Below, in pieces: positions 1 through 64,000 of a DNA stretch of 64,000 nucleotides. Where the stretch lies: assembly GCA_000091205.1 (NCBI GenBank), contig AP006486.2. One strand, given 5' to 3'. Origin of the DNA: Cyanidioschyzon merolae. Taxonomy: Eukaryota. The stretch's first letter is position 1, and the number at the start of each line of letters is the position of its first letter. A program made the translations under genes and the position numbers. Below the pieces are notes generated by a model. That model did no database searches. It had not been told where the DNA came from and worked only from the letters and a program-made list of their open reading frames with translations.

Positions 1-132
1 GGCGATCGCGCATTCGACGCCACGCGGCTGGGCGGGCGGGCGCCAACGCCAACGCCAGCCGACGACTAGTCTTCTGGTGCACCGGTTGCGCTGTTTAGAA
101 ACGCAGGGCGCTCGACGGGCTAGCTCCACACA

Positions 133-807
133 ATGTCCGTAAGACCAGATGACGAGTACGACTATCTTTTTAAGATTGTTCTCATAGGAGATAGCGGGGT
201 GGGAAAGTCCAACCTGCTCTCGCGCTTCACACGGAACGAGTTCAATCTAGAGTCCAAGTCAACGATTGGCGTTGAGTTTGCAACGCGCTCGGTGCAAACC
301 GACGGTAAAGTGATCAAAGCGCAAATCTGGGACACTGCCGGGCAGGAGCGCTATCGAGCAATCACCTCAGCATACTATCGGGGGGCTGTTGGCGCCCTTC
401 TCGTCTATGATATATCGAAGCGGTCGTCGTTTGAAAACGCGGAACGGTGGCTGAAAGAACTGCGAGACCACGCTGACCAGAACATTGTGATTATGCTCGT
501 TGGCAACAAGTCGGACCTGAAGCATCTTCGAGCTGTGACCACGGAGGAGGGTCAGCAGTACGCAGACGCAAGGGGTCTATCGTTTATTGAGACGAGCGCA
601 CTGGACGCTTCGCACGTGGAGGAGGCCTTCGTCCGCATCCTCACCGATATTTATCGCCTAGTGCACAAGCGCCATCTGGCCAGCGGTGATCCGACAGTCG
701 CTAAATCCGCCTCGGGTGCTGTCTACCAAGCGGGGCGTGGCGAGACGATCTCCGTCGGTAACTTGTCCCATGATAATCGCTCGTCGAAGCGCAAGTGCTG
801 TAGTTAA
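133..807 (+). CDS. RAB11: Rab11-family small GTPase (single exon, complete)
   Basis: ORF translation carries G1 GDSGVGKS, switch [16 protein letters not shown] and ETSAL motifs and a C-terminal KCCS prenylation tail. It is near-colinear with Rab11A over the whole length. Confidence 0.9.
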
Positions 808-1008
808 GGCGCCCGAGCACACGCACACGCACACATGCACCTGTTGACTGACTCGGTTAGGATCAGCGACGATAATCGCGCGTATTCCTTCGTCGGACTC
901 GGGCGTCAACCTCGGGTAACCGCACGATAAGGCGCAGACGTTTCCGAAAGCGTCATGTTCGCGGGTTCGCGCCATCTGCGAGGATTAGCATTTGCCGGAT
1001 CGGAGCAT

Positions 1009-1689
1009 TTACAGTGGATAAGAGTACTCAACCTGGTGTCCCGAATGCACGACGGCCGTCCCGAATGCATTCTGCGTGACAAAAAGCAGCATGACCTCGC
1101 CGGTGTTGCTATCCCGAATGATCCACGGGTGACCCACGTACGTGGGCTGGAAGCGGCTCTTGCCGGGTTCCAGCCACCCAAACGGTATCTCTTGACCATT
1201 GAAATCAATCCAGTTCACTTCGACGACAACACCGGAGTCAGAGAGGTTCTCAAAAAGAATTAAGGTTCGGTCTTCGGTTTCAGAAGAACGGATTCCCTCC
1301 CAGTGGGGGCGCAAGTTGGGCGCCGCGGTCAGTCCCTCAGAAAATGGCAACGTTGGCATATTCGTTTCGGGGAAAGGAGCGGGAAGCGAAATGCCGTCTT
1401 CTACCCAAAGTTGACGAGCCGGTTCCCGAACCATACGAACGATAGCTTGCTCATTTGATTGTGCTAAAGCGGCGAGTACGCCTTTGTTCTCGACAACGGA
1501 CCGCGGCGCCAGCAGCCAGTCCCAGGCGAAGGCCACAGTCGTCGTTGCGCTGCGCGAATAAGACCACTGGTTCGGTGCACAGCACCCACAACCGGAGCGA
1601 CGTCGCCATCGTATTGGAAGCTTTCTCGCACCGCCCGCATTACCAGCGGTGCTAAACCCCAAAACGTGAACAAGCGCACCCGTTCCCAT
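1009..1689 (-). CDS. VHL beta-domain-like protein (start codon uncertain)
   Basis: C-terminal half ...LILFENLSDSGVVVEVNWIDFNGQEIPFGWLEPGKSRFQPTYVGHPWIIRD aligns with the von Hippel-Lindau beta-domain ([48 protein letters not shown]). The N-terminal part is low complexity. Confidence 0.45.
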   Translation of the reverse strand: MGTGALVHVLGFSTAGNAGGARKLPIRWRRRSGCGCCAPNQWSYSRSATTTVAFAWDWLLAPRSVVENKGVLAALAQSNEQAIVRMVREPARQLWVEDGISLPAPFPETNMPTLPFSEGLTAAPNLRPHWEGIRSSETEDRTLILFENLSDSGVVVEVNWIDFNGQEIPFGWLEPGKSRFQPTYVGHPWIIRDSNTGEVMLLFVTQNAFGTAVVHSGHQVEYSYPL

Positions 1690-1819
1690 TCAAGCGCACG
1701 GAGGTCTTTTCGCGGTTGCAGCTCCCAAGCAAGCTCTGAAAATATGGTTCCGTTCAAAAAAAGATTCCCTGATACTTTACAAGTTTGTATATGTGTTAGA
1801 AAGCTGCAAGCGAAGATAC

Positions 1820-4345
1820 CGGTCTCGAGCAACACGATGTTCGAAAGTCGAACGTCGCCACCGGTGTACAGTAGTGGCGACCGGCGCCCTAGACAAGAAG
1901 TCGCTAACGGATGTGCAGACATCTCCCAGCCGCTTTGGACCGGCCACCTTCTACTGGTTCCAACTTTTTCTCGTATAGTTCCACTTTGAGAGGTTGTCCG
2001 ATAAAGTTCTCTCTTGTCGGCTCTGGAGGTCTTTTCTCTAGCACCGTACATTTCCTTATATTGATGGCGGCATTAAAGTCTCGGTTCACAAACTCCATCC
2101 GTTTCTTCCATCATTGCTTGTTCTAACCAGCGCAGGTAGTCCACGAACTTTCGTCCTCCTTTCCATTTGCTCCTCCTTCAGCGGTCCGCACTTTGCTATA
2201 TGTTCAGGGGTCCGTTGGCACTTTTCTTTCTCGACCATCTGAAGTGTACAACCCAGTTCATGGTGTGTATAGGACGTTCGAAACTCATCTATCGGTATCG
2301 TAACGAAGCGGCTTGTGCACTCCTTGTACGTTCTTGTTGACGGAGCTGTTGTACTCCCTTTCTTCGACGCCCAGCGTCCTGCCCCATACGCTACCAGGAG
2401 CCTCTGACTTCCATCCTCCTTCAAGGCGTTCAACCGGTTGAAAAAATTCGCAACCGCCCGCTGTTTTCCACAATACAAATTCATTCGCAAACGAGCCCAC
2501 CGGGGCTTGGTATACTCCGCCCACAGTGCATCCCCATGGGCAACACGAACATCCATGAATTTCCGAAAAGGTTCAAAGTCCGCTCCTCGGCTCGTCGCCT
2601 CGCTCAAAGCTTCCAGGTGATCCTTCATTTCTGCATTCCACGGACCAATTTTCTTTCTTGCATTCACTATACCGGATTCTCGATAGTATCTCGCTCTGGC
2701 GAGCCTCAAAAGACGCATGTCTGTCTGGCGTAAGTTGCAATCAGTACCATCATCCGCACGCTTGGGAGCAGCGATGGTTATGATATTTGTGTTTCTAGGA
2801 TCCCCGCCAACGACAAAGTCGTTATCCTGCACCTCCTGCATCGTAGGACCCGCCTCCTTCTCATCTTCATCCTTCGTCACGGGTGCAGCCGAGGACGGAA
2901 CTGAACAATCCGCGTTCAAGCGCCGATTGTGTGCACACAGGGCTACCCCATCGGTTTTGATCATCCCAGTAAATACCTTTTGCTTGCTCACTTTGAGACA
3001 TTTGAAATCGAAGATGTTCTTCCAGTACGTCTTCCGGTTTTCACCGGAGAACTCCTCCCTGCTAACATCGAACTCCGGACAGATCTCCTTCATGATGCCG
3101 TAAAGGATTCTGGAGTCGATAGTCACAAAATGTGACTTGATCTTGCCCAACGGAACCACGTCGAAGCGCTTCCCTACTAGGAAAGCCTTCCGTCTCTCCC
3201 ACTCTTCATTTTTCCCGTTCAGCTTCATCTCTGCCTTGCGTTCGAGTTCTCGGTCCAGAAACACGAAATAGCACAGAATGAGGCGATCGTATCTTTCCTG
3301 ATCTTTGCTCAACTCTGATACCTTGTCTGTTGGATTCGGTAGCCCCAGTACCGCACGATGCTCTTGTATAACCGCACGGATCGCAGAAGCTTCATTCGTG
3401 GTCTCGTTTGACGCCTTCTTGTCGACAAATTCTACCTCATCTTCACGCTTGCGATCTTTCATGATGCCATTGATAATCGTCCATTTTCCATTGCGAGAGA
3501 TGCCCGGGTAGAGTGCAAACACGGTGCGTATCATGAAACGTTCGAGGTTCCCTGTCTCATGGTTCTTCAGATTCGTGAGGTACTTCATCGCCCCATAGCT
3601 GTAGATATCTCGGTCACCCTTGTTTCGAGTATCTTTGAAGCTGTAAAAGGGATGTCTTTCGTGTAGGGCATGTACTTGCTCATTTTTCCCTCCGTGTTTG
3701 CCCTGAACCAAGCATCAGGTGACGAACGAAGGTCTTGTCGAAGATCTCGTCTGGAATCTCGACTGTTTTGATGGCCGCCACGTCGCGATACATCTCCCTC
3801 GCCAGATGCATCAGTCCTGACAACGCCTTGACGATACTCTTAGAGTACGAGTCGAAAAGGTTGTGGATGGCCTCTTGAAACATTTGCTTGTAGAGATCCT
3901 TGATGTAATTAAGAAGACAGGCTTTCACCACCATCTCGTTGTACAGTCGTCTTTCTTGCCGCCTTCGACGTGGGGCCTTCCCTCTTTCGGTTCTTCTTCT
4001 CCTCCTTTTCTTCTGGACACGGCACTGTTTTTTGTTTTTGTTTTCCAGCAGCCGGCGACCCTGGGCCTCCAGGATCGTCGACTCAGTTTTTCATAACTTT
4101 CCATTTTTTTGGTTTTTTTGAAAAAAGCACTCTGTGAACGCTTCTCCAATATACTACGAAAAAAACACTTGACTAGACTTGTTTGAGTTTTGAAACATAA
4201 ATGAACTGAAAAACTATACTTTGCTACGTCCTGAACGGAAATCCGACTTTTCCAGCTGAATAACACGCTACTGATCAAAATCGCGTTTCCCTTCAACAAC
4301 GGCACCGTGCGCGTCGTGTCTCATGCCTGCCAGATCTCCCAGGTG
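1820..4345 (-). mobile_element. Fanzor1-like (eukaryotic TnpB-like) element, family A, copy 1, ~2.5 kb, single ORF, no TIRs
   Basis: Ends were set by where similarity to copy 2 stops. The 5' end (in element sense) reads GCGCACCTGGGAGATCTGGC near 4345. The 3' end reads ...CCGGTGGCGACGTTCGACTTTCGAACA near 1820-1836. No terminal inverted repeats, as in IS200/605-type TnpB elements. Confidence 0.7.
1904..4104 (-). pseudogene. Fanzor1-like RuvC nuclease ORF (~730 aa reconstructed) broken by at least 3 frameshifts; largest intact piece 2086..3711
   Basis: RuvC-I QDNDFVVGGDPRNTNIITIA at ~2770-2826. Zinc finger CTSRF...HHELGC...KCQRTPEHIAKC at ~2185-2319. RuvC-III EFVNRDFNAAINIRK at ~2057-2083 sits in a -1 frame relative to upstream (1-nt deletion relative to copy 2 at ~2095). 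Further frame breaks at ~3700 and ~3930. Confidence 0.7.
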
Positions 4346-5019
4346 CGCTCACTATGCGTCGATTCGTTTTCCGATGTCAACACCTTGCCATAGAACATAG
4401 AATCCAGATTGCGGGATGGATACTGAAATAAATGAGAGCGCTCATTATTCTTCGCTCCACCTTCAAGTTCCATTACTTATACTTCCTCTGGGATCTACTG
4501 GTCGTTTCGTATATTCTATCGTGCACCGAGTGCCTGCCTCGCTGCACCTGCAATAGCGCCCGTATCGTTGGAGCAGCTGCATCACCGAGACAGAAGAGCT
4601 TTGCCATACCACTGAGGGCGTCGGATCGAGGAATACTTCTCCTCACACGGACTCGGAGTGCATAATCACTCTGGTAACCAGCATGCTGTGCTTAAAGGCC
4701 TACTGCCTGTGGCAGCGCGGAGCGATGTACTAGGAGCCACTGCGACCAGCGCAACGCCCAGAAGCAGCGTACCCGCTCCTAGTCCCAGGATAAACTGCGT
4801 TGCGGACGGACTGCTCAGATCGGACCAAAGCACCTGCCACTGGGAGGAGCATGAAGCACGAGGCTAGCTGTCTCGTACGACTCATGGGACCTTCCACCAA
4901 GAAGGTAAACCTTCGGCAATATGGAAAGCTTTCCCCTTTTAACGTTTCTCGTAGAGGGGTAACGAAATTGTTATCTCATTACTGCGTGGTCGCTCGTTGC
5001 TGTTCTTTTTCCTAGAGCG

Positions 5020-7530
5020 CAGTCTGTTAGCACACCTGGGAGATCTGGCGGGCGTGAGACACGACTTGCAACTCGCAGTTGAAGCGAAACACGATCCTGA
5101 TCATTTGTAGACTTGTTACTGTGACTGGCAAGTTGTATTTGCATGAAAGTCGTAGCAAAGTATAGTCTTTCAGTTCTATCATGTCTCAACCACCAAGTAA
5201 CTGTATTCAAGTGATATTTCGCGGTTTATAGCGGAAGCGTTAATCGTGAACTCGTTTGCAAAAATAAATAAAGTTATGGAAATGAAAGTAGAGGATCCTG
5301 GAGGGCCTGTGCCGCCGCGTGCCGAGAAAAATACGGAAAACAGTGCCGTCCATGAGGAACAGGTGAAGACGGTGAAGCAAAAGGGGGCGAACCGACACCA
5401 GAACCTGCACGAAAGACGACAGTACGACGAATTGGTAGTGAAAGCCTGTCTTCTTGAACGTAACGCGGATCCCGTGAAGCAAAAGTTCTGAGATGCCATC
5501 AGAAACCCTACTGCATCTCACTCCTTGAGTGTTTGTAACGCATCTTCAGCACCAATTCATCTGACGAAGGAGATGTACCATGACGTGACGGACATCAAAA
5601 AAGTCGAGGCTCCGGAAGAATTGTCCAACGTGACCTTCCTTCGCCACGAGATGCTTGACACATGGGAAACAACGAGGAGAAATGAGCGAGTGCATGCACT
5701 CTACGAAAATTATGCAGAGTGCCGCTCCAACGGCACTCGATATAGGGGTGACTCAAATGTTCACAATTACGTGGCGATGAAGTACCTCTCGAATCTGAAG
5801 AACAAAACGACCATGAACCTGAAACGCTTCATGATACGCTCCATCTTTGCGCTCTACCCTGGGCTGTCTCGAAAAAAAAGGATATGGGCCATCATGATTG
5901 GCATCACGAACGATCGTCGGGATGCACAGGAGATCGAATTCGTGAACAAGAGGACATCACACAGGAGAAGGAAGACGCTTCTTTGATCCGTGCGGCGATT
6001 CATAAGCACCGCGTGGTTTTGGGGCTTGTCAACCCAACAGAAAAGGTTTCAGATATGAAAAAAGATGTTTTTCCCGCATCCTGCGCTAGTTCGTGTTCCT
6101 GAAGCGTGAACTCGGACGCAAGGCCGAAAAGGAGCTGAATGGGGGAAAAATGGAGAGTTGTTGGAACGGAAAGCTTTCGTACTGGGGGAACGCTTCAATG
6201 TCGTTTCGTTTTGCAACATCTAGTCAATGTTTGTTACATTCGACTTCAGAGTCCTTCATGGCATCATGAGGGAGATCAGTCCAGGGTTCGATGTGAGGAA
6301 GATACGGTTCATCGGCGAGAAACCGGGAGACATACCAGAAGAACATCTTCGATTTGAGACATCTCAAAACGAGCAAGAAAAAGTATTAACGGAGATGATC
6401 GAAACCGATGGAGTAGCCGTATTCGTACACTATAGTCGCTTGAAGGCAGATCGTCCTGTTCCGTCTTCGCTATCGCACTTGGCGAAACGTGAAGAAAACA
6501 AGGATGCGGATCCTGCGACACAGAAAGTGCAGGATAACGACTTTGTCGTTGGCGCGAACCCCGGAAACACGAATATCGTAACCATCGCTGTGCCCAGGCG
6601 TGCGGAAGATGGTACTGACGGCAACTTACGCCAGAAAGACATGTGTCTTTTGAGGCTCGCCAGAGCGAGATACTATCGAGAATCCGGTATAGTGAATGCA
6701 AGAAAGAAAATTGGTACGTGGAATGCAGAAATGAAGGATCACCTGGAAGCTTTGAGCGAGGCGACGAGCCGAGGAGCGGACTTTGAACCTTTTCGGAAAT
6801 TCATGGATGTTCGTGTTGCCCATGGGGATGCACTGTGGGCGGAGTATACCAAGCCCCGGTAGGCTCGTTTGCGAATGAATTTGTATTGTGGAAAACAGCG
6901 GGCGGTTGCGAATTTTTTCAATCGGTTGAACGCCTTGAAGGAGAATGAAAGTCAAAGGCTGGTAGTGGCATACTGAGCAGGGCGATGGAAGACCCGAAAA
7001 GGGTGTACGCCAGCTCCAATGACAAGAGCGTACAAGGAGTGCACGACGTTTCGTTACAATGCCTGTCGATGAGTTTCGAACATCGTATGCACACCATGAA
7101 CTGGGATGTACACTTCAGAAGGTCGAGATGGAAAAGTGCTAGCGGAGCCCTGAACATATAGCAAAGTGCGGACCGCTGACGGAGGAGCAAATAGAAAGGA
7201 GAGCGAAAGTTCGTGGACTACCTGCGCTGGTTAGAACAAGCAATGATGGCAAGAAACGGATGGAGTTTGTGAACCGAGACTTTAATGCCGCCATCAATAT
7301 AAGGAAATATACCGTGCTGGAGACGAGACCTCCAGAGCCGACAAGAGAGAACTTTATTGGACAACCTCTCAAAGTGGTACTATACGAGAAGAAGTTGGAA
7401 GCAGTAGTGGGTGGCCGGTCCAAAAAGACTGCGAGGCGCCTGCACATCAGTTGGCGTCTTCTTGTCTAGGGCGCCGGTCCCCGTTACTGTACACCGGTGG
7501 CGACGTTCGACTTTAGAACAGCGTTGATGG
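5020..7530 (+). mobile_element. Fanzor1-like element copy 2 (mosaic: 5' half family-B-like, 3' ~0.7 kb ~97% identical to copy 1), inverted head-to-head with copy 1
   Basis: Same termini as copy 1 (5' ...GCACACCTGGGAGATCTGGCGGG at ~5029, 3' ...CCGGTGGCGACGTTCGACTTTAGAACAGCG at ~7526). A ~675 bp spacer (4345-5020) separates the two inverted copies. Confidence 0.7.
5246..7469 (+). pseudogene. Fanzor1-like nuclease ORF, copy 2, multiple stops/frameshifts; RuvC-I aspartate replaced by asparagine
   Basis: ORF pieces 5246..5491, 5525..5986, 6227..6862 and 7260..7469. RuvC-I reads DNDFVVGANPGNTNIVTIA (D->N at ~6557). An in-frame TAG sits in the zinc-finger region (~7141). RuvC-III MEFVNRDFNAAINIRK at 7260-7307 is in frame with LPALVRTSNDGKKR upstream. 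Confidence 0.7.
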
Positions 7531-7563
7531 CGCCGCTCTGAAAATTCGCGTACCTCCGCGAGG

Positions 7564-8292
7564 ATGCCGCCACCAAACGACTCGCAGCGGTACTTCGAAG
7601 AGGGGCCCGTTCTTGCGCACCGCACGGACTGGAAACCCATCGCTGAGCGCTCAACTGCACAGCGCCCTGAGCCAGCACTGCAGGCAACCACAGAAGCGCC
7701 GAGCTGGTGGCGACAGGTGACGCGGCGTGGCGCTCGTGTCTTCCTCTTTTACGCGCTTCTTTATCCGTTGCTGGTGCTTTGTGTGGTAGGCGGTATTGTT
7801 GGTGGGTTCATCGGCGGTTTTTGGCTTGACTGGCACGCCATTCGACTGGCCGGCAACGCCTGGCTGGCGCTTGTCTCTATTCCGTATGCGACCGGTTTCC
7901 TTGCGCTCCTGTGGTTGATGCGAGCGGAGAGCTTCCGTGGGGCTTCCGCGGGCGCACTGAGCTTCGCATCGAACGCGCTTGGGAATGCAGCTAGTCGCTG
8001 CACTGCTCGCCTTTTGTTGTCATTGTCAATATCTGGGTCACTGGCGCTCCCCGCGTTTCTCTTCCTGAGCCGGCGGGTGCCGGCAGACGCAGCCCTGATC
8101 TGCACCGCAGGCACCGCTGTGATTTGTGCTTCGCTGGCGCTATGGGCGTTCGTTTTGGAGAGTGACTGGCTGGAGCCGCGAACCTGGCTCGAGCCCACAG
8201 CCCCATCGAACGTGTGGATACGACCCTCGTACTGGCCTCGACGTGAACATTATATCGACCTGGAAGCAGCGCCTACACGGACTGGCGGATAG
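7564..8292 (+). CDS. hypothetical multi-pass membrane protein
   Basis: 242-aa ORF with several hydrophobic segments and codon bias like neighbouring genes. No recognisable domain. It starts ~35 bp after the copy-2 element end. Confidence 0.3.
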   Translation: MPPPNDSQRYFEEGPVLAHRTDWKPIAERSTAQRPEPALQATTEAPSWWRQVTRRGARVFLFYALLYPLLVLCVVGGIVGGFIGGFWLDWHAIRLAGNAWLALVSIPYATGFLALLWLMRAESFRGASAGALSFASNALGNAASRCTARLLLSLSISGSLALPAFLFLSRRVPADAALICTAGTAVICASLALWAFVLESDWLEPRTWLEPTAPSNVWIRPSYWPRREHYIDLEAAPTRTGG

Positions 8293-9284
8293 CTATTGAG
8301 GCTCTGAGCGCCTCCAAGATGCCTTCATTGTTGCGAAGCAGTGGCGCGTACTCGATTCCCGCGCTTCATCGCAGACAGGGCGGCGATGAAGTGTTCGCGC
8401 TGCCTACTCTCCAGACGGCCACTGTGACATTCAGGGTGCCTCGGACGTCGGGCAATGCACCACTAGCGGGACACCGACGCAGCGCCTCTACTCGGGAGCT
8501 GCTCGCCTCACGTCGATGCATCCCGCACGCAAAACAGTACCGAGTGACAAGTTCGTGTCTCCGTGGCATCCAGGGTACCGCGTGCTTCCGGCACCCGCTG
8601 CTGTATTGCGGGATCTATTCACATCACATTCATCACAGACTGGTTGCCGACGCAGTGCAGGCAGTGGTCGAGCAGCATCAGACCTTGTATTTTCCCAGAA
8701 ACTCGATCGTGAATGGATGTTTACAATGCAGCTCAAAGTCTGATGCTCGGTTGTCTTCGAGTGAGCACATCCTCAACGAATGTGTTTCGCAAGAAGAAAC
8801 CAGGAGCGAGCAAAGCCATCTCGCATGCCCGGAAGCACGGCATCGCTGCAGACACCACGAGCGCATCTGGGCTCTTCATCGGTGGCGCCCGATCACGCTC
8901 GTGCTGCTCTGTCGCGGAGAGTCTTGACCTGACAACCACGACACACCATCTGTCATGAATCCATGTCCCTTATTCAAAGGCATTGGACTCATGTCGGATT
9001 CTGGATAGCCTCCGCGAGCGGGTGGTATCGCGCTGTTGCGGGTGAAACCATCCAAGCGCATACCGCTTGTGTCCAAGCGTTCAAAGTGCGTGCGGTGTGT
9101 ATCGCTCCGCACGAACTCTGAGGCTCGCGGTTTGGTCGTTCGTGATGGACACGACACAAGTCCAGCGCACTGGACTCTTGTCCAGTCCACGCCGTCCAAG
9201 GTGCAGCTGATGTCTACGCGCATACGCACGGCACAGAGCGCGGACCCGAAAGCAAGACTCAATCGAATAGGTATCCGCATTGCA

Positions 9285-10284
9285 TCACTTTTTACTACCA
9301 GGGTTAGCGTTCAGCGCGCGGACCAAGTCCTCGTCTCTCTCACTAGAGTCGAGCTGCAGTTGCAAGATACCCGCATCCAGGAATACCTTGTTGGAGCTCT
9401 TCGCTATTTTCTGCGCGATGTCTCTGGCGGCCTCTATCCGGCGGAGCTCAATAAAGCCCGGATTGCTTTTCATGGCATCGCCGATGAGCTTGGCACTGCG
9501 CGCTTCGCCCTGCGCCCGGATGATTGTGGCCTTCTTATCCTGCATGGCTTTTTCAACGAGAAAGCGACCGCGTTCCGCTTCTTGCTGCGCAACCTGCTTT
9601 GCCTCAACAGCTGCCGTGTATTCCTTGCCAAACGCTAGATGTGTGATGGATATATCGTCGAGCAGGATGTTAAAGTCCTTGGCACGCTCGATCAGGTTCC
9701 GCTGAATCAAACGCGACACCTGTTCTCTCTGCGTGATCAGCTGCGACGCATTAAACTGTGCAACAACTGCTTTTGTCACCTCATTCACGATTGAAGGCAG
9801 CACACGCTCGTCATAGTCCAGACCGAGCGTCTGGTAGATGACTGGTAGTTGTCGCGGGTCGGGTCTAGAGAGCACGCGTATCGTGATCTGAACCATCTGC
9901 AAGTCCCGGGAACCAGTTAACGTTGAAATAGAGCGTGGTTTCGCCCTAACATCATAGATGATCGGCACATCGATCCAGGGAATCCGAATGTGGGTGCCCT
10001 CGGGCACCACTGTGGGTTTCACCCCCACGAGGCGATTAAAAATGACAGCCCGGTGTCCTCCTTCGACTGCGTTCGACGTAGAATGTCTACATGGTTAGTT
10101 TGTGTTCATGATCCCAGGATTCTGACGTATCCCCAGTTCGCTTATGCTTACCATTATAGAGCGCGTACTTGTAGAAGGCCGCTGCACCCACCAGCGCCGT
10201 AACCCCGAGGCCAACCAGGCGCGTGTTCACAGCGCCACCGCCGCCACCACTTCCGAACCCACCAGACGATAACGGGAACCGCAT
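9285..10284 (-). CDS. PHB2: prohibitin-2, two exons (exon 1 ~10153..10284, intron ~10068..10152, exon 2 9285..~10067)
   Basis: Exon 2 ([23 protein letters not shown]...[18 protein letters not shown]...) matches PHB2 end to end. Exon 1 encodes the N-terminal membrane anchor and ends ...YALYN. An 85-nt intron runs GTAAGC...CGCAG and the spliced reading ...YN|[31 protein letters not shown] restores the conserved PHB motif. Intron borders are +/-2 nt. Confidence 0.85.
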
Positions 10285-10312
10285 ATCCTACCGGCCGATC
10301 CCAAATCGTTCG

Positions 10313-10331
10313 CACACGCACACACACACAC
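10313..10331. repeat. (CA)n microsatellite
   Basis: gcacacgcacacacacacaca seen directly; a similar short (CA)n lies at ~818-836. Confidence 0.8.
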
Positions 10332-11924
10332 AAAATAGAGTCTCCCAAGGTATCCTAGCAAACACGCAAAAAGTACACGATCGTGCGCGCTCTTCAGTAA
10401 CAAAACGCTCCAGCCAATAGGGGAGGCAGCGCAGCGCCCTGCGCCATCCGCCGTCAGCCGTCGACGCGATGCGCGCAGCATTGCTGCACTGCCCGGAAAG
10501 CGCGGCTTCGTATAGCTGGTGCTCTTCCGGAGACTGGGACGCAGAGCGGCACCTACATCGCAGTCGTATAACAGAAGCAACATCAGCAGAAGCACACGAG
10601 GGGAGTACGTTTGATTCGGTATAGCTGGAGGCAGCGTTCAACGACGGTTGCGTACGAGCGACCTGCGTTACGCTAGGGCGCTTTTTCTCGCGTGAACGAC
10701 CGGAAGCGGTTGGTACCAGGAGTGCCAGCACCGAAGCCTCTTGTGGTGTGACTGCTACCCAGAAAGCGTCCCGCTGGTGGCGGGCTCGGTTCAGCGAGCG
10801 CGTGAGTTCGCATCTTCGTGCGTACGACGACAGGCACGTAGAGACGCCAGCGTAACGGGTGTAGTGCGCGCCTCCGCCGGGTAACGCTCTTTACCATAAG
10901 GTCGCTGCTTCCAGAAAAGTGTGGTAACATTCGACTGGCGGTTTCACGAACGTGTCATAGTGACAACTGGAACAGCGTACCACCGGTAAGCATGGGTGGT
11001 ACACCGCGCTACCCGTACCCACGCGACGTCTGGTCGCCAGCTGGCGGCTGGTGGCCGCATCCTCGCGCTTGGCGTAGGAACACTGCAGTGGCAGCGTTCG
11101 GCCTCGTTCTTGTTCTGACGCCGATCTTCATCTACTCTGAGCGGATCTCCGAACGGCCTGAGGACGCCGCACGCCAGATCCCTTGGCGGCCGTGGGTCAA
11201 GGTGCGGGCAAACTCCATGACGTCAGAAACTGAACCCGGGCAGCACTGAGGGCCTTGCTGCAGCATGCGGCGGTGCGTCGAGAGCATCAGCGCTTGTGGA
11301 TGGAGCTTGTGCTTCCAAGTCGATCAAGGAGCGGTCACGCAAGCGACGATATAAACCAGAGATTCCGACGCGGTGAGATTCTTCTCTGAACGGAACGGAC
11401 AGGAAAGAATGGCATTTAAGGGTTCTATGCGGAGCGACGCGGACATCTGACCTGTGTTGCATGCGCGGCGCTCCGTGTATCTGTTTCCATATGAGTGCTG
11501 TTATGCGCTGTGGCGAGCAGTGCCAGCGGCAGCGTCTGGTACCAGTATCGCCGCTAACAACGAGCACACTACACTGCACACGCAGTGCAGCCGACAAGCT
11601 CCAGGACGGCAGGTACCAGCGACACACTTGGAGCAACGGGCAGGTTGCGCTTGTCCGATCGTATCCGTTGAGATGGATGCGCATGCTTGTTCCCGCTATC
11701 GAAAATGCAACGGTTGTGTGTCACTTTCGTGAACCGAGTTCGTCTGCGCCAGTCTTTATCGCGTATCTTGTTGCGCCCGAGAAAGATACCGTAAAAACAC
11801 GAGAAACACACCAAGGGTCCCGCATCACCATAAACGTTGAAGCTCGCGAAAACGTGCTGCCCTGGTATCCCAAACCGCGCAAACGTCAGCCAGCGCCGTC
11901 CGCTCCCGCGACCGTAGAATGCAT

Positions 11925-12140
11925 CGCTGGTGAACGTACAACTCACCTCAGGCCCTTTTATCACTCAGAGAACAACATGACGAAGTATGACTGTGCTAGT
12001 GTCCCGAAAGATGCACCGCTGGCGACCATAAACCGCACCTCAGGCCCTTTTATCACTCAGAGAACAACATGACGAAGTATGACTGCGGTGGTGTCCCACC
12101 AGATGCACCGCTGGCGAACGTACAACTCACCTCAGATCCT
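11925..12140. repeat. ~91-bp minisatellite, ~2.3 tandem copies
   Basis: Unit ACCTCAGGCCCTTTTATCACTCAGAGAACAACATGACGAAGTATGACTG...GATGCACCGCTGGCGA.. repeats with period ~91 bp (starts ~11946, ~12037, partial ~12128). Confidence 0.8.
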
Positions 12141-12239
12141 TCCACCGAACTATAGACAACAACACCCTAGACGTCAAAGCTGCCGTCAGCGACTGCAGCC
12201 GCAGGATGAGCGCGTGAACATCCCAGCTCCTCCAACGTC

Positions 12240-13019
12240 ATGGCCTGTCAACGAGTGCCTGGGTCTCGCGGTGCACCCGGGCGATGCGCAGGGCGCGGGC
12301 GCGATCACGTCAGTCGCCTTCTGCCGAGGGACGCGCTTTGCTCCCAAAGAGCAATCATCATCGGAGAACGTGAAGGAATGTTTCTTTCGGGTATAGGTCT
12401 TGACGGGATAGGTGTGCACACACGAGCAACGAATGCCGGCATAAAAAACGTGCGACCAGGGTGCAGGAGACGTGCGGCAGGGGCTTTTCGCTCGGGCAGC
12501 GTCTCGACATCCATGACGTTGACACGGAGGCGCCTCCTGCAACTGGGTCTCGGACAGGCGCTCGTTTGGACACTGAGCGGACTCGCGTGGGACAAAGCCA
12601 GAGCAGCGAATGAGAAAGATGTCCCAGAACTACCGTTTCCAGTGCAGGTCTTAGAAAAAGGTACCGGGCCTCAGCCGCAGACGGGCGACCTCGTGGGGAT
12701 CCGCTTCCGAGCGGCCTATAATGGCCGGGTATTCGACGACATCATGGACTCGTCGGAGCCATTCTACATGCGTGTTGGTTCCGGTAACCTTGTGAAAGGC
12801 GTCGAGGAGGCAGTGAAACGTATGCACGTCGGGGACTTGTGGCGCTTGGAGTTGCCGCCCGCGTACGCCTTTGGGAGCAAGGGCCGCAAGCCGTCCCCCG
12901 GGAAACCCGCGATCCCGCCGAACGCGACGGTCGTATATGAAGTGCGCCTCGATGAAGTACCAGGACGCGAGCAGGAGTTGCTTGAAGTCACTGGCGGCGA
13001 GCTCCGCGAAAACGACTAG
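12240..13019 (+). CDS. FKBP-type peptidyl-prolyl cis-trans isomerase with N-terminal extension containing a twin-arginine (RRRLLQLG) motif
   Basis: C-terminal ~110 aa form an FKBP domain (VQVLEKGTG...GDLVGIRF...VGSGNLVKGVEEAV..MHVGDLWRLELPPAYAFGSKG...IPPNATVVYEVRLDEV). The upstream TRRRLLQLGLGQALVWTLSGLAWDKARA resembles a Tat/lumen-targeting signal. True start may be downstream of 12240. Confidence 0.75.
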   Translation: MACQRVPGSRGAPGRCAGRGRDHVSRLLPRDALCSQRAIIIGEREGMFLSGIGLDGIGVHTRATNAGIKNVRPGCRRRAAGAFRSGSVSTSMTLTRRRLLQLGLGQALVWTLSGLAWDKARAANEKDVPELPFPVQVLEKGTGPQPQTGDLVGIRFRAAYNGRVFDDIMDSSEPFYMRVGSGNLVKGVEEAVKRMHVGDLWRLELPPAYAFGSKGRKPSPGKPAIPPNATVVYEVRLDEVPGREQELLEVTGGELREND

Positions 13020-14137
13020 GTGTAGGCGTGTTGTCCGCGCACAGTGCTCAGAGAGGCGGCATCGCCACACCGACGAGACCCAGGAGGCAGCGCGGTTTGC
13101 AGCACCAGAGTCGCCGCGAAGCCGCTACACACAGCGGCTCTGGGATCGAGCATGACGGACTAGCGGGGTTGGTCACAGTCGCAGACGTCGAGAAGCACAT
13201 GGACGTACTTGCGGTGGCGTTCTTGCGACGAGCGCCCGACGCATGTCGTTCTCGGGCAGCGTGATGCTCGACGCGGTCTATACTGAAGGACAGCGGGTTC
13301 AATTTGGGCATGTAGTCACGGCGAATGGAAAGGTCGATGTCAGCGAAGGTGCGCACAGGGTGTGCGTCAGGGCAACCTGGGGGCAGCTCGCTGGGCACCC
13401 TGTGCCTCGCGACCGCAAAACCCCGCGCGGACGCACAGGCTACCCAAGCGCAGCGTGCGGGCGGTCGATATAGACAGTGCCACAGCGTACGGCGGCGATG
13501 CAGTCGTCCACGAGCACCGTTGCGGCTTGTTGCCCATCGTGGAAAGCAGTTGTCGCGAGGTGTTCTGCATGCGGGCGCGCTGATCGATAGGTGCGCCTCG
13601 CGGCCAATGTGCAGCGGTGATGCCTCTTACGCAAGTGAAGCGATGTGTATTCCATACCTTGGCGTCATCTGTCGATAAACCAAGCGGGTCACGGTCAAGG
13701 ATACATAGCATTTATCGATGAAGCGGGCGTACTTGGCACCACCGAGAGTTCACGTATTTCCCGTCGACATGCTGACTGGAGCGGGGCCCATTCGTTACGA
13801 GACGCAAATCACAGAGAACCGAGCCGCGCTCGGCGCAGTCACGCTGTCTGCAGTGCGATACGCTCTTTAGGTTGCAGCACGTTCGACGACGCATTACAAT
13901 GGCATCCGCGTACCGCCCTGGTATCGCGCGTATGCAACGCAGAACACTGGTTGCATTCCAGGGGCCAGGGTTGTCGGCTGATTCTAGGGTTTTGGCGGCA
14001 GCGACGGCGGCCGAGTCAGAAGCAGTCTTCTATTCGCGCTTGTCGTTGGTATGGGCATTGCCGGGAACACCGCGTGGCGGGTCGCTGTGGATTTCGCGCA
14101 GCCTACGCCAGCTCGGTGCGTGCACTCCACCGGATAC

Positions 14138-17100
14138 TCAGGTCTGCTGTGCATCGCAACGCAGCTGACGCACCAGTTCTTCGAGCTGGCGCGTTGCTCT
14201 CGTAAAGTGCGCTCCTTTCCAGTACAGTTGGTGACATCGCGCACATTCGTAAAAGATATGAAAAGAATTCACAGTTCGCTGTGGCAACAACGTCTGCACT
14301 TCTTCGCGAGAGCGCTGCTCGAAGCGAGCACAGTTGCACTGTATACATCGAGCGAGAAAATTCTCCGGGGCTGGCGATAAGCGAAATTTTCCCAGCACCT
14401 CACGAGCCTGAGATTCCGTCTTTGTCGATGAGACGTAATAACATGGCACGCCGTACCGAGTTGCTCGTGCGAGCACGTCTGCATCGCGGGTGAGGATCAC
14501 CCTCGGCTTGCTTGCCGAAGGAGATCGAACGTCTTCCTCCCGGGTCCAGACAAGTTCGAAGAGAAGCGCTAGATCTTTTCCGCACGTATGCAGCACATCC
14601 AGGCCCAGGGCACGCAGGCGTCTGACCAGGCCACCCATGGTACTATCCACAACAAAATACCCCCGGCAACGATCATCAAAGTATGTTTCCGTCCAGGTCG
14701 CCGATGCGCGTAGTCGTCTCTTGTCGGTGAGCAGCGCGGCCGTGTCCGACACCACCGCACGCACATTCGACTCTGGATGTGACGTTGTCGCTGTCGTCGT
14801 TAACCAGACCGCCTGACGATGCCATTGCAGATCCGAGGCCCGCAGCGCGACCACGCTCTCCGGCGAGCCGCCAGACAAGAACATGAGATCATCGGCAGCA
14901 TCCTTGCCACCGTCAGCGACCTCGCCACGACGCAGTGCAGCGTCCATGAATGTAAGCACCGGTGTCCAGCTGCCGTGTCCACCATCCACCCGCTCGCAAC
15001 GAAGCCCAATGGCCGAAACCGCACCTGACGCGAAACCAAAAATAGTTTCCAACTCAAAAGGCGTTGCAAAACGCAGCGCCCCGCTGCCAAGACCCAAACG
15101 TTCGGCAATCTCGCGCAGTGGTGCTCGACGCTGCCCCTGCATGACGACGAGAATCGGGCGCTGTTCGGCACCGCCAGCGATGAGCGCGATGCACTTGCCC
15201 ATGCGATCCGCAGCAGCGCGCTGCAGCGACGCCGGCGCCCGCTCCAAAGCGGCCAATCGATCAACGAGACAAAATGGACCTGCCAGCAGCGTCTCGCCCA
15301 CACGATACACAGGGCGACGTCGCCATCGCTCGGGCGCCCGCTGCAGCGCATCGCATACGCGTTGCAGCGCATCGTAATGCAGTGCGTGTGAGGTATCTTC
15401 CCCGGACACGTGTCCAAGCGTGGATGATGCATCGGCAGCGGCAACCGTGATACGCTCGATGCGTGCGAGCGCTGCCTGCGCCGTCCGCCATCCAGTGCGT
15501 ATCAGCGACGCGGATGCGCACGGAACGTGCCGCCGTAACGCCAGCAGCACCCACGCGTCGAGGGCGGCGTACTCGATCTGCGCTCGTGTGAGCGGGCGGG
15601 CTTCCCAGTCACTGCAACGGGGTCGCTTATCGAACGCGCGTCCGAGGAAGACGGCAACGAGCTGCGCGAGGCCCACTGTGAGACGTCCGCGACGTCGCAC
15701 GCTGGTGCGTCCAACCAGAGTCGCCAGGTCAGCGCAAAACGCATCCGTGCCCTCTGAACCGATCCGGTCTAGGTCTCGCAATGCGACGATTGCGTCAAAG
15801 CAGGAGAGACCAAGGTATGAGTGTCGGAGGCGCACAAAGTCGGAGCTGAAGCAGAAACCGACTTTGAGAATCGCTGGTGAGCGAAAAAGGCGGCGTAAGG
15901 CTTCATTCAGCCGCATTGCGAACAACGCATCCGCATCGATCCGTAGTAGGTCTACCAGAAACACATCCGCGGGGAACGCTATCTGGAGAAGTGCACATCG
16001 CGGTTGAAGGCCGCTCGTTCGCACCGGCCTCCATTCCACGTCAAGACCGACGCAGTGAGGGTCGAGCCACGGTGTATCCGCAGTGCACGAGTCCGAATGC
16101 TGATGCAAAATGCTCTCGACAAACTGCATCAATGTGTGGACGGCAACGGGTGTATCAACCATGTGGATGCGAACATGCGGCGGCAGCCGAAGCACGCTCA
16201 ATGGAGGCGAATCCATTGCTGCTGCTGTCGTCGGGCTTGAATCGGTTACCTGGCTCGCGGGTTCGCCTGTACGCTGGGCTGTGAGCGCGGGCGTTGGTAT
16301 CGCATCCAAGTCCATAAGTGCGATCCCATGGAGGGGTCTCAGATCGGCAACGCGTCCAGCAGACGACACACATGGCGGATCCGCAACAACTCGACCGCGG
16401 AGAAAGTGCAGTGTATCCACGCCTTGCAAGCCATTCCAAGATTCGGCGCATTCGCGAGCGAGCGACCATTGCTGCTGGGCAACCAGCTCCTGGAACAAAC
16501 GGGATCGCTCCTCTCCCCAGACGACACCGTCGAGTACGCCTAGTCGGCCGAGCATTTGCAGCAAATCGACTGCAGCACGCCAGCACCTGCGTGACACGCA
16601 CGCCCGCATGAGCACTACTGCCTGTTCGGCTGCTGCTGGGTGCAATGTGTGGAGCTGCCACTGGCGGATCATATTTACCAAGATTCGAGGGTCTGCGAAG
16701 CGTTTTGCATTTGCAGCATCATCCTCCGGAGCGAGCAGTAGTCGCCAGTGTAGCACTTCACTCGCCAGCGACTGATGCAGCTGACGAATGTTTGCAGGGG
16801 CAACGTCCTGTGCAACGTCCGTATCGAGCTGCGGATGATCGTCGAAAGCCCACCGATGCGCACTTGAAGGGCACATGCTGTCTCGACACAAGACAGCATC
16901 GACCGCAGTTAGAATCCCTCGCAACGTATTGTCCGTCCAGACAAACTGATCTCGAGAGGCACTCATTGAAGACGAAAACGCTGGTCGGGTCGAGGACGGC
17001 GTCACGGGAGCGTCTCTCACGAGTGACTGCATCATCCAGGCCGCTATGAACAGAACGCGGTCGCGACCGGATTCCACTGAGCCGGCCATGAACTGAGCCA

Positions 17101-17914
17101 ACACCTCAGACACTGCATGTACAATCGTCGTTCTCGCTTCAGGATGTTCGCGGAGCAACTGTTGAAGTTTTTTGCCTAGACGAAAGGCCTGCCGCCCAGA
17201 TTCGTCCATGCCAAGATCATCGTGCCTGTGCCGCGTCGGGCGCAACCAACCGAGCTCGCCAAGCCATCGCTCCAATGACCCATCATCACGTTCATGAGGC
17301 GCATGCTTCGTAGCGACAGGCCTTGTAACACGCTTCGAACCGGGCGCCGTCTCTTGAAGTGGGAAGCACTTGCGACACCGCGTCCGATAGTGCTGACGAC
17401 AACGTACGAGCTTTTGTGGCGTCGCTTGCGCACGCAAGAAAACGCTTTCGCCACCAGCAACGTCATCGTCCGACTTTCCGGCACCTTGCATGGCCAAGGC
17501 GCACGACGGTGCCTGCTCACGCTCGTGTAGATGCACGAGCTGCTCCTCTCCAGCCACTGCAGCTACCTGTGCGCACGACAAATCCAGGTGTCGCTCAGAG
17601 CCTGCTGCTTGTGACGACGATGACGCGAACTGGGTACGTGCCACCCGCTCAGAGGCCGTCGTGTCGCGCAGGCAGCACCGCGGGCCCACTGGTTCAACCG
17701 CTGGGGCGCACTTCGTTGCTGGCGCTTGCCAAGCTTTGCTTCGCTTCACCCTCAGCCGTAAACGCAAGCGCGTCACGTTCACTGCGAAGGCCGAGGAAAG
17801 CTTTTGACGCATGAAACGTGTTCGTTTTCGCGCAAAGCACCTTCGCCCAGCTGCTAGCGGATACCTCTGGCTCCGCTGCAGTTGCCCGCAGGCAACGCCT
17901 GACGCTGCAGTCAA
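14138..17914 (-). CDS. Mut-7/EXD3-like protein: DEDDy 3'-5' exonuclease domain plus C-terminal Mut7-C nuclease/zinc-ribbon domain
   Basis: Central GLDVEWRP...CALLQIAFPADVFLVDLL...ILKVGFCFSSDFVRL...EYAALDAWVLLAL is a WRN/Mut-7-type 3'-5' exonuclease fold. C-terminal GYFVVDSTMGGLVRRLRALGLDVLHT...VILTRDADVL...ARCIQCNCARF...FYECARCHQLYWKGAHF matches the Mut7-C family. The N-terminal ~500 aa are low complexity and the start is uncertain. Confidence 0.75.
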   Translation of the reverse strand: MTAASGVACGQLQRSQRYPLAAGRRCFARKRTRFMRQKLSSAFAVNVTRLRLRLRVKRSKAWQAPATKCAPAVEPVGPRCCLRDTTASERVARTQFASSSSQAAGSERHLDLSCAQVAAVAGEEQLVHLHEREQAPSCALAMQGAGKSDDDVAGGESVFLRAQATPQKLVRCRQHYRTRCRKCFPLQETAPGSKRVTRPVATKHAPHERDDGSLERWLGELGWLRPTRHRHDDLGMDESGRQAFRLGKKLQQLLREHPEARTTIVHAVSEVLAQFMAGSVESGRDRVLFIAAWMMQSLVRDAPVTPSSTRPAFSSSMSASRDQFVWTDNTLRGILTAVDAVLCRDSMCPSSAHRWAFDDHPQLDTDVAQDVAPANIRQLHQSLASEVLHWRLLLAPEDDAANAKRFADPRILVNMIRQWQLHTLHPAAAEQAVVLMRACVSRRCWRAAVDLLQMLGRLGVLDGVVWGEERSRLFQELVAQQQWSLARECAESWNGLQGVDTLHFLRGRVVADPPCVSSAGRVADLRPLHGIALMDLDAIPTPALTAQRTGEPASQVTDSSPTTAAAMDSPPLSVLRLPPHVRIHMVDTPVAVHTLMQFVESILHQHSDSCTADTPWLDPHCVGLDVEWRPVRTSGLQPRCALLQIAFPADVFLVDLLRIDADALFAMRLNEALRRLFRSPAILKVGFCFSSDFVRLRHSYLGLSCFDAIVALRDLDRIGSEGTDAFCADLATLVGRTSVRRRGRLTVGLAQLVAVFLGRAFDKRPRCSDWEARPLTRAQIEYAALDAWVLLALRRHVPCASASLIRTGWRTAQAALARIERITVAAADASSTLGHVSGEDTSHALHYDALQRVCDALQRAPERWRRRPVYRVGETLLAGPFCLVDRLAALERAPASLQRAAADRMGKCIALIAGGAEQRPILVVMQGQRRAPLREIAERLGLGSGALRFATPFELETIFGFASGAVSAIGLRCERVDGGHGSWTPVLTFMDAALRRGEVADGGKDAADDLMFLSGGSPESVVALRASDLQWHRQAVWLTTTATTSHPESNVRAVVSDTAALLTDKRRLRASATWTETYFDDRCRGYFVVDSTMGGLVRRLRALGLDVLHTCGKDLALLFELVWTREEDVRSPSASKPRVILTRDADVLARATRYGVPCYYVSSTKTESQAREVLGKFRLSPAPENFLARCIQCNCARFEQRSREEVQTLLPQRTVNSFHIFYECARCHQLYWKGAHFTRATRQLEELVRQLRCDAQQT

Positions 17915-18416
17915 CGTCGAATAACGAGCAAGGAATGCGCTGCGGCTGGAGCGAAGCGCCGGTGGGCGTCCACCGGCGCAGCTCAGGGGGAACGATCGTT
18001 GAGGCAGGCGCTTTCGTGGCGTACGCTTTATGGGCCTTTACCTCGAGTGTATTTTATCCTCAGGTGTGGGTAACCAATTGCTTATCCATGGTGCATAGCG
18101 GATGCGTTAGAAGTGCGTTCATTGGAAGGAAGAAAGGCTGTCATCGCCGGATGCGATAAAAAATACCAAAAAAATGTCTCTTGTCGCCGACTGCCGAGCG
18201 ACGGCGATAAAGAAAAACAAGAGGGCATCTAGGCGAGGAAAGGCGTTCGCCCGGCCTGGCGATGGCCAGACTCTAGGGGTACAGGGGGGTGAGGGTGAGG
18301 GGGGTGTTCGACTCTGAGCAATCCCTGAATTGGTGCGTTCAACCAGCGGCACTGCATATAAGGAGTTCATCAACGAAGACTTTTCACACCACGATCGATA
18401 CCAAGCGACGGGTGTG

Positions 18417-18560
18417 GTGCTGGAGACGAGAAACCCGAGGAGCTGACGCGATCCAGCCCAGTCGGACAGCCGCTCACGGTCGACTTGTACAACGACAAGT
18501 TGGAATCAGTACCAAGGGGCCGGTCAAAAAAAGTCGCGAAGCACCTGCACGTCGGTCTCT
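18417..18560 (+). repeat. solo degenerate 3'-terminal fragment of the Fanzor element (RuvC-III-downstream region)
   Basis: ctggagacgagaaacccgaggagctgacgcgatccagcc...gttggaatcagtaccaaggggccggtcaaaaaaagtcgcgaagcacctgcac aligns with copy-2 7315-7455 (ctggagacgagacctccagagccgacaagagag...gttggaagcagtagtgggtggccggtccaaaaagactgcgaggcgcctgcac). Confidence 0.5.
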
Positions 18561-18707
18561 CTACATACACGCTACGGTCGGAATGCACTTTGGTGCTGCA
18601 TCGGTGGCGGCATTCGTACCGCATAGCGTAGCACATACCGCTGCCTAGTCAGGCACGATGCATCACGCGAGGTCGTCCGCTGCTACGCGAAACGCGCTTC
18701 CAGCGTC

Positions 18708-20774
18708 GTGTCAGACGACACCCATGTCACCATAAAACGGAACGGGTGCTCTAACTCGAGCGTACACTTTAAAGTCTGGGTCTTCTCTGGGGCTGCTTCT
18801 TTTCCGTGCGCTTATTTCCGGCTTTACCGAACAAGTACGACTTCGCCTCTGCTTCCAGCTTCCGGTGCTCCTCTGACGACTGTACTCCTCTGCGCCTCGA
18901 CTGTCGCATACCGGCTACGTTGCATCGATATGAAAATTGTCACTATACCTCGACCGTTGCATACCCCGTGGGCTCTACTTTCGCATCGCGCAAACGCTTG
19001 CGTCGGTGCTATCCCTGAACTCGGCCTGCGCGAAAGCGGCGTACGAGCGTGGTGGTCAGGGTATGAGCGCCCCGCGATTCCTCATCGTTATCTGCAGCAT
19101 CAGGCCTTTTGTGGGTATGTATGTATGTTCGTCGCCAGCGAAAGCTTCGTGAAAACTGGAACCTCGAGGAGTTCAAGCGCCTGCTCCAGAGGTTTCCAGC
19201 GCACAACGAGCAGGGCTCGTCGTTGTTTCGTGTTCTCTCTGGCTCGTGGCGCAGACAACGCTACGCCCGGGTACGCAAGCAGAACACCGCGGCTTCTAGA
19301 CTGCCAGCTCAGTCGACGCACGCTGCTGCAGCTTCTCGGCTGCGGGTTACTGGCGGTGAGCGCGTCCCCTGCAGCAAGCGCTCCGTACGAGAAATCAAAA
19401 GTCCAGGCACAAGCGGTGCTTGGAGAACCCCAAGGGAAGCAGAGTTGGGCAACGCGCCTCGCACCCTACTCGTCTGACACAATCTATCGGCTGGCAACGA
19501 GCGGTGAACACGCTTCAGTGCTTGCGGTTGATGAAGAAGCTTGTTTGGATGCGCTTGCGAGAAGCGCGGACCTGGTGCTCGTTGGAGACCATCCGCGCTC
19601 CCAAACGGACCACGCGATGGAAGCCCGAATCGTCGCTGCGTTGGCACTTCGCGTCGCACCCAACCAAGACTACAGCCAAGAGAGGAGCTCGCTCGCTGTC
19701 GCATCGGACGCTTTCGAACAAGCGCACCAGAGTCACTTGGACGATTTCATCCAAGGCCGTATTCAAGAGGAGGAGCTTTACGAGCGAACGAAATGGGATG
19801 AACGATGTATGTGGCCCTACGAGCGCTATCTGAACCTTCTTCGAACGTGTCGATCTCTGGGTGTCAACCTCGTGGCGCTCAGTATGCAGAATACGCATCG
19901 TAAGGCGCTTGAAAAGCAGGGACTGCGATACCTCCAGGAGAATCATGCCGTGCGACGTTTGTACTTCCCTGAACGCGAAGGCATCTGCGATGAGCTAGTG
20001 CAGTACGCATCATCGCCGGCATACAGACTCTTCGCTTCTCAAGTACTGGAGCCGTTCTTCATGACCATGCGTCGGTACGGATCCACGGATCCCGATGTTT
20101 CGTTCGCGAGCTTCTCCGAGGCCGCGCTTGTGCAGGACGCCGCGATGGCGGCAGTGCTACGTCGCTGGATGACCAAGCGTAAGCGCCATCCGAGAGCGAC
20201 AGCGTCCCGTTGCCGTCTGCTGGCCTGCTGTGAGTTGCCGCATGTCGCTTTCGGCCAGGGTATTCGCGGCATGCTGGAATGGTGGCAAAAACTCGACAAT
20301 GAGAAGCAACGCGCACAGCATGGCACAGCAGGCGCAACTGTGGATGCTGCGCGCCCCGCGACACTGCTTGGCGCTGATCCAACCGATTCCGTCATTCCAG
20401 AGGAAGGACCGACAGAGCCCATGTTATCCATTCAGACGCTTGTGCTGAATCCAACAGTGGTTGATGTCGGAAGCAGAACCGTGCCGGGTACGGAACGTCG
20501 TGATCTATTCTCTGGAAGGCGCATACGTCGCTTGCGTTTAGAGCTGCCCAGAAACATGATGGAGGAGAGTCCACTGCTGGTATCCCCAAAACGTGCGTTC
20601 AACGGAATCCTCGATGCTGAACCGAAGGAGCTCCACGCAAGCGCAGCGCAAACTAGCGCACCAAATGGAGATGCAAGTATAGGCTCGTCGGAAAGCCCCG
20701 TTTCCACTGCACCACTGGTAATCGGGGATTATCTCTGGATCAGTGCTTCGAAGAAAGGACGCATTCAGGTGTGA
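18708..20774 (+). CDS. hypothetical protein with twin-arginine-like leader (RRTLLQLLGCGLLAVSASPAASA); start uncertain
   Basis: Long ORF with host-like codon usage. An internal segment shows weak ChaN/Tiki-like resemblance (LVLVGDHPRSQTDHAMEARI). No firm domain assignment. Confidence 0.4.
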   Translation: MSDDTHVTIKRNGCSNSSVHFKVWVFSGAASFPCAYFRLYRTSTTSPLLPASGAPLTTVLLCASTVAYRLRCIDMKIVTIPRPLHTPWALLSHRANACVGAIPELGLRESGVRAWWSGYERPAIPHRYLQHQAFCGYVCMFVASESFVKTGTSRSSSACSRGFQRTTSRARRCFVFSLARGADNATPGYASRTPRLLDCQLSRRTLLQLLGCGLLAVSASPAASAPYEKSKVQAQAVLGEPQGKQSWATRLAPYSSDTIYRLATSGEHASVLAVDEEACLDALARSADLVLVGDHPRSQTDHAMEARIVAALALRVAPNQDYSQERSSLAVASDAFEQAHQSHLDDFIQGRIQEEELYERTKWDERCMWPYERYLNLLRTCRSLGVNLVALSMQNTHRKALEKQGLRYLQENHAVRRLYFPEREGICDELVQYASSPAYRLFASQVLEPFFMTMRRYGSTDPDVSFASFSEAALVQDAAMAAVLRRWMTKRKRHPRATASRCRLLACCELPHVAFGQGIRGMLEWWQKLDNEKQRAQHGTAGATVDAARPATLLGADPTDSVIPEEGPTEPMLSIQTLVLNPTVVDVGSRTVPGTERRDLFSGRRIRRLRLELPRNMMEESPLLVSPKRAFNGILDAEPKELHASAAQTSAPNGDASIGSSESPVSTAPLVIGDYLWISASKKGRIQV

Positions 20775-21305
20775 TCTGCGCCCGCCTCGAGTGCGGATAC
20801 AGGTCGGTGCATGCTCCAGCCGGTGGCGATTTCTGACGTTTCTGCTTGGGCTTCTCACGGAGAATGCGAACGCTTCGTCATGGAACCCAGGAGCCGACAA
20901 TGCGACCTCGAGAACCGTATGCATGCGACATCTCCAGAACGTACTTCCTCTGCAGTCTAAAGTTGTCGTCGCTTGGAACATGGTGCTGCTTGGACGCAAC
21001 TGGGATTTGCCGGCACATTTGCAAACAGTTTCCGACACGACTGCACAGCGTGTGCATTCTTCGCGGGTACGAACGCGTCCCATCCCATCAGTAACCAGGG
21101 TAGGGGCTTGTTAGCCGCGCTTCGTGCGCCGCTTCTGCAACGCAAAAGCAGTTTCTTGAGCCGCCTGGAGAATCGCCGCGAGTTGTCTCGCGTCTGGGGC
21201 AGGTTCGCATTCACGCCCTGCGCCTCGAGCCATACATACAGGCGCGGTCGTTCCGATGTAGCCTCGCCAGCCAGCTATGTGCTCGGTTGTCTCCAGAATG
21301 GAGCC

Positions 21306-22383
21306 CTATGAGCGGCCAGCATCCGTCACTCGATGAGACGCCGACGCCGCTAACGGGCGAGTAAAGTACGTGAGCAGAGCCCGCAGGCCCTGCCGCTCCA
21401 CCACCGCTGGAACGTGGGCAAAGGCTGGGTTTCCCCTCCAGTTGAGGTTTCCCAGATGGAGATACGCTGTCTGGAACGCTTCTGGCAACGGCAGCTGCAG
21501 ATCGTTCTCGTAAACCTGCAATGAGCGCAAGTCGCTGCACATCGCAAGTTCGGAAGGAAGCGTTCTTAACTGGTTACGACCCAAGTTCAGCGTAAGCAGT
21601 GCTGTGCAACACCCGGTAGCGGGCGGCATTGTTTTCAAGGCGTTTCCGTGCACATCAAGATGCATCAACGAGGCACCGCTTCCGTTCTCCGGGTCGAATA
21701 GTGAGGGCGGCAGCAATTTAAGTTGATTGCCACCCAAATATAGAGTCTCGAGCTTTTTCAGCGATAAGAACACATCGTCTGGGAGCTGCTCCAGGACACC
21801 ACCGTAGCTGAGGTCAAGTTCGACGAGCTCCACCGGAAGCGCCCCCCGTGGGCACTGCGACCAGTGGCGCGCACCCTAACCATAGTCGCTCCAGGTGCGG
21901 TAGGCTCCGTCTGAGAACATCAGGGATTTTGCGCACATTGGTCATGAATAGGTTCAGGAAGCGTACTCGGTGAGCAACGCCGAGCTGCACGAGCTCCTGC
22001 AGGACGCCGGTGAGCTCCAGCTCCGTCAGCGGGCTCTGTGACAAGTCCAGCGCACCATCAAACGAAGACTCCGAGCAGCGAGCAACTCGTTCGCTGATCC
22101 AACGAGACGATGAAGCAGTTGCATTGGGAGTGCGGTCACAGACCTCTAGCATGGCTTGCAGGATGCATACTCTGCCTTCGCGGCAGCATCTGAAACAGAA
22201 GCGCAAACCGAGAATCGGCGTGCAGACGACACCAGGCGACGACCTCCTGGCGTCCATGATGAAAATAAAAAGCCATTTAGGCCAAGGTTCCACCTGATCC
22301 CCGCGTGGCACTGGTGTCGGACACTTTGGTGGACAGCGCTCGACATCCGGTGTCGCACTGTGGCAACCTGGGTGGATCTGCAC
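21306..22383 (-). CDS. leucine-rich-repeat protein (two overlapping ORF pieces, possible frameshift or short intron near 21820)
   Basis: LxxLxLxxNxL repeats seen directly: LETLYLGGNQLKLLP, LMHLDVHGNALKTMP, LLTLNLGRNQLRTLP, LRSLQVYENDLQ. The upstream piece 21814..22383 continues LRR-like sequence. Confidence 0.55.
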
Positions 22384-22467
22384 CTAGAGTGGACAAGGAG
22401 CTGCAATAGCGACGTAAGCAAACGGGTACGTAGTCGCCAACGTTCCTAAGAATCGACTCCATTCGAG

Positions 22468-22488
22468 CAGCAGCAGCAGCAGCAGCAA
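22468..22488. repeat. (CAG)n microsatellite
   Basis: cagcagcagcagcagcagcag seen directly. Confidence 0.8.
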
Positions 22489-22797
22489 CGGCAGTACCGC
22501 GTCGTCTAAGTTGAGCGGATGTCACCGATACTCCTCGTCTATGGTTGCATGCATGCGGAGCGACGCGGTGCTCTAGACAAGCAAACGTGAAACCCTTTCC
22601 TGGGAGCGTTCATCGATGTCGCGGGGGCGTATATCGCTGCAACGCTCAGCGCTCGTGCTCGTCGCGTGCATCCGTTGGGACGGTTCTTGTCTCGCTTTGA
22701 AGTTACGAAGATCATGCCTCGAACAGGGCAAATTCGCTGTAGAGACCAGGCTGTTGCGAGTTTCCAGCGGAACACACACAAAGCAAACCACGATGCG

Positions 22798-23769
22798 TTA
22801 TCGATCCCAGCGAGTTCGTCGTCGTCGATGATTCGTAAAGGTACTGGTGGTCTGTGTGGGCGAAGCAGACGCATCGACCGCGTTGCAACCATTCTGGAAA
22901 GTTTCGTTCGAGGGGATGCTCTCCATTTCCAACGAGCGTGTAGATTTCAGGGACCCCTGCGACTCCAAGGCCGGCTGTGATCGTTTCTGACTCCCCATAC
23001 CGTGTTTGCCTTCGGTCGGCTGCAGATGTTCTCGGGTACACCCGTCGCTTGAGCGCAGTGCGTTGCGCTGCTTGGATAGGTCTCCAGTTGCTCGCGCTAG
23101 TGCAGTAGCGAACTCGGTGAAGGCTGGCGCAGCAAACGTGCTCCCGTATCCGTATGCTGGAATACCACCGGTGGCATCGACGGTACTCCCTGTCCACATT
23201 CGCCTTGCACTTGGACCAAAACGGCCATTTTTCACTGGCGGAACGCGCAAATGCTTAACGCTGGTCTGTAACTGCGAGCTGTCAAGTAGCGCTGGTGCGG
23301 CAGACACCGGAACCATACTGCAGTTCGTTGTACGAACAAGCGACACTTGTTGGTACTCCGGCTCAGCGTCAGTGTCAGACGCTGCGGCAGCTTTCCCGCC
23401 AGCACCAGCGCTCTCGCTGTCGTCATGGATAGGCACGCTGTCAAAGAGGTCCTGGGAGCCTTTGTTGTTACCTGCCGAGTTCTTACGTCGTCGCTGTCGT
23501 CTCGGCGGTCGAAACGGGTCCAAGCTCCGAAGGTCTCGTTGTGAGTGGGCGCTTGCGTCCGACGTGGCAAGTTCGTGTACCTCTTCCCGAAGACTGCGCT
23601 GAAGCTCGTATGGGAATGGGCGAACTTGCTCGTGCTTGGAAGTCGTGGTAACAGCCCGGCGCTTTCGAGCGAGCACTTCCGCAAGTGCTACCCGCGTGCG
23701 TTCACTTGTCTCACGCTCGAGCTCCTCTCTGGTCAGCGTTGGCCGTACCGGAAAGCTCCCAGAGCACAT
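22798..23769 (-). CDS. hypothetical Ser/Ala/Arg-rich protein
   Basis: 323-aa ORF, low complexity, no recognisable domain. Retained only because of length and host-like codon bias. Confidence 0.25.
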   Translation of the reverse strand: MCSGSFPVRPTLTREELERETSERTRVALAEVLARKRRAVTTTSKHEQVRPFPYELQRSLREEVHELATSDASAHSQRDLRSLDPFRPPRRQRRRKNSAGNNKGSQDLFDSVPIHDDSESAGAGGKAAAASDTDAEPEYQQVSLVRTTNCSMVPVSAAPALLDSSQLQTSVKHLRVPPVKNGRFGPSARRMWTGSTVDATGGIPAYGYGSTFAAPAFTEFATALARATGDLSKQRNALRSSDGCTREHLQPTEGKHGMGSQKRSQPALESQGSLKSTRSLEMESIPSNETFQNGCNAVDASASPTQTTSTFTNHRRRRTRWDR

Positions 23770-25817
23770 AATGAATAGTAGCGCCTACTCCTAAACATTA
23801 ATAAACGTAAAACAGAACACCGACTGTTCCAGTGGTCAACAGCGAGGCATCCCGTTGGGTTGCGTATGGCCGGTTTCGGAAGAGTGCTAGCAAGAACGCC
23901 TTGAAAGAATGGAATGATATACCCATATGAGAACAAACCTAACTAAATCCGTACAATGGCGTGTCCATTGAAATCCGGGGCGCTTCCGACGATCACCAGC
24001 ACCAGCCTTGTGGGATTTTTCTGCGACTGCTTTCTTTACTCCTTCTCTCTTTGGCTTTACATATGCCGATCATCCCTTTTTCTCCAGCTTCGTTGTCAAC
24101 AGTCGAAGGATGTTGGCAGCGCCTCTCATGTCTGGACCTCGATGCTTCTGGCTGTTCTTGACGCATTTCATGCACGAGCGGAAGTTGCGATCTCTGTTTC
24201 ACTTGCTATTGTCATCTTCTTCGTAGACATTCAGGGTGCGCGGTTCACCACAGGACCAGTTCGGTATGATCAGGTCTTCTCATACAACCACTAAACCTCC
24301 TCCTATGAGAGCCGCTCTGTGCCGCGTGAGCACTTGCTTCCTTGATCAGCAGATGCCCTCGACGGGTTCAGAGCGCTCGTCTTGATTTCCTCGCATCCGA
24401 TTCCGCCCGCCGTTGCCGTATCCTGCAACCAATGGCCTCTTCTGGCTGGTCCCGTCGGCGAGTACGCTGTATGAAGCACACGCGCTCGCACACTGTTTCA
24501 TTCGACAGAGGATTTGCGGAAAGCGAAGTTCCCAATGACGGAACAAGTCCCGGAAGTCGAGTTAGGGCTGGAGAACGAGTCGAGAAATTTCGATCCGTAT
24601 TCGCTCCCTTTCTACAAAGCGATGCGCACGCTCCACTGGGAGCGACCCTTGCACGACTCAAGTCCGTGTCCAAGACCCATTTGCATGGAAGCAGATGAGA
24701 CAGAGGCTTCATGGGGTGTATCCCATTCGATTTGTCCTACTGCTTTGGAATGCAATTTCGTCGATGGCCGTAAAGAGCAGAGGATTTTTCTTTGGAACGA
24801 AATCTATTATTTGACGTGAAGAGTGCTTTCAACGTTCGGCATGCGCTTGCGAACAAGCCATCTGGAATCGACGTCAGGTTTGCTCCTCGTCGACACAGCA
24901 GCGAGAATTGCAGCACCCACGAGTTGTCTTGAAACAGAAGATTCGAAGACTTGAGGCATGCGTGAATCCCGCATGCTACACGTGCTGACAGCAGAAGCGT
25001 TGCTGCGTGAACCCATGAATTGGATATGGATATTGGATCTTTCACAAATCGTTTTTCGGTTGCGTCGCGAATCACCTCGATGACGGTGACGGAACGAATT
25101 GCAGTGGCAAAGCGTCGAAGAATGCGCTTCGAAACGACAACCGAGAACCTTAACACTACGCAAGGATCAATAAGCCCTGATCGCTGCACTTGGAATGTCG
25201 AGGTTGAACATCGAAACAAAAGTTCGGAGAAAAATCAAAAGGCAAGAACAGAGCAAGCATATCAGGCTTTCTTTTCAATCATGCATCAGTGGAGTCTGGG
25301 TACAACGCAGTCTCCTGCGCTAAAACGCTACCTGGTGAGTCACCCGCGAGTCTCGTGCAAAGCTCTGGTGCGCAGTATCGTGTGCAAAGAGGGTGTTCGG
25401 TAGCTCTTAGCGTGCGTACGGCATCGAGCGTGGGAAGAGCTGCCAGTGCTTCAAAAAATGGATATACAGCTGCACCCGTAACGCGCATTCGGTTCCGTTT
25501 ACCGTACTGGACGGAAAGCGTTCGTAAGCGGTTGCTGCGGGCCGGTCAGAGATGCCTCCCGAGGTGCCTCTGCCCATATCATGTTGCTGCGTTCGAGCAG
25601 AGCAGGTTTCGGGCCTCGACACCGCATCGTTCCAATGTTGGGCAGTGCGAAAGGCATGCTGTTGTACGCAATCTGGATTTGCTTGCTCACTGATGATGCT
25701 GGTTAGCTTCGCTGACGCTGCGTCCCTACACGTAAACGTTCTCCATTCGATGGGAGCAAGTTCCCAGACTGCAGCCACCAGGGATCGACCGAGTATTATG
25801 CCAACGGCAGTATATGC

Positions 25818-26354
25818 TCAAGAGAGTGGCACTGCCCGCAAGCCAGTTGCACCGTCCACAACCTGTTCATGGATGAGATCCGTGAGCACGGCTCCGAGCC
25901 ACCAGCCGAACGCGCCGAGGGCCAGACTGCCGAAAAGGAGCTGGCTAAGGAGGAGGGCGTCTCGGTTCCCGGAACCCGTGTGCAACGGGGCAGTCGCCTG
26001 TTTCCTCAGAGACTGCGTACACTGCTCATACTCGAGTCGTGCGAGGAACGCTCGGAACCTTTGCCGCGCTTCATCGTCAGCGCTTGACGAAGTGTCATCC
26101 TGCGGCAACTGCCAGCGCACGAGCGTGCTCTGAACGAGTTCACGCACCGCATCCTGGGTGTATCCCGAACCGAGCGCGACGTCCAGCAGCTCTCTGTGCG
26201 ATATCCAGCACTTCTCGAAGGTCGCTGTGTCGTCAAGCACTGAACCAGGCCCGGAAATGACGTCGCGCTGGCTGCGCCCCTGAGTCGCTGCTCTCAGAAA
26301 GGCGCGAACTTTGGGGTCTGTGGCGTCGAGCCACGGCATAGAGCCGACCAGCAA
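25818..26354 (-). CDS. hypothetical protein with C-terminal transmembrane anchor
   Basis: 178-aa ORF divergent from the guanylate kinase gene. C-terminal LLFGSLALGAFGWWLGAVLTDLI is hydrophobic (tail-anchor-like). Confidence 0.3.
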   Translation of the reverse strand: MLVGSMPWLDATDPKVRAFLRAATQGRSQRDVISGPGSVLDDTATFEKCWISHRELLDVALGSGYTQDAVRELVQSTLVRWQLPQDDTSSSADDEARQRFRAFLARLEYEQCTQSLRKQATAPLHTGSGNRDALLLSQLLFGSLALGAFGWWLGAVLTDLIHEQVVDGATGLRAVPLS

Positions 26355-26706
26355 ACCTCTCCACGAACTGACGACGATTCGCTGCTCGTGTACTCCTGGC
26401 TCGCGCAGCCGGTGTCCGTGTCACGCTTCACAGGGCAGAAACAACGCAGTGTTCGTGTCCTACGGAACGGTAACGGTCAAGTCTGACGTCGCGTACGACA
26501 GCAGGCAGCGCGCAAGCTTGTGTGCTGAAGCAACACCACCGCTTAACGCACACTAGTTCGACTCGAGTGACACGCTCGAGTACGTCTCTTTGTTGTGTGT
26601 GCGTACGCATCGAGGTTTCGTGAACGTTTATAGTGCATGTTTGCAGCACCGACACTCACGGCACCCGCTCGACCGTAGCATCTAGCCAACTCGCTACGTT
26701 GCACCA

Positions 26707-27453
26707 GTGTCGTGCGTCACGGAACGCCACGTTGCGGAGCGCACCTGGACCCTAACGACGACTGTTGCCTGCTCATCACCGTTGCTTTATTGGAAGCACA
26801 CCAATAGTTTTATGGGTGCAGCGGCAGCAGCGCCTCGTTGCCTTGTGCTTGCCGGCCCTTCGGGTGTCGGCAAGGGAACCGTGCTTGCGCGTCTCAGTCA
26901 AGTGCTCCCGGACGTCTTCGGCTTCTCCGTATCGCATACGACGCGGGCACCGCGTCCTGGTGAGTGCGACGGGCGCGAATATCACTTTGTCACGGAGGAG
27001 GAGTTTCAGCGAGCCCGCGCTGAAGGCCGCTTCCTCGAAACTGCATCCGTGCATGGTCAGTGGTACGGAACGAGCTGGGAGGCCATTGAACGTGTACGTC
27101 GCACTGGACGAATCTGCGTACTGGACATTGATGTGCAGGGCGTGCGCAGCATCCGAGCTGCAAAGCTTCCAGCGCTCGTCGTTTTCTTGCGACCGCCGAG
27201 CATGGCGGAGCTGGAGCGACGTCTCCGTGGTCGCGGGACGGAGGACGAGGCCAAAATCCAACGCCGCCTCGAGACTGCTGCCGAAGAGCTGCGGATAGCA
27301 CATGAAGAACCCTCGCTCTTCGATGCTATTATCGAGAACCAGGATCTCGAAGAGACCTGCGCACAGCTACGAAAACTGCTTGACGAGGACGTGCAGGCGC
27401 TTCGCGGTGTGCGCGAGGCTGGAGCAGCATCCGCTGCACAGCGAACGAGTTGA
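26707..27453 (+). CDS. GUK1: guanylate kinase (probable start at M ~26812)
   Basis: P-loop LVLAGPSGVGKGT, SVSHTTRAPRPGExDGREYHFV, and the LDIDVQG / LRGRGTEDE lid region match guanylate kinase throughout. Confidence 0.85.
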   Translation: MSCVTERHVAERTWTLTTTVACSSPLLYWKHTNSFMGAAAAAPRCLVLAGPSGVGKGTVLARLSQVLPDVFGFSVSHTTRAPRPGECDGREYHFVTEEEFQRARAEGRFLETASVHGQWYGTSWEAIERVRRTGRICVLDIDVQGVRSIRAAKLPALVVFLRPPSMAELERRLRGRGTEDEAKIQRRLETAAEELRIAHEEPSLFDAIIENQDLEETCAQLRKLLDEDVQALRGVREAGAASAAQRTS

Positions 27454-28577
27454 AAGCATTAGTGTGTGCTATGCAGCTGGATCAGGTTTGAGCACTGAAC
27501 TGGAATCTGGAAAGGCACCGTTGGAGCTGGTGTTGGATCATGAGTTCGCGTGGATGGAGCGGTAAGCGCAGACGCGTCCGGCGGTACGACAATGGGCCTT
27601 TGCACCTCATTTTCTGGATGCGAGCAGGGATCCCCTGGACTGTCGATCGTGCAGTGGCATCAGAGAGCCTGCTGAGGCACTTGCTCTGGTCGCTTTGCTT
27701 TCATTTGTGCGCGCCAGGCCTATGCTATAGAGCTGGATGCACACGAACTCGTGCGTCATCGCGCAGGCTGATGACCTGAATCGACAGCGTGCTTATCGCT
27801 TCGCCTATCATCGCGGGAGCGCATGGAATGCCTCTGGTTCAGTGCTCGATGGACCATACGGAGGCGTTGCGCTCGCCACGAGTGATTGCTCGCTTTCCTG
27901 TTATGGTGGCAACAGGATACCATGCTCTCAAACGACTGCATTAAGTAAGGGTGCTTTTTGGTATACGTGGTGTGATCCGGGAGCTGCAGGGCGCTGCGAA
28001 CGCATGAGCGACAAGCGTTTGTGCTTTTTCATATAGGATAAGGACGTACCGCTCGAATGGAGATTGCCCGAATACATCGACAATCTGATACTGACAGTAC
28101 TTGTATTCGTCAAAGTCATTTATCTAACGAACGACCTGGCGTTTTGAATAGAGCTTGACGGAATGCATAAACGAGCTGACACCTTTGGCATTCCGTCTAT
28201 TCGACTTCCCTTTACGACGAATAACAACGCATCCTTCAAAAAGGGATTCCTCGAATGCGTAGACGAACTGATACCGTCCACCACTGCCAGATCCAATCTA
28301 ACGCATACGAACCTACACCACGACGCGGAAACGCTGATTTACGCTACAGAAAATGGCGGCCACACCTGCACCTTAACGCTGCACCAAACCAAGTCGCTTG
28401 GACAAACCCTATACCATAAGCGGATGAGGACGAGGCACCAGGCACTGACGGAATCAGAAGCTTCCGCATCCCCGAGCGCAGCGATACCCAGACTGGTCTG
28501 TTCACGGGCTCGCAAACAACACAGCCTGCTACTCGGACGTTACCCCATCGCTGGGCAACCCGCAGCACACCTGGCGT

Positions 28578-30002
28578 TCAGCGAATCGTGCCTCCTTGAA
28601 TGGTGGCGGCTCGACACGGTCCTTTATCCGTCGTAAACGGAATGTCACCGTAACGAGCCTCACAGGACGGATCCGTGCTCGTGCGGAAATGTTCCGCAAC
28701 TTTCTCGAATATTTTCTTTTTCGGATTCAGCTGCGCATCCGGCTGGTTATCGCGGTCTGCATCTGTACCGGGAAAGTAGACGCGGTCTCCGGGCTTGGCT
28801 CCAGGAGGCGGCTTGACGAGTTCCACTTGTGTCCCGTCGGCTGAGGTGGCGCAGAGCACCATCGCCTCGGAAACAATACCGCGCATTTTCACGGGTTTGA
28901 GGTTTGCCACCACGATACACGGCCCGAGTAGCTCTGCTGCATCGGGGATGTACTTGCGGAGGCCACTGCACACCGTAACGGGACCGCTGTCTCGACCAAT
29001 ATCGATTTCCTCGACATAGAGTGCGTCGGCATCGGGGTGCGGCTTTGCAGTGAGAATCTCCCCGACCCGAATATCGACGCGAGCAAGGTCGCTTCGGCCA
29101 TCCCCCGAAGCGTCTTTTGGCGTTTCAACTCGCGTCGTCTTTGCCGTTTTCGACGAGGCGACTGCACTTCCGGGCGCGGGCGCAGCTTCAACACCCGCCC
29201 TCGTCTCCTGGTCTTCCTGCTGCCCTGACTGAGACTCTGTTCCAGACCTTGCAGCTGTAGACGATAGTCCCGCGACACCAAACATCGGTGCTTGAGCTGT
29301 GGTTGATCGAAACCACGCTTTCGGAGGCAGCGGCACGAGTTCAACCCGGTCTGCGTGGCCGTACCGATGCAGGAGGTTTTGCATGAGGTCAAACCAGCGC
29401 CATACCTGTACGAGGTTGCTCCTCTGCGCAGCGTCAAGACCATCTTTTACCCAAGTTTCAAAAACTGGTGCAGTTGCTCGAGCTGCTGCCACGTCTAGAG
29501 CAGTCACCACCGGACCGCAGAGGAAAGTCTTTTCGCCCCGCGCAAGAACGTCTGGAAGCACCTTTCCAGCAAAAGTTTCCAACGACTCTCGCTGTAGCCG
29601 TTCCAGCATTCTCTCTATAAACTTCGTCCGCTCTGATTGCAGGGATCCTCCTCCCAGAAGTTCAGAGTGTGTGGGCAGCGCTTGCCGGCACGCTGTGACG
29701 AGTTCCGAAACGCTCTCGAACCGGTTCCGTGCAGTTGCTGCACGGCAAAGTGCGACCCACTCGGGGCAGAGGTTCGGGGACACTATCGTCATTACAGGCC
29801 AGCCTACGCTTTCTTTAATTCTTCGCCCAAAACCTGTCCCCAAACCCGAGAGGAACAGATCCCTCTCGATCAAGAAGAATTTTCGTGCGCTCATAGAGCT
29901 CTTCGCAGTGCATGCGTCGACGAGAGCCTGCGGGCATTTTCGCCAGCGAGTGGCGGGTCTTCTTTCAGGTTTTGTCTGTGCGCCGTCGCCGAGTTCAGAC
30001 AA
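28578..30002 (-). CDS. Arc1p/AIMP1-like aminoacyl-tRNA-synthetase cofactor: GST-C-like N-terminus plus EMAP-II/Myf tRNA-binding domain
   Basis: C-terminal DIRVGEILTAKPHPDADALYVEEIDIGRDSGPVTVCSGLRKYIPDAAELLGPCIVVANLKPVKMRGIVSEAMVLCAT...VELVKPPPGAKPGDRVYF is a canonical EMAP-II-type OB-fold tRNA-binding domain. The central K/T/S-rich linker is typical of Arc1p/AIMP1. Confidence 0.75.
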   Translation of the reverse strand: MSELGDGAQTKPERRPATRWRKCPQALVDACTAKSSMSARKFFLIERDLFLSGLGTGFGRRIKESVGWPVMTIVSPNLCPEWVALCRAATARNRFESVSELVTACRQALPTHSELLGGGSLQSERTKFIERMLERLQRESLETFAGKVLPDVLARGEKTFLCGPVVTALDVAAARATAPVFETWVKDGLDAAQRSNLVQVWRWFDLMQNLLHRYGHADRVELVPLPPKAWFRSTTAQAPMFGVAGLSSTAARSGTESQSGQQEDQETRAGVEAAPAPGSAVASSKTAKTTRVETPKDASGDGRSDLARVDIRVGEILTAKPHPDADALYVEEIDIGRDSGPVTVCSGLRKYIPDAAELLGPCIVVANLKPVKMRGIVSEAMVLCATSADGTQVELVKPPPGAKPGDRVYFPGTDADRDNQPDAQLNPKKKIFEKVAEHFRTSTDPSCEARYGDIPFTTDKGPCRAATIQGGTIR

Positions 30003-30883
30003 GCGTCAGACTCAAGTGGAACATAGGAATGCTTGCTTCGTTCGTCGTTCTCGACATCGACGAGCTTGGTTCAGATGTGCAGCATAGACATTCGAAATGC
30101 ACGGATAAGGGCTCACGGAAGCATGCGTCGTGTTGAGATTCGCCGACATCGTTTCTGAGTGGCTTCTTCGACGGTTTACCGCTGGAATTCGTTGCGTCTC
30201 CGAAACGAGGATGGCTCGCGACACCCTCGATGCAGGGCTCTTAAAGCGACCAATACGATCATCGGATTCGTTCGTACGCGGATCTATTCTTCCCCTTTTC
30301 TCAAGTGTGGCAAGCTGAAATCACGCCTTCCTCATGTTTTCGATCTTTTTGTGTTTCAAGGAAACAGGTGAACAAGGCAACTTGAACCAATGTATTGACT
30401 AGGAGCGTACTCGAACTCGTCCTTCGACGACTTGCCCACAAACTTATGCCGCATGCTCTCTGAAATCGTCAAGCGAAATCATTGACCCTGTACTTATGCA
30501 ATATCCTAGTCTCTTGGTGGCTATCGGCGATACAACATTCTACTCCAGCATGATATTTGTCACAGGGTACGCTCCCAGAGGTTCTAGTCTCTAGTGTTTG
30601 CAGGGAAGATGTTCTTGGACTCGAAGTCGAGTTCTCGCAGCAATCGCCTTCATTCGGGAGAGCGTCAGCGCTTCGCATGAACGCATCCTGGCCGGATCTA
30701 GGTTTCTTGACGTGATCTCAGGCCTGGATTTTTCCGTTCAACAGTTGTTACATCGCGGACAACATCGCGTTCCACAAATCCGGTTCTATTCGGAAACAGC
30801 TGCGAACAGAGCACGGTTCATCGTACAGACGCCATCTTATTCTCTGTGATTCAACCCGAGTTAGATCGTCACCAGGGTCTCGA

Positions 30884-31345
30884 ATGGAAGCAAATCATTC
30901 GTTGGAGAATGCAACAGCGTGCGTTAGTTTGAGCAGCAGACCGAGGACTTGCCGAGGGATCGCTCCGAAGAAGCCCATGATCATCGTGGACAGTACCGGG
31001 CGCGAAATCACAAGCGAGCATCCATGTCATGCTCTGCATTCGTTAGGGGCATGTACAGAGCGAGGAAGCATGCTTCTTTTTCAAGCGCCACAAGGCGGTG
31101 CCTGGAACAGCAGGAGCTCCTTCGGTAGATCGTTCTGAACACCAAACCACACTCCCGTGTTACTGCAACGAAGGGCGCACCGAGGCTGTGTTCAAAGAAC
31201 ACGAAGATGGCAAGCAAAGCGTAGATTGCAACGCCCGCTCGTGTGTGAAGCGCCCCGACAACAGTCGATAGCAGCAAAATCGGGAACTGAACGCTGCCAT
31301 CAACATCCTTCAACTACTGACAACAGACGCAGAAGGACAGAGGAG
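30884..31345 (+). pseudogene. degenerate TnpB-like remnant of a second, more prokaryote-like family
   Basis: Reading through two stops in one frame gives ...KKPMIIVDSTGREI...QGGAWNSRSSFGRSF*TPNHTLPCYCNEGRTEAVFKEHEDGKQSVDCNARSCVKRPDNSR*QQNRELNAAINILQL. This parallels the TnpB C-terminus (...CSCCGH...YTCPHCGLVLDRDLNAAINI): a CxC...CxxxxC zinc finger followed by the (D/E)LNAAINI RuvC-III motif. Confidence 0.4.
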
Positions 31346-31527
31346 ACCAGTGCATTGAAAGCGAGAGATGTGTGTTGAATGAAACGAAGAAGGCGCTGCG
31401 ATCACAGAGGGCATACATAAACACCCACTCACAGACGCCTCCGAGCCCTTTTCGACGGGCCGCCTGCTATCGGCTACAGTTTTTATCGCAGCGCACTTCG
31501 TGTTGAGCGGCTGCCCGGTAAGCTTAG

Positions 31528-32000
31528 ATGGCGGCAGCTCTGCGAGTCTCTTGTCGTCAGCACCGCACACATCATCTGGTATTGGTGGCAGCATTGAAAT
31601 CTGGGTTCTCGAGCTCCATGCGTTTATTGCCGCTGAATGAACTCGCCAGCGCAAGGATTCCTCTAATTTGTACCCTCTGTGGAAATACAGTCTCACCATC
31701 GTCCCGTCGGGCAAACACCTCTTCTCGCATATACCCCATCGTCTTCGTCACTTGCGTTTCTTCGCTCGATTGTCGGCGAGAAGAAGATTTTTTCGTTTTG
31801 TTTTCGGGCACCCGGCGATGATGGCCCTCCAGGATCCGCGACTTTCCGGTCCATACCTTCCCATTAGATTTTTATTTCTTCAAATGAACGCACTTTGAAC
31901 GCTTCTCCAATAAACCGCGAAAGCGCATTTGATGACACGGAAGTGAGCGTGCAATGCAATTAAGGTGAAAGACTATGCCAGCGCGAGCATATGCTAGACC
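31528..32000 (-). mobile_element. internally deleted non-autonomous derivative (mini-element 1) of the family-A Fanzor element
   Basis: The 5'-end-homologous part (31800-32000) aligns with copy-1 3900-4300 (e.g. ccctccaggatccgcgactttccggtcc vs cctccaggatcgtcgactcagtttttc; gaacgcttctccaata shared). The 3' part retains a decayed RuvC-III block (ENPDFNAATNTR at ~31581-31607, minus strand). About 1.8 kb of ORF is missing. Confidence 0.55.
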
Positions 32001-33483
32001 AATGCATTGATGAACATGGCCCGTAACGTACGGGCACACGACACAGGCCGCGTGCGGACGGACGCTGCTCTGCCCCCTGTTTACCACATAGGAGCGGAAG
32101 GAGTAGGACTCGGCTGTTCGAACACCAGATCTAAGCATTCGTATGCAGAGTGAGCGAATCGAGGATCTGTTGCTCGATGGACCATGCACGCTGTGCAAAA
32201 GCTCGCTGTACTGATTTCAAGCGAATAGGACACATAGCGGTCGTTGTCCATACAACCAACTCGCTTCGGAGAGCAGTTCATGTACATCAGTGCATCGTGC
32301 ATCATCTTGCGGGAAGGTTTTGGCGGGTCTGTTCGACACAAAACCTCAGTTGTCTTACAGGACGCTCCTATGCGATTTGCAGCACGAAATCAAAAAGTAT
32401 ATACGAGTTATCGGAATCGATACACGAAAGCATTACTTGGGCGACGCACTCGAGCATTCAGGACGGGCATGATTGCAGAAGCTGCGCCCTGCAGTCCACG
32501 AATTCCTCTAGGGGCTTCGATTTCCCTCTTTACAAATTAGTCACAAAGATTCGAGCTGAGCTCGCTAACAACGGTCAGGTATCATCCACGTTCGATTTTG
32601 AATACCGCCTGTTGCTCATATACAGACCATAATGCCGAACAAGCATCTAGTTATTCTCAGAATGCCGCCGAGCAGACTCATACAGTACCCATCAGCCGTG
32701 ACGCGACTTGGTCGCTGTGGGGCACTCTGTCTGAGCAAAGCGCGAGTCCCCTGGCAATAGAGCCTCGCGCCTCGACAGCTCATGGCAGGCGCCAGACGAA
32801 CACATGCGAGAGCTGCACAAGTTCAGCGAAGCGCTTCCCCTGTTCCGACCTTACCCCGGTGTCGATACCCGTACACGTTCACGAAAGTAGACTTTGCAGC
32901 CAGACCCGAGAGCGATTGCAACCGATTGACACTAAAACAATGGTTTTCGTTCGAGTACCCTGTGACACGTGAGAGCGGCCGGGTCCTCGCCGCTGCCTCG
33001 TTCCAGACCAGCTACTCTGCAGCTGCGTACGCTACGAACAAGAGCCAGCAACCCACGCGCACCGTTTTCAACCGCCCGCGTGTGGAGCAGAGGCATCACA
33101 AGAATCGTCTTTCCACTCGGGCCCCAGTGTTCGTGACTCGTACACAGCAGCTCGAAGCGAAGTATCAATCGCCGAAGCGAGCTGCTCCACGAGACGCAGT
33201 TTCTCGCTGAGTTCTTGAGTTTTCGACTGCAGACTCTCCACGGTGGAGTTCATGTCCCTGACAGCAAGTAAGAGTTCCTCTAAAGCGGCTATAGACGCTT
33301 GTTCCGGTGCTTGCATTACCCCGCTCTCTACACAGGAAAAGCGCACAGTGTTTTGTCCAGCAAACTGAGTGCCAATCTAACAGCGGTGTCCGCGCAGCTG
33401 GGCGGCGCCGCCTCCGCCACGTACGACAGCAGAGCGAACGGGACGGGACACGCAACCCGCCGCGTGCGCGCCTCCGTTATGCT

Positions 33484-33990
33484 TTTCCATCTCAATTGCG
33501 TTCCATGCCCAGGTGCGTTTCATTGAATGCTCTCTCGTGGTTCATAGCAGAGGCGGTGGAAGTGCGTCCCTTTGATGCGCTAAACATCTGAGGGAAATGG
33601 ATGGGCGTGAAAGTCGGGAGTCCTGGACAGCTTCTATAGCCGGGTGTCCGAAAAAGAAATGAAAATAGTTTTCCCTCGCCGACAATCGAGCGAGGAAGCG
33701 CAAGTAACGGCGAAGAAGACGACGAAGAGGGTAGACCGGCGAGAAAAGTGTTTATCCTGCGGGAGAGTCACGAGACTGTTGCTGGACAGAGGCCAAGAAC
33801 GCTTGGGATCCTCGCACCGGTGCAATCAACCAGAGGCAATGCACGTACGGAGTTCGTGAACCGAAACGTAACATTGCCATCATTACGCGACGATGCTCGT
33901 GGAGCTGACGCGAGCCAACTTTGTTCGTGTAGCTCTAGCTCCAGCAGAATCGGCAAACGCTCAAACACGCAGGGCCTGGTGAAATCCCAA
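33484..33990 (+). mobile_element. internally deleted derivative (mini-element 2) of the family-B Fanzor element (copy-3-like)
   Basis: 5' part tccatctcaattgcgttccatgcccaggtgcgtttcattgaatgctct aligns with copy-3 49595-49650 ctaaactcaattgtgttccatcgccaggtgcgtggaatcaaatgctct. 3' part has decayed RuvC-III TEFVNRNVT and gagctgacgcgagccaactttgt matching copy-3 51770-51800. Confidence 0.5.
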
Positions 33991-34039
33991 GTTGTCCAAC
34001 TGATGGACGTTGCTAGACGTGAGGGGAACCTCTTCAATC

Positions 34040-34650
34040 ATTCGACAAGGTGAATGAAGTTGTCTGCGCCTTCTATTCGCGTTCGATCGTACATAGGACG
34101 GGCGCCCTGCTCGGCGAATACCCATAGACGCTCCGACCGTTTCGTCCAAAGGGAATCTCATGGACTGAGAAAAACAACGTCCCTGTGCTTCATACCGAGC
34201 GCGAAGATCCAGGGACGCTGCCGTTGCGATGATCTCCGCAGAAGATGGTCGTGAAAGAACCAGGACTCTGTTTTTGCGATTATACCCCAGTGTTTTCAGG
34301 ACCACACGAGCAAGCTGCTGAGAACCAGTGACGCCCGTAGCGACTAATATCGTCGCTTTTGCATCCCGCTTGGTGATCAGCGGGTCATTTTTCTACTATA
34401 GAACGCGAGCAGTCTTTAAAAATATCGGTTGCTGGCGCGGAGCGCATATCCTTCTCTCTTTCAGTATTCCACAACCATTTGAGCACTGTGGTATGACTCA
34501 CCTGAGGGAGGAATGCAATCCTGCTTGCACTGCGCAGTAAACAACATATATCCGATAGTCAATTCGTCTAGAATCCATGCGGTACCTGGCATCGTGATGT
34601 TGATCGCCATCTATCCACCGCAGCAGGCGTGGTCCACCATTCAGTCGAAA
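34040..34650 (-). repeat. dispersed ~0.6 kb repeat, copy a, containing an NmrA/SDR-like Rossmann N-terminal pseudogene fragment
   Basis: ~75% identical over ~550 bp to 45990-46580 in the same orientation. Minus strand encodes ...KATILVATGVTGSQQLARVVLKTLGYNRKNRVLVLSRPSSAEIIATAASLDL (NAD(P)-binding GxxGxxG) with no in-frame ATG and decaying sequence after ~60 aa. Confidence 0.5.
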
Positions 34651-34835
34651 CACGACCATGGCGGACGATTCGTTGGATTGCACCGCAGCCGCTGCGCGCC
34701 CGCGCATTGTGCATTCATGGTATTCAGCCCTGAGTCTATGGTTCGCGACTAACAAGATATTCGTGAGCCCTGGAGACTTGAGTGCTTCTCTAACTCTGCA
34801 GACGCCTTGGTGAGCGGGCCTTTCGAAGCGTTTTC

Positions 34836-37412
34836 TTGGTGGAAACGTGGCAGAAGGCTCGGCCGTCCGGGGGTGCGTTGGCCGCGAAGCGTGCAGCGAA
34901 CGAAACGCTGACTCAGCAAGGGTGCGGAGCAGCTTTCGTTGCCACTCTGCTTTTCCGCTGGGAAAAGATGAGCGGTGGTCGAATAAGTTCAAGCGATGCG
35001 CTTCGTCTACGAGTGCCGGCAACAGCGCGTTTGTCCACAGCTTCCACGAGTCTGTCGTGGTCCGCGGGAACCCAGCGGAGCCAGCCGCAAGCGTCTCCAG
35101 CGGCAGCTGCCCAGAGCGTACCCGAGCTGGACCGCGGTGCCTTCCTTCGCCGAGACTATGTGAACCGTGAAATAGAACGGAGGGCGGCGGAGTATACACG
35201 CACCCGAGAACTTCGCTTTTTTGTCAGTACTTTTAACGTGAACGCCAAACCGCCGGTGTTTGACCTTTCGCCGCTGTTAAAAGACCACCGAGCAACACCA
35301 GCTTCACGCGACGCGCTCTGGGAGTCATGGGCAGGCGCTCACGGTGCTGCCCTCGGGCCGCCCAGCGCTGGTATGAAAGCTGGAATCCCAGAAGTAGCGG
35401 CGGACGCTGGCGACGTCCTCATCTTTGGCTTCCAGGAGGTGCAGAAGCTCTCCGGGACCGCCGCGGTCATCACTGACGAGTCCCAAGGCCGGCCTTGGCG
35501 TGACTCTATCCAAGCGCTGCTCGACAGCATCGGCTCATACGTCTGCGTGGTGCAAAGGCAACTGGTGGGCATTCTGCTGCTCGTCTTTGTGCGAGCAGAC
35601 CACGCAAACGCCGTGCAGAATGTTCAGATCACGAGCGCTGGCACTGGGATTGCAGGTGTGGGTGGAAACAAAGGCGGCGTGGCTGCCAGATTCCAGCTCT
35701 ATGACACGAACATTTGTTGTGTATGCTGCCACTTGAGCGCGCACGAACAGAATCTGGAAAAACGCAATGCCGAGTATCGTGCGATCATGGAACGGGTCGT
35801 CTTCAACCCGATGAGCGATGACAACGGGAATCCTGCACCGCTGCTGCCGAGCTATCCTGGCTCTTATGCCGTACCACAAACAACTTCGATCCTCGATCAT
35901 GATGTGGTCTTCTTCTTCGGTGACTTGAATTACCGTATCGCGCTGCGCCCCGAAGAAGTTCTCCGATGCATCAAGGCCGGCGATTGGCAGTATATGGCCA
36001 GCCACGATCAGCTGAATTCTTGCCGGTCCATGGGATTCGCATTCGAGCCTTTTTCTGAGGCACCTCTACAATTTGCACCGACCTACAAGTACAAGCCATT
36101 CGAGAACGAATATGATAGTGATCCGGACAAGCCGGGTACATTGAAGCGGACACCCGCCTGGTGCGATCGCATCCTCTTCCGCGGAAACGGGATGCGGATT
36201 CGCTCGTATCGAAGGCATGAGATTTTTGCTTCCGATCATCGACCAGTTTCGGCCATTTTCACAGTCCCTATACAGCAGATCGATCGCGAGCGGCGGCAGG
36301 CCGTATGTGATCGTCTGTGGCGAGAGATTAGTCGACGGGAAAATGAGACCATACCGCGGCTGGCGGTCTCCGAAAACGATATTGTCATCGGAACCGTTCG
36401 CTTTCGATCACCGCTGTATGTACACTTCACCATCACCAACGTGGGCCGCGTCCGAACACGCTGGTACCTTCCGCTGCAGTACATCAAGAAATGGATGCAC
36501 TGCGTTCCGTCGAGTGGAGAGCTGGAACCCAAGCAACAAGTGCGCGTCCAAATCAAAATTCTCGTCGACGAGCATTGTGGATACTCAGCCATGCTCGCCG
36601 AGGCACCGCGAATAGAGTGCACGCTCGTTGCACAGGCGGAAAACGGTGCGGCGTGCTTTGTAGCGCTACACGGCCGCTATGCGCCCACAATTTACGGCTG
36701 TTCGCTCGAGCTGCTGGCCTCGCGGAACGGTGGCAATGGGTTCATGGTGCCGGAACTCTGGCTCATGGGTGATGCGCTCTTGCATCGGCGCATCCTGGGC
36801 ACGAATCGCAACCTTTTCGTAGAAAATTGCCCAGACACGCAAGCAGTCGAATCGTTACGCGATGCCTTGGCAAACACCACCGCAGCTGTTCGCGAAGAGG
36901 CGCTTGAAAAGGCGCCGCCCCTGGCCCTTGGGCAGGTACTCGTAGAGTTTCTGCGCTACCTCGAGACACCAATCGTCCCATTCGACTTATATGATGACTT
37001 TATGCAAGCAGCCGGATCTGGCGACGCACGCGCCGTCCTCCACGTCATGACTAGAGCCCCGCCTATCTATCGTAATACCTTTGTGTATGTGCTTGCCATG
37101 GTAAGAGAGCATCTTCAACGACTTGCGCTGGATTTGCGGTCTGAGCGAGACGCGAATCCAACGGCGTCGCTAACCCTGAGACTTGCGCACGCTTTTGGGA
37201 CTGCACTACTGAGACGTAGGCCATCCGAACAAGCAGCTGGTGGCGATGCTGGCGACGCCCATCTCGACAGGGCGCGCTGTCTGCTGCCGCTGCTTCGGGC
37301 TCTTGAAACAGCCGATGATACGCGCGATAGCGATGCCGCGAGCCAGACTACGGAAGATGCAAGCAATGGATCCGCGTTTCCTCTCTATGAACTATTGTTT
37401 GACTCTGTATAA
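34836..37412 (+). CDS. inositol polyphosphate 5-phosphatase, OCRL/INPP5B-like (IPPc catalytic domain + ASH + RhoGAP-like C-terminus); likely start at internal M ~34968
   Basis: IPPc motifs seen directly: LIFGFQEVQ, ICCVCCHLSAHE, FFFGDLNYRI, PTYKY, WCDRILFRG, SDHRPVSAIF. A C-terminal RhoGAP-like region (LALGQVLVEFLRYLETPIVPFDLYDDF) is as in OCRL. Confidence 0.85.
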   Translation: MVETWQKARPSGGALAAKRAANETLTQQGCGAAFVATLLFRWEKMSGGRISSSDALRLRVPATARLSTASTSLSWSAGTQRSQPQASPAAAAQSVPELDRGAFLRRDYVNREIERRAAEYTRTRELRFFVSTFNVNAKPPVFDLSPLLKDHRATPASRDALWESWAGAHGAALGPPSAGMKAGIPEVAADAGDVLIFGFQEVQKLSGTAAVITDESQGRPWRDSIQALLDSIGSYVCVVQRQLVGILLLVFVRADHANAVQNVQITSAGTGIAGVGGNKGGVAARFQLYDTNICCVCCHLSAHEQNLEKRNAEYRAIMERVVFNPMSDDNGNPAPLLPSYPGSYAVPQTTSILDHDVVFFFGDLNYRIALRPEEVLRCIKAGDWQYMASHDQLNSCRSMGFAFEPFSEAPLQFAPTYKYKPFENEYDSDPDKPGTLKRTPAWCDRILFRGNGMRIRSYRRHEIFASDHRPVSAIFTVPIQQIDRERRQAVCDRLWREISRRENETIPRLAVSENDIVIGTVRFRSPLYVHFTITNVGRVRTRWYLPLQYIKKWMHCVPSSGELEPKQQVRVQIKILVDEHCGYSAMLAEAPRIECTLVAQAENGAACFVALHGRYAPTIYGCSLELLASRNGGNGFMVPELWLMGDALLHRRILGTNRNLFVENCPDTQAVESLRDALANTTAAVREEALEKAPPLALGQVLVEFLRYLETPIVPFDLYDDFMQAAGSGDARAVLHVMTRAPPIYRNTFVYVLAMVREHLQRLALDLRSERDANPTASLTLRLAHAFGTALLRRRPSEQAAGGDAGDAHLDRARCLLPLLRALETADDTRDSDAASQTTEDASNGSAFPLYELLFDSV

Positions 37413-38744
37413 AGCCCGCATCAACATGAATGGATTCATTCTGGTGTTCTCGGTACCGAGTTGCGAAAGGGGCGTTCGACGTTCAGTTCAGCTCGCATCA
37501 CCAATTTTGCATCCCAATGGATCGTACCGACAATCATGGCAGCAACATGCAGCGGAAGCGATCCATTGCCGATCTTTCCATCACACGATATCCAGGAATC
37601 GAACTAGAGTCTTCTGTACGCGCTGTGGATATCGGCGCTGTCCAGCGATCGTGCTAACTCGAGCTCTACGTTCATGTTTCGCCACGCACTCGGATACATG
37701 ATGCAGGTCACATGCTTCTACGTTGTGGCCGAAGCCGCAGCATATATGCACCGCTCGCGAGACGTCTCAGATACTGGCGCTGCTCATTATGGGTTTTTCG
37801 GAAGCTTGGACCTGATTCAAGGCTCTGAAGGACCCAGTTGCAAACGGTAGCCCTGAACAGAAACGGCCTATCCGTGCCGATCTATCCAGCACCTAGGCCC
37901 CCGCTGATCCGGGGCATAGACACTGCGCCCGCTTCAAGGACGGAAGCGCGCCACGCGTAGCGCGCTCCTCTCGAGCTGGGGCCCCGAGCGCAGCGCTCTC
38001 GCCTACCGAAGTTTCGCGCGCGGGCGAGTGCGCCTCCACTCAGACAATGCCGCCACTGCATCTGGTCGTAAGGTTTCAAACTTTGACGAATGCTCGGAAA
38101 AACATTTGATGGATATCGGCCACGATATCGAAGACTGTGACAAGGCACCTTTCGGGGAACACACACCAGAGCAAGACATGCATGGCAGCGCTCGAGTGCA
38201 CCGTACCCCCAAGGCGAGGTCTGGATGGTCATAGTTCTTGGAACTCGGACGTCTGGTGCAGTACGGTAGTTGACTACCTTCATGCCGGTAACCAACGTGC
38301 ACTCGGGTATCCCTGATGTGAGTCAACGATCCACCGTGAAACACGAAGCAAGTCATGCACAGCACCCTGTACAGCTGGGGGCGCGTCGCGCGCGACGCCA
38401 GCATCGCTTCGCAAACGAAAGCTTACGTTGTCGTGCGCTTGCGAGCAGCACTCCACTGGGACAAAGGATTGAACACGAACGGATCGAATACATTACTGCG
38501 ACTGGTTACGCATTTTTCCAGGCTGGTCTCGGAAGCGACGAGCTCGTCACGAGGAGAAGGCGTTCACTGCCGCGCTTTTTCCTTCAGGGCTGAGCGTTCG
38601 TCCATTCCAACCAGGTGTGAGCTGTTGGTTTTCGTTTCTAAGAGAACACGAGTGTGAAGAACCGCACTCGAGCACACTGACTCGATACTACAGGTTGGCT
38701 ACAGCAGCTACGAGCACATTCTCACCTCGAAAGCGTGCAAAACT

Positions 38745-39800
38745 ATGCACAGCGGAGAACGTCTTGTTCTCGGTATTGAAGGAAGTGCGAATAAAATCGG
38801 GGTCGGGATTGTGACGAGTGATGGTGCGATCTTAGCAAACGTTAGGCGGACGTTTGTGCCAAAGACAGGCTCGGGCTTTCAACCGCGGGAGACGGCGCGG
38901 CACCACCAAAAACACGTCGCCTCGCTCATAGAAGAGGCGCTTCACACCGCCGGGGTGCGTCCGACTGACCTCTGTGCAGTCGCGTACACAAAAGGCCCGG
39001 GCATGGGAGCCCCACTTCAGAGCTGCGCGATTGCTGCCCGCATGTTTGCGCTCATGCACGATCTTCCGCTGGTGCCGGTCAACCACTGTGTCGCGCACAT
39101 TGAGATGGGACGACTCGTCACCGGTGTCGACAATCCTGCTGTGCTCTATGTCAGCGGCGGCAACACGCAAATCATATCCTATTCCGAGGGACGATATCGC
39201 ATATTTGGGGAGACAATTGATATAGCGGTTGGGAATTGTCTGGATCGTTTTTGTCGACTCGTCGGTCTAAGCAACGACCCATCTCCTGGGTTTCAGGTGG
39301 AGCAGGAAGCCAAAAAAGGGCGACACTACGTTCCTTTACCGTATTCGGTCAAGGGTATGGATGTGAGTTTCTCGGGAATCCTCTCGCGAATCCAAGATCT
39401 TATCGGATCCTACGCTATACCTGACCTTTGCTTTTCGCTTCAGGAGACCGTGTTTGCGATGTTGGTTGAAGTCACTGAGCGCGCGATGGCGCACTGTGGC
39501 CAGCGGGATGTCCTCGTGGTGGGCGGTGTCGGTTGCAATGAGCGCCTCCAGGAGATGCTGACCACCATGTGCACTGATCGAGGTGGAAGGGCCTTCTGTA
39601 CAGACGAGCGCTTTTGTGTGGATAACGGTGCCATGATCGCTTGGACCGGCTGGCTTCAAATCTCGTCAGCTGCGCGTTTGCTTGGTTCCGAAAAACTCGA
39701 ATGGCCCTGGAGCGACTGCACAGTGACTCAGAGATACCGCACCGATGACGTAGCGATCACTTGGCGCGAGGAAGGCGCTCTGCAGCTAGCGATGGATTAG
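38745..39800 (+). CDS. KAE1: tRNA N6-adenosine threonylcarbamoyltransferase Kae1/OSGEP
   Basis: [41 protein letters not shown] and [10 protein letters not shown] match Kae1/OSGEP over the full 351 aa. Confidence 0.9.
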
Positions 39801-40551
39801 AGCCCGTCGCGCGCTCGTCCAACGCTGCAGTACGTATCTTGATGCGTCTGCCTTTGCAGACCGGAGACGCTGCCTCGACGCTGCACTGATGCCAATGCGC
39901 GTTTGCCGCGGGCATGGAGCCTGAGATGCGCGGGCGACCAGACTGGCGACCTCACTGACAGTGATACCGCGAGCAGGGAACGAAGCGTGTGTAGTTGAAA
40001 GTGCTGGTCTGGATTTCGTTTGGGTTCGTGCAGAGACCCTCTGGACCATCTGTTTTTCTACCACAGCGTTTCACAAGCTCTGAACGAGACTCGACCTTCT
40101 CCGAGACCGAGTAAACGCCTGCGTTGCATCGCCTGTATGCAGTGCACCGAGATAGAGCGGGACGCGCGTCCCATAACGTTCCGCGTACAGGCGCCAAACA
40201 AACTGGCGTGTTTCCTGACTCATGCTGGGCAGTGCTCGGGAAGGAAGGCGCGCGCCTAACCAAAGGCATGAGCGAGCGGGCTAGTCAAGGCGTGGGCGCT
40301 CGCGAACGCCAGGTTTAGCGTGTCAAAGATCTGCCGCTGCAACCAGCGACAGTGCACGAACAGGTGCTGTTCACGCACAGAGGTTTCCTTGGTCACGCAG
40401 ACGGCAGCAGTGCAACCGCTGCGCAGCCGAATACGTCAGCGCGGGCGTGCTACTATTTGGACAGGCCTCGAGGCTGGAACTCGCCCTGAGCGACCGCTGC
40501 AGCGAGGCCCCAGAGAAGCTCGTGTAGAGAACGCTTCTGTATTGCAAAATT

Positions 40552-40623
40552 TGCGCAAGCGAGGAATCGAACCTCGATCTTCACGGCCACAACGTGATGT
40601 TCTGACCGTTAAACTACTTGCGC
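40552..40623 (-). tRNA. tRNA-His (anticodon GTG)
   Basis: Minus-strand sequence GCGCAAGTAGTTTAACGGTCAGAACATCACGTTGTGGCCGTGAAGATCGAGGTTCGATTCCTCGCTTGCGCA folds as a cloverleaf. Acceptor GCGCAAG/CTTGCGC, anticodon stem TCACG/CGTGA with loop TTGTGGC (GTG), T-arm CGAGGTTCGATTCCTCG, discriminator A. No genomically encoded G-1. Confidence 0.8.
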
Positions 40624-41378
40624 TCGACCGTCTAGCATCACAAATGAAAATCATCATAAATTCATATATAAAGCGTGAACGCGGGAATTCGTCGACCGCA
40701 GGTGGCGTGCGGCGCGCACCCGACGCTTGGCGATTTTCGCAGCGCAGTACTGATCGCGGCACGCTCCTCGAGGCTGCTGGCGCAGCAGACGCAACTGCTG
40801 TCCCGATTCGTCGGGTCGCCTCCGCGTGTTTTGCAGCTGTTAGCGGAGAGAGCCGCATTCACCATCCTATTTTCGTTCTATGCTCCGAACGATGCTGAAC
40901 CCAGCTGGGTTTCCGGCCCTGCAGTGCGGGTTCAGAGCAGTGCTCGAGTCTGCTTCGCCATAGCCACGCTGTCAGACGAGCAGCGCATTCGAGACTCGGC
41001 GCCCGTCCGAACATGAACCAAGCCCAACGCACTGAAAATGAAGCAGTCGTGCATTGACCTGCATACAGATCAGCAGTGCAACGCGGGAGAGCGCAGCACG
41101 GCGCCTTGCGGAGTCCTCTTCAGCGCTAACCGCCATGTGCACAGCGCTATACACCATGCGTTCAACCTGAGCAGCGTCTCGAGCTGCGTCTGTCATCATG
41201 GTTGCCTTTGAGGATCCTGAATCACCAGAGCGGTTCCGAACGACTGCGAAACCGCTGATGATATCCAGAAACCAAGGTCGAGGGGGGCTTCGCTGCGAGG
41301 CGTCCACAGCGGCAGGCGCTGCTCTGTGGATGCCCATCGGGTCGCCTTCGCGCCTCCGAGTTCGGCAATGGTGCGGAT

Positions 41379-41399
41379 CTGCTGCTGCTGCTGCTGCTT
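41379..41399. repeat. (CTG)n microsatellite
   Basis: ctgctgctgctgctgctgctt seen directly, just upstream of the PP6 gene. Confidence 0.8.
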
Positions 41400-41444
41400 C
41401 TAGGTCAACGAGCGAAGCTGTCCACGCTTCTCTACGAAAACGTT

Positions 41445-42356
41445 ATGAACCTGGACGCTTGGATTGCTACGTTAAGAACAGGAAACATACTTCCAGAATC
41501 AGACCTAAAAAAGCTGTGCGAATATGTGAAAGAACTGTTGATCGAGGAGAGTAACGTCCAACCAGTCGCAGCACCGGTAACGGTCTGTGGCGACATTCAC
41601 GGCCAGTTCTACGACTTGTTGGAGCTGTTTCGAACAGGCGGTGAGGTCCCCGCAACATCTTACATATTCATGGGCGACTTCGTGGATCGTGGACGAGACT
41701 CAATCGAGACGCTCTCGTTCCTCTTCTGCCTCAAAGCACGATATCCGTCTCGGGTGACGCTTTTGCGCGGAAACCACGAGTCTCGCCAAATCACCCAGGT
41801 TTATGGATTTTATGACGAATGTCTTCGAAAGTACGGTTCAGCAAATGCGTGGAAGTGGTGTACGGACGTTTTTGACTACCTTGCTGTGGCGGCGCTGATC
41901 GACTCTAGGATACTCTGCGTCCATGGCGGGCTCTCACCAGATATCAGCACCCTTGATCAAATCAGACTCATAGACCGTCGACAGGAGATTCCACACGAGG
42001 GCCCGTATTGTGACCTCATGTGGAGCGACCCGGAAAACATTGAAACATGGGCGGTGAGCCCCCGGGGCGCCGGCTGGCTCTTCGGGGCCAAGGTAACGCA
42101 CGAGTTCAATGAGATCAACGATCTGGAGCTCATTTGTCGGGCGCACCAGCTTGTTCAACAGGGCTACAGGTACATGTTCGATGATGAGTCTTTGGTAACG
42201 GTATGGTCGGCTCCGAACTATTGCTATCGCTGTGGAAATGTAGCAGCGATTCTGGCTTTCGACAGTGATCTGAACAGGGAGTTTCGCATCTTCAGAGAAG
42301 TCGAGGAGGAGCACCGACGCGAACAGAACCGAGGCATCATTCCGTATTTTTTATGA
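41445..42356 (+). CDS. PPP6C: serine/threonine protein phosphatase 6 catalytic subunit (Sit4/PPP6C-like, PP2A family)
   Basis: Near-colinear with human PPP6C. Motifs seen: [36 protein letters not shown]-terminal YFL. Confidence 0.9.
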
Positions 42357-44272
42357 AGACTATTTTTCATGGATGCATGCCAAATGAACCCACGGTCCTT
42401 TTACCGGGCGTGATGATCTGGTTGCTGGAGGCAATCCGTTGCCGTACCATGGAAACTGTTTGCTGGGACGAATGCCAGTTCCCCCGAGGCCATACGGGCA
42501 GCACCGCGTGCTGTCCGCTCGATTCCAAAGCGCCGTCGCTGAGGTCGCCAGAAGACCCCGAGAGATCCTGCCCGAAGCACCATCACCGAAACGAGCGCTC
42601 CCCGGACGACATGCTCTTGGAGCGGGCGAGATCGATATCGCCAGGAGCATCGACAACGGCGCCTGAGTGCGCATCCAGCAAACAGTTGACGCGTGGCGTT
42701 TACGGGGGAACTCACCCCTGGTTTCAAGGAACCCTGGCGATCCGGCGCGATGCTTGGCACGATGCGCACCGTGCCCTCTCTGAGATGCTCCACGGGAAAC
42801 CAGATGTGTTTATGGGCATATGTGCGTTTGTGCAAGCGTGAATGCGTGTGCGCGTTTGCGTATGCGTACTTTATGCGCGTCTCGGAGGGAAAAGAGCAAC
42901 GGATGTGGGCGTGTGTGTGCGCGAACAAAAACGCCATAAACTGCCACCACGGTTTCTCGTTGCAGGTGACGGCAGAGGATCCATCTGCCTCGCATATCTG
43001 GAAAATCATCGTGGCCAGAGAGCCGCTTCGACTTTGCAGTCACTGTCACAACCTGCGAAACGCTATAGTATCTAGATTTACTGATCGCGGGCTGATTCCG
43101 GATATCAGCAGACCGTTTGCGTTCGACTGCGACTGAGTTCAACGCATGCATCGAGTAGCTTCCGTATTTTTCCGAATACGACGTGCTTTCCGGCGCGTTC
43201 GCCCGCTGCAGATGATTGAGCCGATGTGTGCGAGTCGGCCGAGCCTCTTCGTCATTCAGTGCATACCATCGGTGAGGATATGCGGGCTATACGGATGTAC
43301 ATACGACCGGTACACGAATCCAGGTGGTGTCTGCATTCCAAACCGCGTCGACCTGCAAGATCCGTAAGCATCCGTTCGAATCGGGACGCTCAGCTTTTCG
43401 GTCAGCCCGATTACTCGGGCCCTGCCTCCCCCGGGCGCGACACTGATGCCTGTTGCCTCGCGCCGAAGGATGTACTCGTACACACAGCGGATTGTGCTTC
43501 TTCCACCTGCATAAAGCCCAGTCTCGACCGTACCATACAGACGATGCGTGGCTTGCTCCCGTACACCTGGGATACTTTCTGATGCACACGGGCAAGGGAG
43601 ATGCTATGCGCTACGCAACGAAGCACATTATCCGGTCACTGTTGGACGCTAATTGCAAGCCGCGACTGTGCGTAATTATCCAGCATCACGGAGATGACAT
43701 TCTTCACAAGCTCCGACATACACAAGTTTTAAAGCACGAGGCACGTCGAGCAAAGGAACGGAGCTCACACAGACACCAGCGGGTATCGCTCACATCATGT
43801 GATCACAAGCGATTGGATCGCATTACGATCCCTTCGCTCCACCATTTTGTCGTTTGCATTCGTCGATTCGCAACAGCCGCGGGGCATCGTCACGGTCGAT
43901 CGTTGCGAAAACGCTGGCGATTCAACGCCGGCAGAGCGCCTTGACAGCATCTCGGGGCAAGCGAGTGACAGCCGCGAGTCGCAAGGTACCATCTCCCAGA
44001 GCCGTTGCAAGTTAATGACGGACTCACGTGCCTACGCAACAATCTTGCGTGCAATGCCAGCAGAGCTATCGCTGCTCTGATAATCCGGGCGCGAGCCAGG
44101 TATCAGAGAGGTCCCGTCACCATGACAGCTGCGTACGCGCGCTACGCGGCTCTGGGCAGCGAGCGCCTGCTTCAGGGGCGCAAAAATGGATTCCCGAGCA
44201 CCGCAACGTCGCAGATCGCTCGGCGCCCTTCGTCTTGTTCAGTTAGAGAGCTACAGTCCCTTGCCGAGGGAT

Positions 44273-44785
44273 TTACTTGAGACGGTACACAATGCGTCCG
44301 CGATACAAGTCGTATGGACTAAGCTCTACGCGAACGCGGTCCCCAACGATACAACGTACAAAGTTTTTCCGAATTTTTCCACTCACATGCGCTAAAACCA
44401 CAACGTCATTGGTCAGTTGCACGCGAAACATTGCGTTTGGAAGAGATTCGACGATAACGCCTTCCATTTCAATCGCACCCTCTTTCTCCGGATCGGTATC
44501 CGTACGTCCATTTTGCGTATCCTTTTCTCTCCGCATCGACTTGGGTGGCGTTCTCTTACTTCCAGGATTCTTCTTCTTGCGGTCCCCAGCAGCGACAAGA
44601 GAGAAACGGCCAGCACGCCAGCACGGGCTCGCTGGCCGGTGCCCCTGCGAGACCTCTCGAACACGCCCGCCCCAGAACGCAGGCGTGCTTTGGACAACAT
44701 TTAATTGAACCCCCGCAAAACTCGAAACAAATGCCTGCAGAGATTGTGTGCCCATGGTTGAGAGTAGTTGAGCCCGCTCAGTCAC
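44273..44785 (-). CDS. infA: organelle-type translation initiation factor IF-1 (S1-like OB fold) with ~100-aa N-terminal presequence
   Basis: C-terminal [64 protein letters not shown] matches bacterial/plastid IF-1 ([65 protein letters not shown]) almost position for position. The N-terminal extension is Ser/Arg-rich, consistent with a transit peptide. Confidence 0.75.
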
Positions 44786-45229
44786 TTGCGTTGCCGAAGA
44801 AGAGCGGGACGCGGCCCTGCGTTGCTAGACTTTCACGCACCTACGCTCAGATTGTGGGCGAGCTTTAGGCGCACGTCAGGCGCAGCGCGCTGCTGGGGCG
44901 CTCTTCTCCGTGGGTACGACGCCGCAGCCGCCGCAGCCGCCGCAGGCACCCTCGCTGTTGGCTCACGGAGGCGGTGGCGATGTGCGCGCGTCGGGCGGCA
45001 GGTCATAATGCGAGTGTCCTGTTTATTCCATAAAGTTCTGTTTCATCAGCGACACGCTGTGGTATGCGAAAGTGTTGGGCTGGCTCTTGTGCATGGACCG
45101 ACAACCGTGTTGGCATGCAATGGAACAGGTACTTTACCAAGACATACCATTGAAACAAAAGATGTCTTCAGGGAATGGAGTATATATACGCACCAGCAGA
45201 CGACTCCCAGCCTTTATTGACCGGCCCAC

Positions 45230-45800
45230 TGTTATAGTTTTTCAGTTTATCTAGGTACAGTTCGGGTGCCAAAGACTGCCCCACGACGTTGGATCGCTTC
45301 AGCTCTTCGAGTATCGTCTTCAGCACCGCATATCGTCTGATACAGATGGAGATGTTGAAGTCTTGCTTGAATATACCATCGCAGGGATTGCTGGCACTTG
45401 TACCCTCTCTGCCGCAACAGGCTCGTCATTGTCCCGTCAAGCAAACTGCCTTACTCGCCTATCTGCCCTTTTCTTGTTAGTCATTTGCTATTCTCTGCTC
45501 GATGGTCGGCGTGAAGAGGGTTCTTCTTTTTTGTGAAATTCGCCTATGAGAGTCCATCAGGATCCCCGACTTGCGTGTCCATAACTTTCCTTCATTTTTT
45601 TAAATCTTCAAATGAACGCACTTGTTTATGCCCAAAGGTGAGGAGTCTCCCCCGACTGCGAAGGACTTGTGGAAGAAAGATGACGCGTGCCCCAATGTCT
45701 ACATGTGCTGAACGCTTCAGCGAGTCGCCCAGTCCAGCGATCATTACGTTTTACCATAGAAAACACTCTAGCCATGGGTTTGAACCAGGCAGCGCGCTAA
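45230..45800 (-). mobile_element. internally deleted derivative (mini-element 3) of the family-A Fanzor element, same deletion junction as mini-element 1
   Basis: 45290-45640 aligns continuously with mini-element 1 31560-31915 (e.g. ccatcaggatccccgacttgcgtgtccataactttcc vs ccctccaggatccgcgactttccggtccataccttcc; tcttcaaatgaacgcact shared). The 45640-45790 stretch continues into the 5'-end region (ctgaacgcttc, aaaacactctagcc vs copy-1 aaaacacttgactag). Confidence 0.5.
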
Positions 45801-45989
45801 GGAATGAAGAGCAGCTCTGCCCGCGGATAGAATCGGCAAATGCACGAGCGCAAAGGGAATGGTGATATGCCACGCTGTCCAATGAGGAAAGTCTCTAGGA
45901 GTCAGGGAGAAAAGTCTTCAATGATTTGAGAAAATGGTTGGTGCTATCGTATGCGCATTCTCTACGAGCGGAACTGAGGCCACTACTGG

Positions 45990-46580
45990 AATCCACTACA
46001 TCTAGAACAGATGATGGATTCCTGGTTCTCTTCGCGTTCGATTCTGCATACCACGGTCTCCTTCAGTGCGAATGCCCATATACGCTCCGACCGTGTCATC
46101 AGAAGCAAGTCTCACCGACTGAACCAAACAGATGTCACTCAGCCGCAAACCAATCGCGAGATTCCACGAATGCTGTCGTTGCGATTTCGGTGGAAGATGG
46201 CCATGCGTGAATTGGTCACTTTTTGCGTCTGTATTCCAGTGTTTCGAGGACCAAACGAACAAACTGTTGGGAAACAGACACGCCTCTGGTGGCTAATGTC
46301 GTCGCTTTTGCTTTCCGTAGAGTGATCAACGTGTCGTTTTCAACCATGGACCGGTTGCATTTTTTGAAAATATCGGTATTGGACGCGTGGCCCATCTACT
46401 TCTTTCTTTTAGTGTTCCTCAGCCATCTGCGAGCTTTTTTATGACTGACCTGGATGAGGCATGCAGTCCTCCTTGTACTGTACAGTAAAGCGTATGCCCT
46501 GCAGGCAATTCGTCTACGATCTGTGCCGAACATGGAGATCGTGATTACGATCTCCAGCGATGCACTGCGCAAAACTATTC
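45990..46580 (-). repeat. dispersed ~0.6 kb repeat, copy b (NmrA-like fragment TLATRGVSVSQQFVRLVLETLEY...)
   Basis: Homologous to 34040-34650 (shared strings gcgaatRcccataKacgctccgaccgt, cgttgcgat, tcgtcgcttttgc, aaaatatcggt). Immediately follows mini-element 3, as copy a follows mini-element 2. Confidence 0.5.
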
Positions 46581-48560
46581 GGCAACACTCGGCGCGGGTG
46601 AAACATAACTGAGTTGAAAGACTATAGCGTGCAGATGCTCAAGCTCGTGTAACCTTTCACTGTCGTCAACATCAGTCCTTACAGGCTTTTTCTGCGTGTG
46701 TTTCCTTTCCGTTTATATTATCTTTGGCTATAAATACAACGGTATCGGGTTTACCGCTAGCTCCATTGGCAACAGCTGAAGACGCTGATGGAAGCGCTCA
46801 GGTCTCGATTTCTGCCGTTCCGGGTATTGTTCATGCATTTTATGTACAGAAGGAATTTGCGATTTCTGTTGGGTTGCACGCGTTCCTGTGCTGTGCAAAC
46901 GGCCTTGGTAGGCACTCTGCAGCGGTGACATTGGAACGTCGCCAGGTGCTCCCATACATTCACTCTATATGGCATTCTCCGGTGATCACCGTATGGAGTT
47001 TGAACGCCCGCAGCATCGCCCGGTACCTGCCCTTGACGGGCAAAGAAGGCTCCCGTCGATGCCGTCCTCCGATTTAGCGTACTGCATCGTACTCTCCCGT
47101 TACGGGCTTGTTCCAGATGCTGGCCCGGGAGAGTACTCTGTCTGCTGCAGATGCATGTACTTGCTGTTCTATTCGATATACAGGCTTTGTCGAGCTTGGT
47201 TTTGTACGTCATGAAAGAATTGCAGGGAGGAAAAGCTAACCTGGTCAACAAGTCGGGAAACTTCGATTCGTCCCGCTTTATCCGTGCAAATCGGTAACGC
47301 ACACTTGACTGGAGGCGATCCCTGGGATCATTACAGTCCGAGTCCAGCACCCTTGTCCATCTGAAGATGAGAGACGACAGCATCTGGCAACGCATCCTGT
47401 AATAGGGATCATGCTGATGTCGAATGCGGTCTTGTCGATAGCCACGAAAGAGGAATGTGTTGGATTTCGGACGGAATTGCTCATTGTACGTGACAATTTC
47501 AGTGAACTTTAGGAATGAGCGTGTGAAGAGGTCATCCAGGGACAACCATTTTGTTTCCTGTTCAATAAAGCTGCGCGAATCGCTGCGTCGACGATTTGCG
47601 ACGAAACAGAAATATCGAATACTTGATGCAAGCGTGATTTGAGCATGGAACTCGGAAGTGAGCGAAACGTGGACGCATGTACTCATGATTTGGGTAATGA
47701 TATCGGTTACTTTAGGAATCCTTATTCGATAGCGTTGCGAATCGCCTCTATTCCGTCAAATTCATGAATTCCAGCGGCTAAGCTTCGGAGCCACATCAGA
47801 TAGACGACCGAGTATCCTGGACCTTCGTATGAATCCGTATGTCGGTATCGCTGTACTTCGGGCGTAGAAATTTGACATTTATGGATAATTTGGGACGAAA
47901 TCGAGTGACGGAGAACAGAGCACGCAGTTCACTTTTCGAATTAATCTTGTACGTATCTCGCACGAGACAACTTAAGTGCCTGCCTGGATATTCTCAATAT
48001 TTCTCGAAGGCTTAAGATTAGCTCCCGCTTGTCGTGACTGAGAAACGGAGGCGTTGCCGGTGGCGCTCAGCGGTCCCAAGGTGTCGTGATGCAACTCGTT
48101 GCGCTCTGAACGGTCGAACAGGGTTTGGGCCCCTGAACCCGTGCCTCTCCGAGCTGATCACTTTCTGGCATCGAAGGCATTGGAACAGGCCCTAGCCGAT
48201 AAGATGCAGCACAGCAACCTCATTGGAATCGTTATCGAACTTGAGGCGCACTTTCCGTCACTGCAGACTGAAGATGCTTCAACTCCATCCAGCTGAGGAA
48301 GCTGCAGTTCGCAGCTGTGCAACAGTGGTTGTGCCCCAGTGAGGCACTCTTCGGATATTTGTTTTCATATCGGATGCTTTACAAGTGCACCGGCCTGTCC
48401 GAACTGAATGAGTCACAGCACAATCTGAGTATCGCCATGCTCTTTACGTTCCCATCTAATACAGGGCAACCTGGCTCCATGACCATCTTCTCTTGTACCA
48501 GATATCCGCACCAGCGACATTCCCTGGTGTCGTTGTATTCGAAACTGCTGCTCGCTCGCC

Positions 48561-49232
48561 TCATTCCATCTTATAGACGCAATGGCCTGGTGGTCCTGCA
48601 CTCCTCACAAACAACGTATAGATGAATGCGCCGTACAGCTGGGTACCGTTCTGGATCGGATCAATTGTGAATGCGGTTTCCCTGTTACCAGGGTAACAAT
48701 TTGACGGCAGGATGCCAAGCGCCGAGTTTGTTGAGTTTTCGAAATCAACGACCCCGCTGCTCAACACGAACGGAAAACCAACGGGCCCTGCTGCGGTCAT
48801 GTTGAACGCAGCGCAGGAGACACCATCAACGAGCACGTTTCCACTCGGAACTGTACCCGGTGCAGAAAACTTGTGGCGAACGACGATTTCCGGCGTACAG
48901 TTCGTCGCGGAGATCGGCGTGGTATAGAGCTTATAAGTTCCGGCCGGGACAGTGATTGACTCCAGCGTCTGCAGCGGCTGCAGCGCAAAAGAGCTATTAT
49001 AGGCAGCAATCGTGCACGTCGACACGCAGAGTGCCGAAGAGGGGCATAAGGCGCCGCAGTAACACTCCGTCTCACAGGCTGTATCGGGGACCACTTTCAG
49101 GCTGAACAGCCCCAGTCGACTGGAACCGCAGTCATAAAGACACCGTGCAGCTCTGGCGGAGCTTGCACTCAATGAAACTACAACAATAGCCCATATGGTG
49201 AGTGCAACTGCAAAATACCGCGAAAAAATCAT
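48561..49232 (-). CDS. hypothetical secreted cysteine-rich protein (N-terminal signal peptide)
   Basis: MIFSRYFAVALTIWAIVVVSLSASSARA looks like a signal peptide, followed by a Cys-rich region. No homolog recognised. Confidence 0.35.
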   Translation of the reverse strand: MIFSRYFAVALTIWAIVVVSLSASSARAARCLYDCGSSRLGLFSLKVVPDTACETECYCGALCPSSALCVSTCTIAAYNSSFALQPLQTLESITVPAGTYKLYTTPISATNCTPEIVVRHKFSAPGTVPSGNVLVDGVSCAAFNMTAAGPVGFPFVLSSGVVDFENSTNSALGILPSNCYPGNRETAFTIDPIQNGTQLYGAFIYTLFVRSAGPPGHCVYKME

Positions 49233-49587
49233 TGGTTGCTACTTTCTAAGTTCCACTCTCCTACACGCAAGTGCTTATACACTCGTAGGCTCAATTCTGG
49301 TTCCAAGAAAAATGACGCATTGATACGAGATTGCACGTCAGTTACGGGCAGCGCACAAAGAGCGCTCAGATCAGCGTAGAAACGATCGAGCGATCGTTGC
49401 TGAGCTCGCGTACGGGATGCACCAACGCACGAGAAACTCCACTCGATACGCCATGCGGTTGCGTCAAGCATGCGAGCACAGCCCAAAATTGTTCATTCGA
49501 TACGCTGGACACGTCACGTGAATGCAATGCGCGCATGCGGGCGCTTGAGGCGTGAATGAATGGCGATCGTCGGGGTATACGATATCT

Positions 49588-51960
49588 GTGCATTTCTATC
49601 CTCTAAACTCAATTGTGTTCCATCGCCAGGTGCGTGGAATCAAATGCTCTTCCGCGGTTCATTGCAGACGTGCTCGATGTGGGTTCATTTGAAGAAATAA
49701 AAAGTTCTGCGAATGGAATTGGAGACTTCTGGAAGCCTGATTTCGCCGGCTGCCGCAGAAAAACGAAAAGCAGTGTTGAGCGAAGAGGAACAAGACAGCA
49801 TGAAGAGGCAGAGGCAGGAGGCCCTGCGTCAAAAGCTGCTCGAAAGATGAGAGTACGACGAGACGGTCGTGGACGCCTGTCTTCTTGTACATGTCAAGGA
49901 TCCGTATGAGCAAACGATGCAAGCGGACGTCAGAAACCGTGTCGAGTCGTACCGCATAAGTATGATAAAGGCCGCTCCAAGACTGATGTATGTGGTAACG
50001 AAAGTGTATCGCGACATAACGCACGCGGAAACAATCGAGTTTCCAGAGGAAATTTCCAACGTAACCTTCATCGGCCACCTGACGCTTGCCACCGGGGAAA
50101 CGTCGAGGTGAAATGAGCGGGTGCATGGCCTCCATGAAAATTACGCCAAATACCGCCTCAACGGCACTCGATACAGGGATGACTCGGGTGTTTACACCTA
50201 CGGGGCGTTGAATTACCCTACGAACCTGAGAAAGCATATGAACATGAACCTGAAACGCTTCATGGTACGCGCCGTCATTGCGCTGTACCCGGGCCTCTCT
50301 CGCAAAGGGATACGAGTCATCATCCGTGGCATCACGAATGATCGACAGCATGAACAGGAGATCGAATTCTTCCACAAGAAGACATCACGCAAGAGAAAGA
50401 ATGAAGCTTCTGTAATCCGTGCGGCTATTATTGAGCACCGTGCAGTCTTGGGGCTTGTCAACCTACAAGAAAAGATATCAGATAGGAAAAAAGATGAAGA
50501 AAGATGTTATCCCCTAATCCTGCGCAATTTCGTGTTTTTTGACCGAGAACTCGAACGCAAAGCCGACATGGAGCTGAGTAGGGGAAAATGCGCAGTCGGA
50601 GAGACGCAAGGCTGCGGTTCCGGGGAGGCGCCTCAATATCGTTCCGTTATGCTACGTCAAGTCACGCGTTGTGACAATCGACTCCACAATCCTTTATACC
50701 ATCATGAAGGAGATCAGTCCCGAGTTCAATGCAAGCAGGGAGAAGTTCACCCGCGGAGACGGGAAAATCTACCGGATGAATATCTTCGATTTCAAGCGCC
50801 TCAACACCAGCAAGAAAAAGTTATTCACTGGGATGATCGAAAGCGATGGAGTAGCCGTGTGTGGAGACTATCGGCGCTTGAAGGCGGATCGCCCAGTTCC
50901 GTCATCGGCTTCGCCCTTGGCGAAGCATGAAGAAAACAAAGAGGCTGGCAGTACGAAACAGGAGGCGCAGGAGGACGACTGTGCCGTTGGCGCGGACCCG
51001 GGAACACGAATATCGTACCCATCGCAGCACCCAAGCGTGCGGAAGACGGTATCGACGGCAACTTACGCCACAATGACATGCGACTTCCAAAGTACTTGAG
51101 AGCGAAAAATTGCCGATAATCGGGAATAATGAATGCAAGGAAGGAAAGTGAGACATGGAATGCAGGAGTGAGCGCGCACCTGGAAGCTATGAGCAATTTC
51201 GCGAGTCGTGGATCGAACTTTCATTTCTTTCGTGAATTCATGGAATATCAAGCTGCTCGTGACGAGGAGCTGTGGAAATAGCAAACAGAACCGCGATGGG
51301 CTCGTCTGCGAATGAATCCGCACAGAGGGAAGCAGCGCGCGTTCGCGAAATTTTTCAAACAGTTGATTGCCCTCATGGAGGACAAGAGTCAAAGGCTCAT
51401 ACTAGCATACGGAACTGGGCGCTGGGCACCCGGAAAAGGGTGTGTACCCGCCCCGTCGACGAGAGCGTACAAGGAGTGCGCACGATGTTTTGTCACGATA
51501 CCGGTAGATGAGCTCCGAACATCGTATGTGGATCATGAACTGGGATGTCCACCTCCGAGAGTCGAGATGGAAAAGTGCCCGTGGAGCCCTGAGGATATAA
51601 AAAAGCACGGAGAGCTGACGGAGCATCAAATGGCTCAGAGGGCGCGAGTTGGAGGACTCCTTGCATAGGTGAGCTCTACCAACGGTAACAAACGCACTGA
51701 CTTCGTGAACCCAGACTTTAACGCCGCTATCAATATCAGACGACGTGCTGTATTGGAGAAGAGATATCCCGAGCTAACGAGAGCCAACTTTGTCGGGCAA
51801 CCTCTTAAGGTGGCACTCTACGAGAAGCATTTGAAACCGATCGCAGCGGGCCGGTCGTAAACGGCCGGGAGACGCCTGCCGGGTGGATACCTATCTACCC
51901 TATGTGGCCGTGGAACATTTTTCGTTTCACTGACAAATGAGTTTGCGCTGGTAGCGCGTA
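49588..51960 (+). mobile_element. Fanzor1-like element copy 3 (family B, ~55-60% protein identity to family A), 3' end approximate
   Basis: 5' boundary was set by the end of homology with mini-element 2. The 3' region gggccggtcgtaaacggccgggagacgcctgc parallels the family-A ggtggccggtccaaaaagactgcgaggcgcctgc. Confidence 0.6.
49700..51860 (+). pseudogene. Fanzor1-like nuclease ORF copy 3, broken into pieces (49869..50111, 50121..50930, 50671..51099, 51312..51668, 51669..51860)
   Basis: N-terminal MYVVTKVYRDITHAETIEFPEEISNVTFIGHL and NERVHGLHENY...LYPGLSRKG...IEHRAVLGLVN...FVFFDRELERKA are homologous to copies 1 and 2. RuvC-I DDCAVGADPGTR has a frameshift inside the motif. Zinc finger KECARCF...HELGCP...KCPWSPEDIKKHG. 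RuvC-III DFVNPDFNAAINIRRR at ~51705-51737. Confidence 0.65.
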
Positions 51961-52209
51961 CCGGGTCGTTTTCGAATGAGAGTCTTTCTCAATAGTGCCT
52001 CTCAAGAGTCTTCGATCGATAGCTTGGAACCTTGGGGTAGCGATTCACCGTGCGCAGCGGAGTCTACACATACCTCTACCCTCTCGTCTCGGACAAGCCC
52101 CGCACGGGGTCCAAGCTCCTACGCACGGTAACAAACTCGAGCAAGTCGACCTGGCGGCATCTGCTCTCGCACTGTCTCGGATAGATTAAAGGCAGCGCAA
52201 CTGCGTGAC

Positions 52210-52701
52210 TTGAACCTGATGGATACCGGCGAACTGCATGACCTGACTGTAAAAGGCGCTGTCGTTACCCAACTTGAGCGGTGTGAAGTGGCCTGCCAGA
52301 GACTCTTCCAGAACCTTGCGCTATTGGGTCTTGAACTGCAGAATTCAGAGAGCATCACTGAGGGAGTTTGTGACTCAAAAGCAGCCTCAGACCTAGGAAG
52401 CTCCGTGGAGCTTCTCGAAAACGAAGAGCGGGCGCTGAGACTCTGTGTCGACAGGTTCGTACTGGAGCTCCGGCAAGTAGAAAATCTGGCCAAGACTCTA
52501 GATGGAATCAGGGAGGAGGAGGAAAGGATTCTGTCGCTCGAGCAGCGCTCCATCGAGCAGGCAGAGAGATGCTTTTACTTGTGGAACGATGCCCGAGAAA
52601 TGTTGCGGGGAACGAGGTTGACCTCGATCAAAGAGGTGCTCGAGTCAGCAGCTCGCTATCCGCGCATCCCGTCATGGACACCGTTGCCTACATCGAACTG
52701 A
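52210..52701 (+). CDS. hypothetical coiled-coil protein
   Basis: 163-aa ORF rich in heptad-like E/L/R repeats with host-like codon use. No domain recognised. Confidence 0.3.
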   Translation: MNLMDTGELHDLTVKGAVVTQLERCEVACQRLFQNLALLGLELQNSESITEGVCDSKAASDLGSSVELLENEERALRLCVDRFVLELRQVENLAKTLDGIREEEERILSLEQRSIEQAERCFYLWNDAREMLRGTRLTSIKEVLESAARYPRIPSWTPLPTSN

Positions 52702-53802
52702 GACTGGCAGCGTGCAGCTAAGCGTTTGTCTGGCTAGAACCAGTCCTCTGAGCTTCTTACGGGCAGTCCACAGGGTACGCACGCGCGGCGACTTGACGAT
52801 CTTCAGAATGGTTTTTACAAATTAGCCACGAAAATAGGCTTGTTGGTAAGCGGGTCAGTCTTGTTACGGTGCAGAGGGGATTGATGAATCCGGGATCGAC
52901 GTCCGGCTTCGCTTCGTACATAAGTCTAGCGTTCTGCGTACCGTGAAAAGCGTGCTCCGTGGACCTCTGTTGCGTTCGTGCATGCTGCATTCGCATAAAA
53001 CTGACACGCGATGCAGTCGCTCGCGTTCACACATTCATATACACGTGCACATTTGCACTCTCGAACGCAAACGAGTATACATGAGTATGTGCACACTCGC
53101 GTGCTTGTGCAACATAGATCCGTTGACGACCTCGGATTTTGGGGGAGCGCTCTATCCTCACGGCAGAATGCTTTCGCAAAGGCATGAATAGCAGCGCCCC
53201 CGGTGAATGTCCTTCTTTACGTGCCTCCAGCACCTCTTCATTCGATCGATTATCGGGAGAAAACTTTTTTAAAACATGGGTATTTCCGAAAAGCGATCTG
53301 AAAACAGAAAGTTGTCAAAGAGCCTCGCGGTGAATTCGATGGTTCATCGGTAAGGCAACACCACGGATCCGACAAATGACCCTGAAGCAGGATACCTCAC
53401 TTGTAGCAGAAACGACGCTGCCTCACAAGCTGAAGCTGAAATTCGTGACCAGCACCGTTCTAAGACGAAGACAGTGTAAAGTTTCGCATCCATCATCATG
53501 TTCCAGGCACAGCATATCAGACGCATAGGATGCTCGTGCATGAACCATGAACGGTATGAAGGCGTACGTCCCGCGGTAGCCAAAACTCTCGTACGAACAC
53601 TGCTCGCGCGAAGGCAGTGAAGCGATCCTGCTCGTGCGCGCGGTCGAAGTTTGCAACTGCTGGACGTTCAGCGACGTATCTTTGTTAGGTTGCGCTCTAT
53701 CGTGCCGCGCCGAGCGTTGGGCAGGCAAACTCTGGAAAAGCAAGACCTCGCGGCAGACGAGTATGAACAGCTTGCCCAAACAAGCGCTACCGTGGCACAA
53801 AA

Positions 53803-54873
53803 ATGTTGAGCAGTGCAGTTCAAGGTTTAAGCTTTCTGAATCGACAACGACGACTGTTGCCGCTGCTGCTGCTGCAACGCTGGTCTCGTTGCGAGCTGGC
53901 AACTGCAGTCAAACCGAAAGCAGAGACCGGCGCTGCTGATGATGCCGTTGCAACTGAACATGACTCTTGGAGCCGGGCGACTTGTCAAGAAGCCGAAAGT
54001 CCTCCACAGCGAACCGCTGAGCACGCCAGTTTGCTCGTTTCCGAGATATTTGCGTCGATCCAGGGCGAGGGTCCCTTTTGCGGTTCACCTTCGATTTTTC
54101 TACGCCTCGGTTTATGCAACTTAGAATGCATCTGGTGTGACACGAAATACACTTGGTTATTTAGCGAGCAGCGCCTAGCCCGGCTGCAGTCCCGTAGTCG
54201 CGCCCGTGACGGCAGTGCCACAACACCCGGTTCAAGTCAGCAGCAGGAGCAGCCGCTTGCGTCGCAGAAAGCCAACTTCTGTACAGTTTTTGATAGACAC
54301 AAGGAGCTGCGACGGCTCTCTATAGAGGAAGTTTGCAGATGCATCGAGCTCGCCCGGGAAGGAACGCGAGCAGATGCTGTAGTGGTCACTGGGGGTGAGC
54401 CACTTCTGCATCTAAAACCTCTACGACCGCTCGTGAAGCATCTCGTACAGGATCTCGAGCTGAGAGTCGAATTCGAAACGAACGGCACGATCATGCCGCA
54501 GGTCCTGCTTGATGTCGATCACGAAGCGAAACAGCGAATCCACTTCAATGTTTCACCTAAGCTAGCGAATTCGCTTCAGTCAGCAAAACAGCGATTGCGA
54601 TGGGATATACTCCATTACTACGCGACCCAGCTTCCGCACCAATCAATCTTCAAGTTCGTTGTTGATCGCGAAGAAGACCTCGCTGAAGTGGAAATGATTG
54701 TGAATGAACTGCAGTTACCGAGGACCCGCGTCTGGCTCATGCCGCAAGGCACGACAAGCGAATCGCTCGCACTTGCTGCCAGAGAACGAGTCATCCCTTG
54801 GTGTCTGCGCCTCGGCTTCCGCTACAGCCATCGTGTCCATATCGCGATATGGAATGATCGCAGAGGAGTCTAG
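53803..54873 (+). CDS. queE: 7-carboxy-7-deazaguanine synthase QueE-like radical-SAM enzyme with ~60-aa N-terminal extension and a low-complexity insert
   Basis: IFASIQGEGPFCGSPSIFLRLGLCNLECIWCDTKYTW matches the QueE signature (IFxxxQGEGxxxGxPxxFxRLxGCNLxCxWCDTxYxW) including the Cx14Cx2C cluster-binding variant. The downstream AVVVTGGEPLLH matches the QueE SAM-binding motif. Confidence 0.75.
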   Translation: MLSSAVQGLSFLNRQRRLLPLLLLQRWSRCELATAVKPKAETGAADDAVATEHDSWSRATCQEAESPPQRTAEHASLLVSEIFASIQGEGPFCGSPSIFLRLGLCNLECIWCDTKYTWLFSEQRLARLQSRSRARDGSATTPGSSQQQEQPLASQKANFCTVFDRHKELRRLSIEEVCRCIELAREGTRADAVVVTGGEPLLHLKPLRPLVKHLVQDLELRVEFETNGTIMPQVLLDVDHEAKQRIHFNVSPKLANSLQSAKQRLRWDILHYYATQLPHQSIFKFVVDREEDLAEVEMIVNELQLPRTRVWLMPQGTTSESLALAARERVIPWCLRLGFRYSHRVHIAIWNDRRGV

Positions 54874-57800
54874 CTACATTGTCGCCGCTCGGCAATAGAT
54901 TGATCAGTTGCGTCTGGACGCGCAAGGTCAGCTTCTGCATACACACTACCGAGCCCATTTACTCTTGCAAATAGAATGGTATGTAGCTCGCTCGATTCCT
55001 CAGCTTTCATGGAGCGCGTGGCTTTCGTGAAGCGCAGCTACCAGCATAGCGGCGAGTTCCGGAACACCTGCACCAGCATGCGTATTTGCACCTGATTGTC
55101 CTCCTCATCGATATTCAATAGAAGAAATGTATCTCGTAGATCGGAGGAAGGTCGCGGAAAGAGTTTATGCTGTGACTGCTCGCTTGTGAAAAACGGGCCA
55201 ACTTGTACAAGTCAGTCTTTGTATGGTCAGCAAACGGATGAACACCAGTCTCGATGTCTAAGCCTGTGCATCAGAACCCTAAACCCTACTTGTAAAACGC
55301 TGTCAACGCGAATGTCATGTCGTCGGCCCACTCCTCTCCATAGATGCAATGGGGAGTACCACAACAGAAGCCAGGCGGTTTCAGGTTTCCCCAGCATGGA
55401 TTTCAATCGCGGTGAAGAGACACGGATTCACAAAAAGAAAAAAGCACGCCTCTACGGGGGATTGTCTTGCATTGCACAAAAAACTACCGATTTCGCTCCG
55501 AAATGCGACGGTGTGTTACGTCAGGGAAGGATGCTCGTCGCCATCGATGAGAATTTATTCGGACGACATGCTAGACCTCTGAGTGGGTTCTCGAAGAGGG
55601 GCAAACAGTTGTTCATCCGGCACAGACAACAGAGCATAACGACAATATCAGGCATATCAGCGATTCAAACGTGTGGTCGCCTTTAAAGCGCCAGACGGTA
55701 AAGTTTGCTCAACATCTCATTCTTCGTTGAAACACCTCGTGGCTTCCCCTTCCCAAATAACTCTGTCTTGCTGCCGGACAACGTCGCTGTCTATAACTCA
55801 GAAGCGGTCAATGAGCATGCAACTGCGATTGGCCTTGAGCTGCTGTATCGCTAGCCTAAGCTCACGGGTCAGTACACGAGCCGTTCGCAGTGATCAAACC
55901 GAAGTTGTTCGACAACTCGTTCTGTACTCTATTCACGAGCCTTGAACTGCCGTGTTGCTTGCTGGCTCGCAAACGAGAAAGAGCGAGAAAACGCACTCGG
56001 ATCCGGCGGTATGCGCGCGACGGAAAGCTACTTGTGGATTAGAAAATACGTATGCAGAAAGATGAGCTGGATTCGCTCCATCTAACCAGTGCGTACGAAT
56101 CCGGAAGAACAAAACGAATATAGAGTATAACGACAGCATCCATGTGAACACGCTATGACAATTTGAAGCAGCAGAGAGCAACGGAGAAAGAAGAGCGAGA
56201 TCTTCCCGAAAAGATCACCAGAAAGATCAGGAAGCACATTCTCTTGGAGCGGAAACATGAGTTTGATACGCAACTGGAAAATCCTGCTTAGCAGAACGTA
56301 TGAACCGGGTGAAACTTCCGAAAACTGAAGTGCAGGTTGCCGTTCATCGTAGCGTTCCATCTGTCTAGGGTGACAATTGTGACGCATCTTTCGACTTGAT
56401 GCAAGTCGTTGAGCAACGGGTTGTAAAAGTAACGGACGTAGACCTGCCAGCTGTCCATTTTCCTGTGGAAATTTTGATCGAACATTCGAGCGACGACACA
56501 CCTGATGCTTGGGACAGAAGATGCAACCCGACCAGATCGAATGAATCATGGATGTGCGGAAACGCTGCCAAACATACTTTGACACGTCGATGGGCGACGT
56601 TGATGGTCAGAACGTCAACAGCTCAGGTGCCAACGAATATCAAACAACCTAGAAAATCATATGCCGGTCGATCAAGAGCGCTTCATCAAGCACAACCTGT
56701 AGGCGTGACAGCCTCACCTAATTTGCGCAGAAAAATTGGCACTCATGGAAGGGATTCCTGGTGTGCAGATAGATACGAATGACGAGCTGGCGCCTGAAAA
56801 GGTAGAAATGGTGGCGAGCTCGGAACAGAGGTCGCAACGACAGCCAGAGTCGCTGCAGATCACCCAAGCGTATCGTGTTGCTGTCGACCGCGGATTGACG
56901 CACGTCGTGTCCAAAGAAGAGTTGAGAAGCGATGCGGGCGTGTCTTGCATCTTGCGCTGCCAAGTTTCCGCGGATAGAGACCTCTCGAGCAAAGCAGACT
57001 TGCTTCGCAGAGTCCGGGCGCCCGTGTCTCCTTTAGCGTCTATTCGACGCAATCCGAATTCGACACATCAGGGACCATGATATCACCCTAGACGCTCATG
57101 ATATGGAAGGCCCATGTAGTGAGATGTATTTCGTCTCTGCGAGCAAGGATGCAACATTCGAACGAATTCAGATATTTCAGTGGCGGGACTCCTTCAAGAC
57201 TTTCCGTTTACGGTAAGGAAATGGAGATCACTTTACACGAACGATTGAGACGCACGGCGTATCGTTCTGCATGTGCCTGCTCGAAGTCGGCAAGCCCGGT
57301 CTGCATTGCGTATCGGAGGCCATGTTCAACTGCGCAAGACAGATGGAGAGGTAGGCATCGTCAACGGCAAGCATCCAAAGCTGGTCAACGTTTCTATTGT
57401 ATGCTATTGTAAACAGTCGGGCATAAAACACCCCAGGTCGCATACCACCTACTAAAATGATGGTGTCAGGACGCCTGTCGACACCCTTAGCTCCGTCTCA
57501 GGCGGAGGAGATGCGATGCACGCTTCATCCAGACAGAGTACACGAGCGTCCAAATGGCGTACGCAGACGAGCTTCGCCAGGAGTTCATGCGCCCGTGCTA
57601 GGCTGCCGGAGCTCTCTGAGGTCCGCAGTCAAGATGCATGCATTCACCGAATTCCTTGCATCGTTCGAAATGGAAATAATCTATCTTTCGCGTCCTTCAG
57701 TTGTAGTCCATGACGCTGCACCTACTCTGTCACGCAAGGGCGAGCACTTCTGTCCGTCCGATGGGAGCGCACAACGAGTGTATGAGTCAATGCTTCGAGA

Positions 57801-58598
57801 TTTCCAGTGATGCATTCATGACGACTTTCACGCATCACGAGCGCGGGTGCTCGCTGCATGAGGTAAACAAAAAATGAGCGTTAAACAGAGAGTGATGCAC
57901 GCGATGGTGTACAGTTCGCTGACTGAACGTCAGATAACGAGACAGTCGAAGAGGCGTTGCTTGTCATCGCATGATGCCAACCGCGACCATACGCGCAAGC
58001 ACCTTCAGCACCGAGGCTCTGCGCCTCGGTAGGCATCCGAATATATCTCGTGCTTCCAGAGCGTGCAGTAGTTTTGTTTCGAGCATTTTATCGAGTGAAT
58101 TCTTTAGCACTAAATGTGGGCGTTGTGCTTCAATGCTGCAGACTTGCAGTGAAAAACAACTGTAGCCCGGAGAGTGCAGTGGATTCTCACCTCCAGTACG
58201 GCACTGGTGTGGAACGGTTCAGCAATCCAGCTGCACGCCTGGAACGCCGCACACATGCACCGTGAAAGAATCTCCCAGGGGAATTAGCTGATGATACTAA
58301 TGCTCGGTAATTCGATGGTGCTGAGTATACGAGCACGAGCATCCAAAAAACAATACACTCTTCAAGGGCCTGTATATAACGCAGCTTCCAACGCCGGCAC
58401 TTTGTGTGCGTTATGGCGCACTGAGTCACCGGCCGATGAACCGATCCTTTCGCGTGAGAGAGCTCCCACTAACGCTGACCTCTTCGCTGTGCAGAATATG
58501 CGGCATCGGTGCGTTCTGCTTGACGCACAACCTTCCTAAAGACAATGCATTTCTAGCGAGCGAACCTCTGACGCAGCGCGGGTAAACGCAGTTACGTG

Positions 58599-60332
58599 TC
58601 AGTTGCGTGCACGCATCCGTGCGCTGCTTTCCAACATCATATCTTTGAACGCGTCCCGTGCCGCGTTGACGGCCATCGCATCGAGCCACTTTTTCGGAAT
58701 ATATACAACAGGTTGAAAGTCTATCGTCAGAGACATGTAACAAGCCGGCCGTTGCTGCTGCTGTGGAGCAGCAGCAGCAGCAGCAGCAGTAGCAGCAGCG
58801 CCAACCTCGGACACTGGTCGTATTTCCCAGTTGGCAGCATACCGACGCACGCCTTGGCCGCTGATGAACACGAAATTCACAGCTCCGCGGCTGGGGTATT
58901 CCTCTGCTCGCAGCAGCATTTTCGCTTTCACCGTGAAAATCCACAGCGACCGTGACTGCGTGGTGCGAATCAGAGAGATGCGCCCGTGCTCACCCTGGTG
59001 ACTCTCGACGATTCGACATTGCTCGACGCCTCGGCAAAACTTGCCATAATGTTCATAATCTGTAACGGTTTGAAAGGCGACGGATTCGCTGACACCAGGC
59101 ACAGAGGCGGAGGCGCGTACTCTGCGATGCGTCCCTTCGCTGAGCTCAATCACCGTGTCGATCTCCAGCGAATCCAGAGTTTGCAACCTCCGCTCAGACG
59201 CCGCATCCTCGAGCTCCAATTGAGATTGCCACCAATCCGCTAATGATCCCGTGTACATCACGGGAATGATCTGAAAAGTCTCCCATGGGCCAGCCTGCTT
59301 GCGATCACATCGGACGCTGAAAAAGCCGCTTGGTCCCATCCGCGACTGGTCTGCGCAAAGGAAGCCCCATCGGGATTCGAGTTGAATGATATTGCGTGGG
59401 TATGCACGCACCACAAAGTACTCCGCAGCATGTGGTAGATTTGAATGCGCAATCACATGCTTACCGCAATCATGTGTCGCGAGCAAATATCGACCAGAGA
59501 CATCTCGAATCAGTGCGGTTCGGGACATGTCTGCGTATTCAAAGAAGAATGGCGACGGTTGGACACTCTGAGAACTGCGCTTCGCGCGATGTTCATGATG
59601 CCACGGCAGCGCGACAAGTTGTCCAGTGAAGAGCACTCCGCACCATAACCATCCTGTATCCCTTCCATAATAGTTCCTTGTGCGGATAAATGCCGCGAAT
59701 CGGCAGGTAAGCGTCAAGGAACGCTCGATTCCAAACGTTGGAAGGAGCTCCAACTGGAAGCATTCCCAGCGTTTTGCATGCACTTTGTCTGCCACCACGC
59801 TCCCAGACCTAGGATTCGCTGAAAGGTAACGTGCTCCTACACGAATATATACGACCGCTCGCTGCGCGTCCGTCCCGCCAGCCTCAAAAGCGACGGATAG
59901 GTGTTGGGGGCAGGCGGCCTCATCGTCGTTGGCACCCTGCGGCACGGTGCTTTCCACGGCGGCCTCTATGCGAAGGATTCTCCCTTGGAGGTCGGTGAGC
60001 TTCCAAGGCCCTTCGGCAACCTCAGGCAAGTGCAGCAGCAAAACCGTGGAGTTCACCGCACCACGCTGTCTTTTCAGCGCGCGGAGGCAGCGTTCGTCCC
60101 TGCCTAGCTCAGGGCCTGGAACGGCTGCAAGATAGAGGCCGCGGGTGCAGCGCACCCTGACGGCCAGAACCTGCGACGGGTGCAGTCGATCAGCAGGCAC
60201 AGAGCTGGCGGATTTCTCTCTCCTTTCCTGCGAGGCGCTGAACAGCGAGGCACCTTGCCAGCCCAGGCTTTGCAGCGTTCGCCAGGTGTACCCAAAAGTG
60301 CGCGTATAGTTTTGGAGTGTTTGGAGAAGCAT
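58599..60332 (-). CDS. hypothetical protein (N-terminal beta-trefoil/fascin-like region, C-terminal SRPBCC/START-like region; low confidence)
   Basis: 577-aa ORF. The C-terminal ~150 aa (GEHGRISLIRTTQSRSLWIFTVKAKMLL...VNFVFISGQGVRRYAANWEIRPV...SLTIDFQPVVYIPKKWLDAMAVNAARDAFKDMM) resembles Bet v1/START-like lipid-binding folds. An internal poly-Ala/Gln run overlaps the (GCA)n microsatellite. Confidence 0.45.
   Translation of the reverse strand: MLLQTLQNYTRTFGYTWRTLQSLGWQGASLFSASQERREKSASSVPADRLHPSQVLAVRVRCTRGLYLAAVPGPELGRDERCLRALKRQRGAVNSTVLLLHLPEVAEGPWKLTDLQGRILRIEAAVESTVPQGANDDEAACPQHLSVAFEAGGTDAQRAVVYIRVGARYLSANPRSGSVVADKVHAKRWECFQLELLPTFGIERSLTLTCRFAAFIRTRNYYGRDTGWLWCGVLFTGQLVALPWHHEHRAKRSSQSVQPSPFFFEYADMSRTALIRDVSGRYLLATHDCGKHVIAHSNLPHAAEYFVVRAYPRNIIQLESRWGFLCADQSRMGPSGFFSVRCDRKQAGPWETFQIIPVMYTGSLADWWQSQLELEDAASERRLQTLDSLEIDTVIELSEGTHRRVRASASVPGVSESVAFQTVTDYEHYGKFCRGVEQCRIVESHQGEHGRISLIRTTQSRSLWIFTVKAKMLLRAEEYPSRGAVNFVFISGQGVRRYAANWEIRPVSEVGAAATAAAAAAAPQQQQRPACYMSLTIDFQPVVYIPKKWLDAMAVNAARDAFKDMMLESSARMRARN
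58768..58799. repeat. (GCA)n microsatellite inside the CDS (poly-Ala/Gln)
   Basis: gcagcagcagcagcagcagcagtagcagcagc seen directly. Confidence 0.8.
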
Positions 60333-61059
60333 GCAAGCGAAAGTAAACGAGGATCTTCTGAAAAAGTTAAACTCCGTACAAAGACCCTGAAAAGCGACTC
60401 ATTGGTTAGACAGTCTTCCGCTAAAAGACCCAAGAATATTGGCGCAGTTTATGGAGGATTTATGCGCCTCGCCTCATCGCTGTTTACCGTCCGATACGCT
60501 GGTGCACCGGCATGCTGTCCAGCGAATGCCATTTCATGTCATGCCATATGTTTGCCAGGTTGCTATGCGAAAAAGACCAGAAAAGATCCTTTTCCTAACA
60601 CAATTTACGGGCCAATGCTTCAAGTCAAATTGAGGCACTTGGATCATCGCTGGAGTTTGCCGGCACTTTCGCTAACCAAGAACGGAGTCGTCCTGCCTGG
60701 CGGGGTGCGCTCCCGCACTGCTGCTCTCCGCTCCACCAGCGACATGGAGGCAGTCGTCGCTTCAGGCAAGCGATGGCGGCAGAAGATCGCATACCCGCGC
60801 TTCGAGTCAGCGGGCGGACCCTTCTATACATCACCTGAAATGATGGACAAGAAGCGGCGCCCTTGCATCGTGGACCAAACATATGAGCCACAAACTCCGT
60901 CGAGCAGGGGTAAAGGCGCACGCGTCTGCAGTGCTCGATCCATTTGCGCTATACGGAAGCCAGTGGGCGCATTCTGTTCATTTTACAGTATCGGACGCAC
61001 CAGAAATACAAACAGGGTCAGTTCGATCCATCCATATCGAACAGAGCATACAGCGCATT

Positions 61060-63528
61060 CTAGGTGCAAGACGGACGCCCCGGCACCGATGCATACCATC
61101 GATCAATGAAATCCTGTCGCTCGGGATCTCGAAACTGGAGCGTAAAGAGGTAGATCACAAGGGCGGCAAAAATCCACCGAAAGGGCACGACGGCGATCAG
61201 TAGAGCGCTCACCACAAGCCCATAGATGTACTGGCGGGTTCGTGCGGGATCCCGCCACAGATGGATGCTCTCGAACTTTTCCAAGTGTCTGTTCATGTGC
61301 TGCAACCAGACTTGCGTCGCTACTAGCCCGTGATGGATACGCACAAAGAAGCCGCTGAGGTACGAGGCCTTCATTTTCGAAGATTCGGACAACGATTCAT
61401 GTTTTGGATTCTGCACAGCCTTCCTGACCGATAAAAGAAGGCCGCAGTAACCAAGAATCGCCAGCGGTATCAGGTACGTCACAGCGTCCAGCAGCACAAC
61501 GAAAAGCAGAAAGAGGAAGATTGCAGCGGACACCGCCGGTCGGTCCCAGCGAATCACATAGCAAACAGCATCGAGCATGCAGCCTATGGGGGCCACCAGC
61601 TCTATGAAGGTCGAGATCTGGTTGCCCAGTGAAACTATGTCCAGGGTTTCAGTGTCGCGATCGCCTTGCCTCCGCCGATTTGCCTCCATATTCATGTTCA
61701 CCCGTTGCATTGCTCGAACAAACCACCAGGAGCGTTCACCGGCTGTAATGCGATGAGCAGCATCAACGTATTTCCGAAATGCAGCTCGTCTGAGCTCGCG
61801 GCCGCGCAAGTCATCAACAGACATGGGGTGGTGTTCGACGACCACGTCCGCTTCAGATGCAACACTAAAGATGAATAACGAACGCGGTAGACGTCCGCTT
61901 AATACACGTTTCAGTGCCCTGCTACGCAAAATATTCAACCTAGCGATGCGTGCAAATGCCGGAGTTGGACACTGAACGATTGCCTCGAAGCTTGACGCTG
62001 GCACTTTAACGCCTGCGGTCTGCGCTGTAGTCGAAGCCGCGAGTGATGCGTTCGGCGAGCAGTCACGCATCCGCGAGAGGCGCTGGCCCCGCTGCTGCGT
62101 AACTCCAGGGCTTGCCTCCTCTGCGAATCGCGTCGTCTCTGCCAGATCCAGAGCTTGTCGAAGCCGGACACTCGAGCTCGTTTCGTCTACGCTCATCACG
62201 ATGTTTGCATCAAGGTGATCGACGTGATGTTGCTTGCTCGCTACATGGGCGGCGACCATCTCGCGAATGTACATCACCCACGCATCCCGGAGACGTGTTG
62301 AACGAAACTCGTTAAACGAGAGCACCAAACCTTTGTCGATCGCTCCAGTGGGTAGCAGCTTCGAGAATGGACCGTTGACATTCTTCTCAAGGTTCTTCGG
62401 CACGGTGAAACTGATCACGACAGCATCGCGTCGCAAAACCGGCAACTCAGTGGATTTCACTTCTCGGATCATTGAGAGTGGGACCAAGAAGTGCCCCCAG
62501 CCGAGGCTCGCTGCGAAACAGAGGTATCGCTCCGAGAGAAACAATTTTCCGAAGATCGGTATCGTGCCAGAGTGATCAAAAGCGGCTCCGGCCTTGACCA
62601 GTGGTTCGGCGTGGTCGATTCCGAAAAGGCGTTTCGCCTCAGTCCATTCGGGCTTTGTTTTGGAGAAAATCTTGCCCAGTGCGATTAAGAATTCATCCCA
62701 GACTGCGAAGCTTACATGCGCCTCCGAAGGTTCGCCCTCGGTCAACGTACCGGACGTGAAATCCATGTCACGTTGCTCCAAAGAGACGTTTTGCCTTTCT
62801 GTAAACTTTCCCGTCTTGTCTCCACCGTACATAGAATCTGTGGCTGCCTTTGAGCTTGCCTCTGACAGCGTCTGAAAGACGAGCTCCACAACAGCACTAT
62901 CCGCCACCGGGGTCATCAGAGGCGCATACCGAACGAACTCGGCAAGGTACGCTCGACCTTCACCAGAGCGGTCCATCAGGTTGAACGTCCAGGAGCGCGA
63001 GTTCTGCATAGCCAAGGCATCCCGTTCGCGCAGGGTGCGCATAAGAACGTAGTCTACAAAGTCGCGCGGTGCGTTCAAGCCCAGGTCCTCGAGGAGACGA
63101 GCCCTCGACGGTACCGTGTTTCTGGAGCGACCCTGGACTGGCGCCCCGAGATCTCCATGCTGCAAGTATTCAGCATAAGCGTGTCGCAAACTCTCGAGAC
63201 TGGACTCGAGGAGCTCCGCACAGGCCTCAGCAAGCGCCAACCGCCACTGAAGAGCCCGCGAGTCCGCAGGCCCCTTCGAGGACGGCTCGCTTTCAGCGTT
63301 CGCACGCCAACCAGTCTCGTGGGGTTCTTGTTCACCGCTGGCGTGCTGACTGTGCCCAGAAGAAGGCCTCTTGGATAGGGTTTTCGAAGGAGTCCACAAC
63401 GGAGGCAAGTCACTTGCCATAAACAAAAAGCAGAGCGCTTCGCATATCGACTGCACGTTCAACACCGGCAGGTGTTGTCGATGGAGCGGTGGCGGCTCGG
63501 GGCATGTCGTTCGGGGCACTGCAGACAC
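61060..63528 (-). CDS. GRAM-domain-containing membrane protein (C-terminal transmembrane segments)
   Basis: RLFGIDHAEPLVKAGAAFDHSGTIPIFGKLFLSERYLCFAASLGWGHFLVPLSMIREVK fits the GRAM-domain pattern (G.L.LS...LCF.S....IP...I..I.K). C-terminal hydrophobic stretches AIFLFLLFVVLLDAVTYLIPLAILGYCGLLL. Confidence 0.5.
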   Translation of the reverse strand: MSAVPRTTCPEPPPLHRQHLPVLNVQSICEALCFLFMASDLPPLWTPSKTLSKRPSSGHSQHASGEQEPHETGWRANAESEPSSKGPADSRALQWRLALAEACAELLESSLESLRHAYAEYLQHGDLGAPVQGRSRNTVPSRARLLEDLGLNAPRDFVDYVLMRTLRERDALAMQNSRSWTFNLMDRSGEGRAYLAEFVRYAPLMTPVADSAVVELVFQTLSEASSKAATDSMYGGDKTGKFTERQNVSLEQRDMDFTSGTLTEGEPSEAHVSFAVWDEFLIALGKIFSKTKPEWTEAKRLFGIDHAEPLVKAGAAFDHSGTIPIFGKLFLSERYLCFAASLGWGHFLVPLSMIREVKSTELPVLRRDAVVISFTVPKNLEKNVNGPFSKLLPTGAIDKGLVLSFNEFRSTRLRDAWVMYIREMVAAHVASKQHHVDHLDANIVMSVDETSSSVRLRQALDLAETTRFAEEASPGVTQQRGQRLSRMRDCSPNASLAASTTAQTAGVKVPASSFEAIVQCPTPAFARIARLNILRSRALKRVLSGRLPRSLFIFSVASEADVVVEHHPMSVDDLRGRELRRAAFRKYVDAAHRITAGERSWWFVRAMQRVNMNMEANRRRQGDRDTETLDIVSLGNQISTFIELVAPIGCMLDAVCYVIRWDRPAVSAAIFLFLLFVVLLDAVTYLIPLAILGYCGLLLSVRKAVQNPKHESLSESSKMKASYLSGFFVRIHHGLVATQVWLQHMNRHLEKFESIHLWRDPARTRQYIYGLVVSALLIAVVPFRWIFAALVIYLFTLQFRDPERQDFIDRWYASVPGRPSCT

Positions 63529-64000
63529 CGCCGTGTACTGTGGAGCTGCGAAAACGTACCGGTTCGCGAGTCGCCCTCCCTACAGGTGAATTCTGCTATT
63601 GCGCTAGTCTTTTATGGTGCTGTCTCTCCTACGGAGAGGGGCTCTGCTCTTCGGTACGAGTGCTGCACTAGTCGGAGCAGCGCTTTCGCCCGTACCGGTG
63701 CACAGCGAAGCCCCAGCGGTGCACGGCATCGAGGAAAGCGCAGCAGACGCTGTCACGTTGTTGAACTGGTCGGCAACCCACGCAGTCCATACAAACGCTC
63801 TGTTCGTACCAGAAAGCGTTGATCAAGTTGAACAGCTTGTTGCGGATCGCCACGCAAAGTCGGAGAAACTGAGACCGCTTGGCAGCGCACTGTCGCCAAA
63901 CGCGTTGGCCTTCGAGGCGGGCGGCATGGTAAGCTTGGCTCTTCTGGATAAGATTTTATGGATAGATGAGAAAAAGGCTCAAGTACGCGTGCAATCGGGT

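Follow-up and report, generated by a model that had tools for sequence, protein, structure and literature searches.

Fanzor1 proteins are known from eukaryotic transposable elements of the Mariner, Helitron, Sola, IS4-like, MuDr, hAT and Crypton superfamilies (work including Bao & Jurka 2013, Mobile DNA 4:12; PMC3627910). For Cyanidioschyzon merolae, Bao & Jurka listed the Fanzor1 protein CMe-1 and its element CMe-1A, with a consensus of 3169 bp, a protein of 734 aa, about 150 copies and no terminal inverted repeats (TIRs); the 5' ~635 bp of this consensus are common to TE-N2_CMe, and some genomic CMe-1 copies are intact according to these authors. The motif that they gave for the Fanzor family has a C4 zinc finger, and this CCCC finger belongs to the original definition of Fanzor (PMC3627910). 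For the Helitron2-type Fanzor1 elements of Chlamydomonas, the same study described insertion after TTTT and before T or C, a 3' hairpin and 5' truncation. A rearranged RuvC active site was described by Jiang et al. 2023.

Judged by their sequence, the three long repeats that we analysed in a 64,000-nt stretch of C. merolae DNA (the window) are copies of CMe-1A, so that their identification in a preliminary description is correct but not new, the family having been known since 2013. The window very probably holds old, inactivated insertions of this TIR-less, single-ORF family, whose CMe-1 protein is a Fanzor1, a eukaryotic homologue of TnpB with a split RuvC nuclease domain. The repeats and their parts are as follows.

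1835-4353, minus strand: c1, a CMe-1A copy (consensus ~660-3169) without the 5' TE-N2-like module; a Fanzor1 pseudogene.
1835-1855, minus strand: 3'-terminal hairpin of c1, GTTCGA-CTT-TCGAAC and then ATCG.
2057-2086, minus strand: c1 RuvC-III, NRDFNAAINI, put out of the frame of the 541-aa ORF by a 1-nt deletion.
2086-3711, minus strand: longest surviving ORF of c1, 541 aa with a TTG start, containing RuvC-I and DEFRTS and ending before RuvC-III.
2785-2805, minus strand: c1 RuvC-I, GGDPRNTN, inside the 541-aa ORF.
4372-7523, plus strand: c2, a full-length CMe-1A (consensus 1-3169), heavily decayed; a Fanzor1 pseudogene.
4372-5025, plus strand: 5' non-coding module of c2, counterpart of the 635-bp TE-N2_CMe part of the consensus.
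~4930-4965, plus strand: C-run/G-run hairpin in this module.
6554-6574, plus strand: c2 RuvC-I, GANPGNTN, with D changed to N.
~49593-51932, plus strand: c3, a divergent B-type copy (consensus ~800-3084, followed by a 3' tail of ~60 nt that differs); a pseudogene.

The three copies share 80-85% DNA identity with the published consensus (blastn: c2 with positions 1-3145, 82.2%; c1 with 660-3145, 84.5%; c3 with 800-3084, 80.4%) and, read in the consensus frame, 67-76% amino acid identity with the 734-aa CMe-1, the c1 protein being 76% identical. The repeats are real and lie near the positions first reported for them (blastn c1 against c2, 78.6% over 2532 nt; c1 against c3, 72.0% over 2153 nt), except that c2, given as 5020-7530, had been deprived of some 650 bp at its 5' end: the interval between c1 and c2, taken for a spacer, belongs to c2 as its 5' module. 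A division into subfamilies A and B, about 55-60% identical, was roughly right, as c1 and c3 are 47-60% identical in protein. Like CMe-1A, the window copies have no TIRs, one ORF and ~80% identity to the consensus, and c2 has the 5' ~635-bp TE-N2_CMe module; unlike the consensus, all are pseudogenes, and c1 and c3 are devoid of the 5' module. The four short derivatives described below resemble c3 in their different 3' tail, a subtype not in the text of PMC3627910; L039 and L087 share the tail of c3.

The Fanzor1 homology of the CMe-1 clade holds but is remote, being detected only by profile-profile and bridged searches. The preliminary description had staked its assignment on a significant profile hit, and the standard libraries come close to giving none: Pfam and NCBIfam searches returned no domain match, and a clade-only HMM found no Fanzor in the PDB. 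In contrast, hhalign of the clade-only profile against the Spizellomyces punctatus Fanzor1, SPu-1, did match (80%, E 1.4e-5, 330 columns), with the RuvC-I, DE[FY]xTS and NRD motifs in register, and a profile with bridging homologues matched the cryo-EM chain of SpuFz1, 8GKH (E 4.8e-8), while no PDB chain of a Fanzor2, TnpB or Cas12 was matched. With phmmer, c1 led to zinc finger-bearing, PF07282-positive proteins (E 4.5e-12 to 2.4e-10, 72-86% of length). The RuvC-I, DEFRTS and NRDFNAAINI motifs are present, and the canonical RuvC-II position is Gly with an alternative Glu in DEFRTS, an arrangement that matches the rearranged site of Jiang et al. 2023 and argues for Fanzor1. The CMe-1A identity and the SpuFz1 profile matches bear out the claim of a Fanzor1-like, TnpB-type family in a eukaryote, and a proliferated family of such RuvC nuclease elements in this genome is supported. 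The C-terminal zinc finger that had been proposed is not conserved: SpuFz1 and TnpB have a conserved canonical CCCC finger, but in the CMe-1 lineage the positions of its four cysteines are occupied by H, L, L and S/T, the second KC of the proposed finger is KY in the family consensus, and CMe-1 itself is without the C4 finger of the published family motif. In view of this loss, the nuclease competence even of an intact CMe-1 is putative.

Deletion derivatives, as previously noted, do exist in the window; their coordinates are approximate.

~18031-18603, plus strand: f18, a short, internally deleted B-type element reduced to ~200 bp at its 5' end and ~350 bp at its 3' end.
~31380-31975, minus strand: f31, a short internally deleted derivative.
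~33480-33960, plus strand: f33, a short derivative whose 3' part is degenerate.
~45151-45640, minus strand: f45, a short derivative whose 5' part is truncated.

These four derivatives of ~0.5 kb have the same deletion in common and kept only both ends, which shows that the two ends sufficed for past mobilisation in trans. In most of 41 related copies the 3' terminus coincides exactly with a hairpin, which is found in one of two sequence registers, CGTTTTTC-tttt-GAAAGRCG or CGTCGTTCGA-ctt-TCGAACGGCG; in c1 another hairpin, of 8 bp (GTCGCCAC...GTGGCGAC), comes before the terminal one, and the DNA fold of 1834-1905 on the minus strand reaches -16.1 kcal/mol (z -2.8). The 3' end is constant, while the 5' starts vary (consensus 1, 84, 146, 241, 494, 640-700 and 740) and at least three alternative upstream modules occur. 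TTTT stands at most 12 nt upstream in 11 of 14 full-length copies, against 2.7% of random 12-mers, and the first base downstream is T in 21/21.

How the elements moved can be read in several ways, and each of them we hold tentatively. It is possible that they were non-autonomous rolling-circle (HUH) elements, Helitron2-like and one-ended, mobilised in trans by neither an IS200/605-like nor a cut-and-paste route. The constant 3' end closing in a terminal hairpin of two registers, the variable 5' starts and upstream modules, the upstream TTTT and downstream T and the lack of TIRs all point this way, and the ends of CMe-1A match the rule that Bao & Jurka gave for Chlamydomonas Helitron2 Fanzor1 elements (PMC3627910). 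However, the first 70 nt fold into no 5' hairpin (z -0.14), a candidate asymmetric terminal repeat extends to ~5/7 nt only, neither the window nor the flanking ORFs of 10 related loci contain a Rep/helicase, none of 10 orthologous contigs offers an empty site that would fix the exact ends, and CMe-1A stayed unclassified in the work of the very authors who had defined Helitron2 (PMC3627910).

Slightly more doubtful is descent from a Tc1/mariner-type Fanzor1 ancestor through loss of the DDE transposase and the TIRs, with later spread by another route or none. The closest intact homologues, P0038-40, favour such an ancestry: 40% identical and with the same motif without zinc finger, they are encoded downstream of a DDE_3 transposase gene, within ~30-nt imperfect inverted repeats that have TA at their outer ends and lie 3.6 kb apart, on three independent contigs. 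Nonetheless, a search of the window copies found no TIRs and no TA-flanked ends, and ~150 copies together with TIR-less short derivatives speak for mobility of the TIR-less form itself. The preliminary description had instead proposed a TnpB-only element of IS200/605 type, which would move by Y1-transposase peel-and-paste, and it was right that the elements are free of TIRs and of a second, transposase ORF. The lack of TIRs, the single TnpB-like ORF, the 3' terminal hairpin and the flank sequence preference would suit that mechanism, which we nevertheless regard as improbable: Fanzor1 is known from eukaryotic superfamilies and not alongside IS200/605 TnpA, the 5' end has no detectable hairpin, and the nearest intact relatives sit within Tc1/mariner-type elements.

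Whatever their route, all three window copies are pseudogenes and incapable of making the nuclease. One ORF of ~700 aa had been claimed for each element, but the longest is the 541-aa ORF of c1, and relative to the consensus ORF, frameshifting indels number 3 in c1, 8 in c2 and 3 in c3, and stops number 2, 6 and 6, respectively. The RuvC-I, HHELGC and RuvC-III peptides quoted earlier are indeed present, the c1 ORF containing QDNDFVVGGDPRNTNIITIA and ...THHELGC...KCQRTPEHIAKC, and EFVNRDFNAAINIRK being located at 2057-2086 (minus strand) in c1 and 7272-7301 (plus strand) in c2. At sequence level, c1 retains the catalytic D, E and D; in c3, a frameshift falls within the RuvC-I Asp codon and RuvC-III has R changed to P (NPD, not NRD). 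Sequencing error at the frameshift sites is unlikely, because the c1 lesions recur, at 96-97% identity, in independent contigs from metagenomes. The insertions c1-c3 are fixed in 10/10 orthologous environmental contigs examined, and among 244 relatives in hot-spring metagenome contigs, a complete ORF was absent from all 80 loci retrieved. The recognisable catalytic motifs and the intact genomic copies stated by Bao & Jurka (PMC3627910) might speak for functional Fanzor1 loci, with intact RNA-guided nuclease genes and omega-RNAs, but this is extremely unlikely and is refuted for all three copies by several frameshifts and stops in each, by the changes at or beside catalytic residues in c2 and c3, and by an annotation that places no protein between CMD063C and CMD066C.

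A bacterial contaminant or a chimeric contig, for which the prokaryotic ancestry of TnpB is the sole support, has practically no chance of being the explanation and is excluded, as previously argued from the eukaryotic genes that flank the elements: seven window proteins are exact matches to C. merolae 10D proteins of chromosome 4 (513,455-bp record), 10 independent contigs of 18-120 kb show the same order of genes, with c3 and f45 in it, and metagenome contigs of 25.9 kb and 176 kb also carry c1 and c2, so that the host genome is genuinely eukaryotic.

As for the family to which these decayed CMe-1A insertions belong, an intact element would, by homology to characterised Fanzor1, encode a nuclear protein of ~734 aa. 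This protein would bind an omega-RNA (fRNA) whose template is the 3' end of the same element and whose own 3' extension would read into flanking DNA, and a predicted triad (Asp of VGADPG, the relocated Glu of DEFRTS and Asp of NRD) would cleave matching DNA beside a short motif; such cleavage would favour the persistence or spread of the element. The putative omega-RNA at the 3' end is suggested by analogy with IS200/605, and it stays unproven given that RNAalifold, applied to 41 distinct copies over their 3' 335 nt, yielded only -4.2 kcal/mol with one compensatory pair and that a covariation test of two explicit 3'-UTR hairpins gave no excess over shuffled controls.

Compared with other systems, CMe-1 shares the RuvC superfamily and the RDxNAAxNI signature of RuvC-III with Cas12f and with TnpB of IS200/IS605 (e.g., ISDra2), whose guide RNA is encoded at the element's 3' end; TnpB differs in being prokaryotic, ~400 aa long and equipped with the canonical RuvC-II Glu and a CCCC finger, and the CMe-1 clade gave no direct sequence or profile match to PDB TnpB/Cas12 chains. 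The Mariner/Tc1-type Fanzor1 elements, such as PUl-1 of Pythium ultimum (3620 bp, 24-bp TIR, TA) and P0038-40, which share this layout (DDE_3 transposase plus Fanzor1, ~30-nt TIRs ending in TA, ~3.6 kb), have the transposase and TIRs that the window elements lack. The Helitron2-type CRe-1/2/3 of Chlamydomonas reinhardtii are, like CMe-1A, non-autonomous and TIR-less, have one Fanzor1 ORF and a 3' hairpin, show 5' truncation along with over-represented 3' parts, and insert beside T-runs; their verified common Helitron ends, introns and 5' hairpin/asymmetric terminal repeat are not demonstrable for CMe-1A. SpuFz1 (Saito et al. 2023; PDB 8GKH), with demonstrated activity and omega-RNA where both are putative for CMe-1, resides in an element of 2.1 kb that has 33-bp TIRs and a TA duplication, in contrast to the TIR-less CMe-1A, and has a NUC domain with a CCCC zinc finger of which CMe-1 retains 0/4 Cys. 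Although merely ~20% identical, the two proteins both have a basic N terminus and are homologous over a RuvC/REC-proximal core of ~330-380 residues, in which FxxxPxxxIKSHxxIDT, ETDG, DPGxxxI (RuvC-I), DE[FY]xTS, KV[RH]GLL and NRD (RuvC-III) stand in register.

The nuclease-like repeats of this window are copies of CMe-1A, an element described by Bao & Jurka (2013; PMC3627910). Their consensus measures 3169 bp and stands for about 150 copies, which are about 80% identical to it; they reported no terminal inverted repeats (TIRs), left the target duplications undetermined and assigned no class. The same study described one C. merolae Fanzor1 family, with the 734-aa protein CMe-1, and found 95% identity between the 5' 635 bp of CMe-1A and TE-N2_CMe, a distinct element with 70 copies; rhodophyte Fanzors were also included in the 2023 census by Jiang et al. 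Fanzor1 in C. merolae has thus been known since 2013, and its identification here is not new. Counting derivatives, the window has seven members of the family, and metagenome contigs yielded 244 relatives.

Copies and internally deleted derivatives of CMe-1A in the window. Lesions were counted by codon-wise alignment of each copy to the published consensus ORF.
1835-4353, minus strand: copy c1; consensus positions 660-3145, 84% identity; 3 frameshifting indels, 2 premature stops, three catalytic motifs unchanged
4372-7523, plus strand: copy c2; consensus positions 1-3145 (window 4372-7502), 82% identity; 8 frameshifting indels, 6 premature stops, RuvC-I Asp replaced by Asn
~49593-51932, plus strand: copy c3, a divergent subtype; consensus positions 800-3084, 80% identity; 3 frameshifting indels, 6 premature stops, RuvC-I Asp codon frameshifted, RuvC-III with NPD instead of NRD
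~18031-18603, plus strand: f18, internally deleted short derivative
~31380-31975, minus strand: f31, internally deleted short derivative
~33480-33960, plus strand: f33, internally deleted short derivative
~45151-45640, minus strand: f45, internally deleted short derivative

Seven window ORFs, Rab11, a VHL-like protein, Kae1/TsaD, PP6 and a radical-SAM protein among them, exactly match annotated C. merolae 10D proteins, all on a single 513,455-bp record and with locus tags running from CMD063C to past CMD085C; this places the window on nuclear chromosome 4 of the red alga. Its gene order, repeats included, recurs in 10 independent environmental contigs of 18-120 kb, and contigs of 25.9 kb and 176 kb also hold both c1 and c2. 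A bacterial contaminant, which the preliminary description had argued against, and a chimeric assembly are excluded by the exact matches of the flanking host genes and by this shared gene order, and a chance motif match was likewise rejected as an explanation of the repeats. The sole Rfam or ARAGORN match in the window is a tRNA-His (GTG) gene at 40552-40623 on the minus strand.

All three long copies are pseudogenes. Their identity to the published element and protein is 80-85% at the nucleotide level and 67-76% at the amino acid level, and the G+C content of the repeat regions is 0.485-0.495, against 0.53-0.60 in most of the window. Each had been credited with an ORF of about 700 aa, but the longest that remains has 541 aa (c1, 2086-3711, minus strand). 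Copies c1 and c2 are arranged head to head, fewer than 20 nt separating their 5' ends (4353 and 4372), and what had been taken for a spacer between them is the 5' module of c2, since the alignment of c2 begins at position 1 of the consensus. In the window self-comparison c1 matches c2 at 78.6% identity over 2532 nt and c3 at 72.0% over 2153 nt, on opposite strands in both cases. From 5' to 3', identity between c1 and c2 is a mosaic of 66-75% (1.6 kb), 99% (about 300 bp), 74% (150 bp) and 93-95% (the last 300 bp), which suggests gene-conversion tracts between inverted neighbours. No protein is annotated in the interval bracketing c1 and c2, between CMD063C and CMD066C. The proteins encoded at window 7564-8292 and 1009-1689 have accession numbers that run on without a gap (BAM79146, BAM79147), but the locus tags skip two numbers, from CMD063C to CMD066C, and the two missing tags were probably c1 and c2, entered as non-protein features in the original annotation.

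The window copies are old and inactive, and fixed in all 10 of the related environmental contigs examined; among the contigs orthologous at the PP6 gene none has an empty site, 10 of 10 carrying the same insertions. Nor does any of the 80 related loci hold a complete ORF: the best two, with 722 and 747 aa, reach from consensus residue 53 to 699 and from 133 to 731. At two related loci an 801-aa ORF (L076:5226-7628, L081:4143-6548) begins inside a CMe-1 copy, within its last 92 codons, and continues into a gene for glycerol-3-phosphate oxidase/dehydrogenase (DAO); it is probably a gene-calling artefact.

The preliminary description was correct in calling the family Fanzor1-type from raw sequence. 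Pfam and NCBIfam scans of the ORFs and of the frameshift-corrected 734-aa c1 protein gave nothing significant (a TNB domain at E 0.36), the Pfam version scanned being one without PF26935 (DUF8286). Searched against a collection of 5.8 billion proteins, the corrected c1 protein found three groups of matches: about 40 close relatives, whose sole annotation is PF26935/DUF8286; three intact proteins of about 699 aa at 40% identity (P0038-40); and three proteins of 682-690 aa (P0041-43) that share 24-25% identity across 72-86% of the length, with E values of 4.5e-12 to 2.4e-10. The last group carries a Cas12f1-like TNB/OrfB zinc-ribbon domain and textbook Fanzor1 motifs (ALDPGRRT, DEFRTSKCCASCG, CDSTDC and DRDDNAARNI). 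A profile of all c1 relatives including this group (A2) matched the cryo-EM chain of Spizellomyces punctatus Fanzor1 (SpuFz1, PDB 8GKH; E 4.8e-8, about 380 positions) and no Fanzor2, TnpB or Cas12 chain in the PDB. Because this profile contains bridging proteins, the search was repeated with the CMe-1 clade alone, and hmmsearch of the PDB with that HMM gave no match; P0041 alone did no better against the PDB than E 0.09, to Parasitella Fanzor1. Direct comparison by hhalign of the clade-only profile with S. punctatus SPu-1 gave a probability of 80% (E 1.4e-5; 330 columns), with the blocks FxxxP..IKSHFxTID, ETDG, DPG (RuvC-I), DE[FY]xTS, KV[RH]GLL and NRD in register. CMe-1 is a genuine, if remote, homologue of Fanzor1. 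An AlphaFold2 model of the intact relative P0039, built on a 42-sequence alignment, was too poor for use (mean pLDDT 48.7, pTM 0.28). A Fanzor2 identity was rejected, the protein having 734 aa against about 400-500 aa in that compact type, which is close to IS607 TnpB and accompanied by a serine recombinase, no recombinase lying nearby and the PDB matches being restricted to Fanzor1 chains; the earlier argument for Fanzor1 from protein size likewise stands, the consensus protein falling in the range of about 600-800 aa.

The Fanzor1 motif of Bao & Jurka (PMC3627910) is D-X(125,275)-[TS][TS]-X-X-[C4 Zn finger]-X(5,50)-RD. In CMe-1 the RuvC-I Asp stands in a hydrophobic-G-x-D-P-G context (VVGADPGNTN in the family consensus, VVGGDPRNTN in c1), IPIDEFRTS follows about 175 residues later, within the 125-275 of the motif, and RuvC-III reads NRDFNAAINI in c1 and c2 and NPDFNAAINI in c3. 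The peptides quoted in the preliminary description are indeed present in the window. The canonical RuvC-II position is occupied by Gly (VAYGAGRW), an alternative Glu being available in DEFRTS. The zinc finger that had been proposed did not hold: KCx8KC is confined to c1 and c2, the consensus has KC...KY, and the Cys residues are not conserved in the family. Alignment with relatives and SpuFz1 shows that CMe-1 has no C4 (CCCC) zinc finger in the interval from the TS motif to RuvC-III, its four Cys positions aligning to H, L, L and S/T (TSYTHHELG...ALVSTTS, against TSKCCASCG...CDSTDC in P0041-43 and TSSVCPRC...GCTNPNC in SpuFz1); in P0039, which reads THYEKGN, the His and Cys of THHELGC are also lost. 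This finger is conserved between SpuFz1 and ISDra2 TnpB (Saito et al.), and its loss is the reason why the Pfam zinc-ribbon model misses the CMe-1 family. The N terminus of the consensus protein is basic and NLS-like (KKRK...KKQKREARRQR). Directly upstream of RuvC-I (A2 columns 470-580) lies a unit of about 33 aa (...KHEExKEAxPATQxVQDNDxVV...), present once in the window copies and in 2-4 tandem copies in some relatives (P0001, P0003, P0007, P0012).

The four short derivatives, of the kind that the preliminary description had listed as deletion derivatives, measure about 0.45-0.6 kb and share one internal deletion, roughly from consensus position 1000 to 2750, retaining about 200 bp of the 5' end and about 350 bp of the 3' end of a c3-type element, its distinct 3' tail included. 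Their pairwise identity is 65-70%, which indicates that the deleted form itself was amplified long ago, mobilised in trans. They are not mentioned in the 2013 description, in which TE-N2_CMe consists of the 5' module only.

The element terminates at its 3' end in a hairpin closing on the final nucleotides, seen at window positions 1835-1855 (minus strand) and 7503-7523 (plus strand) and in most of 41 related copies (A4, A6). It occurs in two sequence versions with shifted registers, CGTTTTTC-tttt-GAAAGRCG and CGTCGTTCGA-ctt-TCGAACGGCG, and column-based covariation is inapplicable to it for that reason; occasional compensatory changes are seen (for example, TTCTA/TAGAA in L021). Two neighbouring hairpins form in the fold of the last 72 nt of c1 (-16.1 kcal/mol, z -2.8), and the tolerance of T·G pairs on the sense strand is suggestive of a reading as RNA or as the sense strand. 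The 3' UTR also holds a conserved non-coding motif, CGCCACTACTGTACAC. Across 41 distinct 3' ends, taken from the window and the 80 related loci, RNAalifold found essentially no consensus structure (-4.2 kcal/mol, one compensatory pair), and two explicit 3'-UTR hairpins showed no excess over shuffles, 180/500 and 247/500 of which paired as many cells. Judged by its homology to characterised Fanzor1 proteins, intact CMe-1 would be a nuclear RuvC endonuclease, and its guide RNA would be transcribed from the stretch between the 3' end of the ORF and the element's right end; an omega-RNA of CMe-1A is in this sense putative.

No TIRs were found in c1, c2 or c3, as the preliminary description had stated, the search returning only the homology between c1 and c2. 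The 80 loci have a constant 3' end, with different 5' starts at consensus positions 1, 84, 146, 241, 494, 640-700 and 740. TTTT lies within 12 nt upstream of 11 of 14 full-length copies, compared with 2.7% of random window 12-mers, and the first downstream base is T in 21 of 21 copies. A rolling-circle-like (Helitron2-type) carrier, which the 3' terminal hairpin and these T-run flanks would fit, is tentatively ranked first among three candidates, but folding of the 5' end revealed no significant hairpin or asymmetric terminal inverted repeats, and neither a co-mobilising transposase nor a Rep/helicase occurs among the large ORFs beside 10 related loci, all of them unremarkable genes of the host (GTPases, AlaRS, an XPD-type helicase, PGM, RNase III and others). 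Besides the TE-N2-like module, at least three other conserved upstream modules are joined to the Fanzor core, with a 5' junction near consensus 640-700 (L076/L081; L025/L027/L030/L055; L028/L042/L050/L059/L071/L079/L087; L020/L047). The TE-N2-like module contains, close to its 3' end (window ~4930-4965, consensus 553-600), a C-run/G-run hairpin, CTTTCCCCC...GGGGGAAAG (z -2.1), with occasional compensatory changes from C-G to T-A in related loci (L084, L019).

A decayed mariner derivative ranks second. P0038-40, the closest relatives that are intact, travel inside Tc1/mariner-type elements of about 3.6 kb: on contigs Ga0102927_1001833, k141_248122 and Ga0209937_1003833 (L003, L004 and L006) a DDE_3 (Tc1/mariner/IS630-type) transposase lies upstream of intact 699-aa relatives that have 40% identity and no zinc finger, both genes being enclosed by imperfect inverted repeats of about 30 nt, with TA at their outer ends, 3.55-3.58 kb apart. 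The window copies, however, have no TIRs, TA duplication or DDE transposase. Between the two genes at these three loci an 18-nt unit (CGTCTCGACCATTTCG...) is tandemly repeated. An IS200/605-like carrier, tentatively ranked last, would have sub-terminal hairpins at both ends and a Y1 TnpA elsewhere in the genome; the 3' hairpin is present, and folding of the 5' end gave no significant one.

We would give a slim chance to a fuller reading in which CMe-1 and the relatives carried by mariner elements together make up a natural Fanzor1 lineage, still under selection despite having shed the CCCC zinc finger of its NUC/TNB domain; in C. merolae the gene would be carried by a TIR-less element that may have spread as a single-strand/rolling-circle (Helitron2- or IS91-like) or guide-RNA-linked element. 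Such spread is suggested by the 3'-terminal hairpin, the T-run sites, the 5' truncations and alternative modules, and the ends-only derivatives of about 0.5 kb.

With CMe-1 and CMe-1A published in 2013 and rhodophyte Fanzors in the 2023 census, the identification adds little to discovery, and dead window copies do not qualify as a source of a genome-editing nuclease, nor for the mapping of an omega-RNA. What remains of interest is a NUC domain without its zinc finger, an unclassified carrier with a terminal hairpin, and invisibility to standard domain libraries; a lineage that escapes Pfam and NCBIfam and lacks the family-defining zinc finger is relevant to automated Fanzor/TnpB screens. The ends of CMe-1A are now better defined by the terminal hairpin, the T-rich flanks and the ends-only derivatives and, together with the Tc1/mariner-borne nearest intact relatives, they offer handles for classifying an element left unclassified. 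In its active site, with Gly at RuvC-II and Glu in DEFRTS, CMe-1 corresponds to the "rearranged" Fanzor site of Jiang et al. (PMC10530073), who showed this relocation of the Glu to be functional in Fanzors, and in its hairpin, T-run flanks and 5' variation CMe-1A resembles the Chlamydomonas Helitron2-type Fanzor1 elements of the same 2013 paper that described it.

Follow-up and report, generated by a model that had tools for sequence, protein, structure and literature searches.

The conserved 3' region at 1820-2100 of the window, by which we mean the whole 64,000-nt stretch of Cyanidioschyzon merolae DNA analysed here, is the 3'-terminal part of a dead member of the Fanzor1 transposon family CMe-1A. 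Its last ~66 nt (1891-1826, minus strand) appear to be an eroded right-end module that in active ancestors would most likely have been an omega-RNA scaffold, a reading that draws on sequence, predicted structures and analogy with solved Fanzor1 systems. An earlier note on this DNA had proposed a Fanzor/TnpB-type element that ends in a structured module and takes its guide from the flank. The general idea holds up, as the family encodes a Fanzor1 protein and ends, at the limit of its conservation, in two hairpins with sense-specific pairing that appears to co-vary, whereas the extent, stem, boundary and guides that were proposed do not. Since the genes are broken, there is no present-day activity in the window.

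CMe-1A copies and their Fanzor1 protein

The locus consists of two head-to-head Fanzor1 pseudogenes, and a third, more diverged copy lies further along the window (Table 1). In its published description CMe-1A is ~3 kb long and codes for Fanzor1, with ~150 copies whose identity to their consensus is ~80%, and the family is not known to have a transposase, inverted repeats or target duplications (Bao & Jurka 2013, PMC3627910). Proteins encoded in the window match those of C. merolae 10D exactly, and the repeat can be identified with this published family, with which it shares the C. merolae host, a length of ~3 kb, a Fanzor1-coding capacity, the lack of terminal inverted repeats and many copies (~75-85% identical). 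A further likeness is a ~630-680-nt 5' part common to one group of copies, whereas the joining of the Fanzor core to other 5' extensions as well sets the window family apart from the published description. The 2013 account predates omega-RNAs and is silent on a structured 3' end, and C. merolae is not mentioned in the available part of the supplements of the 2023 Fanzor papers.

Each of the three copies carries frameshifts or stops; in copy 1 the frame is shifted at least twice and is further interrupted by a stop close to its start and by a premature stop. A search of 81 related loci for an intact full-length Fanzor ORF found none, and the best locus (L010) retains 778 codons and all three RuvC motifs but stops prematurely, ~35 codons ahead of the stop used in the family. 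Copies are frequently adjacent to one another, and the 5' limit of copy 1 is approximate because it adjoins the left end of copy 2. A covariance model of the end module detected no module in copy 3 (best E = 0.13, on the wrong strand), and no 'ghost' loci, which would have the module but no gene, were detected in the window. Repeats at 31.7, 33.5 and 45.5 kb were considered as further Fanzor genes and rejected, and the ORFs nearby are host genes.

Table 1. Positions of the CMe-1A copies and of the parts of their 3' ends in the window
Feature	Position	Strand	Evidence
CMe-1A copy 1, Fanzor1 core unit, pseudogene	1826..4352	(-)	repeat pairs, 5' alignments, frames, right-end analysis
CMe-1A copy 2, pseudogene: ~650-nt 5' extension (4366-5033, TE-N2_CMe-like) and Fanzor core	4366..7532	(+)	repeat pairs, frames, 5' comparisons, PMC3627910
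Copy 3, more diverged pseudogene without 3' module	49600..51950	(+)	repeat pairs, alignment, frames
C-terminal Fanzor1 coding part of copy 1, with RuvC-III motif NRDFNAAINI at 2057-2086	1892..2107	(-)	translations, family C-termini, alignment with intact alleles
1-nt deletion (missing C) in the 10D sequence	2107..2108	(-)	alignment with copy 2 and environmental alleles L001, L004
Premature in-frame TAG; family consensus TGG (Trp)	1904..1906	(-)	translations, consensus tail ...RRLHVSWRLLV*
Stem-loop 1 (SL1), UAGGGCG-CCGGU-CGCCACUA, 7 conserved pairs, opens with family stop UAG (1889-1891)	1872..1891	(-)	MFE tallies, model alignment
Linker CUGUA, nearly invariant in the family	1867..1871	(-)	alignment, information content
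Terminal long hairpin (stem 2), 41 nt, eroded; 3' base is the element right end	1826..1866	(-)	folds, covariance model
8-bp inverted repeat, arms at 1854-1861 and at 1874-1881, in which a stretch of SL1 pairs with a stretch of stem 2	1854..1881	(-)	sequence, family test
Flank of copy 1 beyond its right end (sense strand: AGACCGGUAUCUUCGCUUGC); would be the guide equivalent of an omega-RNA formed by the module	1806..1825	(-)	zero conservation past the boundary (53 copies)
Copy 2 3' module, decayed: SL1 7467-7486, linker 7487-7491, stem 2 7492-7532	7467..7532	(+)	model match 7464-7536, 49.5 bits

The family has the split RuvC-like motifs D...E...D (VGADPGNTN, DEFRTS and NRDFNAAINI), all three of which are present in copy 1, the third out of frame. 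A family profile matches the Spizellomyces punctatus Fanzor1, SpuFz1 (PDB 8GKH, Saito et al. 2023, PMC10432273), with E = 4e-7. In addition, a Foldseek search with an AlphaFold model of the protein P0001 returned SpuFz1 as the best match (9CEU, E = 2e-16, TM 0.68-0.70), followed by PpFz1 and GtFz1, with E values of 2e-16 to 3e-12 for the top matches. Profile and predicted fold thus place the protein family in Fanzor1, and in the model comparison SpuFz1 is its closest solved structure. Pfam and PDB searches with a single repaired protein gave no match, and the Fanzor1 link comes only from the profile and fold searches. The segment between RuvC-II and RuvC-III, where Fanzor1 proteins have a C4 zinc finger, reads THHELGC...EKC in CMe-1A, with only two Cys and two His, and more distant relatives have RGLLWC in this segment; the Pfam family PF07282 is matched only by distant relatives (P0060-62).

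The coding part of the 3' end

The ~200 bp at the 3' end had been regarded as a region conserved beyond the stop codon and as an RNA scaffold, but most of it belongs to the ORF. A single-nucleotide deletion at 2107/2108, where copy 2 and the alleles L001 and L004 read GATGGCAAG and copy 1 reads GATGG-AAG, shifts the frame and thereby creates the apparent stop at 2086. L001 and L004 are environmental alleles of the very locus of copy 1, and the deletion that produces the stop is absent from them and from copy 2. RuvC-III (FVNRDFNAAINI) is encoded at 2057-2086 and the reading frame runs on past it to 1904-1906; therefore, ~209 of the 281 flagged bases (three quarters) are coding and only ~66 are non-coding element sequence. 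The stop of the family is the TAG at 1889-1891.

The omega-RNA had also been expected to overlap the 3' end of the ORF, for which the family offers no conserved fold: when the final 214 nt of 51 copies were folded jointly, RNAalifold returned a consensus stem of only 3 bp and nothing conserved that extends into the ORF. A long-range complement between GCAGTAGT in the ORF and ACTACTGT in the UTR is 88% paired and was dropped because it shows no covariation. For annotation, the lesson is that an apparent ORF end was a frameshift, and that the functional-looking end module comprises the last 66 bases and not 280.

The right boundary of the element

The common 3' ends of copies 1 and 2 were confirmed, as 1834-2107 (-) and 7251-7524 (+) are 91% complementary over 274 nt, and in this alignment the flanks begin to diverge shortly past ...GAACA, as had been reported. 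Across 53 independent copies the information content is high up to the column of window position 1833, has faded by 1827 and is zero beyond. Conservation in these 53 distinct copies stops at the base of the terminal hairpin, and the covariance model puts the element end at ~1826/1827 in copy 1 and at 7532 in copy 2. The boundary proposed before (1838-1840) therefore lies 8-12 nt too far inside the family-wide right end at ~1826. As the real terminal hairpin extends across that supposed boundary, it had escaped notice, and with boundary and hairpin misplaced the proposed guide sequences were out of register: that of copy 1 begins 5 nt and that of copy 2 begins 7 nt inside the element. If any flanking sequence of copy 1 served as a guide, it would be that at 1806-1825.

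On its own, the conservation of the module is no more than common descent would produce at any transposon end, and element positions are all about equally conserved among the 53 copies.

Structure of the end module

The ~70-nt module conserved in the family opens with a 7-bp stem-loop (SL1), of which the stop codon UAG forms a part; the linker CUGUA comes next, and a terminal hairpin of ~41 nt (stem 2) completes the module. From the stop codon to the boundary there are ~66-75 nt of non-coding sequence, which terminate at the right end of the transposon, and all 88 of 88 covariance model matches lie at an element end on the sense strand of the gene. An Rfam scan of 1750-2200 gave no match at E values up to 10, the sole match in the whole window at the gathering threshold was a tRNA at 40552-40623, and no sequence similarity of the module to known omega-RNAs was found.

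Five of six subfamily consensus sequences fold into SL1, linker and long hairpin despite their differing sequences, while the sixth, that of the sublineage found in the window, folds into the alternative stem favoured by the earlier note. This 8-bp perfect inverted repeat is indeed present in copy 1 (GTCGCCAC...GTGGCGAC, overlapping CACCGGTG at 1859-1866), although its arms lie at 1854-1861 and 1874-1881 rather than at 1851-1858 and 1872-1879. It occurs in the minimum free energy (MFE) structure of copy 1, but as a hallmark of a scaffold it fails: in 51 copies it is 56.7% paired, no better than shuffles, with double changes in two of its eight pairs and no covariation. It is an alternative pairing specific to one sublineage. 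The 5' arm does differ in copy 2, at three positions and not two, and two of the three are G·U wobbles in RNA. The differences had been ascribed to relaxed constraint in a dead copy, an argument that fails because both copies are dead, copy 1 having frameshifts and stops of its own.

Stem 2 behaves differently. In the model alignment 80.3% of cells are paired, compared to 31-56% when slid. Double changes occur in 14 of the 26 model pairs, a number reached by 9 of 500 shuffles, and the covariation score was reached by 1 of 500; as both values were computed on a model-fitted alignment of related pseudogene copies, this sequence comparison provides moderate support for covariation in stem 2. The covariance model with a test for compensatory changes that had been suggested for the 3' region thus lends moderate support to stem 2, but none to SL1, the 8-bp stem or the ORF part. 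SL1 is paired in 88.5% of cells (51 copies) without covariation and, since it does not vary, is uninformative. Furthermore, native combinations of the stem 2 arms are more stable than chimeras, with none of 5000 permutations as low. A z value < -2 was obtained for 27 of 51 copies, and well-kept copies have z = -5.3 (L018) and -4.0 (L035). The copies in the window are eroded: stem 2 of copy 1 has z = -0.8, 8 of the 26 model pairs are mispaired in this copy, its entire 66-nt module folds at -26.7 kcal/mol (z = -2.5), and the module of copy 2 has z = +0.6.

It is very unlikely that nothing here is functional, that is, that the 3' region is conserved by descent and its stems reflect chance complementarity in GC-rich DNA. 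Such an explanation does hold for the 8-bp stem and for the ~200 nt upstream, where there is no consensus fold and the best long-range candidate does not co-vary, and it agrees with the even conservation of element positions and the lack of covariation in SL1. However, it is disfavoured by the advantage of native arms over chimeras, the excess of double changes, the low z values and the recurrence of one fold in subfamilies of differing sequence, as well as by a marked asymmetry between the strands. In 48 of 51 copies the terminal hairpin is more stable on the sense than on the antisense strand (-14.8 vs -9.0 kcal/mol, Wilcoxon 1e-9).

Comparison with transposon ends and known omega-RNAs

Strand asymmetry also bears on the idea that the terminal hairpin acts in transposition at the level of DNA, where a transposase or replicase would recognise it as a cruciform or single-strand hairpin like the Helitron 3' or IS200/IS605 subterminal hairpins, and is not, or not only, an RNA scaffold. 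Among the 51 copies 22% of the terminal hairpin pairs are G·U, and stem 2 has 201 G·U cells compared to 41 A·C cells. Such strand-specific, G·U-rich pairing argues against a DNA signal, as G·U pairs poorly in DNA and is mismatched on the other strand. On the other hand, the base of the hairpin coincides with the element boundary, and Helitrons, which have 3' hairpins, often carry Fanzor1 genes. Helitrons and CMe-1A both have no inverted repeats and carry a GC-rich hairpin close to their 3' end, but CMe-1A lacks the CTRR end, the 10-12-nt spacer and the 5' TC. Its right end reads ...GGCGTTGATGGTG, finishing in ...GGTG with no spacer, and the left ends examined have no hairpin comparable to that at the right but other, unrelated palindromes, which matches neither Helitron nor IS200/IS605 hairpins. 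In IS200/IS605 elements the omega-RNA region shares sequence with the right-end hairpin, which means that DNA and RNA roles could coexist, and this counts in favour of a DNA signal. So does the position of the hairpin at the very end of an element without terminal inverted repeats or known transposase (PMC3627910). That no transposase gene was found within the element counts against it. On balance, a DNA signal seems unlikely.

Another reading takes the module for an ordinary 3'-UTR element of the Fanzor mRNA, acting in 3'-end formation, stability or translation termination and having no guide function. The module directly follows the stop codon on the sense strand, with the stop codon itself within SL1, and its structure is RNA-like and includes G·U pairs. 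We consider this quite unlikely, since the end of the structured block is exactly that of the transposon and no additional conserved signal for 3' processing follows, its architecture and size fit the SpuFz1 omega-RNA, and the closest solved relatives of the protein all use such an RNA.

The omega-RNA of ISDra2 TnpB (reRNA), of the IS200/IS605 group, comes from the right end of the transposon, and its guide is read from the flank (PMC10432273). By analogy, the same may have been true of CMe-1A, but the bacterial RNA overlaps the 3' coding region of tnpB by ~100 nt or more and contains a pseudoknot, whereas the CMe-1A module has two simple hairpins and no conserved structure into the ORF. The 75-nt omega-RNA of SpuFz1 lacks a pseudoknot; it has two stems, a linker of 6 nt and a guide of 14-15 nt from the flank (PMC10432273). 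SL1 is 7 bp long in all solved Fz1 omega-RNAs, and SpuFz1 and PpFz1 have a single SL2 (PMC11423790). The predicted CMe-1A structure has the same layout, an SL1 of ~7 bp, a short linker and a stem adjoining the would-be guide, and shares with SpuFz1 a ~70-75-nt scaffold, a 5-6-nt linker, one long stem of ~41 nt, the absence of a pseudoknot and a variable flank directly after the last stem. The two differ in that the RNAs have no shown sequence similarity, CMe-1A lacks the 30-nt terminal inverted repeats and its stop codon lies inside SL1.

Taken with the kinship of the proteins, this resemblance suggests that the module is probably a relic omega-RNA scaffold. In active ancestors a transcript would have passed through the end of the ORF and out of the element, and would then have been trimmed to the scaffold plus ~15-20 nt of flank. 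Fanzor1 might have bound SL1 and the base of stem 2, and the flank-derived guide could have directed cleavage of matching DNA beside a target-adjacent motif, as in SpuFz1. If so, a thermoacidophilic red alga would have yielded a Fanzor1 guide-RNA scaffold that is compact (~70 nt), and hundreds of natural variants in hot-spring metagenomes could reveal which changes it tolerates. The lasting coding capacity of an old 'non-autonomous' family, noted as puzzling in 2013 (PMC3627910), would then be explained as well.

Left ends and 5' extensions

The search of the left flanks for a conserved target-adjacent motif, proposed with the omega-RNA idea, found none in the flanks examined, and those of group B show no clear motif. 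Neither the left end nor target duplications could be defined in the copies examined, and inspection of left ends by eye revealed no inverted-repeat match to the right end.

The 5' ends fall into at least three groups with differing extensions of 450-680 nt, and the Fanzor core is joined at one same point to at least three unrelated extensions. The 5' 635 bp of CMe-1A have been described as TE-N2_CMe (PMC3627910), with which the ~630-680-nt extension common to copy 2 and seven other loci is consistent. One could imagine the Fanzor core as an RNA-guided homing cassette, complete in itself and carried by several unrelated 5' sequences including TE-N2_CMe, and that it would have spread without a transposase, via Fanzor-made breaks repaired by recombination between dispersed carrier copies. 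This is highly improbable, though compatible with the joins at the same point, the lack of a known transposase, inverted repeats or target duplications, and the frequent adjacency of copies. The core itself is ~2.5 kb long, with the palindromes CGCTCAGTGAGCG and CCTGGGAGATCTGGCAGG on one side and the terminal hairpin on the other, and group B apparently starts at TGAT(T/C)TTT.

The transposon copies and their reading frame

The interval at 1820-2100 represents real DNA anatomy, namely the right-hand terminus of a Fanzor1 transposon that was already known. The genes of the window are eukaryotic and intron-free, and three of its proteins exactly match Cyanidioschyzon merolae 10D proteins (BAM79145.1, BAM79159.1 and BAM79164.1; 513,455-bp chromosome). 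The repeat that holds the interval occurs three times in the window, and the conserved 3' ends that an earlier note had recognized in copies 1 and 2 were confirmed, with 274 nt in common at 91% identity. The family has already been published as CMe-1A; its description lists ~150 copies with an identity of ~80% to a consensus of ~3 kb, no inverted repeats, and target duplications that were not determined (PMC3627910).

Features of the CMe-1A copies in the window
Feature	Position	Strand	Remark
Copy 1	about 1826-4352	minus	
Copy 2	about 4366-7532	plus	
Copy 3	about 49600-51950		more diverged Fanzor1 pseudogene
3' module, copy 1	1823-1894	minus	covariance model match, 55.6 bits
3' module, copy 2	7464-7536	plus	covariance model match, 49.5 bits
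Premature TAG	1904-1906		copy 1, end of restored frame
Family stop TAG	1889-1891		

In the 10D sequence, copy 1 is without one C between 2107 and 2108 that is present in copy 2 and in L001 and L004, two alleles of this locus from environmental samples (~99.7% identical) in which the ORF is unbroken from RuvC-I to RuvC-III (P0002, 453 aa). The missing base reflects either a mutation particular to this strain or a mistake in the reference. With the C restored, the frame of copy 1 continues through RuvC-III, encoded at 2057-2086, and coding sequence therefore makes up about three quarters of the flagged stretch; the conservation seen "beyond the stop codon" was a misreading of an apparent stop. 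Copy 1 had been set against a dead copy 2, but with at least two frameshifts, one premature stop and one stop near the start it is equally dead; all copies in the window are pseudogenes.

The reading frame of the repeat contains the TnpB/Fanzor motifs VGGDPRNTN, DEFRTS and NRDFNAAINI. Pfam and PDB searches with one repaired protein gave zero matches, and a 16-member family profile retrieved SpuFz1 (8GKH, E = 4e-7). For P0001, the longest relative, the AlphaFold model (pLDDT 70.5) had the solved Fanzor1s as its best structural matches, SpuFz1 (9CEU, E = 2e-16, TM 0.68-0.70) being followed by PpFz1 and GtFz1. SpuFz1 is the nearest solved relative of the CMe-1A protein. P0001 is encoded at 2150-4483 of metagenome locus L010, the longest open frame of the family (778 codons), and carries a ~25-residue segment (..ATQKVQDNDFVVD/G..) four times in tandem directly before the RuvC-I aspartate; AlphaFold confidence is <30 over these segments (residues 373-471).

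The right boundary

A metagenome scan for relatives yielded 79 loci of more than 390 family matches, which come without exception from a small number of hot-spring sample series. In the JGI series Ga0078972, Ga0080006, Ga0123519, Ga0207433 and JGI24721 the family (L003-L081) is abundant; many matches lie at contig ends, and in some loci two or three copies occur together, either head-to-head or at a spacing of 3.7-3.9 kb. Across 53 distinct 3' ends, information content is high as far as the column of window 1833; by 1827 it has faded, and past that point it is zero. The boundary placed earlier at ...GAACA (1838-1840) falls 8-12 nt short of this end of conservation, and the guides proposed from it start 5 nt and 7 nt inside the element by the family-wide boundary.

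A conserved 3' module

[quoted passage not shown] Stem-loop 1 (SL1), UAG-GGCG...CGCC-A-CUA, begins with the stop codon and forms seven pairs; 88.5% of its cells are paired in 51 copies, which is uninformative on selection because the sequence is invariant. It is followed by a nearly invariant linker, CUGUA, and a ~41-nt terminal hairpin, which in metagenome locus L018 is CACCGUUGGCGUCGUUCGA-CUU-UCGAACGGCGUUGAUGGUG (-33.1 kcal/mol, z = -5.3). Hairpin sequences differ between subfamilies, as in GGCGACAACGUUUUUC-UUUU-GAAAGGCGUUUGUUGUC, and despite these differences the same layout recurs in five of six subfamily consensuses; that of the window's own sublineage is the exception and folds into the alternative stem of the earlier note. 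Rfam holds no family matching the module.

The last conserved base of the element is also the last paired base of the terminal hairpin, and the main rival to an RNA role, with which it may coexist, is a terminal hairpin at the DNA level. Several observations bear on this choice. All 88 matches of a covariance model built from 11 copies lie on the sense strand of the gene, at the element end. The model alignment has 80.3% of its cells paired, a share that drops to 31-56% with slid partners, and both-side changes occur in 14 of the 26 model pairs (reached by 9/500 shuffles); the covariation score of the hairpin alignment is reached by 1/500 shuffles, a support that is moderate because the alignment was fitted to the model. 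Independently of that alignment, chimeras that combine the 5' arm of one copy with the 3' arm of another are less stable (-12.9 kcal/mol) than the native arms (-14.8 kcal/mol), and in 5000 permutations a value as low as that of the native arm set never occurred. In 48/51 copies the fold of the sense strand is the more stable one (-14.8 vs -9.0 kcal/mol for the antisense strand, Wilcoxon 1e-9). G·U accounts for 22% of the pairs in the hairpin, and its cells hold 201 G·U against 41 A·C, a count of sequences, not of independent events. Taken as a whole, these observations favour pairing in a sense-strand RNA over a DNA palindrome.

The 8-bp stem that had been taken as the hallmark of an omega-RNA is not conserved across the family. 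The perfect 8-bp inverted repeat does exist in copy 1, with its arms at 1854-1861 and 1874-1881 instead of the positions first assigned. Across the 51 copies 56.7% of its cells are paired, which is similar to the slid control and does not exceed shuffles (reached by 135/500); the stem is a feature of one sublineage and arose when the loop of the genuine first stem lost 4 nt. The earlier note had also extended the scaffold over ~200 bp and into the ORF. RNAalifold detected a consensus of just one 3-bp stem in the last 214 nt of the copies, and the best long-range pairing candidate had zero covariation, therefore a scaffold overlapping the ORF is without support. The interpretation in the earlier note was partly right, and wrong in extent, hallmark stem, boundary and guides.

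Comparison with known omega-RNAs

The SpuFz1 omega-RNA consists of two stems with a 6-nt linker and no pseudoknot; stem 2 comprises nucleotides 35-75, and the 14-15-nt guide is transcribed from the flank, after the scaffold (PMC10432273). SL1 forms seven base pairs in every solved Fz1 complex, where it is in contact with the RuvC and TNB domains, and in SpuFz1 and PpFz1 a single SL2 precedes the guide (PMC11423790). The CMe-1A module, known from predicted folds, is alike in position, size and layout, and the last ~70 nt of CMe-1A probably once encoded a SpuFz1-type omega-RNA scaffold. Our literature search found no paper linking a Fanzor omega-RNA to C. merolae.

Whatever its past role, the module no longer does anything in this window. 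In copy 1 the module has a fold of -26.7 kcal/mol (z = -2.5), which runs via the sublineage-specific stem; the terminal hairpin alone has z = -0.8, with 8/26 model pairs mispaired. The copy 2 module has z = +0.6, and copy 3 has none, the model scan giving no match and the post-stop sequence being unrelated to copies 1 and 2.

Two distant relatives from other samples (L082 2149-2285 and L083 3252-3402; 40-42% protein identity) have in common a structured post-stop region of ~140 nt ending at AACCATCTATATAYTT. Compensatory pairs number 6 of 29 predicted, from two sequences only, and the region fits, weakly, a structured 3' module as a general trait of this Fanzor1 clade.

The left end and other repeats

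The left ends are not uniform: the Fanzor core starts near the palindromes CGCTCAGTGAGCG and CCTGGGAGATCTGGCAGG and is preceded in different loci (L009-L078 and others) by at least three unrelated extensions of 450-680 nt. Because these join the core at the same point, just upstream of the palindromes (4330-4352 and 5020-5050), the core may be a unit that moves or recombines apart from its 5' part. The element ends examined showed neither a target-adjacent motif nor a target duplication nor an inverted repeat, and comparison of the left flanks did not give the conserved motif envisaged earlier.

Copies 1 and 2 lie head-to-head without a spacer (4340-5035). The ~650 nt between the cores are copy 2's own 5' extension, common to seven other loci; this TE-N2-like sequence directly adjoins the 5' end of copy 1, which its first bases overlap around CGATTCG. 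The 5' 635 bp of CMe-1A have been described as another element, TE-N2_CMe (PMC3627910), and the copy 2 extension is probably this TE-N2_CMe part.

Repeats of ~100-230 nt at 31739-31970, 33485-33716 and 45524-45623 resemble the surroundings of the Fanzor start codon, and two of them lie in inverted orientation at a distance of 1.5 kb. The repeats have no Fanzor ORF in their vicinity; the adjacent ORFs belong to the host and encode a tRNA-binding protein and an inositol 5-phosphatase/RhoGAP. The window also contains a 92-nt unit in three tandem copies at 11912-12187 (100%, 86% and 62% identity to the reference copy), and its sole Rfam match is a tRNA gene at 40552-40623 on the minus strand.

Follow-up and report, generated by a model that had tools for sequence, protein, structure and literature searches.

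How do two transposon copies that have diverged over most of their length come to be almost identical in a few short stretches? The question is raised by chromosome 4 of Cyanidioschyzon merolae 10D, from which we analyzed a window of 64,000 nucleotides (GenBank assembly GCA_000091205.1, contig AP006486.2); positions below are those of the window. Seven of its ORFs are exact matches to C. merolae 10D proteins encoded on a 513,455-bp contig. A first-pass annotation had described an inverted head-to-head pair near its start. We confirmed this arrangement, with arms at 1834-4352 on the minus strand and 5026-7524 on the plus strand that lie 673 bp apart (Table 1). The arms are 78.3 to 78.6% identical over their whole length, and their homology stops at the element terminus (7525/1834). 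Seven contigs (L001 to L007), assembled independently from 7 different metagenome samples, are collinear with 10D and ~99% identical to it across as much as 10.8 kb, a stretch that includes the inverted pair. About a dozen hot-spring metagenome contigs (~99% identical) show the same inverted arrangement, and additional contigs enter copy 2 from the opposite side. The other strains referred to below are metagenome contigs, possibly consensus or chimeric, and were compared at the contig level.

Table 1. Features of the inverted pair and of copy 3 in the window
Feature	Position	Strand	Remarks
Copy 1, Fanzor1 (CMe-1A) coding unit	1834..4352	-	Lightly damaged pseudogene in 10D
5' non-coding module	4360..5025	+	Contiguous with copy 2; copy 2 total ~3.17 kb
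Copy 2, Fanzor1 coding unit	5026..7525	+	Heavily decayed pseudogene
Copy 3, same family	49640..51879	+	In-window outgroup; 72% identical to copy 1 and copy 2
Aligned segment of copy 2	6527..6644		87% to copy 1
Probable core conversion tract, copy 2	6645..6943	+	Partner copy 1 2416-2714; 99.0% in 10D, 3 mismatches (296/299)
Probable core conversion tract, copy 1	2416..2714	-	Partner copy 2 6645-6943
TGA stop in copy 2	6860..6862	+	TGG to TGA at 6861; homologous copy 1 site 2498
Divergent, unconverted patch	6944..7043	+	Partner copy 1 2316-2415; 72% between paralogs in every strain
Aligned segment of copy 2	7044..7203		87% to copy 1
Probable 10D-private conversion tract	7204..7308	+	Equals copy 1 2153-2050; 100% except one 1-bp indel; copy 1 probable donor, copy 2 recipient; spans RuvC-III motif
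Probable donor segment	2050..2153	-	Copy 1; holds 10D-private 1-bp deletion at ~2107
Aligned segment of copy 2	7309..7524		88% to copy 1

As judged from their sequence, copies 1 and 2 belong to the published Fanzor1 (TnpB-like) family CMe-1A, and both are pseudogenes; the family assignment is based on species, protein homology, and architecture. In conceptual translation, copy 1 carries the RuvC motifs VVGGDPRNTN (2785-2814), IDEFRTS (2272-2292), and NRDFNAAINIRK (2051-2086). It has a 541-amino-acid ORF at 2086-3711 and frameshifts near 3690 and ~2107, and its 3' terminus was placed by family alignment. Copy 2 has at least 8 stops in frame and, near 7044, a deletion of 2 bp; its RuvC-I motif is mutated from D to N (VVGANPGNTN, 6545-6574), and it carries VDEFRTS at 7065-7085 and NRDFNAAINIRK at 7272-7307. 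The family profile matches SpuFz1, the Fanzor1 of Spizellomyces punctatus (PDB 8GKH; E=1.4e-10, 365 positions aligned), and the three RuvC motifs align (DP..., DE[FY][RK]TS, NRD). The homology to SpuFz1 is nevertheless distant, and copies 1 and 2 are both pseudogenes; unlike SpuFz1, the C. merolae copies have no recognizable zinc-ribbon cysteine pairs (TSYTHHELGC...).

The CMe-1A consensus is ~3 kb long, and its 5' 635 bp correspond to TE-N2_CMe (Bao & Jurka 2013, Mobile DNA 4:12; PMC3627910). Our copies share with the published family the host species, a TnpB-like protein with RuvC motifs D...E...RD, a ~3-kb element with a separate 5' module of ~635 to 665 bp and no terminal inverted repeats, and numerous old copies at a diverged-family identity level of roughly 80%. 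That paper covers the family and its consensus, but neither this locus nor exchange between copies. The interval between the arms had been annotated as a ~675-bp spacer (4345-5020); the gap is real, but it is part of the transposon rather than a mere spacer. Its segment 4360-5025 is the usual 5' module of the family: it aligns in the plus orientation directly 5' of the Fanzor unit in nine loci (L035, L036, L037, L045, L063, L078, L079, L081, and L083), with ~70% identity across 585 to 735 bp. It probably corresponds to the TE-N2_CMe-like module of 635 bp in the CMe-1A consensus.

The identity between copies 1 and 2 varies along their alignment, which excludes uniform divergence. The first-pass annotation had proposed a single tract of ~700 bp at ~97% identity. 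We found instead that this span is 91.5% identical (624/682 in copy-1 coordinates, 707/773 in copy-2 coordinates) and that it is made of several short tracts, all recognizable ones falling in the 3' 900 bp. Perfect identity extends over at most 144 bp; shuffling the mismatch positions 20,000 times never gave a run of this length, even if restricted to the better-conserved 3' 999 columns. Finer observations were reproduced: the peptide described as identical is the same in both copies except for a P/T difference, and the antisense ORF pair is identical at 59 of 60 residues. The 5' halves, estimated earlier at ~65 to 75%, are ~72% identical (419 mismatches in 1,491 columns of the 5' 1.5 kb). Copy 2 is indeed nearer to another family member in its 5' part, being 77 to 82% identical to copy 3 versus 68 to 75% to copy 1 over 5635-6030; at its extreme 5' end and in its 3' kb, copy 1 is the closer of the two. 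In the divergent patch 6944-7043, it is the copy 1 version that is atypical (median identity to the family of 77.6% versus 83.7% for the copy 2 version).

We compared both copies with other members of the family (70-odd non-orthologous ones, drawn from 80 loci). None of these exceeded 88.7% in the core tract (median 83%) or 87.6% in 7204-7308, while copy 3 is 64 to 73% identical within the core. As far as the sampled sequences show, the identity of the tracts is thus specific to the copy 1/copy 2 pair. The 5' half of copy 1 is 86 to 89% identical to other loci versus 72% to copy 2, so the two copies are not sisters; the 5' half of copy 2 is 74 to 78% identical to all sampled members. Across the family, conservation is higher in the 3' kb than in the 5' part (median identity 80 to 86% versus 74 to 82%).

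The tract at 7204-7308 is particular to 10D. Fifteen consecutive sites (7222-7292) are diagnostic: 10D copy 2 has the copy 1 base at 15/15, whereas copy 2 of L001 to L006 has a different base, often that of copy 3 or of the family. The unconverted copy-2 type was found in ten contigs (L001 to L006, L040, L095, L097, and L098). Sites 7203 and 7309, where the two copies remain different, delimit the tract; its 10D sequence is that of copy 1 in L001, L002, L007, and L008 (100% identity). At ~2107, a G present in all 8 other strains is absent from 10D copy 1 and retained in 10D copy 2, so the deletion either postdates the conversion or is a reference error.

The core tract is older in part and variable at its left (5') edge. 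Its sub-part 6730-6943 is 96.7 to 100% identical between paralogs in every strain, and its sub-part 6645-6729 is 98.8% identical in 10D, 96.5% in L007, and 93 to 94% in L001 to L006. Short reads in this 214-bp core are unassignable to one paralog, which makes sites 2535/6824, 2498/6861, and 2597/6762 weaker than the boundary sites and 7222-7292; at 2535/6824, G (3/70 family members) is present in both copies of 10D, L001, and L002, and T in both copies of L003 to L006. With the same reservation, the nonsense A at 2498/6861 (0/70 family members) is carried by 10D in copy 2 and by L001, L004, L005, and L008 in copy 1, and this TGA interrupts the gene calls of L001, L004, and L005. Family base frequencies bear on direction. 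The copy 1 bases at 2700, 2698, 2656, 2630, and 2551, found in only 0 to 5 of 70 family members, are present in 10D copy 2, and unconverted copy 2 has the family majority base at the partner sites; these rare bases point to transfer from copy 1 to copy 2. At 2429, by contrast, the family has G in 69/70, and copy 2 of every strain has a rare A; in copy 1, this A is found in 10D, L001, L002, L007, and L008, and G in L003 to L006. A reverse transfer, from copy 2 to copy 1, is therefore suggested at one or two sites, with at least one at 2429.

The intrachromosomal gene conversion proposed in the first-pass annotation is supported by the switch at 7222-7292, the strain-variable edge of the core, and the family base frequencies. 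We consider it highly probable (about 0.9) that recurrent, short-tract (roughly 70 to 300 bp), bidirectional non-crossover conversion between the inverted copies made the near-identical stretches. Copies 1 and 2 would have inserted independently and both decayed, with the 5' module of copy 2 between them. When either copy suffered a break or gap, homologous recombination would then have repaired it from the other, 2.5 to 5 kb away on the same chromosome, so that a patch was replaced and the flanks remained unexchanged; synthesis-dependent strand annealing and heteroduplex formation followed by mismatch repair would both fit. At least four transfers may be read from the data: the older core 6730-6943, common to all sampled strains; a leftward extension, 6659-6703, in 10D and its nearest sampled relative L007, with the 10D conversion also covering sites 6729 and 6808; a 71- to 105-bp tract around 7222-7292 in 10D only; and at least one opposite transfer, at 2429. 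The two 10D-specific changes could also stem from one long heteroduplex with patchy repair instead of two events. Since further exchange is favored wherever a perfectly identical block already exists, such tracts should renew themselves. C. merolae has efficient homologous recombination, which is exploited for gene targeting (PMC3764038). Exchange within the pair does not account for the whole locus, as 11 clustered 10D-private changes at 3258-3340 of copy 1 have no match in copy 2, in copy 3, or among the sampled members. Conversion here is a well-supported yet ordinary phenomenon.

Other origins of the tracts were weighed against these observations. That copy 2 inserted as a recombinant of two subfamilies, the near-identical tract being inherited from an ancestor common with copy 1, appears unlikely. 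The deeper mosaicism of copy 2 fits this origin, the family looks mosaic overall (e.g., the L008, L095, and L096 variants), and the core 6730-6943 is present in every strain, so that strains give no date for it. However, an inherited tract should have diverged like its flanks (72 to 88%), yet it is 99 to 100% identical; no other family member resembles it (at most 89%); and strain-dependent tract states at one locus (7222-7292 in 10D only, 6659-6729 variable) are left unexplained. A recombinant copy 2, also put forward in the first-pass annotation, is thus unneeded for the near-identical tracts but possible for the older 5' mosaic. Still less credible is a recent inverted duplication, in which the arms began as an identical palindrome and diverged everywhere except in the tracts: although the copies are head to head with homology boundaries (4352 and 5026) that face each other, the arms are not closest relatives, and the 5' module stands in tandem only before copy 2. 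Selective constraint on a functional stretch, such as the RuvC segment or a guide-RNA scaffold, might be invoked given that the 10D-private tract spans the RuvC-III motif and that the family 3' kb is better conserved. We regard it as very improbable, since other members are only ~83% identical in the same segments, copy 2 has its stops and a dead RuvC-I, synonymous positions are identical too, the tract state depends on the strain, and constraint is unable to change 15 bases into those of the other paralog.

Inverted repeats that contain identical blocks are notoriously difficult to assemble, and the pair or its identical patches could in principle reflect an error in assembling or polishing a palindrome in the reference. 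Four contigs (L007, L096, L097, and L098) end inside the core, so assemblers have difficulty there, and contig L040 passes from copy 1 into copy 2 within it. An artefact of the pair itself, a concern of the first-pass annotation, is nonetheless excluded by its recurrence in the independent assemblies, and an artefactual origin of the patches is hardly tenable: with arms at 72 to 88% outside the tracts, collapse is impossible; the 105-bp 10D tract has copy-2-specific sequence on both sides within one read length; and it keeps a base absent from 10D copy 1, which argues against a simple paste from reference copy 1. A special case of gene conversion would be that an active Fanzor from another CMe-1A copy cut in or beside these copies and so started the repair. 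Fanzors are RNA-guided nucleases, the copies belong to the Fanzor1 family, SpuFz1 is a solved Fanzor, and the 3' clustering of the tracts agrees with this origin. Some CMe-1A copies are reported intact (PMC3627910). We nevertheless consider it improbable: we identified neither a cleavage site nor a guide or target motif, the 3' 230 nt showed little covariation in RNAalifold and an energy of only -3.1 kcal/mol, breaks that arise spontaneously suffice together with ordinary recombination, and the better conservation of the family 3' kb alone would favor exchange there.

Gene conversion between the two copies can be set beside known systems. Ectopic conversion between dispersed transposon copies, as with yeast Ty, leaves short non-crossover patches between diverged repeats, yields mosaic elements, and moves functional as well as disabling mutations. 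The C. merolae locus likewise has short non-crossover patches between diverged repeats, but they lie in an adjacent inverted pair on one red-alga chromosome, and the events were observed among natural strains, not under experimental selection. In human Y-chromosome palindromes and plastid inverted repeats, arm-to-arm conversion keeps entire arms near-identical. Our pair resembles them in its inverted orientation, intrachromosomal template, retained intervening DNA, and the possibility of a spacer flip by crossover; it differs in that only islands of 100 to 300 bp are homogenized, between arms that are 72 to 88% identical and did not arise by duplication.

The genes of the window lack introns, and its G+C content is ~55%; the Rab GTPase BAM79145 and CMD091C are two of the seven window ORFs exactly matching C. 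merolae 10D proteins encoded on chromosome 4. The neighbor gene of copy 1 (1009-1689, minus strand) encodes a protein of 226 amino acids in which a VHL beta domain scores above the curated cut-off (PF01847, E=1.5e-11), a domain somewhat unexpected in a red alga. The first-pass annotation had described copies 1 and 2 as an inverted pair, and a repeat search and BLAST bore this out: the arms 1834-4352 and 5026-7524 are 78.3 to 78.6% identical across ~2.53 kb, with 673 bp between them. The annotation had also proposed a tract of ~700 bp at ~97% identity. Global alignment, a sliding window, and a full mismatch list revealed no such single block, and the identity measured over the proposed coordinates was 91.5%. 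The profile contained two shorter tracts, which we call the core tract and the 10D-private tract.

Identity of copy 2 to copy 1 along the inverted pair in strain 10D
Segment (copy-2 coordinates)	Copy-1 counterpart	Identity	Tract
5026-6526		71.9%	
6527-6644		87.3%	
6645-6943	2416-2714	99.0% (296/299)	core
6944-7043		72.0%	
7044-7203		86.9%	
7204-7308	2050-2153	100% (0/104 mismatches, plus one 1-bp indel)	10D-private
7309-7524		87.9%	

The near-identity of these tracts (299 and 104 bp) is sharply bounded against a background of 72 to 88% and lies beyond chance. The longest perfect run between the copies is 144 bp, a length reached in 0 of 20,000 shuffles of the mismatches, even with shuffling limited to the 3' 999 columns. 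A peptide and a pair of antisense ORFs (59/60 identical) quoted earlier as shared by both copies were found as described and are direct consequences of the core tract. In the 3' kb, unrelated family members have a median identity of 80 to 86% and a best value of ~90%. Thus, the 87% baseline of this region reflects family-level conservation and needs no special explanation, and older conversion was rejected as its cause. No third donor was found among ~70 members, the best nonorthologous one reaching 88.7% in the core and 87.6% in 7204-7308. Judged among these sampled members, the near-identity appears specific to the copy 1/copy 2 pair rather than family-wide.

Looking up the neighboring Rab gene in public assemblies gave eight metagenome contigs (L001 to L008). 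L001 to L007, from seven samples, are ~99% identical to the window and collinear with it up to 10.8 kb, and all seven contain the inverted pair. This recurrence rules out a false palindrome created by assembly. The overall identity of L008 is lower (95%), owing to a different 5' half in its copy 1. A look-up of the gene downstream of copy 2 gave four more contigs, which enter copy 2 from the opposite side.

We then tabulated the base of each strain at every aligned paralogous position pair. The 10D-private tract contains 15 diagnostic sites (7222, 7226, 7227, 7229, 7232, 7240, 7244, 7247, 7254, 7259, 7272, 7277, 7284, 7286, and 7292). At 15/15 of them, copy 2 of 10D carries the copy-1 base and all of L001 to L006 carry a different one. 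Copy 1 is invariant among strains at 14/15 sites, the exception being 2135, the partner of 7222, which is T in L003 to L006. Furthermore, over 7204-7308, copy 2 of 10D matches copy 1 of L001, L002, L007, and L008 throughout (100%). The unconverted type of copy 2 is present in L001 to L006 and in the contigs L040, L095, L097, and L098, and all copies of this type are 97 to 100% alike. The 10D-private tract is at least 71 and at most 105 bp long; its outer limits are set by 7203 and 7309, at which the copies of 10D remain different. It retains a base missing from copy 1 of 10D, so the transfer into copy 2 predates the deletion at ~2107, provided that this deletion is no error of the reference. 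The 15 changes comprise 6 AT-to-GC, 6 GC-to-AT, and 3 neutral ones, and no GC-biased conversion was seen among them. Exact-protein look-ups for two 10D-specific ORFs, as a source of an independent assembly of the 10D tract, returned no record.

The left edge of the core tract also differs between strains. At 6659, 6661, 6667, and 6703, copy 2 carries copy-1 bases in 10D and L007 but not in L001 to L006; 6729 is converted in 10D only and 6644 in L007 only. Paralog identity over 6645-6729 is accordingly 98.8% in 10D, 96.5% in L007, and 93 to 94% in the other strains, and over 6730-6943 it is 96.7 to 100% in all strains. The copy-1 bases at 2700, 2698, 2656, 2630, and 2551 are rare in the family, occurring in 1, 0, 2, 5, and 2 of 70 nonorthologous members, respectively, and unconverted copy 2 has the family majority base at the partner sites. 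Since these rare bases now stand in copy 2 of 10D, copy 1 was the donor. Position 2429 points to the opposite direction. It is G in 69/70 family members, whereas all strains have the rare A at its partner in copy 2, 6930. At 2429 itself, copy 1 is A in 10D, L001, L002, L007, and L008 and G in L003 to L006, which shows that the rare A of copy 2 moved into copy 1 in one strain group.

Two further site pairs have rare, derived alleles that occur in both copies. The pair 2535/6824 is G in both copies of 10D, L001, and L002 and T in both copies of L003 to L006. A TGA nonsense allele at 2498/6861, absent from 70 family members, is found in copy 2 of 10D and in copy 1 of L001, L004, L005, and L008. 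Both pairs weigh less, as they lie deep in the identical core, where short-read assembly cannot separate the paralogs. Flanks were not exchanged: 10D and L001 to L007 are collinear and the segment between the tracts is not inverted, with L040 as the exception. Together, these comparisons show that patches of ~70 to 300 bp were copied between the two copies, in both directions and at different times in different lineages, and that, contig L040 excepted, this conversion was of the non-crossover type.

The copies belong to the Fanzor1 transposon family. Three-frame translation of copy 1 yielded a TnpB-like protein with the split RuvC motifs VVGGDPRNTN, IDEFRTS, and NRDFNAAINIRK, that is, D, E, and RD in the correct order. 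The NRDFNAAINIRK motif sits behind a frameshift and was read after repair of a 1-bp deletion private to 10D. In copy 2, the first aspartate of RuvC-I is gone (GANPG, D to N). A database search with the repaired copy-1 protein returned 64 relatives, almost all of them of hot-spring metagenome origin. The uncharacterized PF26935 (DUF8286; precomputed match) is present in many of them, and the three most distant ones (P0124 to P0126) carry PF07282, the zinc-ribbon domain of TnpB/Cas12f (TNB). A Pfam search with the 541-amino-acid ORF and the repaired protein returned no family, and a single-sequence PDB search gave only a spurious match to angiogenin (E=0.07), so a family profile was required. 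Built from 18 members, it showed significant homology to a characterized Fanzor1, SpuFz1 of Spizellomyces punctatus (8GKH; E=1.4e-10). The alignment covers 365 positions (277-641 of the profile) and pairs the RuvC motifs of the family with those of SpuFz1. A C4 zinc ribbon between RuvC-II and RuvC-III, with the motif [TS][TS]-x-x-C4...RD (Bao & Jurka 2013, PMC3627910), would be expected in a Fanzor1 protein. In this region, the sequence of the C. merolae members is TSYTHHELGC...C...C, in which CxxC pairs are not clearly recognizable, and the distant members P0124 to P0126 read TSKCCASCG.

Both copies are disabled in 10D. The reading frame of copy 1 is shifted twice (near 3690 and at ~2107), and copy 2 has at least 8 in-frame stops, a 2-bp deletion near 7044, and the RuvC-I substitution. 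Copy 1 is damaged differently in each strain: the G at ~2107 is missing in 10D only, an extra T is present at ~3303 in L002 to L007, and TGA stands at 2498 in the four contigs with the nonsense allele in this copy. In L002, L003, and L006, the copy-1 ORF has 453 codons' worth of protein (453 aa) and reaches its natural stop.

The family has been published as the Fanzor1 element CMe-1A, with ~150 copies in C. merolae that are ~80% identical to a ~3-kb consensus; it lacks terminal inverted repeats, and its 5' 635 bp correspond to a second element, TE-N2_CMe (Bao & Jurka 2013, PMC3627910). We likewise found no inverted repeat of at least 30 nt joining both ends of one copy. The DNA between copies 1 and 2 had been taken for a separate spacer, a description that did not survive comparison with other loci. 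It is not unique: ~4360-5025 aligns upstream of the Fanzor unit in at least 9 other loci, running in the same direction as copy 2 and directly adjoining it. Copy 2 is thus a full-length element that, with this 5' module, spans ~4360-7525 (3.17 kb) and has the CMe-1A architecture as judged by its length, its 5' module, and the lack of terminal inverted repeats. It follows that the 5' end of copy 1 adjoins the far end of the 5' module of copy 2.

The module is present upstream of many family members and also apart from them. For the region 4353-5025 of the window, we compared orientation between two sets of loci, L020 to L025, L044, L057, L058, L066, L068, and L076 versus L035 to L037, L045, L063, and L078 to L083. 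A piece of ~170 bp (4459-4630) precedes the Fanzor unit in one orientation in some members and in the reverse orientation in others; for example, L025 2296-2461 is the reverse complement of L063 2016-2184. Module-like copies without an adjoining Fanzor unit occur at L076 7697-8152 and L030 3783-4047. Perhaps the module is a small element of its own, TE-N2_CMe, that adjoins Fanzor units in both orientations.

The family has a sharp and conserved 3' terminus (...GAACGGCGTT), which falls at 7525 in copy 2 and ~1834 in copy 1. Its consensus, from ~40 family loci (window 7460-7525 and 1834-1900), is ...GGCG-N-CGCCACTACTGTACACC...CGTTCGACTTTCGAACGGCGTT, with a terminal palindrome, CGTTCGA-CTT-TCGAACG. 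The consensus structure that RNAalifold predicted for the last 230 nt in 23 members was weak (-3.1 kcal/mol), with almost no covariation. The conserved terminus may mark where the transposon ends or where a candidate guide (omega) RNA scaffold does. Elsewhere in the window, short fragments of a Fanzor C terminus lie at 18395-18553 (plus strand), 45180-45365 (minus strand), and 57737-57871 (plus strand), and repeated pieces of 100 to 230 nt akin to the 5' untranslated region of copies 1 and 2 lie at 31739-31970/33485-33716 and 45524-45623, one pair being inverted and 1.5 kb apart. These fragments and pieces are probably relics of this family or of one related to it.

We considered other origins of the tracts. 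Selective constraint is excluded, because family identity in the same segments is ~83% and copy 2 is dead. A recent inverted duplication is also excluded, as the arms do not form a sister pair: in its 5' half, copy 1 is 86 to 89% identical to other loci versus 72% to copy 2. An origin of copy 2 as a recombinant may explain the older mosaic. The related claim that its 5' half is closer to another family type held for 5635-6030, which is 77 to 82% identical to copy 3 (49640-51879, plus strand) versus 68 to 75% to copy 1. However, a recombinant origin does not account for the tract differences between strains, which conversion between the two copies does. Such conversion would begin with a break or gap repaired by homologous recombination, using the inverted copy 2.5 to 5 kb away as the template, and would proceed by synthesis-dependent strand annealing or by heteroduplex formation and mismatch repair. 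Efficient recombination is known in C. merolae (PMC3764038). In 10D, the changes at 6659-6729 and those at 7222-7292 may have arisen in two events or from a single long heteroduplex with patchwise repair. Cleavage by a Fanzor nuclease is a highly improbable trigger of these events; the RNA consensus of the 3' 230 nt was weak.

Several variants at the locus depart from this pattern. L040 (contig JGI20133J14441_1007055, 1-1500) is a hybrid. All of its diagnostic sites through at least 2498 are of the copy-1 type; by 6922 it has changed to the copy-2 type, as which it runs on into the gene that follows copy 2, and the change is a single clean switch within the core. The contig is either a crossover product in which the segment between the tracts is inverted or an assembly chimera; the latter is plausible because 4 other contigs break inside the core. 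With respect to the inversion, no protein cluster among the matches represented the L040 hybrid. In L008, the copy-1 5' half and ~90 bp beyond it (3900-5140, window 3172-4440) are replaced by sequence 91% identical to the family locus L023, and the copy-1 3' half and flanking genes are ~99% identical to the window. Either this strain underwent ectopic recombination or the contig is chimeric. Two ENA metagenome contigs, L095 (1-440, window 6540-6975) and L096 (1-575, window 6767-7339), start with a third version of part of copy 2, ~10 to 17% different, and then continue as normal copy 2; no donor was found, no sampled member exceeding 90.5%. Finally, copy 1 of 10D has 11 clustered changes at 3258-3340 that are private relative to all other strains. 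No donor was found in copy 2, copy 3, or ~80 family loci, with at most 4/11 bases shared, and the cluster came from an unsampled donor or is a cluster of mutations. Family sampling covered 80 of 173 metagenome matches, and the L008, L095, L096, and 3258-3340 variants may be further ectopic exchanges with unsampled copies.

The locus offers a clean natural case of short-tract gene conversion between diverged inverted transposon copies, in which comparison of wild strains reveals donor, recipient, and relative timing. Homologous recombination, which is used for gene targeting of C. merolae in the laboratory, would thus also reshape repeats in nature. The alleles compared here show that segments, with the nonsense allele and the RuvC-III motif among them, move between these two copies, so that Fanzor pseudogenes exchange functional motifs as well as disabling mutations. 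For annotators, the divergence of transposon copies is no simple clock of age. A puzzle from 2013 is that intact Fanzor1 genes remain in a family that is, in our wording, ~80% diverged from its consensus (PMC3627910). It seems unlikely that exchange is frequent enough across the ~150 CMe-1A copies to explain the survival of these genes. If it were, conversion would shuttle working and broken segments among copies, letting dead copies be patched, and might be stimulated by cuts from surviving RNA-guided nucleases. On this view, crossover within the inverted pair might also invert the segment between its tracts, of which L040 would be a hint. No new kind of element or mechanism is revealed here: the family has been described before, and conversion between repeated sequences is textbook knowledge. 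What is new is this instance, together with the natural-population evidence on its donor, recipient, and timing.

Follow-up and report, generated by a model that had tools for sequence, protein, structure and literature searches.

Some described Mariner elements encode a transposase in their 5′ part and Fanzor1 in their 3′ part, and Fanzor elements are often chimeric (Bao & Jurka 2013, PMC3627910). Fanzor proteins are recognizable by two fingerprints: a DPG motif at RuvC-I, and a RuvC-II glutamate displaced to a site six residues ahead of the zinc finger (Yoon et al., PMC10711439). Here we consider a decayed nuclease remnant at positions 30884–31345 of a 64,000-nucleotide stretch of Cyanidioschyzon merolae DNA (hereafter the window), which is part of a repeat that shares with the Tc1/Mariner Fanzor1 elements PGv-1, PUl-1 and PUl-4 (PMC3627910) the order of 5′ transposase and 3′ Fanzor1 in the same orientation. 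The [TS][TS]-x-x-C4 zinc finger...RD arrangement and the Fanzor1-specific conserved Gly and Glu are also common to both. Viral carriers have been described for the Tc1/Mariner Fanzor1 group (PMC3627910), and the relatives of the repeat reported here lie near virus-like genes (MutS, PIF1, Prim-Pol). In contrast to these elements, the transposase of the repeat lacks the third catalytic residue and its Fanzor part lacks the N-terminal ~520 residues including RuvC-I; moreover, all copies are pseudogenes, neither terminal inverted repeats (TIRs) nor TA duplications could be demonstrated, and the parent element was not observed.

Two further systems offer points of comparison. A profile of intact relatives of the repeat matches the solved Fanzor1 structures (9cf0, 8gkh) across the REC, RuvC and C-terminal zinc-ribbon/RuvC-III regions, although at low identity, whereas the copies in the window represent the C-terminal fifth only and are predicted to be incapable of activity. 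Bacterial TnpB (IS200/IS605, IS607) and Fanzor2 have the TNB/zinc-ribbon and RuvC-III module (PF07282) in common with the repeat family (family 2), but the intact relatives of this family possess DPG instead of D-hydrophobic-G at RuvC-I and span 550–800 residues instead of ~400–500.

Copies and layout of the chimeric repeat

Self-comparison (tblastx and blastn), DNA alignments and nhmmer placed the remnant as the 3′ third of a chimeric repeat of ~1.4 kb (copy A, ~30006–31425, + strand). Comparison of 30003–31400 with the window gave opposite-strand matches at ~25224–24047 and 47658–46779, and an nhmmer search of the whole window returned exactly three copies. The other two are copy B (~23897–25283, − strand, with its Fanzor-derived part at 24040–24507) and copy C (~46578–47947, − strand, with its Fanzor-derived part at ~46722–47178), the ends of both being approximate. 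What the preliminary description took for a lone remnant beside a mini-element is in fact one of these three DDE_3–Fanzor copies, which are 56–59% identical to each other with conserved motifs in register. Metagenome contigs supply at least six further lineages of the repeat, giving nine lineages in total with pairwise identities of 52–60%.

The 5′ two-thirds of the repeat derives from a DDE_3 transposase cut just past its second catalytic aspartate, and the 3′ third is what remains of a Fanzor1 gene, its final ~155 codons. The IS630/Tc1-mariner (DDE_3) transposase-derived segment of copy A spans 30075–30781 (+), comprising an N-terminal part (30075–30411) and a catalytic-core fragment (30412–30781). 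Frame 2 of the nine-lineage consensus reads the transposase N-terminus and DDE_3 core (VAIDETAF...GSWTRT...IMDNIAFHKS) and matches Pfam DDE_3 with E 4.9e-11 and 43.1 bits (cut-off 28.6). Similarly, a five-copy consensus matches NCBIfam IS630 (E 3e-10), and a protein that spans the 5′ half of the repeat (P0124) matches Pfam DDE_3 with E 7e-6. The first catalytic Asp has been lost from copy A (VAIGDT) and the second is retained (IADNIAFHKS). Since the consensus match ends at position 117 of 146 in the DDE_3 profile, taking in both Asp motifs and stopping before the third catalytic residue, this part of the repeat is a truncated transposase remnant.

No more than a few nucleotides separate the transposase and Fanzor parts (FHKS / CRMEQRALACAAD), and the junction is off frame by 1 nt in copy B, in lineages E, L016 and L018, and in the nine-lineage consensus. 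The exact breakpoint is uncertain because the Pfam DDE_3 alignment of the transposase frame continues ~25 codons beyond the inferred junction. Across the DDE_3 core (consensus ~400–770), two frames that overlap are each free of stops for ~150 codons. Past the junction, the transposase-frame codons read ...EYSPRG..., reminiscent of the YSP in 'PYSPxLNPIE' of DDE_3; the same DNA is clearly Fanzor-derived in the other frame, and the likeness is probably coincidental. Exactly at the junction, copy A holds 118 private nucleotides (30782–30899, +) that are missing from eight of the nine lineages and have no other match in the window, reflecting either an insertion in copy A or a loss from the other lineages. 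A suggestive likeness of this segment to the 'YSP..NPIE' region, which would supply the third catalytic residue of the transposase, was discounted given its absence from those eight lineages and the lack of any profile support.

Origin, decay and surroundings of the copies

The repeat, with the remnant as its 3′ third, is likely an old and dead non-autonomous chimeric DNA transposon, formed by deletion from a mariner–Fanzor1 element. The parent would have been a Mariner-type element with a 5′ transposase gene and a passenger Fanzor1 gene at its 3′ end. Most simply, an internal deletion would have taken the 3′ end of the transposase together with the 5′ two-thirds of the Fanzor gene, after which the deleted element may have been amplified in trans and left to neutral decay. 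Each copy now differs by 25–28% from the nine-lineage consensus, with differences distributed evenly among first, second and third codon positions (p 0.19–0.96); tests on the three copies and on the nine lineages alike showed no codon-position periodicity of substitutions. This even spread indicates that the copies have decayed without coding constraint since their amplification.

An alternative history, in which a one-off nested insertion or rearrangement joined the two fragments and segmental duplication of host DNA then multiplied them, seems unlikely to us. Homology among the lineages stops at the same two points, beyond which the flanks are unrelated, and the loci are non-syntenic with the window and with each other; in addition, the star-like divergence of the nine lineages fits an amplification burst. 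Segmental duplication would nevertheless agree with termini that lack significant TIRs or clear target-site duplications. A candidate 16-nt TIR (TCAGATTCAAATGGAA / TTCCATTTTATGCTGA) at the limits of conservation has 13 of 16 matching positions, a value equalled by 117 of 500 shuffles; TA lies beside it in some copies, with TA duplications only suggestive, and an inverted-repeat search around each copy produced only 12–24-nt matches of no clear meaning. It would agree, too, with the failure of our searches to find an intact parent, i.e. a complete DDE_3 gene and a complete Fanzor1 gene between one pair of ends. No DDE_3 gene occurs beside the intact Fanzor relatives in their contigs, and scans of viral contigs with both halves of the repeat confirmed no relatives.

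Under the deletion model that we favour, the joining of the two parts is an accident. It is very doubtful that the chimera is instead a natural fusion or operon-like pairing, or that the Fanzor 3′ end was retained for a role in cis. As a fusion, it might descend from a once-functional combination of a DDE transposase core with a Fanzor zinc-ribbon/RuvC-III module, which, if true, would represent a eukaryotic route toward RNA-guided transposition. As a cis-acting remnant, the Fanzor omega-RNA and right end might be needed for the mobilisation or homing of a non-autonomous element. When the 3′ ends of five copies, where ~200 nt of sequence come after the Fanzor-derived part, were examined for conserved RNA structure, 0 pairs were predicted; the repeat also had no match in Rfam.

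The chimeric repeat is predicted to encode no working protein, because RuvC-I is absent and, in most copies, the reading frame changes between the two halves; the absence of RuvC-I by itself would make the copies in the window inactive as nucleases. The possibility that a 309-aa open reading frame (ORF) in copy C (46757–47686) is an intact gene was dismissed, since it follows the ancestral frame for no more than its 69 C-terminal residues.

Copy A lacks the last ~110 nt of the repeat unit and also has a +2 indel. Tail-to-tail with it, from ~31426 where its 3′ end is missing, stands mini-element 1 (31432–31971, −), which arose by deletion from the main Fanzor1 family of the window and was delimited by tblastn with the main-family protein and by repeat families. 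It consists of a C-terminal coding remnant (31432–31695) and the shared terminus (31739–31971). This terminus recurs as a 232-nt inverted pair (31739–31970 and 33485–33716; 72% complementary) that brackets ~1.5 kb of mini-element 1. A second mini-element lies at ~45200–46340 beside copy C and has internal blocks in common with the first (33946–34391 versus 45829–46340), such that main-family mini-elements occur, in different orientations, near the 3′ ends of both copies A and C. On the other side of copy A, a 474-aa ORF (28578–30002, −) has its listed start four bases from the 5′ end of the repeat, which consequently occupies the would-be upstream region of the ORF; inspected by eye, its C-terminus is presumably EMAP-II/tRNA-binding-like. 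Elsewhere in the window, a 92-nt unit occurs in three tandem copies at 11912–12187 (86% and 62% identity to the first). Two metagenome contigs (L001 and L002, from JGI metagenomes 3300050356 and 3300050355) are 98.9% identical to window positions 60–13270, indicating that those samples contained either the source organism or a strain very close to it.

The Fanzor1-derived segment and its affinities

The Fanzor1-derived segment of copy A (30900–31367, +) covers ~155 C-terminal residues, and its affinities are more readily seen in the nine-lineage consensus, frame 1 of which is the Fanzor tail and passes the PF07282 threshold (E 4.7e-7, 30.3 bits; cut-off 26.3). A single protein, P0133, reaches 34.1 bits against the same model. 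A profile of the three conceptual translations and the consensus retrieved five proteins from a large protein collection. P0124 is one of the five, and two others, P0122 and P0125, each preserve an intact C-terminal half (...RPVIIGYGTGRGKGGGHKGE..VPVKAMY...VDVWEHLTTKKCHRCE...DRDFRVCEHCS...RNRDFNAAIDILTLL). An exhaustive HMMER search seeded with these two and with P0121, also from the five and an ORF of a decayed repeat copy, yielded 274 proteins at E ≤ 0.001, among them full-length members of 551–798 residues. The intact relatives display hallmarks of Fanzor1, namely SIETDGVG, G(L/A)DPGRVN at RuvC-I, an LS..GG....W..YL helix, GYGTG, WEHLTTxKCxxC and RNRDFNAAINIL. From intact outside relatives only, we built a 17-sequence profile (A8) that includes no sequence of the window. 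Aligned to it with hhalign, the repeat profile (A6) gave a probability of 99.9% (E 4e-33, 47% identity) with only columns 111–268 aligning, a part that covers the GYGTG block, the alternative RuvC-II glutamate, the C4 zinc ribbon and the RuvC-III RD-NAAxNI motif. The origin of the remnant in the TnpB superfamily, as originally proposed, is thus upheld by both the consensus and the intact relatives.

Intact or near-intact relatives are found on contigs L004 (ENA ERZ27265933), L008 (JGI 3300035702) and L009 (ENA ERZ27280268). These are densely packed, with neighbours that include PIF1, Prim-Pol, MutS (with a faint HNH match), an HMG box, RNA ligase and Peptidase_S74; judging by these neighbour genes, the contigs look like putative giant-virus genomes.

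Comparison with the other copies clarifies how copy A itself should be read. In a three-frame translation of 30884–31345, the frame from 30885 reads ...SVDRSEHQTTLPCYCNEGRTEAVFKEHEDGKQSVDCNARSCVKRPDNSR*QQNRELNAAINILQLL. The preliminary description assigned the cysteines and the RuvC-III motif to one frame crossing two stop codons; they do share this frame, with a single stop between them, namely the TAG read from the sequence at 31269–31271 (+) that separates the zinc ribbon from RuvC-III. The CxC...CxxxxC finger described from the same translation is present if the pattern is taken literally, but its ancestral form is CxxC...CxxC. Specifically, CYRC...CMKC in the nine-lineage consensus has become CYCN...CVKR in the decayed C4 ribbon of copy A (31158–31253, +), where two of the four ancestral cysteines remain (31158–31160 and 31242–31244) and two unrelated ones have been gained. 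The consensus thereby shows a C4 ribbon with an RD-NAAxNI module, which in copy A has further suffered the stop and a change of RD to RE. The RuvC-III motif of copy A, NRELNAAINI (31278–31307, +), has Glu at the catalytic Asp (31284–31286; consensus NRDLNAAINI), and a six-frame scan of the window for N[AG]A.N[IL] located four sites, this one and those of the three main-family copies.

Upstream, the supposed RuvC-II-like block PMIIVDSTGREI (30974–31009, +) has a true counterpart in that it is the decayed equivalent of the conserved KPVIIGYGTGRG block, which sits at the site of the canonical TnpB RuvC-II glutamate. DNA alignment matches it with QKRPLVAGYGNGG of copy B (RPLVAGYGNGG) and RPVIIGYGTGRG of P0122, P0125 and P0126, and hhalign pairs the GYGTG-type block of the repeat with RLVVAYGAGR of the main family. 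However, it is read in a different frame, from 30884, and the Asp within its IIVDSTG is a decay substitution at a Tyr position. The same 84-aa ORF from 30884, rather than the NAAINI frame, contains QGGAWNS (31091–31111), formerly put forward as a GW block. DNA alignment reveals a 5-nt indel in copy A at ~31070–31074 (+) relative to the other copies, and copy B maintains a single frame through this stretch; 3′ of the frameshift, the ancestral frame is the one that holds NAAINI. Because copy A shifts frame here, QGGAWNS is spurious, an out-of-frame artefact. In total, the segment has incurred one frameshift, one stop, the Asp-to-Glu change in RuvC-III and the loss of two zinc ligands.

The canonical RuvC-II glutamate ~50 residues before the zinc finger is absent, the site reading GYGTG in the relatives and VIVGYSTGRG in the consensus. 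The alternative glutamate (ExxxxxxCxxC) occurs in both the consensus (WEHLTTVQCYRC) and the intact relatives (WEHLTTKKCHRC), and copy A keeps E-x6-C: its SEHQTTLPCYC has the Glu codon at 31137–31139 (+), six residues before the Cys at 31158–31160 and at the same position as in WEHLTTxKCxxC of the consensus and intact relatives. The second fingerprint, DPG at RuvC-I, is found in the intact relatives (GLDPGRVN, ALDPGRVN) and falls in a region that no copy of the chimeric repeat has kept.

These features bear on the earlier view that the remnant is more prokaryote-like. We regard it as highly improbable that it stems from an independent TnpB (or Fanzor2/IS607-type) lineage acquired on its own, from bacteria for instance. 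A profile comparison had been proposed between Fanzor2 and TnpB, yet A8 finds its best matches in the PDB in Fanzor1 of Parasitella parasitica (9cf0, E 5.9e-17), with Fanzor1 of Spizellomyces punctatus (8gkh) at E 2.4e-10. The weaker matches to mimivirus L79 (Fanzor2-type, E 5.6e-4) and to one bacterial TnpB (E 0.2) might be counted in favour of a prokaryote-like origin, but lie 7–13 orders of magnitude behind. Profiles of the three conceptual translations and of three relatives (A7) returned only noise from the PDB. The relatives are 550–800 residues long, and their motifs (DPG, the alternative glutamate and GYGTG at the canonical site) agree with the Fanzor fingerprints of PMC10711439. Traits of the IS607 type are absent, as the sequence adjoining the Fanzor part is a DDE_3 fragment and not a serine recombinase. 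In favour of a bacterial affinity is the canonical C4 ribbon, with which the repeat passes the Pfam TnpB/Cas12f TNB model. The main family of the window lacks the zinc-finger cysteines and scores only 10.8 bits in that model, and this difference in retention is probably the source of the TnpB-like look. Finally, RDL in place of RDF, cited as a bacterial sign, is not diagnostic, since RDLNAA also occurs in divergent main-family members.

The main Fanzor1 family and the second lineage

The main family (DUF8286/PF26935) has three large copies in the window, at 1834–4352 (−), 5026–7524 (+) and 49640–51879 (+), the first of which retains a 541-aa open frame (2086–3711). Its profile matches the Fanzor1 structures 9cf0 and 8gkh (E 6.5e-10 and 2.9e-7). 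Additional main-family coding remnants were detected by tblastn (E 4e-10 to 2e-4) at 18318–18553 (+), 45213–45365 (−) and 56646–57871 (+), and the window is dense in Fanzor debris. Intact members resemble the A8 clade in possessing IETDG, DPG, a G-x-G block, the alternative Glu and RD-NAAxNI, and hhalign aligned A8 with the main family over the full length (100% probability, E 1.3e-47, 15% identity), a homology that also speaks against a bacterial origin of the repeat.

This kinship raises the question of whether the repeat is simply a strongly diverged main-family copy. The RuvC-III motifs are near identical (NRELNAAINI versus NRDFNAAINI) and the LLVAYGAGRW and GYGTG blocks align (hhalign E 1e-4), as such an origin would predict; however, DNA similarity is lacking, and tblastn with the main protein gave only ~20-bit fragments here. 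Furthermore, the copies are 47% identical to the A8 clade, itself at only 15% identity to the main family, and their element structure and termini are unlike those of the main family. We accordingly see little prospect of the two being one family: family 2 differs from the main family in profile identity (~15%), in termini and in the zinc cysteines, which the main family has lost, and the main family still has a 541-aa ORF in the window. The claim of a second lineage beside the main family therefore stands, and, by its sequence relationships, the chimeric repeat belongs to a second lineage of Fanzor1 in the genome, separate from the main family and eukaryotic/viral, not prokaryotic, in type.

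That the likeness arose by chance in a short decayed stretch, a caveat raised from the start, has almost no likelihood. Pfam, NCBIfam and the PDB sequences (phmmer) contained no match to the raw remnant alone up to E 10, and a word-index search of 5.8 billion proteins none either, but A8, free of window sequence, matches 31125–31364 in the six-frame translation of the 64-kb window at 38.6 bits (domain E 3.4e-12). A8 also matches the two paralogous copies (53.1 bits for copy B at 24504–24040; 27.1 and 10.4 bits for copy C), which carry the same motifs in register, and the consensus is above the Pfam thresholds.

The repeat is an ordinary fossil; Fanzor1 within Mariner-type elements has been known since 2013. 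For the typing of such fossils, it illustrates that a lone RD-NAAxNI motif cannot mark a remnant as bacterial-like, and that recovery of the ancestral frame depends on comparison with paralogous copies. Overall, at least two distinct lineages of Fanzor1 occur in the genome of this eukaryote, one being left only as an amplified, internally deleted Mariner–Fanzor chimera with its closest intact relatives in giant-virus-like contigs. This makes a small addition to what is known of Fanzor1 capture by DDE transposons and of viral spread, and changes no concept.

Follow-up and report, generated by a model that had tools for sequence, protein, structure and literature searches.

CMe-1A is a Fanzor1 element of about 3 kb from the red alga Cyanidioschyzon merolae, known in some 150 copies that are each about 80% identical to the consensus (Bao & Jurka 2013, PMC3627910). 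The element has no terminal inverted repeats (TIRs) and was left unclassified as a transposon; a short companion element, TE-N2_CMe, is equal to its 5' 635 bp (PMC3627910). Non-autonomous elements carrying Fanzor1 have also been described from Chlamydomonas, where the Helitron2-type CRe-1/2/3 show varied internal deletions and frequent 5' truncation, their intact 3' ends are over-represented, and their insertions adjoin T-rich sequence (PMC3627910). Where Fanzors have been characterised, their guide RNA overlaps both the 3' end of the open reading frame (ORF) and the right end of the element, and TTA or TTTA TAMs are known for some of them (PMC10530073). Two other groups of short elements invite comparison. 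Classical eukaryotic MITEs are small, non-coding and derived by internal deletion from a longer element. PATEs, which derive from IS200/IS605 elements of bacteria and archaea, are short and non-coding, keep both ends including the TnpB guide-RNA end, bear defined end hairpins recognised by the Y1 TnpA, and are moved by proteins acting in trans. A published MITE survey reports none from C. merolae (PMC3964958).

Here, we analysed a window of 64,000 nucleotides, i.e. the whole stretch of DNA presented, which contains three full-length relatives of CMe-1A together with four much shorter elements (m18, m31, m33 and m45, hereafter minis). We conclude that the minis are very probably non-autonomous elements, derived by deletion from a CMe-1-type Fanzor1 transposon in a Cyanidioschyzon-like red alga, and that they make up a family which is small and old. 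They constitute a new subfamily within the already known CMe-1 Fanzor1 family; this subfamily is real, small and extinct, and such an end is nothing unusual for a DNA transposon. No earlier description of it was found in the searchable literature, which does not cover the Repbase library.

The parent Fanzor1 family

The window has a G+C content of about 55% and contains long intron-free eukaryotic genes, among them those for an OCRL-type inositol 5-phosphatase, a Mut7-type exonuclease, Kae1 and a PP1-type phosphatase. An Rfam search of the whole window returned tRNA-His alone, and the same gene was detected by ARAGORN. Three repeats of about 2.3-3.15 kb with broken ORFs were also present (full-length copies 1 to 3, Table 1). 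The longest ORF remnant, of 541 aa (2086-3711, minus strand), belongs to copy 1 and was used as the protein query; it has 156 homologues, nearly throughout from JGI metagenomes. In this ORF, as well as in an alignment of 18 homologues, the RuvC motifs DPG, DEFRTS and NRDFNAAxNIR (NRDFNAAINIR) follow one another in this order, and the RuvC-I Asp, RuvC-II Glu and RuvC-III Asp expected of a Fanzor1 protein are all present in the parent ORF. The only result of a single-sequence PDB search was angiogenin, a chance match, so a profile search was needed for the Fanzor1 assignment. The profile of homologues matched the Fanzor1 structures of Parasitella (9cf0, E=6.5e-10), Spizellomyces (8gkh, E=2.9e-7) and Guillardia (9cer, E=7e-3). 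Neither the window ORF nor four homologues had a relevant match in Pfam scans, and the precomputed label PF26935, which is merely DUF8286, was uninformative for the parent ORF.

Compared with the 3,169-bp CMe-1A consensus taken from the supplement of PMC3627910, the full-length copies are 80-84.5% identical; the parent family is therefore one that is already known, and the DNA comes from C. merolae or a very close relative. Copies 1 and 2 are arranged head-to-head with 24 bp between their 5' ends (4348 and 4372). Copy 1 starts at consensus position 660, and copy 2 has the TE-N2_CMe-like 5' 635 bp; the two are 78.5% identical overall and 87-91% in the 3' half. Copy 3 and a full-length copy on metagenome locus L011 make up subfamily II, which is defined by its 3' tail. 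Among the full-length copies in the window, copy 3 is the closest relative of the minis, with which it has in common the 5' start and the 3' terminal ~55 nt; this tail, also found in the L011 copy, is unlike that of CMe-1A. Some full-length copies carry an internal tandem duplication at profile positions ~1555-1633 (L003 10540-10618 and L004 6497-6575; P0009 and P0016), which in P0009 and P0016 lengthens the acidic Lys/Glu-rich linker just before the RuvC-I motif.

Two further remnants were observed on the plus strand of the window. The first (57037-57874) is Fanzor-like, far more decayed and without mini relatives; its similarity to the profile covers positions 276-334 (E=3.7e-5) and 525-571 (E=1.2e-5), with a ..FTHHERGCSL.. 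piece, and it may be what the preliminary description of this DNA called family B. The second (25504-25698) weakly matches (E=0.008) the terminal ~190 nt of the Fanzor element, GGCCGGTC among them, and may be a solo 3'-end fragment.

Table 1. Positions of full-length copies, mini-elements and adjoining sequences in the window
Feature	Position	Strand	Remarks
Full-length copy 1	1834..4348	-	CMe-1A positions 660-3145, 84.5% identity (window 4348-1856)
Full-length copy 2	4372..7525	+	Complete CMe-1A; 82% over consensus 1-3145 (window 4372-7502); ORF broken
Full-length copy 3	49597..51932	+	Decayed, subfamily II; 80% over consensus 800-3084 (window 49609-51879)
m18	18029..18597	+	Complete; junction 18268-18287; orthologues in L014, L016, L022
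m31	31379..31976	-	Complete, ~598 bp (profile matches); orthologues, 98.8-100% identical, in metagenome loci L009, L015, L021
m31 5' arm	~31695-31976	-	Includes former ATG at 31864
m31 junction	31673-31694	-	
m31 3' arm	31379-31672	-	RuvC-III remnant 31587-31607; GGCCCGTC motif 31449-31461
m33	33478..33942	+	Standard 5' arm; junction 33772-33792; 3' arm cut at ~33942, without last ~150 bp and right end; orthologues in L006, L009, L015
Inverted left-end-plus-X fragment of another X-type element	33943..34660	-	X at 33946-34621; left-end-like sequence 34634-34652
m45 core	45150..45623	-	Junction 45403-45424; full 3' arm, GGCCGGTC at 45213-45226; 5' arm portion begins 45 nt upstream of former ATG
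Insertion X	45624..46545	-	~930 bp, no ORF; splits m45 5' arm (BLAST, alignments, ORF list)
m45 true 5' terminal ~85 nt (left end)	46546..46631	-	Upstream of insertion X; nhmmer match to profile positions 225-306, E=4e-5
m45 whole span	45150-46631	-	Including insertion X

The mini-elements and their deletion junction

The four minis were found with a DNA profile of the three full-length copies, which each of them matches in two blocks (profile positions ~230-445/473 for the 5' block, and ~2275/2288 onward for the 3' block). A 561-position profile built from the four minis finds exactly these four in the window. In each mini, ~280 bp from the 5' end of a Fanzor1 element (the 5' UTR and about 55 codons) are joined to ~310 bp from its 3' end (about 92 codons with the RuvC-III motif, and the 3' UTR). 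The result is a short element (570-600 bp) with no conserved ORF and one junction, present at no fewer than eight loci.

The preliminary description had singled out two regions (31528-32000 and 45230-45800) as aligning to each other continuously, and had placed a family-B analogue at 33484-33990. The alignment was confirmed: m31 and m45 are 66.5% identical over 490 columns of a local alignment (31416-31895 vs 45181-45623, both minus), with a score of 141 as compared to 20.8 +/- 2.0 (maximum 28) in 100 shuffles, and BLAST finds a 253-bp core at 70% (E=4e-27). On the full-length profile, the m31 region matches at 229-445 and 2275-2571 and the m45 region at 314-377 and 2350-2529, the E-values of these two-block matches ranging from 7.5e-36 to 5e-4. 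While both regions are thus real, their extents had to be redrawn as given in Table 1; the real 5' end of m45 lies as far away as 46631 because the ~930-bp insertion splits its 5' arm. The supposed analogue belongs to the same mini family and has the same junction, being merely truncated at its 3' end (m33). As m18 had not been listed before, there are four minis in the window instead of two and an analogue. The 5' arm, for its part, reaches about 165 nt (~55 codons) into the ORF, more than the ~100 nt assumed earlier.

On full-length copy 3, the mini profile maps to 49604-49871 and then to 51631-51880, with breakpoints at about 49871 and 51631, 1,760 bp absent and no filler. The extent of the deletion (~1.76 kb) agrees with the ~1.8 kb of skipped ORF first proposed. 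In coordinates of the CMe-1A consensus, the minis keep about 787-1070 and about 2829-3092; their direct matches to this consensus cover ~787-969 and ~2840-3092 alone, at 66-75% identity. The notion of a shared deletion junction could be extended from the two original regions to all four window minis and to all eight loci, within the resolution of the alignment, and the junction sequence GAGACTGT..ACAGAGG occurs in 8/8 distinct loci. The breakpoints show a microhomology of 2-3 nt (TGG); a local repeat allows them to be placed only to within about 15 nt. In five copies, translation continues across the junction with the Fanzor frame kept on either side (e.g. ..RRDNDEHVLTQRGRVLAIPPLKSSIRGNKRMEFVNRGFNAV..), from which it follows that the deletion is in frame (~1,758 bp, ~586 codons). 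Lost with it were residues ~56-641 of the 734-aa Fanzor1, the RuvC-I Asp and RuvC-II Glu among them. A splicing origin of the deletion was rejected, since the missing segment neither starts with GT nor ends with AG. In addition, all eight minis have a 12-14-nt indel (..TCTTCTCGCCGAC..) that is absent from the full-length copies. Identity of the minis with TE-N2_CMe was ruled out by consensus positions: TE-N2_CMe represents only the 5' 635 bp of CMe-1A, whereas the minis start 786 bp inside the consensus and join a 5' piece to a 3' piece.

Exactly at its deletion junction, m18 contains an 18-nt G-rich insert, GGTGAGGGTGAGGGGGGT (18268-18310). This mini occupies most of the space between two divergent genes, from an ORF end at 17914 to an ORF start at 18708.

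Insertion X sits 45 nt upstream of the former Fanzor ATG. It is found at the identical position in two minis (m45 and L017 7534-8160) and in the full-length copy of L011 (7538-8479). The mini-specific junction and indel are present in the X-bearing minis and absent from the X-bearing full-length copy, so X must have passed between elements through recombination or site-specific insertion, or else have been precisely lost. Comparison with the CMe-1A consensus ruled out that X is TE-N2_CMe. Elsewhere in the window, m33 (plus strand) and a left-end-plus-X fragment (minus strand) meet tail-to-tail at ~33942, forming a unit of about 1.2 kb (33478-34660) with a Fanzor left end at both extremities, which was possibly made by recombination or aberrant transposition.

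Copies at other loci, element ends and origin of the minis

Metagenome contigs were scanned once with a degenerate pattern spanning the junction, which matched three of the window minis and gave 0 matches in 100 window shuffles. Before the scan, the pattern caught 4/5 independently known minis, a sensitivity that leads to a rough total of about 9-12 mini copies, small beside the ~150 parent copies. The scan yielded 18 matches on 17 stretches. Altogether, 24 mini copies were found by profile in the window and the metagenome loci; grouped by their flanks, they represent 8 loci. Flanks of the same locus are 97.75-100% identical (mostly 98% or more), and between different loci no flank similarity of >=75% over >=80 bp was detected. 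Three of the eight are window loci seen again in other samples (97-100% identical including flanks), m45 is another, and the remaining four are new (L019/L020, L011/L018, L008/L010/L013 and L005/L007/L012/L017). Seven loci lie on contigs of 12-176 kb from the single sample Ga0078972.

Further copies, on which the propagation claim of the preliminary description hinged, thus do exist: the same junction recurs at four more metagenome loci, which brings the number of insertion sites to at least eight in one population. The common junction, the eight non-orthologous loci with unrelated flanks and the mini-specific indel of 12-14 nt together lead to a single deleted ancestor which was then copied as a mini, as had been supposed. 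Other decayed forms, e.g. 5'-truncated copies, occur at one locus each, and the mini junction alone recurs at many. It might be argued that each short copy lost its middle separately from a full-length insertion, given that the full-length copies in the window are all pseudogenes and that other truncated or rearranged copies exist in related loci. Such independent decay is, however, effectively refuted and deserves next to no weight: the junction is the same in 8/8 loci within alignment resolution, these loci have in common an indel not seen in full-length copies, and 2-3 nt of microhomology do not suffice to bring about the identical deletion repeatedly. As for copying of one mini along with its surrounding DNA, i.e. 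segmental duplication without transposition, the lack of flank similarity among the eight loci (>=75% over >=80 bp) makes it highly improbable, even though 4 of the ~8 known loci fall within 28 kb of one another in the window and full-length copies 1 and 2 form a head-to-head pair. The sole similarity between flanks, that of m33 and m45, is insertion X, which is part of an element and is situated on one side of m33 but on the opposite side of m45. The pattern is the one expected if a single deletion was followed by copying, and both alternatives are in effect excluded.

The common 5' end of the minis starts near (T)AGTCTTTCACCTCAATTG, and their common 3' end runs to ...TTTCGTTTCA. As in CMe-1A, end alignments of eight minis and the full-length copies revealed no TIRs, the two termini not being inverted copies of each other. 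Target-site duplications were not detectable either, with no repeated flank at six complete copies whose end positions are uncertain by a few nt. TT is found immediately upstream of the 5' end in 7/10 independent insertions. It is reminiscent of the TTA/TTTA TAMs of some Fanzors and the T-rich targets in Chlamydomonas, a match which is only suggestive because the end is uncertain by those few nt. Hairpins near the 3' end are predicted in single sequences and are not conserved in the alignment. No TnpA-like or other transposase gene was found in the window or in the metagenome loci examined. Canonical Helitron ends were not recognised at the mini termini, and fragments consisting of the 3' end only exist.

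The likeness to MITEs and PATEs drawn in the preliminary description holds in functional terms, but not as regards TIRs, target-site duplications and a transposase, none of which was found. Like classical MITEs, the minis are small (~570-600 bp), non-coding and derived by internal deletion of a longer element; unlike them, they lack TIRs and target-site duplications and have a low copy number (at least eight loci). With PATEs they share their shortness and the presence of both ends, whereas they reside in a eukaryote and conserved end hairpins could not be demonstrated in them. The CRe-1/2/3 deletions are varied, in contrast to the one junction common to the propagated mini subfamily, which has no recognised Helitron ends or protein.

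From the above, the course of events was as follows. One ancestral element of the subfamily II type lost ~1,758 bp in frame, and the shortened unit was afterwards copied into no fewer than eight sites whose flanks are unrelated; the 64-kb window contains four of these sites. A subset later carries the ~930-bp insertion in its 5' arm, one copy was truncated, and decay has since been neutral. The copying was presumably carried out by the parent family's own machinery, supplied in trans, with the retained 5' and 3' ends probably sufficient in cis. As the 3' arm spans the omega-RNA region of characterised systems, a Fanzor protein produced elsewhere could once have relied on guides encoded by the minis to reinstate those that had been excised. 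At present, the minis are in all likelihood inert relics. No empty (pre-insertion) site was found among the mini loci compared; the exact ends, and transposition itself, are therefore deduced from the distribution of copies.

5'-truncated copies of the parent family with intact 3' ends were observed at L004 5443-6500 (minus), L004 6959-8004 (plus) and L005 6353-6856 (plus), and they echo the over-representation of 3' ends of Fanzor1 elements in Chlamydomonas. The two L004 copies form an inverted pair, both starting near profile position 1555. The family is dense in the window, with three full-length copies, four minis and extra fragments per 64 kb, as compared to ~150 parent copies in the ~16-Mb genome and a genome-wide estimate of only about 8-12 minis. 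This suggests that the window is a transposon-accumulating region or a site of local hopping.

The 3' arm, coding constraint and age

The 3' arm of the minis spans the region that encodes the guide RNA in characterised Fanzors, and the omega-RNA scaffold initially proposed to lie there was deduced by this analogy. Folding analyses did not bear it out. The Rfam search of the whole window gave no match in the mini 3' arms, and for the minis together with subfamily II, RNAalifold computed -5.7 kcal/mol and a covariation term that was positive, which lends no support. Subfamily I folds better (-46 kcal/mol), with a conserved 13-bp long-range helix, again without covariation. Single sequences gave folding z-scores of -0.28 to -1.23, their energies being no better than those of shuffles. 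The earlier statement that all copies retain the 3' ~250 bp is false for m33, which has lost the last ~150 bp. Moreover, since all minis stem from a single deletion event, the retention of the 3' end is one observation and not repeated selection.

The 13-bp complementarity of subfamily I connects the ORF end (GCAGTAGTGGGTGG) with the 3' UTR (CCGCCACTACTGT; e.g. 1856-1960, minus strand). It is nearly invariant in CMe-1A-type copies, uninformative for covariation, and absent from the tail of subfamily II and the minis. Mostly kept in the minis are a short GGCCGGTC..GGCTGG hairpin and the CCAG.GGCA / TGC..TGG long-range pairing of the consensus fold.

The minis are 50-65% pairwise identical in full-length global alignments, which include some flank, and 64-69% in longer local alignments, i.e. 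~50-70% overall, the value varying with the method and the span compared. A neighbour-joining tree built from the 3' arms is star-like and resolves neither the order of mini and full-length lineages nor the placement of the X-bearing copies. Pairwise differences at the three codon positions amount to 0.344/0.338/0.391 in the minis and 0.18/0.142/0.231 in full-length copies of subfamily I, and the RuvC-III Asp is gone in most minis. Between samples, the cores of m18 and m33 are 96.9-98.5% identical versus 98.25-100% (mostly 99% or more) for their flanks. The near-even differences at codon positions and the cores being more variable than the flanks speak for neutral decay; judged by their sequence, the mini copies appear to be dead. 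A mini-protein of ~150 aa was rejected as well: its frame is open in several copies, but the wrong frames are open to the same degree (140 aa in m31), and the almost equal evolution of codon positions argues against coding constraint.

These data also bear on the possibility that the minis were kept for a function of their own, be it as trans guide-RNA (omega-RNA) genes, as promoters, or as a source of the ~150-aa mini-protein. We consider such exaptation decidedly unlikely. The covariation term is positive, folding energies do not exceed those of shuffles and no Rfam family is matched; codon positions evolve almost equally and most copies have lost the RuvC-III Asp; from sample to sample, the mini cores vary more than the flanks do; and m33 lacks the terminal 150 bp. 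Set against this, the 3' arm does span the guide-RNA region of studied Fanzors (PMC10530073), the deletion preserved the reading frame, m18 takes up a bidirectional intergenic region, and the hairpin and long-range pairing described above are mostly kept. It is likewise unlikely that the minis were, or that a few of them still are, guide-RNA-only modules, in which the guide of the omega-RNA would be the mini's own 3' flank, an intact CMe-1 Fanzor1 would cut the emptied site, and repair would restore the mini. In a variant of this proposal, the in-frame fusion of ~150 aa (basic N-terminus plus RuvC-III segment) may once have modulated Fanzor. If the minis were such modules, they would be a eukaryotic counterpart of the bacterial PATE-type elements riding on TnpB.

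Read as a propagated family of deletion derivatives, the minis imply that ~280 bp of the 5' part and ~310 bp of the 3' part of a Fanzor1 element would have satisfied the cis requirements for no fewer than eight rounds of copying in a eukaryotic host, the nuclease gene not being needed in cis. They could therefore serve as a compact natural substrate for studying how transposons without repeats and target-site duplications move, and for testing the action of Fanzor in trans on non-coding relatives. Beyond this, nothing about them departs from routine transposon biology; the family is a known one, and its mini copies look dead.

Apart from the Fanzor1 family, the window contains another dispersed repeat of ~300 bp, unrelated to the CMe-1A consensus, with copies of ~68% identity at 24884-25219, 30066-30360 (inverted) and 47556-47790, and also in L010 and L008. 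At 11912-12187, three tandem units of 92 bp (100%, 86% and 62% identical to the first) lie partly inside the ORF 11461-12072.
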